A stretch of 64,000 nt of DNA from Pristiophorus japonicus (GCF_044704955.1 NW_027254484.1:62001-126000), one strand, 5' to 3'. Numbered from the stretch's first letter, positions 1 through 64,000 are shown. Notes: generated by a model from the sequence alone, not told the origin. Numbers and translations are program-made.

Positions 1-340
1 CATTAACTACCTTCCAGTCCATAGGGACTGATCCAGAGTCGATCGAATGTTGGAAAATGACCACCAATGCATCCACTTTCTGTGGTAGAGAATTCCACAG
101 GTTCACAATTCTCTGGGTGAAGAAGTTTCTCCTCATCTCGGTCCTAAGTGGCTTACCCCTTATCCTTAGACTGTGTGAGCCCCTGGTTCTGGACTTCCCC
201 AACATCGGGAACATTCTTCCCGCATCTAAACCTGTCCAGTCCCGTCAGAATTTGACATGTTTCCTGTCAGATCCCCCTCTCATCCTTCTAAACTCCAGCG
301 AATATAAGCCCAGTCGATCCAGTCTCTCCTGATATGTCAG
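1..340 (-). mobile_element. CR1-clade LINE fragment (CR1-A, end of a long-form copy cut by the window edge)
   Basis: Matches ~22480-22819, including the junction ACCAATGCATCCACTTTCTGTGG into a duplicated 3' segment. Confidence 0.85.
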
Positions 341-900
341 AAATTAACCCCTCTATGATGTCCTTTCTCACCGGCTGCCCCAATTGAAGCACAGCGAGCT
401 ATTTCGGAGATACATGAATGTAGAAAGATTCATATGGATCCCAGGTTATCCCAAGTGAGATATATTAATATACCGGCAGTAATATTAACCCTTGAAGGTC
501 ACCCTCCCTCACACCTTGCCTCAATTGAGAGAGAGTTGGCGGTATTGAGGTATATATTAATATGCAAAGATTAATATTGGTTCCTGATGATCCCAAGTGC
601 TGTACATGAGATATATTAATATACAGGCAGTAATATTAACCCTTGAAGGTCACCCTCCCTCACACCTTGCCTCAATTTAAGCAAATTGAGGAATTTTAAG
701 ATATTTCGAGCTCTATGCAAAGACAAACATTAATATTGCTGCCTGGTGATCGCAAGTGCTATATATGAGATATATTAATATACGGGCAGTAATATTAAGC
801 CCTCACTGATGCCCTCCCTCCATCCCTGCCCCAATTGAGGGAGTTTTGGAGCTATTTCGAGACATATTAATGTACAAACAGTAATATTGACCCCCAGCCA
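341..900. repeat. ~151-159-bp AT-rich satellite sub-repeats (present in every monomer)
   Basis: AATATTAA(C/G)CC at 481, 632 and 791; blocks CCCAAGTG, ATATATTAATATAC and TGCC(C/T)CAATT recur with the same period. Confidence 0.9.
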
Positions 901-945
901 CTTGGCCTCAGTGCCCCAGGGCCCTCTTGCAGCATTTATTCAGGT

Positions 946-1135
946 GCACTGATCCCTGGGGCACCCCACTAGTTACTGATTGCCGACCCGAGAATGAACA
1001 GTTGTCCCGACTCTCTGTTCTCTGTTAGTGAGCCCATCCTCCATCCGTGCTAATATATTACCCCCCAAACCCCGCGAGCTTTTATCCTGCGCAGTAACCT
1101 CTCATGTGGTACTTTATCGAAGGATTGCTCAAACT
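946..1135 (-). mobile_element. Degraded internal CR1 reverse-transcriptase fragment (CR1-C; recurs before every CR1-B)
   Basis: GCACTGATCCCTGGGGCACCCCACTAGT aligns by eye with ~22034-22220, which encodes the [11 protein letters not shown] motif. Confidence 0.7.
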
Positions 1136-1184
1136 GCCTTCGGTCACTGAGCAGGGAAGGGGGTTTGGGTCCACTGGGATTCTC

Positions 1185-1782
1185 ACATCAGGAATAGGAG
1201 CCAGGAGTGGGCCATTCGGCCCCTCGAGCCCTGCTCCGCCATTTAATACCATCGTGGCCTGATCCGATCATGGACCCAGCTCCACTTCCCTGCCCGCCCC
1301 CTTATCGGTTAAGGAACTGTCTAACTCTGTCTTAAATATATTCAATGTCCCGGCTTCCACAGCTCTCTGAGGCAGCGAGTTCCACAGATTTACAACCCTC
1401 TGAGAGAAGAAATTCCTCCTCATCTCAGTTTTAAATGGGCAGCCCCTTATTCTAAGACCATGCCCCCTAGTTCTAGTCTCCCCCATCAGTGGGAACATCC
1501 TCTCTGCATCCACCTTGTCGAGCCCCCCTCATAATCTGATACGTTTCGATAAGATCGCCTCTCATTCTTCTGAACTCCAATGAGTAGAGGCCCCAACCTC
1601 CTCAACCTTTCCTCATAAGTCAACCCCCTCATCCCCGGAATCAACCGAGTGAACCTTCTCTGAACTGCCTCCAAAGCAAAGTGTGTCCTTTGGTAAATAC
1701 GGAGAGCAAAACTGTGCACGCAGTACTCCAGGTGTGGCCTCACCAATACCCTGTGTAACTGGAGCAAGACTTCCCTGCTTTT
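1185..1782 (-). mobile_element. CR1-clade LINE 3' fragment (CR1-B)
   Basis: ORF2 C-terminal peptides RPHLEYCV, VQRRFTR, RTRGH, RRNFFSQRVVNLWNSLP in shifted frames, followed by a 3' UTR. Confidence 0.9.
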
Positions 1783-1906
1783 GTACATACAGGGAATAAT
1801 ACACAAAGATTAAATATTGTTTCCCGATTATCCCAAGTTCCCCAATCGATACAGTCACAGAGATATTAATCGTTGGCGACGAATATTTAATCCCAGATTA
1901 CTCCCC

Positions 1907-1932
1907 CCTCTCTCTCTCTCTCTCTCTCTCTC
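1907..1932. repeat. (CT)n microsatellite (in every short-junction monomer)
   Basis: Direct CTCTCT run; length varies slightly between monomers. Confidence 0.9.
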
Positions 1933-1993
1933 ACTCACTGCCCCAATTGCAGCCTATTGATCTGTTTTAAGATATTTTGAGATCGAGTAAACG

Positions 1994-2187
1994 TACAGGT
2001 GGAGAGGCCGCTCCGGATTCCGGGGAATTTCCGGATTCCGGAACGTCGTTGCCTGGGCTGAGGTTGGTGGGGTTGGCCAGCTGAGGTTAGTGGGGGAAGG
2101 GGAGAGCGGGGGAGCCGAGGAGGGCGGGGGGAGAGTCTGGATTCCGAAACATTCCGAATTTTGGAACTCTGGATTTTAGACGCTCAA
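1994..2187. mobile_element. Possible degenerate Tigger/pogo-like MITE remnant (in each short-junction monomer)
   Basis: Starts TA-CAGGT and ends GGATTTTAGACGCTCAA, with subterminal TCCGGA/TCCGAA repeats reminiscent of Tigger-family ends. The inverted termini match only partly. Confidence 0.35.
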
Positions 2188-2385
2188 AAATCAATATTGA
2201 CCCCGGAATATCCCAAGTGCCCCAATTAATATATTTTGAGCTTTATCAATATAGAAGAGTAATATTATGCCCCTGAATAGTTCCCTCGCTGACTCATTCC
2301 CCCGTTGATGTATTTACAGATAGATTGATGGACAGATATTGATCTCATTCCGTTGATATAAATCTATCTGTAAATATATTCAGAT

Positions 2386-3172
2386 ATTGTCCGCATGTTC
2401 CCCCGCCCCCCAGACACCAGACTCCCGAAGCGAGCGCTCGACTCGGAACTCCTGCGCGGGCGCGCGAGCCCCAAGGTGGGCAGAGGAAACGTTCTGCAAG
2501 GGACACACCCACTCCCCTGATAAAGTGCAACACCCCCGCCCCCCACCACCGACACCTGGGAGTCCCCCCTGGGCCAAAGACCAGTCCGCCCCTAAGTGGT
2601 GGAAGTGCATCCGGGAGGGCGCCGAGCACCTCGAGTCTCGTCGCCAATTGCGAGCACGCAGAAAGCAAGCGCAAGGCAGCGGAAGGAGCGTGCGGCAAAC
2701 CTGTCCCACCCTCCCCTTTCCCTCAACATCTATCTGTCCCACCCTCCCCTTCCCTCAACGGCTATCTGTCCCACCCTCCCCTTCCCTCAACGTCTATCTG
2801 TCCCACCCTCCCCTTCCCTCAACGTCTATCTGTCCCACCCTCCCCTTCCCTCAACGTCTATCTGTCCCACCCTCCCCTTCCCTCAACGTCTATCTGTCCC
2901 ACCCTCCCCTTCCCTCAACGTCTATCTGTCCCACCCTCCCCTTCCCTCAACGTCTATCTGTCCCACCCTCCCCTTCCCTCAACGTCTATCTGTCCCACCC
3001 TCCCCTTCCCTCAACGTCTATCCGTCCCACCCTCCCCTTCCCTCAACGTCTATCTGTCCCACCCCGTGACAGGGACTGCGACTCCCGTATTGGACTATTC
3101 AGCCACCTTAGGCCTCGTTTTTAAGAGTGGAAACAAGTCTTCCTCGATTCCAAGGGGCTGCCTCTAACGATG
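2386..3172 (+). mobile_element. RTE-clade (BovB-like) LINE 3' fragment with internal minisatellite
   Basis: Frameshifted peptides IVRM, GGQRKR, TDTWES, KCIREGAEHLE, RKERAAN and the terminal CPT..DRDCDSRIGLFSHLR typical of RTE ORF C-termini. Confidence 0.8.
2701..3065 (+). repeat. 32/33-bp minisatellite CTGTCCCACCCTCCCCTT(T)CCCTCAACGTCTAT, ~11 units
   Basis: Direct tandem repeats; copy number varies from ~3 to ~21 between monomers. Confidence 0.97.
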
Positions 3173-3396
3173 AGATATAGACAAGTGATATTAACCCTTA
3201 TACTCATTCCGTTATATACTCTCTGCCCCAATTTAAACAGAGAGAGATATTTTACGATATTTAGACATTAATATTGTCTCATTATCCCCAAGTGCTCCAT
3301 GTGCGAAGTATGAGATGTATTAAAATACAGACACTAATATTAACCCCGTCAATATGCCCTCTCTCACTCACTGCCCCAATTACAACATAGTTAGAG

Positions 3397-3860
3397 ACAT
3401 GGAAACATCGAAAATAGGTGCAGGAGCAGGCCATTGGGCCCTTCGAGCATGACCCACCATTCAATATGATCATGGCTGATCATGCAACTTCAGTACCCCA
3501 CTCCTGCCTTCTCTCCATACCCCCCTGATCCCTTTAGCCGTAAGGGCCACATCTAACTCCCTTTTGAATATATCCAACGAACTGGCCCCCAACAACTTTC
3601 TGTGGTAGAGAATTCCACAGGTTCACAATTCTCTGGGTGAAGAAGTTTCTCCTCATCTCGGTCCTAAATGGCTTACCCCTTATCCTTAGACTGTGTGAGC
3701 CCCTGGTTGTGGACTTCCCCAACATCGGGAACATTCTTCCCGCATCTAAACCTGTCCAGTCCCGTCAGAATTTGACATGTTTCCTATCAGACCCCCCTCT
3801 CATCCTTCTAAACTCCAGCGAATATAAGCCCAGTCGATCCAGTCTCTCCTGATATGTCAG
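3397..3860 (-). mobile_element. CR1-A LINE 3' fragment, medium form
   Basis: CR1 3' UTR (AAATAGGTGCAGGAGCAGGCCATT) plus MRRNFFTQRIVNLWNSLP. Confidence 0.88.
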
Positions 3861-4703
3861 AAATTAACCCCTCTATGATGTCCTTTCTCACCGGCTGCCC
3901 CAATTGAAGCACAGCGAGCTATTTCGGAGATACATGAATGTAGAAAGATTCATATGGATCCCAGGTTATCCCAAGTGAGATATATTAATATACCGGCAGT
4001 AATATTAACCCTTGAAGGTCACCCTCCCTCACACCTTGCCTCAATTGAGAGAGAGTTGGCGGTATTGAGGTATATATTAATATACAAAGATTAATATTGG
4101 TTCCTGATGATCCCAAGTGCTATACATGAGATATATTAATATACAGGCAGTAATATTAACCCTTGAAGGTCACCCTCCCTCACACCTTGCCTCAATTAAA
4201 GCAAATTGAGGAATTTTAACATATTTCGAGCTCCATTCAAAGAAAAACATTAATATTGCTGCCTGGTGATCGCAAGTGCTATATAGGAGATATATTAATA
4301 TACGGGCAGTAATATTAAGCCCTCACTGATGCCCTCCCTCCATCCCTGCCCCAATTGAGGGAGTTTTGGAGCTATTTCGAGACATATTAATGTATAAACA
4401 GTAATATTGACCCCCAGCCACTTGGCCTCAGTGCCCCAGGGCCCTCTTGCAGCATTTATTCAGGTGCACTGATCCCTGGGGCACCCCACTAGTTACTGAT
4501 TGCCGACCCGAGAATGAACAGTTGTCCCGACTCTCTGTTCTCTGTTAGTGAGCCCATCCTCCATCCATGCTCATATATTACCCCCAAACCCCGCGAGCTT
4601 TTATCCTGCGCAGTAACCTCTCATGTGGTACTTTATCGAAGGATTGCTCAAACTCCCTTCGGTCACTGAGCAGGGAAGGGGGTTTGGGTCCACTGGGATT
4701 CTC

Positions 4704-5303
4704 ACATCAGAAATAGGAGCCAGGAGTGGGCCATTCGGCCCCTCGAGCCCTGCTCCGCCATTTAATACCATCGTGGCCTGATCCGATCATGGACCCAGCT
4801 CCACTTCCCTGCCCGCCCCCTTATCGGTTAAGAAACTGTCTATCTCTGTCTTAAATATATTCAATGTCCCGGCTTCCACAGCTCTCTGAGGCAGCGAGTT
4901 CCACAGATTTACAACCCTCTGAGAGAAGAAATTCCTCCTCATCTCAGTTTTAAATGGGCGGCCCCTTATTCTCAGACCATGCCCCCTAGTTCTAGTCTCC
5001 CCCATCAGTGGGAAAATTCCTCTCTGCATCCACCTTGTCGAGCCCCCCCCTCATAATCTGATACGTTTCGATAAGATCACCTCTCATTCTTCTGAACTCC
5101 AATGAGTAGAGGCCCAACCTCCTCAACCTTTCCTCATAAGTCAACCCCCTCATCCCCGGAATCGACCGAGTGAACCTTCTCTGAACTGCCTCCAAAGCAA
5201 AGTGTGTCCTTTGGTAAATACGGAGAGCAAAACTGTGCACGCAGTACTCCAGGTGTGGCCTCACCAATACCCTGTGTAACTGGAGCAAGACTTCCCTGCT
5301 TTT
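4704..5303 (-). mobile_element. CR1-B LINE 3' fragment
   Basis: Copy of 1185-1782. Confidence 0.88.
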
Positions 5304-5906
5304 GTACATACAGGGAATAATACACAAAGATTAAATATTGTTTCCCGATTATCCCAAGTTCCCCAATCGATACAGTCACAGAGATATTAATCGTTGGCGA
5401 CGAATATTTAATCCCAGATTACTCCCCCCTCTCTCTCTCTCTCTCTCTCTCTCACTCACTGCCCCAATTGCAGCCTATTGATCTGTTTTAAGATATTTTG
5501 AGATCGAGTAAACGTACAGGTGGAGAGGCCGCTCCGGATTCCGGGGGATTTCCGGATTCCGGAACGTCGTTGCCTGGACTGAGATTGGTGGGGTTGGCCA
5601 GCTGAGGTTAGTGGGGGAAGGGGAGAGCGGGGGAGCCGAGGAGGGCGGGGGGAGAGTCTGGATTCCGAAACATTCCGAATTTTGGAACTCTGGATTTTAG
5701 ACGCTCAAAAATCAATATTGACCCCGGAATATCCCAAGTGCCCCAATTAATATATTTTGAGCTTTATCAATATAGAAGAGTAATATTATGCCCCTGAATA
5801 GTTCCCTCGCTGACTCATTCCCCCGTTGGTGTATTTACAGATAGATTGATGGACAGATATTGATCTCATTCCGTTGATATAAATCTCTCTGTAAATATAT
5901 TCAGAT

Positions 5907-6860
5907 ATTGTCCGCATGTTCCCCTCCCCCGCCCCCCAGACACCAGACTCCCGAAGCGAGCGCTCGACTCGGAACTCCTGCACGGGCGCGCGAGCCCCAA
6001 GGTGGGCAGAGGAAACGTTCTGCAAGGGACACACCCACTCCCCTGATAAAGTGCAACACCCCCGCCCCCCGCACCGACACCTGGGAGTCCCCCCTGGCCC
6101 AAAGACCAGTCCGCCCCTAAGTGGTGGAAGTGCATCCGGGAGGGCGCCGAGCAGCTCGAGTCTCGTCGCCAATTGCGAGCACGCAGAAAGCAAGCGCAAG
6201 GCAGCGGAAGGAGCGTGCGGCAAACCTGTCCCACCCTCCCCTTTCCCTCAACGTCTATCTGTCCCACCCTCCCCTTCCCTCAACGTCTATCTGTCCCACC
6301 CTCCCCTTCCCTCAACGTCTATCTGTCCCACCCTCCCCTTCCCTCAACGTCTATCTGTCCCACCCTCCCCTTCCCTCAACGTCTATCTGTCCCACCCTCC
6401 CCTTCCCTCAACGTCTATCTGTCCCACCCTCCCCTTCCCTCAACGTCTATCTGTCCCACCCTCCCCTTCCCTCAACGTCTATCTGTCCCACCCTCCCCTT
6501 CCCTCAACGTCTATCTGTCCCACCCTCCCCTTCCCTCAACGTCTATCTGTCCCACCCTCCCCTTCCCTCAACGTCTATCTGTCCCACCCTCCCCTTCCCT
6601 CAACGTCTATCTGTCCCACCCTCCCCTTTCCCTCAACGTCTATCTGTCCCACCCTCCCCTTTCCCTCAACGTCTATCTGTCCCACCCTCCCCTGCCCTCA
6701 ACGTCTCTCTGTCCCACCGTCCCCTTTCCCTCAACGTCTATCTGTCCCACCCCGTGACAGGGACTGCGACTCCCGTATTGGACTATTCAGCCACCTTAGG
6801 CCTCGTTTTTAAAAGTGGAAACAAGTCTTCCTCGATTCCAAGGGGCTGCCTCTAACGATG
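5907..6860 (+). mobile_element. RTE-clade LINE 3' fragment with ~16-unit minisatellite (6226-6753)
   Basis: Copy of 2386-3172. Confidence 0.8.
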
Positions 6861-7084
6861 AGATGTAGACAAGTGATATTAACCCTTATACTCATTCCGT
6901 TATATACTCTCTGCCCCAATTTAAACAGAGAGAGATATTTTACGATATTTAGACATTAATATTGACTCATTATCCCCAAGTGCTCCATGTGCGAAGTATG
7001 AGATGTATTAAAATACAGAGACTAATATTAACCCCGTCAATATGCCCTCTCTCACTCACTGCCCCAATTACAGCATAGTTAGAG

Positions 7085-7168
7085 ACAGAGAAACATAGAA
7101 AATAGGTGCAGGAGCAGGCCATTGGGCCAATATAAGCCCAGTCGATCCAGTCTCTCCTGATATGTCAG
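7085..7168 (-). mobile_element. CR1-A short (internally deleted) form
   Basis: GGCCATTGGGCC is joined directly to AATATAAGCCCAG. Confidence 0.75.
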
Positions 7169-7734
7169 AAATTAACCCCTCGATGATGTCCTTTCTCACC
7201 GGCTGCCCCAATTGAAGCACAGCGAGCTATTTCGGAGATATATGAATGTAGAAAGATTCATATGGATCCCAGGTTATCCCAAGTGAGATATATTAATATA
7301 CCGGCAGTAATATTAACCCTTGAAGGTCACCCTCCCTCACACCTTGCCTCAATTTAAGCAAATTGAGGAATTTTAAGATATTTCGAGCTCGATGCAAAGA
7401 AAAACATTAATATTGCTGCCTGGTGATCGCAAGTGCTATATATGAGATATATTAATATACGGGCAGTAATATTTAGCCCTCACTGATGCCCTCCCTCCAT
7501 CCCTGCCCCAATTGAGGGAGTTTTGGAGCTATTTCGAGAAATATTAATGTATGAACAGTAATATTGACCCCCAGCCACTTGGCCTCAGTGCCCCAGGGCC
7601 CTCTTGCTGCATTTATTCAGGTGCACTGATCCCTGGGGCACCCCACTAGTTACTGATTGCCGACCCGAGAATGAACAGTTGTCCCGACTCTCTGTTTTCT
7701 GTTAGTGAGCCCATCCTCCATCCGTGCTAATATA

Positions 7735-8112
7735 TCTGTCCCACCCTCCCCTTCCCTCAACGTCTATCTGTCCCACCCTCCCCTTCCCTCAACGTCTATC
7801 TGTCCCACCCTCCCCTTCCCTCAATGTCTATCTGTCCCACCCTCCCCTTCCCTCAACGTCTATCTGTCCCACCCTCCCCTTCCCTCAACGTCTATCTGTC
7901 CCACCCTCCCCTTTCCCTCAACGTCTATCTGTCCCACCCTCCCCTTCCCTCAACGTCTATCTGTCCCACCCTCCCCTTTCCCTCAACGTCTATCTGTCCC
8001 ACCCCGTGACAGGGGCTGCGACTCCCACATTGGACTATTCAGCCATCTTAGGCCTCGTTTTTAAGAGTGGAAACAAGTCTTCCTCGATTCCAAGGGGCTG
8101 CCTCTAACGATG
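7735..8112 (+). mobile_element. Truncated RTE fragment and minisatellite in a deletion-derived half-monomer
   Basis: CR1-C sequence GTGCTAATATAT runs straight into CTGTCCCACC repeats. Confidence 0.8.
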
Positions 8113-8336
8113 AGATGTAGACAAGTGATATTAACACTTATACTCATTCCGTTATATACTCTCTGCCCCAATTTAAACAGAGAGAGATATTTTACGATAT
8201 TTAGACATTAATATTGATTCATTATCCCCAAGTGCTCCATGTGCGAAGTATGAGATGTATTAAAATACAGACACTAATATTAACCCCGTCGATATGCCCT
8301 CTCTCACTCACTGCCCCAATTACAGCATAGTTAGAG

Positions 8337-8798
8337 ACATAGAAACATAGAAAATAGGTGCAGGAGCAGGCCATTGGGCCCTTCGAGCCTGCCCCATCAT
8401 TCAATATGATCATGGCTGAACATGCAACTTCAGTACCCCACTCCTGCCTTCTCTCCATACCCCCCTGATCCCTTTAGCCGTAAGGGCCACATCTAACTCC
8501 CTTTTGAATATATCCAACGAACTGGCCCCCAACAACTTTCTGTGTTAGAGAATTCCACAGGTTCACAATTCTCTGGGTGAAGAAGTTTCTCCTCATCTGG
8601 GTCCTAAATGGCTTACCCCTTAACCTTAGACTGTGAGCCCCTGGTTCTGGACTTCCCCAACATCGGGAACATTCTTCCCGCATCTAAACCTGTCCCGTCC
8701 CGTCAGAATTTGACATGTTTCCTATCAGATCCCCCCCTCATCCTTCTAAACTCCAGCGAATATAAGCCCAGTCGATCCAGTCTCTCCTGATATGTCAG
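8337..8798 (-). mobile_element. CR1-A medium form
   Basis: Copy of 3397-3860. Confidence 0.85.
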
Positions 8799-9660
8799 AA
8801 ATTAACCCCTCGATGATGTCCTTTCTCACCGGCTGCCCCAATTGAAGCACAGCGAGCTATTTCGGAGATACATGAATGTAGAAAGATTCATATGGATCCC
8901 AGGTTATCCCAAGTGAGATATATTAATATACCGGCAGTAATATTAACCCTTGAAGGTCACCTTCCCTCACACCTTGCCTCAATTGAGAGAGAGTTGGCGG
9001 TATTGAGGTATATATTAATATACAAAGATTAATATTAGTTCCTGATGATCCCAAGTGCTATATATGAGATATATTAATATACCGGCAGTAATATTAACAC
9101 TTGAAGGTCACCCTCCCTCACACCTTGCCTCAATTGAGAGAGAGTTGGCGGTATTGAGGTATATATTAATATACAAAGATTAATATTAGTTCCTGATGAT
9201 CCCAAGTGCTATACATGAGATATATTAATATACAGGCAGTAATATTAACCCTTGAAGGTCACCCTCCCTCACACCTTGCCTCAATTGAGAGAGAGTTGGC
9301 GGTATTGAGGTATATATTAATATACAAAGATTAATATTAGTTCCTGATGATCCCAAGTGCTATACATGAGATATATTAATATACCGGCAGTAATATTAAC
9401 CCTTGAAGGTCACCCTCCCTCACACCTTGCCTCAATTTAAGCAAATTGAGGAATTTTAAGATATTTCGAGCTCTATTCAAAGAAAAACATTAATATTGCT
9501 GCCTGGTGATCGCAAGTGCTATATATGAGATATATTAATATACGGGCAGTAATATTAAGCCCTCACTGATGCCCTCCCTCCATCCCTGCCTCAATTGAGG
9601 GAGTTTTGGAGCTATTTCGAGACATATTAATGTACAAACAGTAATATTGACCCCCAGCCA
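8799..9660. repeat. Expanded 151-bp AT-rich satellite block (4 near-identical copies plus diverged ones)
   Basis: TTGAAGGTCACC(C/T)TCCCTCACACCTTGCCTCAATT occurs four times at ~151-bp spacing. Confidence 0.9.
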
Positions 9661-9943
9661 CTTGGCCTCAGTGCCCCAGGGCCCTCTTGCAGCATTTATT
9701 CAGGTGCATTGATCCCTGGAGCACCCCACTAGTTACTGATTGCCGACCCGAGAATGAACAGTTGTCCCGACTCTCTGTTCTCTGTTAGTGAGCCCATCCT
9801 CCATCCGTGCTAATATATTACCCCCAAACCCCGCGAGCTTTTATCCTGCGCAGTAACCTCTCATGTGGTACTTTATCGAAGGATTGCTCAAACTCCCTTC
9901 GGTCACTGAGCAGGGAAGGAGGTTTGGGTCCACTGGGATTCTC

Positions 9944-10700
9944 ACATCAGAAATAGGAGCCAGGAGTGGGCCATTCGGCCCCTCGAGCCCTGCTCCGCCA
10001 TTTAATACCATCGTGGCCTGATCCGATCATGGACCCAGCTCCACTTCCCTGCCCGCCCCCTTATCGGTTAAGAAACTGTCTATCTCTGTCTTAAATATAT
10101 TCAATGTCCCGGCTTCCACAGCTCTCTGAGGCAGCGAGTTCCACAGATTTACAACCCTCTGAGAGAAGAAATTCCTCCTCATCTCAGTTTTAAATGGGCG
10201 GCCCCTTATTCTAAGACCATGCCCCCTAGTTCCAGTCTCCCCCATCAGTGGGAACATCCTCTCTGCATCCACCTTGTAGAGCCCCCCTCATAATCTGATA
10301 CGTTTCGATAAGATCACCTCTCATTCTTCTGAACTCCAATGAGTAGAGGCCCAACCTCCTCAACCTTTCCTCATAAGTCAACCCCCTCATCCCCCGGAAT
10401 CGACCGAGTGAACCTTCTCTGAACTGCCTCCAAAGCAAAGTGTGTCCTTTGGTAAATACGGAGAGCAAAACTGTGCACGCAGTACTCCAGGTGTGGCCTC
10501 ACCGATACCCTGTGTAACTGGAGCAAGACTTCCCTGCTTTTATACTCCATCCCCCTTTGCAATAAAGACCAAGATACCATTGGCCCTTCCTGATCACTTG
10601 CTGTACCTGCGTACTAACCTTTTGTGTTTCATGTACAAGTAACCCCCAGGTCCCGCTGTACTGCCGCACTTTGTAATCTTTCTCCGTTTAAATAATCGCT
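9944..10700 (-). mobile_element. CR1-B, 5'-extended form flanking the ZNF block
   Basis: Continues TTTTATACTCCATCCCC...TACCTGC (GMEYKSREV, QVQQVI) for ~160 bp beyond the point where the short monomers break. Confidence 0.88.
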
Positions 10701-10759
10701 TCCTTCTTCTCTCGCAACCAGAGGCTCCATTCAGCTCACCAGGCAATGTGGGGAAATGC

Positions 10760-10842
10760 AGCACACAAACATAACGCTCCCCATCGGGGTCAGAGTGGGG
10801 GCAGAAAACCATCTTTTTATTGGTCACAGCAGGTTTGTACAG
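10760..10842 (-). terminator. Polyadenylation signal of ZNF copy 1
   Basis: Minus strand reads TGTA, then AATAAA (10821-10816), then a GT-rich element GTTATGTTTGTGTG ~40 nt downstream. Confidence 0.65.
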
Positions 10843-10845
10843 CGG

Positions 10846-11337
10846 NNNNNNNNNNNNNNNNNNNNNNNNNNNNNNNNNNNNNNNNNNNNNNNNNNNNNNN
10901 NNNNNNNNNNNNNNNNNNNNNNNNNNNNNNNNNNNNNNNNNNNNNNNNNNNNNNNNNNNNNNNNNNNNNNNNNNNNNNNNNNNNNNNNNNNNNNNNNNNN
11001 NNNNNNNNNNNNNNNNNNNNNNNNNNNNNNNNNNNNNNNNNNNNNNNNNNNNNNNNNNNNNNNNNNNNNNNNNNNNNNNNNNNNNNNNNNNNNNNNNNNN
11101 NNNNNNNNNNNNNNNNNNNNNNNNNNNNNNNNNNNNNNNNNNNNNNNNNNNNNNNNNNNNNNNNNNNNNNNNNNNNNNNNNNNNNNNNNNNNNNNNNNNN
11201 NNNNNNNNNNNNNNNNNNNNNNNNNNNNNNNNNNNNNNNNNNNNNNNNNNNNNNNNNNNNNNNNNNNNNNNNNNNNNNNNNNNNNNNNNNNNNNNNNNNN
11301 NNNNNNNNNNNNNNNNNNNNNNNNNNNNNNNNNNNNN
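10846..11337. other. N-run (492 nt)
   Basis: Undetermined bases inside the presumed ZNF 3' UTR. Confidence 0.99.
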
Positions 11338-12384
11338 GGAGAGGGAAAGTGAGAGAGGGAGTGGAGAGACAGAGCGACCATCACATACAACAGCAGACAT
11401 TTTTCAGGAGGAGACCTTCGATCGAGAGCTGACTCGGGTCTCCCTCTCACCCCTCACCCCGCCGTCTCGCATTCCGCGCTCCGGATTTCAACCCGCTTCC
11501 CACGCCCGGCCCCCTGTTCCCAGGCGCGAACGCGCGGGTGCAGGCTATTCGACTCGAGGGGCATCAGGCCCACGGTTGAGACGTTGTTTCTCCGCCCTCC
11601 CCAGCGCGGAGGGAGGGAGGGGGTGGGCGGAGGGATGTGTGTGTGTGTGGGGAGAGGGTGGGGGGGGTGGGAAAACACGTGTGGCCTTGCCCCTCCCCTC
11701 CCCACCCACCCGTGAGCCTTCCGGAGGTAGGGAGCACTAAAGCTCGTATCGTCTCACGCCCCCGGTCCGCGCGCCTGTGCGGGGCGTGTGCGAGAGCGGG
11801 GCTCTCTGTACCCGTCGGGGCAGGGGGGGTGGGGGTAAGGAGCACGAGGTGATCTGATTGGTGTTTGCCTTGAGATGGGATTTGTGAGGGACGGGGTAGG
11901 GGAGAAGAGGGCGAAGGTGAGCACGGGCGGGGGAGGGGTCATGAGTCCGCTTGACCTCCTCCCCCCACCAGACCCCCCACCCCGACCCCAGCTTGCAAAC
12001 GGCGCCCTCTTCAGGGGAGGTGGGGAGCGGGCGGCGATACACGCCGCAGTCGAATAGCCCGCCGCGCAGCACGAGGGGCTTGTGGGGGTGCGGGGAGGCG
12101 GGGGAGCTGTGCGGTCCGCGATCGAGGGATAATTCAGTGTTTGCAACGTGCAGTAGGGGGAGGGGAGAGGGAACGGCGGGGGAGGGGAGGAGAGGGGACG
12201 GAGGGGGAGGGGAGGAGAGGAGACGGAGGGGGAGGGGAGTTGGGACCAAGTCCCCACAAGATCCCCTCGACCTGCCCAGCAACGACCGGATCCTAGCCCC
12301 GCCCACTCTTACCCCAACTCCTCCCCCGCCCTCCCGTGGGTGGGGGGAGGGGGTTAAGCCCCCACCCCAGCCCCCCCCCCTCGG

Positions 12385-15300
12385 TCAGCGGGGACAGGGC
12401 AGGGCCCGGTCGGCCGCGTGGCGGGGGAGGTGACAGGCCAGCTCAAAGGCCCGGGCAAAAGCCTCGGGGCAGTGGGGGCAGGGAAAGGCGGGCTGGTGCT
12501 GGGCCGGGCGACGGCAACGGTGGCCGAGCAGCTCCACCAGCCGGCCAAAGTCGCGGCCGCACAGGGCGCAGTCGTAGGGGCGGGGGGCGGCGGGGGCGTC
12601 CGGGCTGGCCGCCCGCGCAGGGAGGGGGGCGTCCGAGGTGCTGGCCTCCGGGGGTTGGCGGATGTCAGCATACGGGGCCTCGTAGCCCTGCGGGAGTTCC
12701 AGGCCTTGGGCCTGCGGGGGTTCGCGGTTCTGCGCATGCGCCTCCTCTAAGCCCTGTGGGAGTTTGAGGCCTTGGGCCTGTGGTAGTTGCCGGCTCTGCG
12801 CATGCGCATTTTCCGAGCAATGTGGTCGTTGCCGGCTCTGCGCATGCGCATTTTCCGAGCAATGTGCTAGTTGCCGGCTCTGCGCATGCGCATTCTCCGA
12901 GCCCTGCGGTAGTTGCTGGCTCTGCGCATGCGCATTTTCCGAGCTATGTGGTAGTTGCCGGCTCTGCGCATGCGCATTCTCCGAGCCCTGCAGCAGCTGC
13001 CGGCTCTGCGCATGCGCATTCTCCGAGCCCTGCGGCAGCTGCCGACTCTGCGCATGCGCATTTTCCGAGCAATGTGGTAGTTGCCGGCTCTGCGCATGCG
13101 CATTTTCCGAGCTATGTGGTAGTTGCCGGCTCTGCGCATGCGCATTCTCCGAGCCCTGCGGCAGCTGCCGCCTCTGCGCATGCGCATCCTCTGAGCCCTG
13201 CGGCAGCTGCCGGCTCTGCGCATGCAGATTCTCCGAGCAATGTGGTAGTTGCTGGCTCTGCGCATGCGCATTTTCCGAGCTATGTGGTAGTTGCCGCCTC
13301 TGCGCATGCGCATCCTCTGAGCCCTGCGGCAGCTGCCGGCTCTGCGCATGCACATTCTCCGAGCAATGTGGTAGTTGCCGGCTCTGCGCATGCGCATCCT
13401 CCGAGCCCTGCGGGAGTTGCCGGCTCTGCGCATGCTGCTCCCCGGCCTCCGGCGTCGGTGGCCCCCCCCGGCAGTGCCTGGCCCGGTGGCCCCTCAGCCC
13501 CCCGGGGGCCTTGAAGGCCCGGCCGCAGCGGGGGCAGGCGTGGGGGCGCAGCGGCGAGTGGGTGCGCCGGTGCCGGCCCAGCAGCGAAGGGCGGGTGAAG
13601 CCCTTGCCGCACTGGCCGCAGACGTAGGGCCGCTCGCCCGTGTGGAGGCGGGCGTGGTGGTCGCGGTCCCGCCCGCTCTTGAAGCGGCGGGGGCAGGAGG
13701 GGCAGGGGTAGGGGGCCCGGTCCGAGTGGGCCCGCAGGTGGCGGGCCAGCTCGTAGGGGTAGCGGAAGCCCTTGTCGCACTGCGGGCAAGCGTGCCGCGG
13801 CGGGTCGGGCAGGTGGCGCCCCCGGTGCTTGAGCAGGTAGGAGGCGGTCTTGAAGCGCTTGGGGCACAGCGGGCACGGGTAGGGGGTCTGGTCGGTGTGG
13901 GTGCGCAGGTGCTGGGCCAGGTAGTGGGGCCGCTTGAAGCGCTTGTCGCAGCGGGGGCAGGGGAAGGGGGCCTCGTCGGTGTGAGTCAACCGGTGGCGGA
14001 GCAGCTCGTAGGAGTTGACGAAGCCCTTGCCGCAGGCCGGGCAGGCGAAGGGCCGCTCGTCGGTGTGGCTGCGCTGGTGGCGGAGGAGGTGGGAGGCCCG
14101 GCTGTACCGGCGGCCGCACTGGGCGCAGCGGAAGGGGGCGGGCAGCGGCGGGTGCAGGGCCACCCCCGTTCCTCCCCGGTGCAACGGCGACGAGGAGGCG
14201 GCGGAGGAGGAGGCGTGCTCCTGGAGCTCGGCCGCCCCCTCGAAGGTCAGCCGGCACAGCGGGCAGGAGAAGGGGCCCTGGCCGGCGTGGCCCGCCAGGT
14301 GGTGGCGGGAGAGGGCCTGGGGGTCGCAGAAGGACTTGCCGCACACGGCGCACTTGGGGCGCTCGGGGAGGGGGGCGGGCCCGTCCGCGTTGGCCGCCGT
14401 TGTCGGGCCGGGGGCCGGGCAGGGCGGGGCGGGCCCGAGCGAGGTCGGCGTCAACGTTGGCGACGAGGCCCATGATGTCAACGTTGTCGTCAACGTTGGC
14501 GACGAGGCCAATGGCGTCAACGTTGGCGACGAGGCCAATGGCGTCAACGTTGGCGACGAGGCCAATGGCGTCAACGTTGGCGACGAGGCCAATGGCGTCA
14601 ACGTTGGCGACGAGGCCAATGGCGTCAACGTTGGCGACGAGGCCAATGGCGTCAACGTTGGCGACGAGGCCAATGACGTCAACGTTGGCGACGAGGGAGC
14701 GATCAATGCGGCGGAGGCCGCCACCGGCGCCCTCTGGTGGGTGCGCCGGTGACGGCGGAGCGTGCCGGGGTCGCGGAAGGCCCGCAGGCACTCGGGGCAC
14801 GGGTACGGCCGCTCGCCGGTGTGCGAGTACTGGTGCCGCAGGAGGTGGGCCGAGCGGCTGTAGCCCTTGCCGCAGGCCCGGCAGCGGAAGGGGCGGCGGG
14901 GCGGGGGCCCGTGCTCGGCCCGGCGGTGGCAGGCCAGGCCCCGGGGCCGGGCGAAGCGGCGGGGGCAGGCGTCGCAGCGGTAGGGGCGGGAGGGGTCGTG
15001 GACCAGGGCGTGGCGGGCCAGCTCGTAGCGCTCCTTGAAGGACTTGCCGCACTGGGGGCAGGCGAAGGCCGAGGGCCGCCCGTGACGGCGCCGGTGCTTC
15101 TGGAGGTACCAGGGCGTGGCGAAGCGCTTGGGGCACAGCGGGCACAGGTACGGGCGCTGGCGCTCGCAGGAGTGGCGGGCCAGCAGCTCGGGCAGGGCAA
15201 AGTCCAGGCCGCAGGAGCGGCAACGCTGCGCGTCGCCGCGCGGATCCGGCGCGCCGGCGGGCGGCGTCGGCGGCGGCGACGGCGGCGGCCGGCAGCGGTG

Positions 15301-15498
15301 GCGGGCCAGCAGCGGGAAGTAGCCGAAGCCCCGCCCGCAGGAGGAGCAGATGAAGGGCGTGCGGGGCGGGTGCAGGGCCCGGTGACGCCAGAGGGGCCAG
15401 GCGCCCGGGAAGCGCTTGCCGCAGTCGCCGCAGCGGTGGGGGCGGCGGGGGGCGGGCGGGCCGGGCCTCCCCCGGCGGAGCGGGGCCCGGCGCGTCAT
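12385..15498 (-). CDS. Multi-C2H2 zinc-finger protein, copy 1 (1037 aa, ~20 fingers, two coding VNTRs)
   Basis: Uninterrupted ORF with repeated CxxC-x12-HxxxH motifs, TGERPY/TDERPF linkers, three C2HC variants and A at Kozak -3; the second copy is also intact. Confidence 0.92.
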   Translation of the reverse strand: MTRRAPLRRGRPGPPAPRRPHRCGDCGKRFPGAWPLWRHRALHPPRTPFICSSCGRGFGYFPLLARHRCRPPPSPPPTPPAGAPDPRGDAQRCRSCGLDFALPELLARHSCERQRPYLCPLCPKRFATPWYLQKHRRRHGRPSAFACPQCGKSFKERYELARHALVHDPSRPYRCDACPRRFARPRGLACHRRAEHGPPPRRPFRCRACGKGYSRSAHLLRHQYSHTGERPYPCPECLRAFRDPGTLRRHRRTHQRAPVAASAALIAPSSPTLTSLASSPTLTPLASSPTLTPLASSPTLTPLASSPTLTPLASSPTLTPLASSPTLTPLASSPTLTTTLTSWASSPTLTPTSLGPAPPCPAPGPTTAANADGPAPLPERPKCAVCGKSFCDPQALSRHHLAGHAGQGPFSCPLCRLTFEGAAELQEHASSSAASSSPLHRGGTGVALHPPLPAPFRCAQCGRRYSRASHLLRHQRSHTDERPFACPACGKGFVNSYELLRHRLTHTDEAPFPCPRCDKRFKRPHYLAQHLRTHTDQTPYPCPLCPKRFKTASYLLKHRGRHLPDPPRHACPQCDKGFRYPYELARHLRAHSDRAPYPCPSCPRRFKSGRDRDHHARLHTGERPYVCGQCGKGFTRPSLLGRHRRTHSPLRPHACPRCGRAFKAPGGLRGHRARHCRGGPPTPEAGEQHAQSRQLPQGSEDAHAQSRQLPHCSENVHAQSRQLPQGSEDAHAQRRQLPHSSENAHAQSQQLPHCSENLHAQSRQLPQGSEDAHAQRRQLPQGSENAHAQSRQLPHSSENAHAQSRQLPHCSENAHAQSRQLPQGSENAHAQSRQLLQGSENAHAQSRQLPHSSENAHAQSQQLPQGSENAHAQSRQLAHCSENAHAQSRQRPHCSENAHAQSRQLPQAQGLKLPQGLEEAHAQNREPPQAQGLELPQGYEAPYADIRQPPEASTSDAPLPARAASPDAPAAPRPYDCALCGRDFGRLVELLGHRCRRPAQHQPAFPCPHCPEAFARAFELACHLPRHAADRALPCPR
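12780..13436 (-). repeat. 42-bp coding VNTR (AHAQSRQLPQGSEN, ~16 units) carrying TGCGCATGCGCA palindromes
   Basis: Tandem 14-aa units in the ORF; 13 perfect TGCGCATGCGCA counted by eye. Confidence 0.95.
14447..14696 (-). repeat. 27-bp coding VNTR (LASSPTLTP, ~9 units)
   Basis: GTCAACGTTGGCGACGAGGCCAATGGC tandem repeats. Confidence 0.95.
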
Positions 15499-16169
15499 CG
15501 TCCCGGGGCGGGGGAGGGTGGGGGCGCTACCCGACCGCGCGCATCGCCAGCCGCCCGCGCCGTCTCCCTCCTCTCCCTCCCGCCTTCCGACGGAGTACCC
15601 ACGTCTACCGCCCTTCTTCTCTCTCCCTCGCGATCGTCACAGCCGGCAAGGGGGGGGTCGCGAGTGGCGAGATAAATAGTCCGAGGCAGAGGGGGGGGTC
15701 GATGGATTGTCCGTCGAGGCTTCTTGCTCCGGAGGGTGGGGGGGCGTCCGTTCCGGGCCCCACGGTTGTCGCTGTTGGTCGCCGCTGGGTCGAGTCGCTT
15801 GTCACGCGCCGGTCTCTTTGCGGGGGGAGGGGGAGCGGGGCGACGATCGCACACCTCTGCCAGCAAACCTCCTTTTCGCACCCCCCCCTCTCACCCCTGC
15901 CCGCAGACCCCCTTGCTCTTTTGTTTCTCCTCCTCTTCTTCTTCCCGAGGGGGGCGTTGGGGGGAGGGGGGCAGGAGCGGGGGAACAGCCCACGGAGAGA
16001 GAGAGAGGTCGGTGTCTCTCGCTGGCCCTGCAAGGGGTGGGGGGGGGGGGGGAGGAGGAAGACGGGCGAGCGTTGAGACAATGCAAATGGCCGACGCGCG
16101 CGCTCCCCACCCCCGCACACACCCCCTCCCCCCACCACACAAGTCTCACAAGGGGAGGGGGAGGGGGGG
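15499..16169 (-). promoter_or_regulatory. CpG-rich 5' region of ZNF copy 1 (5' UTR/promoter or intron end)
   Basis: High GC and CpG; ATGCAAAT at 16081-16088; polypyrimidine tract plus TTGCAG on the minus strand ending at 16028. Confidence 0.5.
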
Positions 16170-16422
16170 GAGTCTGGATTCCGAAACATTCCGAATTTTG
16201 GAACTCTGGATTTTAGACGCTCAAAAATCAATATTGACCCCGGAATATCCCAAGTGCCCCAATTAATATATTTTGAGCTTTATCAATATAGAAGAGTAAT
16301 ATTATGCCCCTGAATAGTTCCCTCGCTGACTCATTCCCCCGTTGGTGTATTTACAGATAGATTGATGGACAGATATTGATCTCATTCCGTTGATATAAAT
16401 CTATCTGTAAATATATTCAGAT

Positions 16423-17313
16423 ATTGTCCGCATGTTCCCCCCCGCCCCCCAGACACCAGACTCCCGAAGCGAGCGCTCGACTCGGAACTCCTGCACGGGC
16501 GCGCGAGCCCCAAGGTGGGCAGAGGAAACGTTCTGCAAGGGACACACCCACTCCCCTCATAAAGTGCAACACCCCCGCCCCCCCCACCGACACCTGGGAG
16601 TCCCCCCTGTGCCCAAAGACCAGTCCGCCCCTAAGTGGTGGAAGTGCATCCGGGAGGGCGCCGAGCACCTCGAGTCTCGTCGCCAATTGCGAGCACGCAG
16701 AAAGCAAGCGCAAGGCAGCGGAAGGAGCGTGCGGCAAACCTGTCCCACCCTCCCCTTTCCCTCAACGTCTGATCTGTCCCACCCTCCCCTTTCCCTCAAC
16801 GTCTATCTGTCCCACCCTCCCCTTCCCTCAACGTCTATCTGTCCCACCCTCCCCTTCCCTCAACGTCTATCTGTCCCACCCTCCCCTTCCCTCAACGTCT
16901 ATCTGTCCCACCCTCCCCTTCCCTCAACATCTATCTGTCCCACCCTCCCCTTTCCCTCAACGTCTATCTGTCCCACCCTCCCCTTCCCTCAACGTCTATC
17001 TGTCCCACCCTCCCCTTTCCCTCAACGTCTCTCTGTCCCACTCTCCCCTTCCCTCAACGTCTATCTGTCCCACCCTCCCCTTCCCTCAACGTCTATCTGT
17101 CCCGCCCTCCCCTTTCCCTCAACGTCTATCTGTCCCACCCTCCCATTCCCTCAACGTCTATCTGTCCCACCCTCCCCTTTCCCTCAACGTCTATCTGTCC
17201 CACCCCGTGACAGGGTCTGCGACTCCCGTATTGGACTATTCAGCCACCTTAGGCCTCGTTTTTAAGAGTGGAAACAAGTCTTCCTCGATTCCAAGGGGCT
17301 GCCTCTAACGATG
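16423..17313 (+). mobile_element. RTE-clade LINE 3' fragment with minisatellite (16740-17206)
   Basis: Copy of 2386-3172. Confidence 0.8.
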
Positions 17314-17537
17314 AGATATAGACAAGTGATATTAACCCTTATACTCATTCCGTTATATACTCTCTGCCCCAATTTAAACAGAGAGAGATATTTTACGATA
17401 TTTAGACATTAATATTGACTCATTATCCCCAAGTGCTCCATGTGCGAAGTATGAGATGTATTAAAATACAGACACTAATATTAACCCCGTCAATATGCCC
17501 TCTCTCACTCACTGCCCCAATTACAGCATAGTTAGAG

Positions 17538-17999
17538 ACATGGAAACATAGAAAATAGGTGCAGGAGCAGGCCATTGGGTCCTTCGAGCCTGCCCCACCA
17601 TTCAATATGATCATGGCTGAACATGCAACTTCAGTACCCCACTCCTGCCTTCTCTCCATACCCCCCTGATCCCTTTAGCCGTAAGGGCCACATCTAACTC
17701 CCTTTTGAATATATCCAACGAACTGGCCCCCAACAACTTTCTGTGGTAGAGAATTCCACAGGTTCACAATTCTCTGGGTGAAGAAGTTTCTCCTCATCTC
17801 GGTCCTAAATGGCTTACCCCTTATCCTTAGACTGTGTGAGCCCTGGTTCTGGACTTCCCCAACATCGGGAACATTCTTCCCGCATCTAACCTGTCCAGTC
17901 CCGTCAGAATTTGACATGTTTCCTATCAGATCCCCCTCTCATCCTTCTAAACTCCAGCGAATATAAGTCCAGTCGATCCAGTCTCTCCTGATATGTCAG
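17538..17999 (-). mobile_element. CR1-A medium form
   Basis: Copy of 3397-3860. Confidence 0.85.
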
Positions 18000-18842
18000 A
18001 AATTAACCCCTCGATGATGTCCTCTCTCACAAGCTGCCCCAATTGAAGCACAGCGAGCTATTTCGGAGATATATGAATGTAGAAAGATTCATATGGATCC
18101 CAGGTTATCCCAAGTGAGATATATTAATATACCGGCAGTAATATTAACCCTTGAAGGACACCCTCCCTCACACCTTGCCTCAATTGAGAGAGAGTTAGCG
18201 ATATTGAAGTATATATTAATATACAAAGATTAATATTGGTTCCTGATGATCCCAAGTGCTATACATGAGCTATATTAATATACAGGCAGTAATATTAACC
18301 CTTGAAGGTCACCCTCCCTCACACCTTGCCTCAATTTAAGCAAATTGAGGAATTTTAAGATATTTCGAGCTCTGTTCAAAGAAAAACATTAATATTGCTG
18401 CCTGGTGATCCCAAGTGCTATATATGAGATATATTAATATACGGGCAGTAATATTAAGCCCTCACTGATGCCCTCCCTCCATCCCTGCCCCAATTGAGGG
18501 AGTTTTGGAGCTATTTAGAGACATATTAATGTATAAACAGTAATATTGACCCCCAGCCACTTGGCCTCAGTGCCCCAGGGCCCTCTTGCAGCATTTATTC
18601 AGGTGCATTGATCCCTGGGGCACCCCACTAGTTACTGATTGCCGACCCGAGAATGAACAGTTGTCCCGACTCTCTGTTCTCTGTTAGTGAGCCCATCCTC
18701 CATCTGTGCTAATATATTACCTCCAAACCCCGCGAGCTTTTATCTTGCGCAGTAACCTCTCATGTGGTACTTTATCGAAGGATTGCTCAAACTCCCTTCG
18801 GTCACTGAGCAGGGAAGGGGGTTTGGGTCCACTGGGATTCTC

Positions 18843-19442
18843 ACATCAGAAATAGGAGCCAGGAGTGGGCCATTCGGCCCCTCGAGCCCTGCTCCGCCAT
18901 TTAATACGATCGTGGGCTGATCCGATCATGGACCCAGCTCCACTTCCCTGCCCGCCCCCTTATCGGTTAAGGAACTGTCTATCTCTGTCTTAAATATATT
19001 CAATGTCCCGGCTTCCACAGCTCTCTGAGGCAGCGAGTTCCACAGATTTACAACCCTCTGAGAGAAGAAATTCCTTCTCATCTCAGTTTTAAATGGGCGG
19101 CCCCTTATTCTAAGACCATGCCCCCTAGTTCTAGTCTCCCCCATCAGTGGGAACATCCACTCTGCATCCACCTTGTCGAGCCCCCCCCTCATAATCTGAT
19201 ACCTTTCGATAAGATCGCCTCTCATTCTTCTGAACTCCAATGAGTAGAGGCCCCAACCTCCTCAACCTTTCCTCATAAGTCAACCCCCTCATCCCCGGAA
19301 TCGACCGAGTGAACCTTCTCTGAACTGCCTCCAAAGCAAAGTGTGTCCTTTGGTAAATACGGAGAGCAAAACTGTGCACGCAGTACTCCAGGTGTGGCCT
19401 CACCAATACCCTGTGTAACTGGAGCAAGACTTCCCTGCTTTT
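18843..19442 (-). mobile_element. CR1-B LINE 3' fragment
   Basis: Copy of 1185-1782. Confidence 0.88.
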
Positions 19443-19562
19443 GTACATACAGGGAATAATACACAAAGATTAAATATTGTTTCCCGATTATCCCAAGTTC
19501 CCCAATCGATACAGTCACAGAGATATTAATCGTTGGCGACGAATATTTAATCCCAGATTACT

Positions 19563-19598
<36 letters not shown>

Positions 19599-20042
19599 CC
19601 CCAATTGCAGCCTATTGAGCTGTTTTAAGATATTTTGAGATCGAGTAAACGTACAGGTGGAGAGGCCGCTCCGGATTCCGGGGGATTTCCGGATTCCGGA
19701 ACGTCGTTGCCTGGGCTGAGGTTGGTGGGGTTGGCCAGCTGAGGTTAGTGGGGGAGGGGAGAGCGGGGGAGCCGAGGAGGGCGAGGGGAGAGTCTGGATT
19801 CCGAAACATTCCGAATTTTGGAACTCTGGATTTTAGACGCTCAAAAATCAATATTGACCCCGGAATATCCCAAGTGCCCCAATTAATATATTTTGAGCTT
19901 TATCAATATAGAAGAGTAATATTATGCCCCTGAATAGTTCCCTCGCTGACTCATTCCCCCGTTGATGTATTTACAGATAGATTGATGGACAGATATTGAT
20001 CTCATTCCGTTGATATAAATCTATCTGTAAATATATTCAGAT

Positions 20043-20803
20043 ATTGTCCGCATGTTCCCCCCCGCCCCCCAGACACCAGACTCCCGAAGCGAGCGCTCGA
20101 CTCGGAACTCCTGCACGGGCGCGCGAGCCCCAAGGTGGGCAGAGGAAACGTTCTGCAAGGGACACACCCACTCCCCTCATAAAGTGCAACACCCCCGCCC
20201 CCTGCACCGACACCTGGGAGTCCCCCCTGGCCCAAAGAGCAGTCCGCCCCTAAGTGGTGGAAGTGCATCCGGGAGGGCGCCTAGCACCTCGAGTCTCGTC
20301 GCCAATTGCGAGCACGCAGAAAGCAAGCGCAGGCAGCGGAAGGAGCGTGCGGCAAACCTGTCCCACCCTCCCCTTCCCTCAACGTCTATCTGTCTCACCC
20401 TCCCCTTTCCCTCAACGTCTATCTGTCCCACCCTCCCCTTCCCTCAACGTCTCTCTGTCCCACCCTCCCCTTTCCCTCAATGTCTATCTGTCCCACCCTC
20501 CCCTTTCCCTCAACATCTATCTGTCCCACCCTCCCCTTTCCCTCAACGTCTATCTGTCCCACCCTCCCCTTTCCCTCAACATCTATCTGTCCCACCCTCC
20601 CCTTCCCTCAACGTCTCTCTGTCCCACCCTCCCCTTTCCCTCAACGTCTATCTGTCCCACCCTCCCCTTTCCCTCAACGTCTATCTGTCCCACCCCGTGA
20701 CAGGGTCTGCAACTCCCGTATTGGACTATTCAGCCACCTTAGGCCTCGTTTTTAAGAGTGGAAACAAGTCTTCCTCGATTCCAAGGGGCTGCCTCTAACG
20801 ATG
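20043..20803 (+). mobile_element. RTE-clade LINE 3' fragment with minisatellite (20358-20696)
   Basis: Copy of 2386-3172. Confidence 0.8.
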
Positions 20804-21027
20804 AGATATAGACAAGTGATATTAACCCTTATACTCATTCCGTTATATACTCTCTGCCCCAATTTAAACAGAGAGAGATATTTTACGATATTTAGACATT
20901 AATATTGACTCATTATCCCCAAGTGCTCCATGTGCGAAGTATGAGATGTATTAAAATACAGACACTAATATTAACCCCGTCAATATACCCTCTCTCACTC
21001 ACTGCCCCAATTACAGCACAGTTAGAG

Positions 21028-22819
21028 ACATAGAAACATAGAAAATAGGTGCAGGAGCAGGCCATTGGGCCCTTCGAGCCTGCCCCACCATTCAGTATGA
21101 TCATGGGCTGATCATGCAACTTCAGTACCCCACTCCTGCCTTCTCTCCATACCCCCCTGATCCCTTTAGCCGTAAGGCCCACATCGAACTCCCTTTTGAA
21201 TATATCCAACGAACTGGCCCCCAACAACTTTCTGTGGTAGAGAATTCCACAGGTTCACAATTCTCTGGGTGAAGAAGTTTCTCCTCATCTCGGTCCTAAA
21301 TGGCTGACCCCTTATCCTTAGACTGTGTGAGCCTTGGTTCTGGACTTCCCCAACATCGGGAACATCCTTTCTGCATCTAACCTGTCCAGTCCCGTCAGAA
21401 TTTTATATGTTTCTATGAGATCCCCTCTCATTCTTCTAAACTCCAGTGAATATAAGCCCAGTCGATCCAGTCTTTCTTCATATGTCAGTCCTGCCATCCC
21501 GGGAATCAGTCTGGTGAACCTTCGCTGCACTCCCTCAATAGCAAGAATGTCCTTCCTCAGATTAGGAGACCAAGACTGAACACAATATTCCAGGTGTGGC
21601 CTCACCAAGGCCCTGTACAACTGCAGTAAGACCTCCCTGCTCCTATACTCAAATCCTCTCGCTATGAAGGCTAACATACCATTTGCCTTCTTCATCCCCT
21701 GCTGTACCTGCATGGCCAACTTTCAATGACTGATGTCCCATGACACCCAGGTCTCGTTGCACCTCCCCTTTTCCTAATCTGTCACCATTCAGATAATATT
21801 CTGCCTTCCTGTTTTTGCCCCCAAAGTGGATAACCTCACATTTATCCACATTATACTGCATCTGCCATGCATTTGCTCACTCACCTAACCTGTCCAAGTC
21901 ACCCTGCAGCCTCTTAGCATCCTCCTCACAGCTCACACCGTACCCAGTTTAGTGTCATCTGTAAACTTGGAGATATTACACTCAATTCCCTCGTCTAAAT
22001 CATGAATGTATATTGTAAATAGCTGGGGTCCCAGCACTGATCCCTGCGGTACCCCACTAGTCACTGCCTGCCATTCTGAAAAGGACCCGTTTATCCCGAC
22101 TCTCTGCTTCCTGTCTGCCAACCAGTTCTCGATCCCCGTCAGTACATTACCCCCAATACCATGTGCTTTAATTTTGCACACCAATCTCTTGTGTGGGACC
22201 TTGTCAAAAGCCTTTTGTCAGTCCAAATACACCACATCCACTGGTTCTCCCTTGTCCACTCTACTAGTTACATCCTCAAAAAATCCCAGAAGATCTTTCA
22301 AGCATGATTTCCCCTTTCATAAATCCATGTTGACTTGGACCGATCCTGTCCCTGCTTTCCAAATGCGCTGCTATTACATCTTTAATAATTGATTCCAACA
22401 TTTTCCCCACGACTGATGTCAGGCTAACCGGTCTATAATTACCCATTTTCTATCTCCCTCCTTTTTTAAAAGTGGGGTTACATTAACTACCCTCCAGTCC
22501 ATAGGGACTGATCCAGAGTCTATCGAATGTTGGAAAATGACCACCAATGCATCCACTTTCTGTGGTAGAGAATTCCACAGGTTCACAATTCTCTGGGTGA
22601 AGAAGTTTCTCCTCATCTCGGTCCTAAGTGGCTTACCCCTTATCCTTAGACTGTGTGAGCCCTGGTTCTGGACTTCCCCAACATCGGGAACATTCTTCCT
22701 GCATCTAAACCTGTCCAGTCCCGTCAGAATTTGACATGTTTCCTGTCAGATCCCCCTCTCATCCTTCTAAACTCCAGCGAATATAAGCCCAGTCGATCCA
22801 GTCTCTCCTGATATGTCAG
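21028..22819 (-). mobile_element. CR1-A long form: frameshifted reverse-transcriptase region plus duplicated 3' segment
   Basis: [37 protein letters not shown] and RPHLEYCVQ spread over several frames. Confidence 0.92.
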
Positions 22820-23813
22820 AAATTAACCCCTCGATGATGTCCTTTCTCACCGGCTGCCCCAATTGAAGCACAGCGAGCTATTTCGGAGATACATGAATGC
22901 AGAAAGATTCAAATGGATCCCAGGTTATCCCAAGTGAGATATATTAATATACCGGCAGTAATATTAACCCTTGAAGGTCACCCTCCCTCACACCTTGCCT
23001 CAATTGAGAGAGAGTTGGCGGTATTGAGGTATATATTAATATACAAAGATTAATATTGGTTCCTGATGATCCCAAGTGCTATACATGAGATATATTAATA
23101 TACCGGCAGTAATATTAACCCTTGAAGGTCACCCTCCCTCACACCTTGCCTCAATTGAGAGAGAGTTGGCGGTATTGAGGTATATATTAATATACAAAGA
23201 TTAATATTGGTTCCTGATGATCCCAAGTGCTATACATGAGATATATTAATATACAGGCAGTAATATTAACCCTTGAAGGTCACCCTCCCTCACACCTTGC
23301 CTCAATTTAAGCAAATTGAGGAATTTTAAGATATTTCGAGCTCTATTCAAAGAAAAACATTAATATTGCTGCCTGGTGATCGCAAGTGCTATATATGAGA
23401 TATATTAATATACGGGCAGTAATATTAAGCCCTCACTGATGCCCTCCCTCCATCCCTGCCCCAATTGAGGGAGTTTTGGAGCTATTTCGAGACATATTAA
23501 TGTACAAACAGTAATATTGACCCCCAGCCACTTGGCCTCAGTGCCCCAGGGCCCTCTTGCAGCATTTATTCAGGTGCATTGATCCCTGGAGCACCCCACT
23601 AGTTACTGATTGCCGACCCGAGAATGAACAGTTGTCCCGACTCTCTGTTCTCTGTTAGTGAGCCCATCCTCCATCCGTGCTAATATATTACCCCCAAACC
23701 CCGCGAGCTTTTATCCTGCGCAGTAACCTCTCATGTGGTACTTTATCGAAGGATTGCTCAAACTCCCTTCGGTCACTGAGCAGGGAAGGAGGTTTGGGTC
23801 CACTGGGATTCTC

Positions 23814-24411
23814 ACATCAGAAATAGGAGCCAGGAGTGGGCCATTCGGCCCCTCGAGCCCTGCTCCGCCATTTAATACCATCGTGGCCTGATCCGATCAT
23901 GGACCCAGCTCCACTTACCTGCCCGCCCCCTTATCGGTTAAGAAACTGTCTATCTCTGTCTTAAATATATTCAATGTCCCGGCTTCCACAGCTCTCTGAG
24001 GCAGCGAGTTCCACAGATTTACAACCCTCAGAGAGAAGAAATTCCTCCTCATCTCAGTTTTAAATGGGCGGCCCCTTATTCTAAGACCATGCCCCCTAGT
24101 TCTAGTCTCCCCCATCAGTGGGAACATCCTCTCTGCATCCACCTTGTCGAGCCCCCCCTCATAATCTGATACCTTTCGATAAGATCACCTCTCATTCTTC
24201 TGAACTCCAATGAGTAGAGGCCCAACCTCCTCAACCTTTCCTCATAAGTCAACCCCCTCATCCCCGGAATCGACCGAGTGAACCTTCTCTGAACTGCCTC
24301 CAAAGCAAAGTGTGTCCTTTGGTAAATACGGAGAGCAAAACTGTGCACGCAGTACTCCAGGTGTGGCCTCACCGATACCCTGTGTAACTGGAGCAAGACT
24401 TCCCTGCTTTT
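23814..24411 (-). mobile_element. CR1-B LINE 3' fragment
   Basis: Copy of 1185-1782. Confidence 0.88.
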
Positions 24412-24531
24412 GTGCATACAGGGAATAATACACAAAGATTAAATATTGTTTCCCGATTATCCCAAGTTCCCCAATCGATACAGTCACAGAGATATTAATC
24501 GTTGGCGACGAATATTTAATCCCAGATTACT

Positions 24532-24567
<36 letters not shown>

Positions 24568-25007
24568 ACTGCCCCAATTGCAGCCTATTGATCTGTTTTA
24601 AGATATTTTGAGATCGAGTAAACGTACAGGTGGAGAGGCCGCTCCGGATTCCGGGGGATTTCCGGATTCCAGAACGTCGTTGCCTGGGCTGAGGTTGGTG
24701 GGGTTGGCCAGTTGAGGTTAGTGGGGGAGGGGGGAGCCGAGGAGGGCGGGGGGAGAGTCTGGATTCCGAAACATTCCGAATTTTGGAACTCTGGATTTTG
24801 GACGCTCAAAAATCAATATTGACCCCGGAATATCCCAAGTGCCCCAATTAATATATTTTGAGCTTTATCAATATAGAAGAGTAATATTATGCCCCTGAAT
24901 AGTTCCCTCGCTGACTCATTCCCCCGTTGGTGTATTTACAGATAGATTGATGGACAGATATTGATCTAATTCCGTTGATATAAATCTATCTGTAAATATA
25001 TTCAGAT

Positions 25008-25738
25008 ATTGTCCGCATGTTCCCCTCCCCCCGCCCCCCAGACACCAGACTCCCGAAGCGAGCGCTCGACTCGAAACTCCTGCACGGGCGCGCGAGCCCC
25101 AAGGTGGGCAGAGGAAACGTTCTGCAAGGGACACACCCACTCCCCTGATAAAGTGCAATACCCCCGCCCCCCACACCGACACCTGGGAGTCCCCCCTGGC
25201 CCAAAGACCAGTCCGCCCCTAAGTGGTGGAAGTGCATCCGGGAGGGCGCCGAGCACCTCGAGTCTCGTCGCCAATTGCGAGCACGCAGAAAGCAAGCGCA
25301 GGCAGCGGAAGGAGCGTGCGGCAAACCTGTCCCACCCTCCCCTTTCCCTCAACGTCTATCTGTCTCACCCTCCCCTTTCCCTCAACGTCTATCTGTCCCA
25401 CCCTCCCCTTTCCCTCAACGTCTTTCTGTCCCACCCTCCCCTTTCCCTCAACGTCTCTCTGTCCCACCCTCCCATTCCCTCAACGTCTATCTGTCCCACC
25501 CTCCCCTTCCCTCAACGTCTATCTGTCCCACCCTCCCCTTTCCCTCAACGTCTATCTGTCCCACCCTCCCCTTCCCTCAATGTCTATCTGTCCCACCCTC
25601 CCCTTCCCTCAACGTCTATCTGTCCCACCCCGTGACAGGGACTGCGACTCCCGTATTGGACTATTCAGCCACCTTAGGCCTCGTTTTTAAGAGTGGAAAC
25701 AAGTCTTCCTCGATTCCAAGGGGCTGCCTCTAACGATG
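25008..25738 (+). mobile_element. RTE-clade LINE 3' fragment with minisatellite (25327-25631)
   Basis: Copy of 2386-3172. Confidence 0.8.
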
Positions 25739-25962
25739 AGATGTAGACAAGTGATATTAACCCTTATACTCATTCCGTTATATACTCTCTGCCCCAATTT
25801 AAACAGAGAGAGATATTTTACGATATTTAGACATTAATATTGACTCATTATCCCCAAGTGCTCCGTGTGCAAAGTATGAGATGTATTAAAATACAGACAC
25901 TAATATTAACCCCGTCAATATGCCCTCTCTCACTCACTGCCCCAATTACAGCATAGTTAGAG

Positions 25963-27756
25963 ACAGAGAAACATAGAAAATAGGTGCAGGAGCAGGCCAT
26001 TGGGCCCTTCGAGCCTGACCCACCATTCAATATGATCATGGCTGATCATGCAACTTCAGTACCCCACTCCTGCCTTCTCTCCATACCCCCCTGATCCCTT
26101 TAGCCGTAAGGGCCACATCTAACTCCCTTTTGAATATATCCAACGAACTGGCCCCCAACAACTTTCTGTGGCAGAGAATTCCACAGGTTCGCAATTCTCT
26201 GGGTGAAGAAGTTTCTCCTCATCTCGGTCCTAAATGGCTGACCCCTTATCCTTAGACTGTGTGAGCCCCTGGTTCTGGACTTCCCCAACATCGGGAACAT
26301 TCTTCCCGCATCTAAACCTGTCCAGTCCCGTCAGAATTTTATATGTTTCTATGAGATCCCCTCTCATTCTTCTAAACTCCAGTGAATATAAGCCCAGTCG
26401 ATCCAGTCTTTCTTCATATGTCAGTCCTGCCATCCCGGGAATCAGTCTGGTGAACCTTCGCTGCACTCCCTCAATAGCAAGAATGTCCTTCCTCAGATTA
26501 GGAGACCAAAACTGAACACAATACTCCAGGTGTGGCCTCACCAAGGCCCTGTACAACTGCAGTAAGACCTCCCTGCTCCTATACTCAAATCCTCTCGCTA
26601 TGAAGGCCAACATACCATTTGCCTTCTTCACCCCCTGCTGTACCTGCATGGCCAACTTTCAATGACCGATGTCCCATGACACCCAGGTCTCGTTGCACCT
26701 CCCCTTTTCCTAATCTGTCACCATTCAGATAATATTCTGCCTTCCTGTTTTTACCACCAAAGTGGATCACCTCACATTTATCCACATTATACTGCATCTG
26801 CCACGCAGTTGCCCCACTCACCTAACCTGTCCAAGTCACCCTGCAGCCTCTTAGCATCCTCCTCACAGTTCACACTGCCACCCAGCTTAGTGTCATCTGC
26901 AAACTTGGAGATATTACACTCAATTCCTTCGTCTAAATCATTAATGTATATTGTAAATAGCTGGGGTCCCAGCACTGATCCCTGCGGCACCCCACTAGTC
27001 ACTGCCTGCCGTTCTGAAAAGGACCCGTTTATCCCGACTCTCTGCTTCCTGTCTGCCAACCAGTTCTCGATCCCCGTCAGTACATTACCCCCAATACCAT
27101 GTGCTTTAATGTTGCACACCAATCTCTTGTGTGGGACCTTGTCAAAAGCCTTTTGTCAGTCCAAATACACCACATCCACTGGTTCTCCCTTGTCCACTCT
27201 ACGAGTTACATCCTCAAAAAATCCCAGAAGATCTTTCAAGCATGATTTCCCTTTCATAAATCCATGTTGACTTGGACCGATCCTGTCCCTGCTTTCCAAA
27301 TGCACTGCTATTACATCTTTAATAATTGATTCCAACATTTTCCCCACTACTGATGTCAGGCTAACCGGTCTATAATTACCCATTTTCTATCTCCCTCCTT
27401 TTTTAAAAGTGGGGTTACATTAACTACCTTCCAGTCCATAGGGACTGATCCAGAGTCTATCGAATGTTGGAAAATGACCACCAATGCATCCACTTTCTGT
27501 GGTAGAGAATTCCACAGGTTCACAATTCTCTGGGTGAAGAAGTTTCTCCTCATCTCGGTCCTAAGTGGCTTACCCCTTATCCTTAGACTGTGTGAGCCCT
27601 GGTTCTGGACTTCCCCAACATCGGGAACATTCTTCCTGCATCTAAACCTGTCCAGTCCCGTCAGAATTTGACATGTTTCCTATCAGATCCCCCTCTCATC
27701 CTTCTAAACTCCAGCGAATATAAGCCCAGTCGATCCAGTCTCTCCTGATATGTCAG
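25963..27756 (-). mobile_element. CR1-A long form (RT pseudogene)
   Basis: [31 protein letters not shown] and KFADDTKL motifs, frameshifted. Confidence 0.92.
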
Positions 27757-28750
27757 AAATTAACCCCTCGATGATGTCCTTTCTCACCGGCTGCCCCAAT
27801 TGAAGCACAGCGAGCTATTTCGGAGATACATGAATGCAGAAAGATTCAAATGGATCCCAGGTTATCCCAAGTGAGATATATTAATATACCGGCAGTAATA
27901 TTAACCCTTGAAGGTCACCCTCCCTCACACCTTGCCTCAATTGAGAGAGAGTTGGCGGTATTGAGGTATATATTAATATGCAAAGATTAATATTGGTTCC
28001 TGATGATCCCAAGTGCTATACATGAGATATATTAATATACCGGCAGTAATATTAACCCTTGAAGGTCACCCTCCCTCACACCTTGCCTCAATTGAGAGAG
28101 AGTTGGCGGTATTGAGGTATATATTAATATACAAAGATTAATATTGGTTCCTGATGATCCCAAGTGCTATACATGAGATATATTAATATACAGGCAGTAA
28201 TATTAACCCTTGAAGGTCACCCTCCCTCACACCTTGCCTCAATTTAAGCAAATTGAGGAATTTTAAGATATTTCGAGCTCGATGCAAAGAAAAACATTAA
28301 TATTGCTGCCTGGTGATCGCAAGTGCTATATATGAGATATATTAATATACGGGCAGTAATATTAAGCCCTCACTGATGCCCTCCCTCCATCCCTGCCCCA
28401 ATTGAGGGAGTTTTGGAGCTATTTCGAGGCATATTAATGTATAAACAGTAATATTGACCCCCACCCACTTGGCCTCAGTGCCCCAGGGCCCTCTTGCAGC
28501 ATTTATTCAGGTGCATTGATCCCTGGGGCACCCCACTAGTTACTGATTGCCGACCCGAGAATGAACAGTTGTCCCGACTCTCTGTTCTCTGTTAGTGAGC
28601 CCATCCTCCATCCGTGCTAATATATTACCCCCAAACCCCGCGAGCTTTTATCCTGCGCAGTTACCTCTCATGTGGTACTTTATCGAAGGATTGCTCAAAC
28701 TCCCTTCGGTCACTGAGCAGGGAAGGAGGTTTGGGTCCACTGGGATTCTC

Positions 28751-29349
28751 ACATCAGAAATAGGAGCCAGGAGTGGGCCATTCGGCCCCTCGAGCCCTGC
28801 TCCGCCATTTAATACCATCGTGGCCTGATCCGATCATGGACCCAGCTCCACTTCCCTGCCCGCCCCCTTATCGGTTAAGGAACTGTCTATCTCGGTCTTA
28901 AATATATTCAATGTCCCGGCTTCCACAGCTCTCTGAGGCAGCGAATTCCACAGATTTACAACCCTCTGAGAGAAGAAATTCCTCCTCATCTCAGTTTTAA
29001 ATGGGCGGCCCCTTATTCTAAGACCATGCCCCCTAGTTCTAGTCTCCCCCATCAGTGGAAACATCCTCTCTGCATCCACCTTGTCGAGCCCCCCCCTCAT
29101 AATCTGATACGTTTCGATAAGATCACCTCTCATTCTTCTGAACTCCAATGAGTAGAGGCCCAACCTCCTCAACCTTTCCTCATAAGTCAACCCCCTCATC
29201 CCCGGAATCGACCGAGTGAACCTTCTCTGAACTGCCTCCAAAGCAAAGTGTGTCCTTTGGTAAATACGGAGAGCAAAACTGTGCACGCAGTACTCCAGGT
29301 GTGGCCTCACCAATACCCTGTGTAACTGGAGCAAGACTTCCCTGCTTTT
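28751..29349 (-). mobile_element. CR1-B LINE 3' fragment
   Basis: 179-aa open CR1 ORF2 C-terminal frame at 28834-29373. Confidence 0.9.
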
Positions 29350-29953
29350 GTACATACAGGGAATAATACACAAAGATTAAATATTGTTTCCCGATTATCC
29401 CAAGTTCCCCAATCGATACAGTCACAGAGATATTAATCGTTGGCGACGAATATTTAATCCCAGATTACTCCCCCCTCTCTCTCTCTCTCTCTCTCTCTCA
29501 CTCACTGCCCCAATTGCAGCCTATTGAGCTGTTTTAAGATATTTTCAGATCGAGTAAACATACAGGTGGAGAGGCCGCTCCGGATTCCGGGGGATTTCCG
29601 GATTCCGGAATGTCGTTGCCTGGGCTGAGGTTGGTGGGGTTGGCCAGCTGAGGTTAGTGGGGGAGGGGGGAGAGCGGGGGAGCCGAGGAGGGCGGGGGGA
29701 GAGTCTGGATTCCGAAACATTCCGAATTTTGGAACTCTGGATTTTAGACGCTCAAAAATCAATATTGACCCCGGAATATCCCAAGTGCCCCAATTAATAT
29801 ATTTTGAGCTTTATCAATATAGAAGAGTAATATTCTGCCCCTGAATAGTTCCCTCGCTGACTCATTCCCCCATTGGTGTATTTACAGATAGATTGATGGA
29901 CAGATATTGATCTCATTCCGTTGATATAAATCTATCTGTAAATATATTCAGAT

Positions 29954-30584
29954 ATTGTCCGCATGTTCCCCCCCCGCCCCCCAGACACCAGACTCCCGAA
30001 GCGAGCGCTCGACTCGGAACTCCTGCACGGGCGCGCGAGCCCCAAGGTGGGCAGAGGAAACGTTCTGCAAGGGTCACACCCACTCCCCTGATAAAGTGCA
30101 ACACCGCCCCCCCACCCACCGACACCTGGGAGTCCCCCCTGGCCCAAAGACCAGTCCGCCCCGAAGTGGAGGAAGTGCATCCGGGAGGGCGCCGAGCACC
30201 TCGAGTCTCGTCGCCAATTGCGAGCACGCAGAAAGCAAGCGCAAGGCAGCGGAAGGAGCGTGCGGCAAACCTGTCCCACCCTCCCCTTTCCCTCAACATC
30301 TATCTGTCCCACCCTCCCATTCCCTCAACGTCTATCTGTCCCACCCTCCCCTTCCCTCAACGTCTATCTGTCCCACACTCCCCTTTCCCTCAACGTCTAT
30401 CTGTCCCACCCTCCCCTTTTCCTCAATGTCTATCTGTCCCACCCTCCCCTTCCCTCAACGTCTATCTGTCCCACCCCATGACAGGGACTGCGACTCCCGT
30501 ATTGGACTATTCAGCCACCTTAGGCCTCGTTTTTAAGAGTGGAAACAAGTCTTCCTCGATTCCAAGGGGCTGCCTCTAACGATG
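29954..30584 (+). mobile_element. RTE-clade LINE 3' fragment with minisatellite (30271-30477)
   Basis: Copy of 2386-3172. Confidence 0.8.
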
Positions 30585-30808
30585 AGATATAGACAAGTGA
30601 TATTAACCCTTATACTCATTCCGTTATATACTCTCTGCCCCAATTTAAACAGAGAGAGATATTTTACGATATTTAGACATTAATATTGACTCATTATCCC
30701 CAAGTGCTCCATGTGCGAAGTATGAGATGTATTAAAATACAGAGACTAATATTAACCCCGTCAATATGCCCTCTCTCACTCACTGCCCCAATTACACCAT
30801 AGTTAGAG

Positions 30809-30892
30809 ACATAGAAACATAGAAAATAGGTGCAGGAGCAGGCCATTGGGCCAATATAAGCCCAGTCGATCCAGTCTCTCCTGATATGTCAG
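30809..30892 (-). mobile_element. CR1-A short form
   Basis: Same deletion junction as 7085-7168. Confidence 0.75.
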
Positions 30893-31736
30893 AAATTAAC
30901 CCCTCGATGATGTCCTCTCTCACCGGCTGCCCCAATTGAAGCACAGCGAGCTATTTCGGAGATATATGAATGTAGAAAGATTCATATGGATCCCAGGTTA
31001 TCCCAAGTGAGATATATTAATATACCGGCAGTAATATTAACCCTTGAAGGTCACCCTCCCTCACACCTTGCCTCAATTGAGAGAGAGTTGGCGGTATTGA
31101 GGTATATATTAATATACAAAGATTAATATTGGTTCCTGATGATCCCAAGTGCTATACATGAGATATATTAATATACCGGCAGTAATATTAACCCTTGAAG
31201 GTCACCCTCCCTCACACCTTACCTCAATTTAAGCAAATTGAGGAATTTTAAGATATTTCGAGCTCTATTCAAAGAAAAACATTAATATTGCTGCCTGGTG
31301 ATCCCAAGTGCTATATATGAGATATATTAATATACGGGCAGTAATATTAAGCCCTCACTGATGCCCTCCCTCCATCCCTGCCCCAATTGAGGGAGTTTTG
31401 GAGCTATTTCGAGACATATTAATGTATAAACAGTAATATAGACCCCCAGCCACTTGGCCTCAGTGCCCCAGGGCCCTCTTGCAGCATTTATTCAGGTGCA
31501 TTGATCCCTGGGGCACCCCACTAGTTACTGATTGCCGACCCGAGAATGAACAGTTGTCCCGACTCTCTGTTCTCTGTTAGTGAGCCCATCCTCCATCCGT
31601 GCTAATATATTACCCCCCAAACCCCGCGAGCTTTTATCCTGCACAGTAACCTCTCATGTGGTACTTTATCGAAGGATTGCTCAAACTCCCTTCGGTCACT
31701 GAGCAGGGAAGGGGGTTTGGGTCCACTGGGATTCTC

Positions 31737-32333
31737 ACATCAGAAATAGGAGCCAGGAGTGGGCCATTCGGCCCCTCGAGCCCTGCTCCGCCATTTAATA
31801 CCATCGTGGTCTGATCCGATCATGGACCCAGCTCCACTTCCCTGCCCGCCCCCCTTATCGGTTAAGAAACTGTCTATCTCTGTCTTAAATATATTCAATG
31901 TCCCGGCTTCCACAGCTCTCTGAGGCAGCGAGTTCCACAGATTTACAACCCTCTGAGAGAAGAAATTCCTCCTCATCTCAGTTTTAAATGGGCGGCCCCT
32001 TATTCTAAGACCATGCCCCCTAGTTCCAGTCTCCCCCATCAGTGGGAACATCCTCTCTGCATCCACCTTGTCGAGCCCCCTCATAATCTGATACGTTTCG
32101 ATAAGATCACCTCTCATTCTTCTGAACTCCAATGAGTAGAGGCCCAACCTCCTCAACCTTTCCTCATAAGTCAACCCCCTCATCCCCGGAATCGACCGAG
32201 TGAACCTTCTCTGAACTGCCTCCAAAGCAAAGTGTGTCCTTTGGTAAATACGGAGAGCAAAACTGTGCACGCAGTACTCCAGGTGTGGCCTCACCAATAC
32301 CCTGTGTAACTGGAGCAAGACTTCCCTGCTTTT
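31737..32333 (-). mobile_element. CR1-B LINE 3' fragment
   Basis: Copy of 1185-1782. Confidence 0.88.
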
Positions 32334-32453
32334 GTACATACAGGGAATAATACACAAAGATTAAATATTGTTTCCCGATTATCCCAAGTTCCCCAATCGA
32401 TACAGTCACAGAGATATTAATCGTTGGCGACGAATATTTAATCCCAGATTACT

Positions 32454-32489
<36 letters not shown>

Positions 32490-32941
32490 ACTGCCCCAAT
32501 TGCAGCCTATTGATCTGTTTTAAGATATTTTGAGATCGAGTAAACGTACAGGTGGAGAGGCCGCTCCGGATTCCGGGGGATTTCCGGATTCCGGAACGTC
32601 GTTGCCTGGGCTGAGGTTGGTGGGGTTGGCCAGCTGAGGTTAGTGGGGGAGGGGGAGAGCGGGGGGAGCCGAGGAGGGCGGGGGGGGAGAGTCTGGATTC
32701 CGAAACATTCCGAATTTTGGAACTCTGGATTTTAGACGCTCAAAAATCAATATTGACCCCGGAATATCCCAAGTGCCCCAATTAATATATTTTGAGCTTT
32801 ATCAATATAGAAGAGTAATATTATGCCCCTGAATAGTTCCCTCGCTGACTCATTCCCCCGTTGGTGTATTTACAGATAGATTGATGGACAGATATTGATC
32901 TCATTCCGTTGATATAAATCTATCTGTAAATATATTCAGAT

Positions 32942-34050
32942 ATTGTCCGCATGTTCCCCCCCCGCCCCCCAGACACCAGACTCCCGAAGCGAGCGCTCGA
33001 CTCGGAACTCCTGCGCGGGCGCGCGAGCCCCAAGGTGGGCAGAGGAAACGTTCTGCAAGGGACACACTCACTCCCCTGATAAAGTGCAACACCCCCGCCC
33101 CGACACCTGGGAGTACCCCCTGGCCCAAAGACCAGTCCGCCCCTAAGTGGTGGAAGTGCATCCGGGAGGGCGCCGAGCACCTCGAGTCTCGTCGCCAATT
33201 GCGAGCACGCAGAAAGCAAGCGCAGGCAGCGGAAGGAGCGTGCGGCAAACCTGTCCCACCCTCCCCTTTCCCTCAACGTCTATCTGTCCCACCCTCCCAT
33301 TCCCTCAACGTCTATCTGTCCCACCCTCCCCTTTCCCTCAACATCTATCTGTCCCACCCTCCCCTTCCCTCAACGGCTATCTGTCCCACCCTCCCCTTCC
33401 CTCAACGTCTATCTTTCCCACCCTCCCCTTCCCTCAACGTCTATCTGTCCCAACCTCCCCTTCCCTCAACGTCTATCTGTCCCAGCCTCCCCTTCCCTCA
33501 ACGTCTATCTGTCCCACCGTCCCCTTTCCCTCAACGTCTATCTGTCCCACCCTCCCCTTCCCTCAACGTCTATCTGTCCCACCCTCGCTTTCCCTCAACG
33601 TCTATCTGTCCCACCCTCCCCTTCCCTCAACGTCTATCTGTCCCACCCTCCCCTTCCCTCAACGTCTATCTGTCCCACCCTCCCTTTCCCTCAACGTCTA
33701 TCTGTCCCACCCTCCCCTTTCCCTCAACGTCTCTCTGTCCCACCCTCCCCTTTCCCTCAACGTCTATCTGTCCCACCCTCCCTTTCCCTCAACCTCTATC
33801 TGTCCCACCCTCCCCTTTCCCTCAACGTCTCTCTGTCCCACCCTCCCCTTTCCCTCAACGTCTATCTGTCCCACCCTCCCCTTTCCCTCAACGTCTCTCT
33901 GTCCCACCGTCCCCTTTCCCTCAACGTCTATCTGTCCCACCCCGTGACAGGGACTGCGACTCCCGTATTGGACTATTCAGCCACCTTAGGCCTCGTTTTT
34001 AAAAGTGGAAACAAGTCTTCCTCGATTCCAAGGGGCTGCCTCTAACGATG
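32942..34050 (+). mobile_element. RTE-clade LINE 3' fragment with the longest minisatellite (~21 units, 33251-33943)
   Basis: Copy of 2386-3172. Confidence 0.8.
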
Positions 34051-34274
34051 AGATATAGACAAGTGATATTAACCCTTATACTCATTCCGTTATATACTCT
34101 CTGCCCCAATTTAAACAGAGAGAGATATTTTACGATATTTAGACATTAATATTGACTCATTATCCCCAAGTGCTCCATGTGCGAAGTATGAGATGTATTA
34201 AAATACAGACACTAATATTAACCCCGTCAATATGCCCTCTCTCACTCACTGCCCCAATTACAGCATAGTTAGAG

Positions 34275-58596: not shown

Positions 58597-59197
58597 ACAT
58601 CAGAAATAGGAGCCAGGAGTGGGCCATTCGGCCCCTCGAGCCCTGCTCCGCCATTTAATACCATCGTGGCCTGATCCGATCATGGACCCAGCTCCACTTC
58701 CCTGCCCGCCCCCTTATCGGTTAAGGAACTGTCTATCTCTGTCTTAAATATATTCAATGTCCCGGCTTCCACAGCTCTCTGAGGCAGCGAGTTCCACAGA
58801 TTTACAACCCTCTGAGAGAAGAAATTCCTCCTCATCTCAGTTTTAAATGGGCGGCCCCTTATTCTAAGACCATGCCCCCTAGTTCTAGTCTCCCCCATCA
58901 GTGGGAACATCCTCTCTGCATCCACCTTGTCGAGCCCCCCCCCTCATAATCTGATACGTTTCGATAAGATCGCCTCTCATTCTTCTGAACTCCAATGAGT
59001 AGAGGCCCCAACCTCCTCAACCTTTCCTCATAAGTCAACCCCCTCATCCCCGGAATCGACCGAGTGAACCTTCTCTGAACTGCCTCCAAAGCAAAGTGTG
59101 TCCTTTGGTAAATACGGAGAGCAAAACTGTGCACGCAGTACTCCAGGTGTGGCCTCACCAATACCCTGTGTAACTGGAGCAAGACTTCCCTGCTTTT
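58597..59197 (-). mobile_element. CR1-B LINE 3' fragment
   Basis: Copy of 1185-1782. Confidence 0.88.
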
Positions 59198-59317
59198 GTA
59201 CATACAGGGAATAATACACAAAGATTAAATATTGTTTCCCGATTATCCCAAGTTCCCCAATCGATACAGTCACAGAGATATTAATCGTTGGCGATGAATA
59301 TTTAATCCCAGATTACT

Positions 59318-59353
<36 letters not shown>

Positions 59354-59803
59354 ACTGCCCCAATTGCAGCCTATTGATCTGTTTTAAGATATTTTGAGAT
59401 CGAGTAAACGTACAGGTGGAGAGGCCGCTCCGGATTCCGGGGGATTTCCGGATTCCGGAACGTCGTTGCCTGGGCTGAGGTTGGTGGGGTTGGCCAGCTG
59501 AGGTTAGTGGGGGAGGGGAGAGCGGGGGAGCCGAGGAGGGCGGGGGGGGAGAGTCTGGATTCCGAAACATTCCGAATTTTGGAACTCTGGATTTTAGACG
59601 CTCAAAAATCAATATTGACCCCGGAATATCCCAAGTGCCCCAATTAATATATTTTGAGCTTTATCAATATAGAAGAGTAATATTATGCCCCTGAATAGTT
59701 CCCTCGCTGACTCATTCCCCCGTTGGTGTATTTACAGATAGATTGATGGACAGATATTGATCTCATTCCGTTGATATAAATCTCTCTGTAAATATATTCA
59801 GAT

Positions 59804-60335
59804 ATTGTCCGCATGTTCCCCCCCCGCCCCCCAGACACCAGACTCCCGAAGCGAGCGCTCGACTCGGAACTCCTGCACGGGCGCGCGAGCCCCAAGGTGG
59901 GCAGAGGAAACGTTCTGCAAGGGACACATCCACTCCCCTGATAAAGTGCAACACCCCCTCCCCACCACCGACACCTGGGAGTCCCCCCTGGCCCAAAGAC
60001 CAGTCCACCCCTAAGTGGTGGAAGTGCATCCGGGAGGGCGCCGAGCACCTCGAGTCTCGTCGCCAATTGCGAGCACGCAGAAAGCAAGCGCAAGGCAGCG
60101 GAAGGAGCGTGCGGCAAACCTGTCCCACCCTCCCCTTTCCCTCAACATCTATCTGTCCCACCCTCCCCTTCCCTCAACGTCTATCTGTCTCACCCTCCCC
60201 TTCCCTCAACGTCTATCTGTCTCACCCCGTGACAGGGTCTGCGACTCCCGTATTGGACTATTCAGCCACCTTAGGCCTCGTTTTTAAGAGTGGAAACAAG
60301 TCTTCCTCGATTCCAAGGGGCTGCCTCTAACGATG
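59804..60335 (+). mobile_element. RTE-clade LINE 3' fragment with the shortest minisatellite (~3 units, 60120-60228)
   Basis: Copy of 2386-3172. Confidence 0.8.
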
Positions 60336-60559
60336 AGATATAGACAAGTGATATTAACCCTTATACTCATTCCGTTATATACTCTCTGCCCCAATTTAAA
60401 CAGAGTGAGATATTTTACGATATTTAGACATTAATATTGACTCATTATCCCCAAGTGCTCCGTGTGCGAAGTATGAGATGTATTAAAATACAGACACTAA
60501 TATTAACCCCGTCAATATGCCCTCTCTCACTCACTGCCCCAATTACAGCATAGTTAGAG

Positions 60560-62354
60560 ACACAGAAACATAGAAAATAGGTGCAGGAGCAGGCCATTGG
60601 GCCCTTCGAGCCTGACCCCACCATTCAATATGATCATGGCTGAACATGCAACTTCAGTACCCCACTCCTGCCTTCTCTCCATACCCCCCTGATCCCTTTA
60701 GCCGTAAGGGCCACATCTAACTCCCTTTTGAATATATCCAACGAACTGGCCCCCAACAACTTTCTGTGGTAGAGAATTCCACAGGTTCACAATTCTCTGG
60801 GTGAAGAAGTTTCTCCTTATCTCGGTCCTAAATGGCTTACCCCTTATCCTTAGACTGTGTGAGGCCCTGGTTCTGGACTTCCCCAACATCGGGAACATTC
60901 TTCCTGCATCTAACCTGTCCAGTCCCGTCAGAATTTGACATGTTTCTATGAGATCCCCCTCTCATTCTTCTAAACTCCAGTGAATATAAGCCCAGTCGAT
61001 CCAGTCTTTCTTCATATGTCAGTCCTGCCATCCCGGGAATCAGTCTGGTGAACCTTCGCTGCACTCCCTCAATAGCAAGAATGTCCTTCCTCAGATTAGG
61101 AGACCAAAACTGAACACAATATTCCAGGTGAGGCCTCACCAAGGCCCTGTACAACTGCAGTAAGACCTCTCTGCTCCGATACTCAAATCCTCTCGCTACG
61201 AAGGCCAACATACCATTTGCCTTCTTCACCGCCTGCTGTACCTGCATGGCCAACTTTCAATGACTGATGTCCCATGACACCCAGGTCTCGTTGCACCTCC
61301 CCTTTTCCTAATCTGTCACCATTCAGATAATATTCTGCCTTCCTGTTTTTGCCCCCAAAGTGGATAACCTCACATTTATCCACATTATACTGCATCTGCC
61401 ATGCTTTTGCCCCACTCACCGAACCTGTCCAAGTCACCCTGCAGCCTCTTAGCATCCTCCTCACAGCTCACACCGCCACCCAGCTTAGTGTCATCTGCAA
61501 ACTTGGAGATATTACACTCAATTCCTTCGTCTATATCATTAATGTATATTGTAAATAGCTGGGGTCCCAGCACTGATCCCTGCGGTACCCCACTAGTCAC
61601 TGCCTGCCGTTCTGAAAAGGACCCGTTTATCCCGACTCTCTGCTTCCTGTCTGCCAACCAGTTCTCGATCCCCGTCAGTACATTACCCCCAATACCATGT
61701 GCTTTAATTTTGCATACCAATCTCTTGTGTGGGACCTTGTTAAAAGCCTTTTGTCAGTCCAAATACACCACATCCACTGGTTCTCCCTTGTCCACTCTAC
61801 GAGTTATATCCTCAAAAAATCCCAGAAGATCTTTCAAGCATGATTTCCCTTTCATAAATCCATGTTGACTTGGACCGATCCTGTCCCTGCTTTCCAAATG
61901 CGCTGCTATTTCATCTTTAATAATTGATTCCAACATTTTCCCCACTACTGATGTCAGGCTAACCGGTCTATAATTACCCATTTTCTATCTCCCTCCTTTT
62001 TTAAAAGTGGGGTTACATTAACTACCCTCCAGTCCATAGGGACTGATCCAGAGTCTATCGAATGTTGGAAAATGACCACCAATGCATCCACTTTCTGTGG
62101 TAGAGAATTCCACAGGTTCACAATTCTCTGGGTGAAGAAGTTTCTCCTCATCTCGGTCCTAAGTGGCTTACCCCTTATCCTTAGACTGTGTGAGCCCTGG
62201 TTCTGGACTTCCCCAACATCGGGAACATTCTTCCTGCATCTAAACCTGTCCAGTCCCGTCAGAATTTGACATGTTTCCTATCAGATCCCCCTCTCATCCT
62301 TCTAAACTCCAGCGAATATAAGCCCAGTCGATCCAGTCTCTCCTGATATGTCAG
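60560..62354 (-). mobile_element. CR1-A long form (RT pseudogene)
   Basis: Same RT motifs as 25963-27756. Confidence 0.92.
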
Positions 62355-63197
62355 AAATTAACCCCTCGATGATGTCCTCTCTCACCGGCTGCCCCAATTG
62401 AAGCACAGCGAGCTATTTCGGAGATATATGAATGTAGAAAGATTCATATGGATCCCAGGTTATCCCAAGTGAGATATATTAATATACCGGCAGTAATATT
62501 AACCCTTGAAGGTCACCCTCCCTCACACCTTGCCTCAATTGAGAGAGAGTTGGCGGTATTGAGGTATATATTAATATACAAAGATTAATATTAGTTCCTG
62601 ATGATCCCAAGTGCTATACATGAGATATATTAATATACAAGCAGTAATATTAACCCTTGAAGGTCACCCTCCCTCACACCTTGCCTCAATTTAAGCAAAT
62701 TGAGGAATTTTAAGATATTTCGAGCTCTATGCAAAGAAAAACATTAATATTGCTGCCTGGTGATCGCAAGTGCTATATATGAGATATATTAATATACGGG
62801 CAGTAATATTAAGCCCTCACTGATGCCCTTCCTCCATCCCTGCCCCAATTGAGGGAGTTTTGGAGCTATTTCGAGGCATATTAATGTATAAACAGTAATA
62901 TTGACCCCCAGCCACTTGGCCTCAGTGCCCCAGGGCCCTCTTGCAGCATTTATTCAGGTGCATTGATCCCTGGAGCACCCCACTAGTTACTGATTGCCGA
63001 CCCGAGAATGAACAGTTGTCCCGACTCTCTGTTCTCTGTTAGTGAGCCCATCCTCCATCCGTGCTAATATATTACCCCCAAACCCCGCGAGCTTTTATCC
63101 TGCGCAGTAACCTCTCATGTGGTACTTTATCGAAGGATTGCTCAAACTCCCTTCGGTCACTGAGCAGGGAAGGAGGTTTGGGTCCACTGGGATTCTC

Positions 63198-63955
63198 ACA
63201 TCAGAAATAGGAGCCAGGAGTGGGCCATTCGGCCCCTCGAGCCCTGCTCCGCCATTTAATACGATCGTGGCCTGATCCGATCATGGACCCAGCTCCACTT
63301 ACCTGCCCGCCCCCTTATCGGTTAAGAAACTGTCTATCTCTGTCTTAAATATATTCAATGTCCCGGCTTCCACAGCTCTCTGAGGCAGCGAGTTCCACAG
63401 ATTTACAACCCTCAGAGAGAAGAAATTCCTCCTCATCTCAGTTTTAAATGGGCGGCCCCTTATTCTAAGACCATGCCCCCTAGTTCTAGTCTCCCCCATC
63501 AGTGGGAACATCCTCTCTGCATCCACCTTGTAGAGCCCCCCTCATAATCTGATATGTTTCGATAAGATCACCTCTCATTCTTCTGAACTCCAATGAGTAG
63601 AGGCCCAACCTCCTCAACCTTTCCTCATAAGTCAACCCCCTCATCCCCGGAATCGACCGAGTGAACCTTCTCTGAACTGCCTCCAAAGCAAAGTGTGTCC
63701 TTTGGTAAATACGGAGAGCAAAACTGTGCACGCAGTACTCCAGGTGTGGCCTCACCGATACCCTGTGTAACTGGAGCAAGACTTCCCTGCTTTTATACTC
63801 CATCCCCCTTTGCAATAAAGACCAAGATACCATTGGCCCTTCCTGATCACTTGCTGTACCTGCGTACTAACCTTTTGTGTTTCATGTACAAGTAACCCCC
63901 AGGTCCCGCTGTACTGCCGCACTTTGTAATCTTTCTCCGTTTAAATAATCGCTTC
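63198..63955 (-). mobile_element. CR1-B, 5'-extended form (lead-in to a probable third ZNF block)
   Basis: Matches 9944-10700 and continues into the block-specific sequence CCAGAGGCTCCATTCAGCTCACCAGGCAAT. Confidence 0.88.
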
Positions 63956-64000
63956 CTTCTTCTCTCGCAACCAGAGGCTCCATTCAGCTCACCAGGCAAT

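Follow-up and report, generated by a model that had tools for sequence, protein, structure and literature searches.

A duplicated zinc-finger gene with a coding minisatellite that carries tandem NRF1 consensus sites

Can a repeat that encodes protein also be maintained for a transcription factor, or does a binding site that recurs from unit to unit simply travel with the repeat? The question is raised by a 42-bp coding minisatellite present in both copies of a zinc-finger gene in the window (the whole stretch of DNA analysed, 64,000 nucleotides). Its unit reads (N/D)AHAQ, in frame with minus-strand open reading frames at 12385-15636 (which includes sequence upstream of the first Met) and 46374-49388, and contains the 12-bp palindrome TGCGCATGCGCA. 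A preliminary description took the array for dual-use DNA acting as a methylation-sensitive intragenic element. Transcription-factor constraint on coding DNA is hard to test, since single exonic sites give little power; here a clean test is possible because 25 optimal in-frame sites could be recoded synonymously and because natural length variants and a weak allele exist. The same array could show whether a strong cryptic promoter is silenced by methylation of the gene body around it. Should no factor bind to it, it would be an ordinary lineage-specific coding minisatellite.

Perfect NRF1 consensus sites do lie in the coding repeat of this duplicated zinc-finger gene. Recounting reproduced both the peptide and the 13 and 12 perfect palindromes previously reported for the two copies, the latter at 46786-47343; no exact TGCGCATGCGCA was found outside the two arrays in the 64-kb window. 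One hundred dinucleotide shuffles of the window gave an expectation of 0.00, a null that exaggerates the surprise because a tandem array is one origin copied. The 10-bp core GCGCATGCGC has 26 exact matches in the window, 25 within palindromes and one, at about 12731-12732, inside an older 66-bp unit. A tandem-repeat scan placed the arrays at 12779-13435 (15.6 copies) and 46766-47382 (14.7 copies), both with a period of 42 and 86-88% matches. As in coding minisatellites generally, the units lie head to tail, fall within 10-100 bp, keep the frame in a coding exon and vary in number, here between the two gene copies of the window; unit order differs between the copies as well. A Markov model fitted to the gene island predicts that one 42-bp unit would contain YGCGCAYGCGCR in about 3 of 10,000 cases and any of ten promoter-motif families in about 2% (consensus strings, their choice guided by PMC3820735). 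A promoter-type motif is rare for a single repeat, yet it is to be expected somewhere across a very large scan. The feature combines two known kinds, the coding VNTR and the tandem NRF1 array, and the functions considered below are predictions from its sequence. Among the titles and abstract openings listed in literature searches, we found no description of a coding NRF1 VNTR.

Table 1. Coordinates of the features of the window.
Feature	Position	Strand	Details
42-bp coding minisatellite, copy 1	12725..13436	-	~15.6 units; unit peptide SENAHAQSRQLP[Q/H][G/C/S]
NRF1 palindromes of copy 1 array	12797-13396		13 perfect; 2 broken (13217, 13343)
42-bp coding minisatellite, copy 2	46766..47383	-	~14.7 units; 12 perfect palindromes
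Degenerate 66-bp (22-aa) precursor units	12643..12816	-	C-terminal end of array
27-bp coding VNTR (LASSPTLTP), copy 1	14449..14696	-	
27-bp coding VNTR, copy 2	48396..48562	-	shorter
Intron-less ORF, gene copy 1	12385..15498	-	1,037 aa from Met at 15498
Second gene copy	46374..49364	-	open frame 46374-49388
Likely poly(A) signal	10816..10821	-	pattern only; just before macrosatellite junction
Putative promoter: CpG-rich 5' flank	15499..16154	-	
Head-to-tail macrosatellite, 3-5 kb composite units	16155..44700	+	also 1-10700, 50019-64000
Longest LINE 3' fragment	21000-22560	-	reverse-transcriptase motifs; in 5 units
151-bp AT-rich tandem repeat	8914-9648, 22935-23519, 27872-28456, 57869-58216		variable copy number; tandem-repeat scan

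The DNA-contacting residues of NRF1 (R206, N242 and R244) are generally conserved across vertebrates. Of the 14 bases of DNA in the human NRF1 crystal, the site described here matches 13, so binding of the factor to copies free of methylation is to be expected. That the motif is the NRF1 consensus is borne out by the 26 exact 10-mers, which match the site given as optimal or preferred in PMC10810270. The methylation sensitivity that had been ascribed to NRF1 also has support: in cells NRF1 is methylation-sensitive, and its sites become accessible on removal of methylation (PMC9729108). Other properties proposed for the array find weak support at best. The 42-bp period does equal 4.0 turns at 10.5 bp, but this phasing is not discriminating because about 15% of in-frame periods share it (4 of the 27 between 21 and 99 bp fall within 1 bp of whole turns). 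The suggestion of Z-DNA meets alternating purine-pyrimidine runs of only 13 bp each, 28 in the two arrays and one per 42 bp. Transcription from the array into the flanks is likewise unsupported, because the poly(A) signal, 1.9 kb downstream of the array, precedes one flank, and the other, whose junction lies 2.7 kb upstream, is beyond the 5' end of the gene.

The product of the host ORF is a poly-C2H2 zinc-finger protein (PF00096, E 1e-74) in which a pattern scan finds 18 finger-like C2H2/C2HC motifs, two of them downstream of the VNTR. The gene copies are 33,989 bp apart, and outside the VNTRs they differ by 13 substitutions in 2,210 aligned coding bases, seven synonymous and six nonsynonymous. 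The resulting dN/dS of 0.31 (p 0.033) points to a working gene under purifying selection. GC3 outside the repeats is 96%. We considered whether the array might be an intron and rejected this because no GT donor precedes it on the sense strand, which lacks GT between 13612 and 13353. The likely poly(A) signal is the sole AATAAA/ATTAAA hexamer in the readable 3' region, part of which is unreadable in both copies, and it recurs at the same position in copy 2. No NRF1 consensus within two mismatches was found in the 5' flank. The octamer ATGCAAAT occurs only twice in the window, at 16081 and 49945; each gene copy thus has one, some 580 bp ahead of its start codon. A TATTTAT lies near 15672-15678 on the minus strand. 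Three short C-x2-C-x12-H-x-C fingers at residues 97-157 and 1023-1041 (numbering of ORF product P0001) follow a pattern uncommon among the compared proteins that could help to locate an ortholog.

Word-index, HMMER and Atlas searches for that ortholog gave only generic zinc-finger proteins, with 25-51% identity among the matches listed; its absence from the searched collections does not show absence in nature. The nearest Atlas clusters are chordate FIZ1, ZNF319, ZNF770 and REPIN1 (score 0.95-0.96). The ORF protein has an identical Atlas entry, which may stem from this very genome, and an exact look-up found neither gene copy's protein in the collection searched. For the repeat peptide, the databases searched yielded no protein family match and no convincing relative; its single match (P0003) was discarded as an unrelated low-complexity repeat with 28% identity. 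Vertebrate poly-C2H2 proteins without KRAB, SCAN or BTB domains resemble this protein in their clustered C2H2 fingers and Pro/Ala-rich linkers, and differ in that the coding repeat has no convincing relative. A single-sequence structure model, computed without an alignment, predicts hardly any secondary structure for the repeat, with pLDDT for the most part below 50, as would suit a disordered linker ahead of the final two fingers. Sequencing runs were searched with the segment 13440-14445, a comparison that is silent on expression. Seven of the 24 listed runs (one organism, two studies, no RNA run among them) contain 86-97% of its words, and four of the 24 assembled onto it gave only short pieces of other zinc-finger genes, none spanning.

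How the array arose can be followed in part from its edge. The 42-bp unit is a 66-bp unit minus 24 bp. The last 66-bp unit lacks the site and differs from the 42-bp consensus as often within the palindrome (5 of 12 bases) as elsewhere (12 of 30; p = 1), and the penultimate one retains the 10-bp core, with no differences in 10 bases against 11 in the 32 outside (p 0.04; 1 of 12 against 10 of 30 for the 12-mer, p 0.13). The 29 full units, partial edge units being left out, comprise 22 types, four of them common to both copies. They differ from one another by about 12% on average versus 0.6% in the flanking coding sequence, and linkage among six sites distinguishes two basic types, with mosaics of the two. 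As a single strand the array folds strongly (z -8.2, 20 shuffles). The sequence itself shows these steps: a 66-bp linker unit was duplicated, one of the units holds GCGCATGCGC, the 42-bp unit arose by loss of 24 bp, and its two variant types became interleaved and were shuffled anew in each gene copy. Such a pattern would be expected if units exchanged through their identical core, and amplification probably proceeded in this way, by slippage, unequal crossover or conversion; unit-to-unit pairing of palindromes together with fold-back of the single strand could have favoured it. The 25 sites would then be one origin multiplied. On balance, we take the array to be a coding minisatellite specific to its lineage and situated in the linker that precedes the final two fingers; the gene would be functional, GC-rich and composed of a single coding exon.

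Does the palindrome vary less than the rest of the unit? The 29 full units hold 23 minor alleles, 21 outside the palindrome and two inside, against about 6.6 expected there (binomial p 0.022) despite its two CpGs; 14 of the 23 crowd unit positions 30-42 (p 0.003). Most unit variation thus falls outside the palindrome, as had been described. By variable sites the comparison is 2 of 12 in the palindrome against 15 of 30 elsewhere (Fisher p 0.08), and simulation gives the allele deficit a p of 0.009-0.012 without a CpG boost and about 0.001 with a 5-fold boost. With the hypervariable positions 30-42 set aside, the deficit has p 0.21. Synonymous alleles number zero at the four synonymous positions of the palindrome and nine outside (p 0.061); the simulated chance of such a zero is 0.009-0.13 without a CpG boost, and simulations of this test span 0.001-0.24 by model. 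If the six alleles that only tell the two unit types apart are left out, an analyst's choice, the deficit moves to p 0.097 and the synonymous test to p 0.21 (deficit in simulation, 0.07-0.08 without and 0.014-0.016 with the boost). The per-position comparison upholds a somewhat under-variable palindrome and does not establish synonymous constraint (p 0.06-0.21). An intact motif was what drew attention to the array, which biases all of these p-values in favour of constraint. The counts lean towards a possible constraint of some form on the core.

Individual changes bear on the kind of constraint. A C>T at a palindrome CpG occurs in four of the 29 units, in one of them with a second change; the identical single change weakens human NRF1 about six-fold, from a Kd of 0.31 to 1.81 uM (PMC10810270, Table 2). 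In copy 2 a His-to-Arg change preserves GCGCAYGCGC (n = 1). None of the 23 alleles creates a stop codon, 14 alter an amino acid, and synonymous alleles make up 9 of the 23 where 10 of the 42 sites are synonymous (ratio about 0.49, p 0.07). The invariant 12-bp stretch spans unit positions 12-23, the palindrome positions 9-20. Codon choice does not single out the NRF1 site, because the repeat uses CAT and rare codons beyond the palindrome. His is CAC in 48 of 48 codons of the gene outside the repeats and CAT in 13 of 13 in the repeat outside the palindrome, and CAA, CTA, CCA and GAA, common in the 42-bp unit, are nearly absent from the rest of the gene. We accordingly rejected an argument from rare codons (core codons at about 2e-4 under the gene's usage), as the whole unit uses them. 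An antisense Cys-rich frame, LCACAFSEPCGSCR (12768-13514, plus strand), has 11 of the 23 alleles synonymous versus nine in the sense frame; we regard it as a by-product because its third positions coincide with those of the sense frame, and its sole Pfam match lies below cut-off.

The gene contains a second coding VNTR, which was not part of the initial selection of the 42-bp array. Seven units of copy 1 of this 27-bp repeat match the CCAAT-box consensus RRCCAATSR, and TGACGTCA occurs once per copy, at 14674 and 48540. A random 27-bp unit would contain a promoter-motif family in 1.2-1.5% of cases under gene-island composition (0.3% without GC-boxes) and in 3.4% under whole-window composition. 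The units, which are near-perfect, carry an AACGTT palindrome. TTGGCGACGA is found in nearly every 27-bp coding unit and at two opposite-facing macrosatellite sites (8 and 12 copies), at 19533 (+) and 20296 (-) with their equivalents, about 760 bp apart. This shared 10-12-mer, present in 20 array copies, was noticed post hoc; none of 1,500 shuffles reached both matches. TTGGCGACGA may resemble a tRNA-Ser primer-binding-site motif of vertebrate LTR elements. In PMC3820735, NRF1 and NF-Y are among the nine most enriched human promoter motifs, and three copies of TGCGCATGCGCAG served as a reporter element.

Whether the locus is methylated can be approached through its CpGs. CpG observed/expected is 0.8-1.0 in the coding region, 0.97 in the array and 0.54 in the flanks. 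CpG transitions account for 5 of the 13 coding differences between the gene copies (p 0.003-0.017) versus none of six in the 5' flank, a count that takes in CpG gains as well as losses. This excess hints at gene-body methylation, and some methylation of the gene body in the germline is likely. In the VNTR, CpG transitions hit 5 of 10 CpG bases, and 9 of the 32 remaining bases are variable in the same count (p 0.26). Of four macrosatellite segments, three are enriched 3.0-6.5-fold in CpG transitions; the CpG-rich segment (16155-16733 and equivalents) shows 1.5-fold (p 0.51) and may be an unmethylated island.

Selection on the NRF1 site is not needed to explain the sequence. We favour, by a little, a model in which a latent NRF1 cluster was amplified as a passenger and is masked by gene-body methylation. 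This model draws on the stepwise passage from 66 to 42 bp, with a palindrome no better conserved than its surroundings in the last unit; on the rapid divergence of units relative to the coding sequence, the few types shared between copies and the two-type mosaics; on the synonymous tests and the loss of the deficit once positions 30-42 are removed; on the site-weakening CpG transition and on rare codons that are not site-specific; and on the methylation hinted at by coding CpG transitions, the single-strand fold and the precedent of masking at mouse Mgl2 (PMC7305168). Given the established biochemistry of NRF1, the array would be a latent high-affinity cluster, that is, a cryptic intragenic promoter or a sink, which methylation would mask in most cells and which would be exposed only where the locus is hypomethylated. 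Counting against such a passenger are the two palindrome alleles where about 6.6 were expected, neither of them synonymous, the core kept in the penultimate 66-bp unit and the CCAAT boxes of the other VNTR; the CpG content of the gene and the lack of clear enrichment of CpG transitions in the VNTR also tell against masking by methylation. A different account, which strikes us as less likely, is selected dual-use DNA. On this view the coding exon would contain multimerised promoter elements, the 42-bp array for NRF1 and perhaps the 27-bp array for CCAAT/NF-Y. They would maintain an open CpG island at the gene or give rise to transcription that is internal, antisense or germline, the effect being tuned by repeat number and gene copy number. 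The shortage of core alleles (p 0.01-0.1 across tests), and the zero against nine synonymous alleles, lie in the direction it predicts; the core was retained across the older 66/42 split, the His-to-Arg change of copy 2 left the site intact, and both the trimer reporter (PMC3820735) and the TERRA 29-bp repeats offer precedents. The CCAAT boxes, rare by chance under either composition, raise this reading. Yet direct tests give the synonymous signal no significance, its p-values suffer from the choice of an array with an intact motif, a site-breaking variant has spread to 4 of 29 units, the same core could be obtained by protein constraint or by conversion, and no ortholog was found in the searched collections.

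A stronger version, in which both coding VNTRs (the 42-bp array with 14 NRF1 cores and the 27-bp array with 7 CCAAT boxes) are selected multimerised core-promoter elements and the exon is a methylation-gated promoter or chromatin opener inside the macrosatellite, its strength set by repeat number, seems to us slightly less likely again. If it were true, the CpG-rich 10-12-mer of the 27-bp unit would tie the gene and the macrosatellite to one factor. Constraint could also lie in the peptide: the HAQS core of a His/Gln/Ser-rich, partly Cys-containing low-complexity spacer, which would position or tune the last two fingers, would be kept and the NRF1 match would be a by-product. The invariant positions 12-23 track the H-A-Q-S codons better than they track the palindrome, stop codons are absent, synonymous alleles tend to be over-represented (p 0.07) and the gene is under purifying selection. 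Such constraint leaves the fixed third positions unexplained, however, and it has to accommodate 14 of 23 alleles that change an amino acid and a repeat with no family match whose predicted structure, in a model that is weak without an alignment, is nearly devoid of secondary structure; we judge it improbable. The claim of a methylation-sensitive intragenic element stands in part: it has precedents (PMC6600276 and PMC7305168), and the selection on the site that it implied is not established (synonymous p 0.06 and 0.21).

Among the closest parallels to the array is the human TERRA promoter, whose 29-bp repeats hold an NRF1 site each and drive transcription of TERRA (PMC6600276, PMC5087959). Both are CpG-rich tandem units each with an NRF1 site. 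NRF1 binding to the TERRA repeats is demonstrated, and both this binding and the activity of the promoter require demethylation. The TERRA repeats are subtelomeric and encode no protein, and their sites are two bases off consensus, whereas the sites here are perfect, coding and predicted. No telomeric array appears in the window's tandem-repeat list, which together with the coding nature of the repeat sets it apart from the TERRA type. At mouse Mgl2, three intronic NRF1 motifs create a cryptic start once methylation is lost (PMC7305168). The likeness lies in several NRF1 motifs within a gene body, with methylation masking reported there and presumed here; the Mgl2 motifs number three and lie in an intron rather than a coding VNTR, and their activity was seen in methylation mutants. 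Exonic binding sites, described as duons or exonic enhancers (bioRxiv 10.1101/2021.09.06.459186), likewise overlap codons and are reported to code preferentially for loops, which is probably also what the linker here forms. Duons are scattered sites, unlike the 13-fold tandem multimer described here, for which dual use is putative.

The surroundings of the gene had been described as a flanking array of transposable elements. They are instead a macrosatellite whose units, all on one strand, share modules in 10-15 copies and contain 32-bp and 151-bp minisatellites, a CT run, the CpG-rich segment and 3' LINE fragments. The latter are not intact elements: they are broken by stops and frame changes, with an RVT_1 match (E 1.5e-13) at 21936-22217. 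The longest is presumably CR1-type. The look of these CR1-type repeats suggests that the animal is a cartilaginous fish, probably a shark. The 151-bp repeat has no Rfam match, and no Rfam families or tRNAs were found in the window. DUX4 in D4Z4 is a known case of a gene embedded in a macrosatellite, and the likeness extends to a long tandem array enclosing a GC-rich island, in which the coding region of a transcription factor is intron-less. Unlike DUX4, this gene, known from sequence alone, occurs once per ~34 kb among gene-less units of 3-5 kb. Both gene copies meet the macrosatellite at identical points and the module order after each differs, an arrangement that would fit paralogs within a higher-order repeat of variable make-up; alternatively, two haplotypes may have been joined one after the other. 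Along the plus strand of the macrosatellite there is a steady, strong skew of C over G, which reverses over both gene islands.
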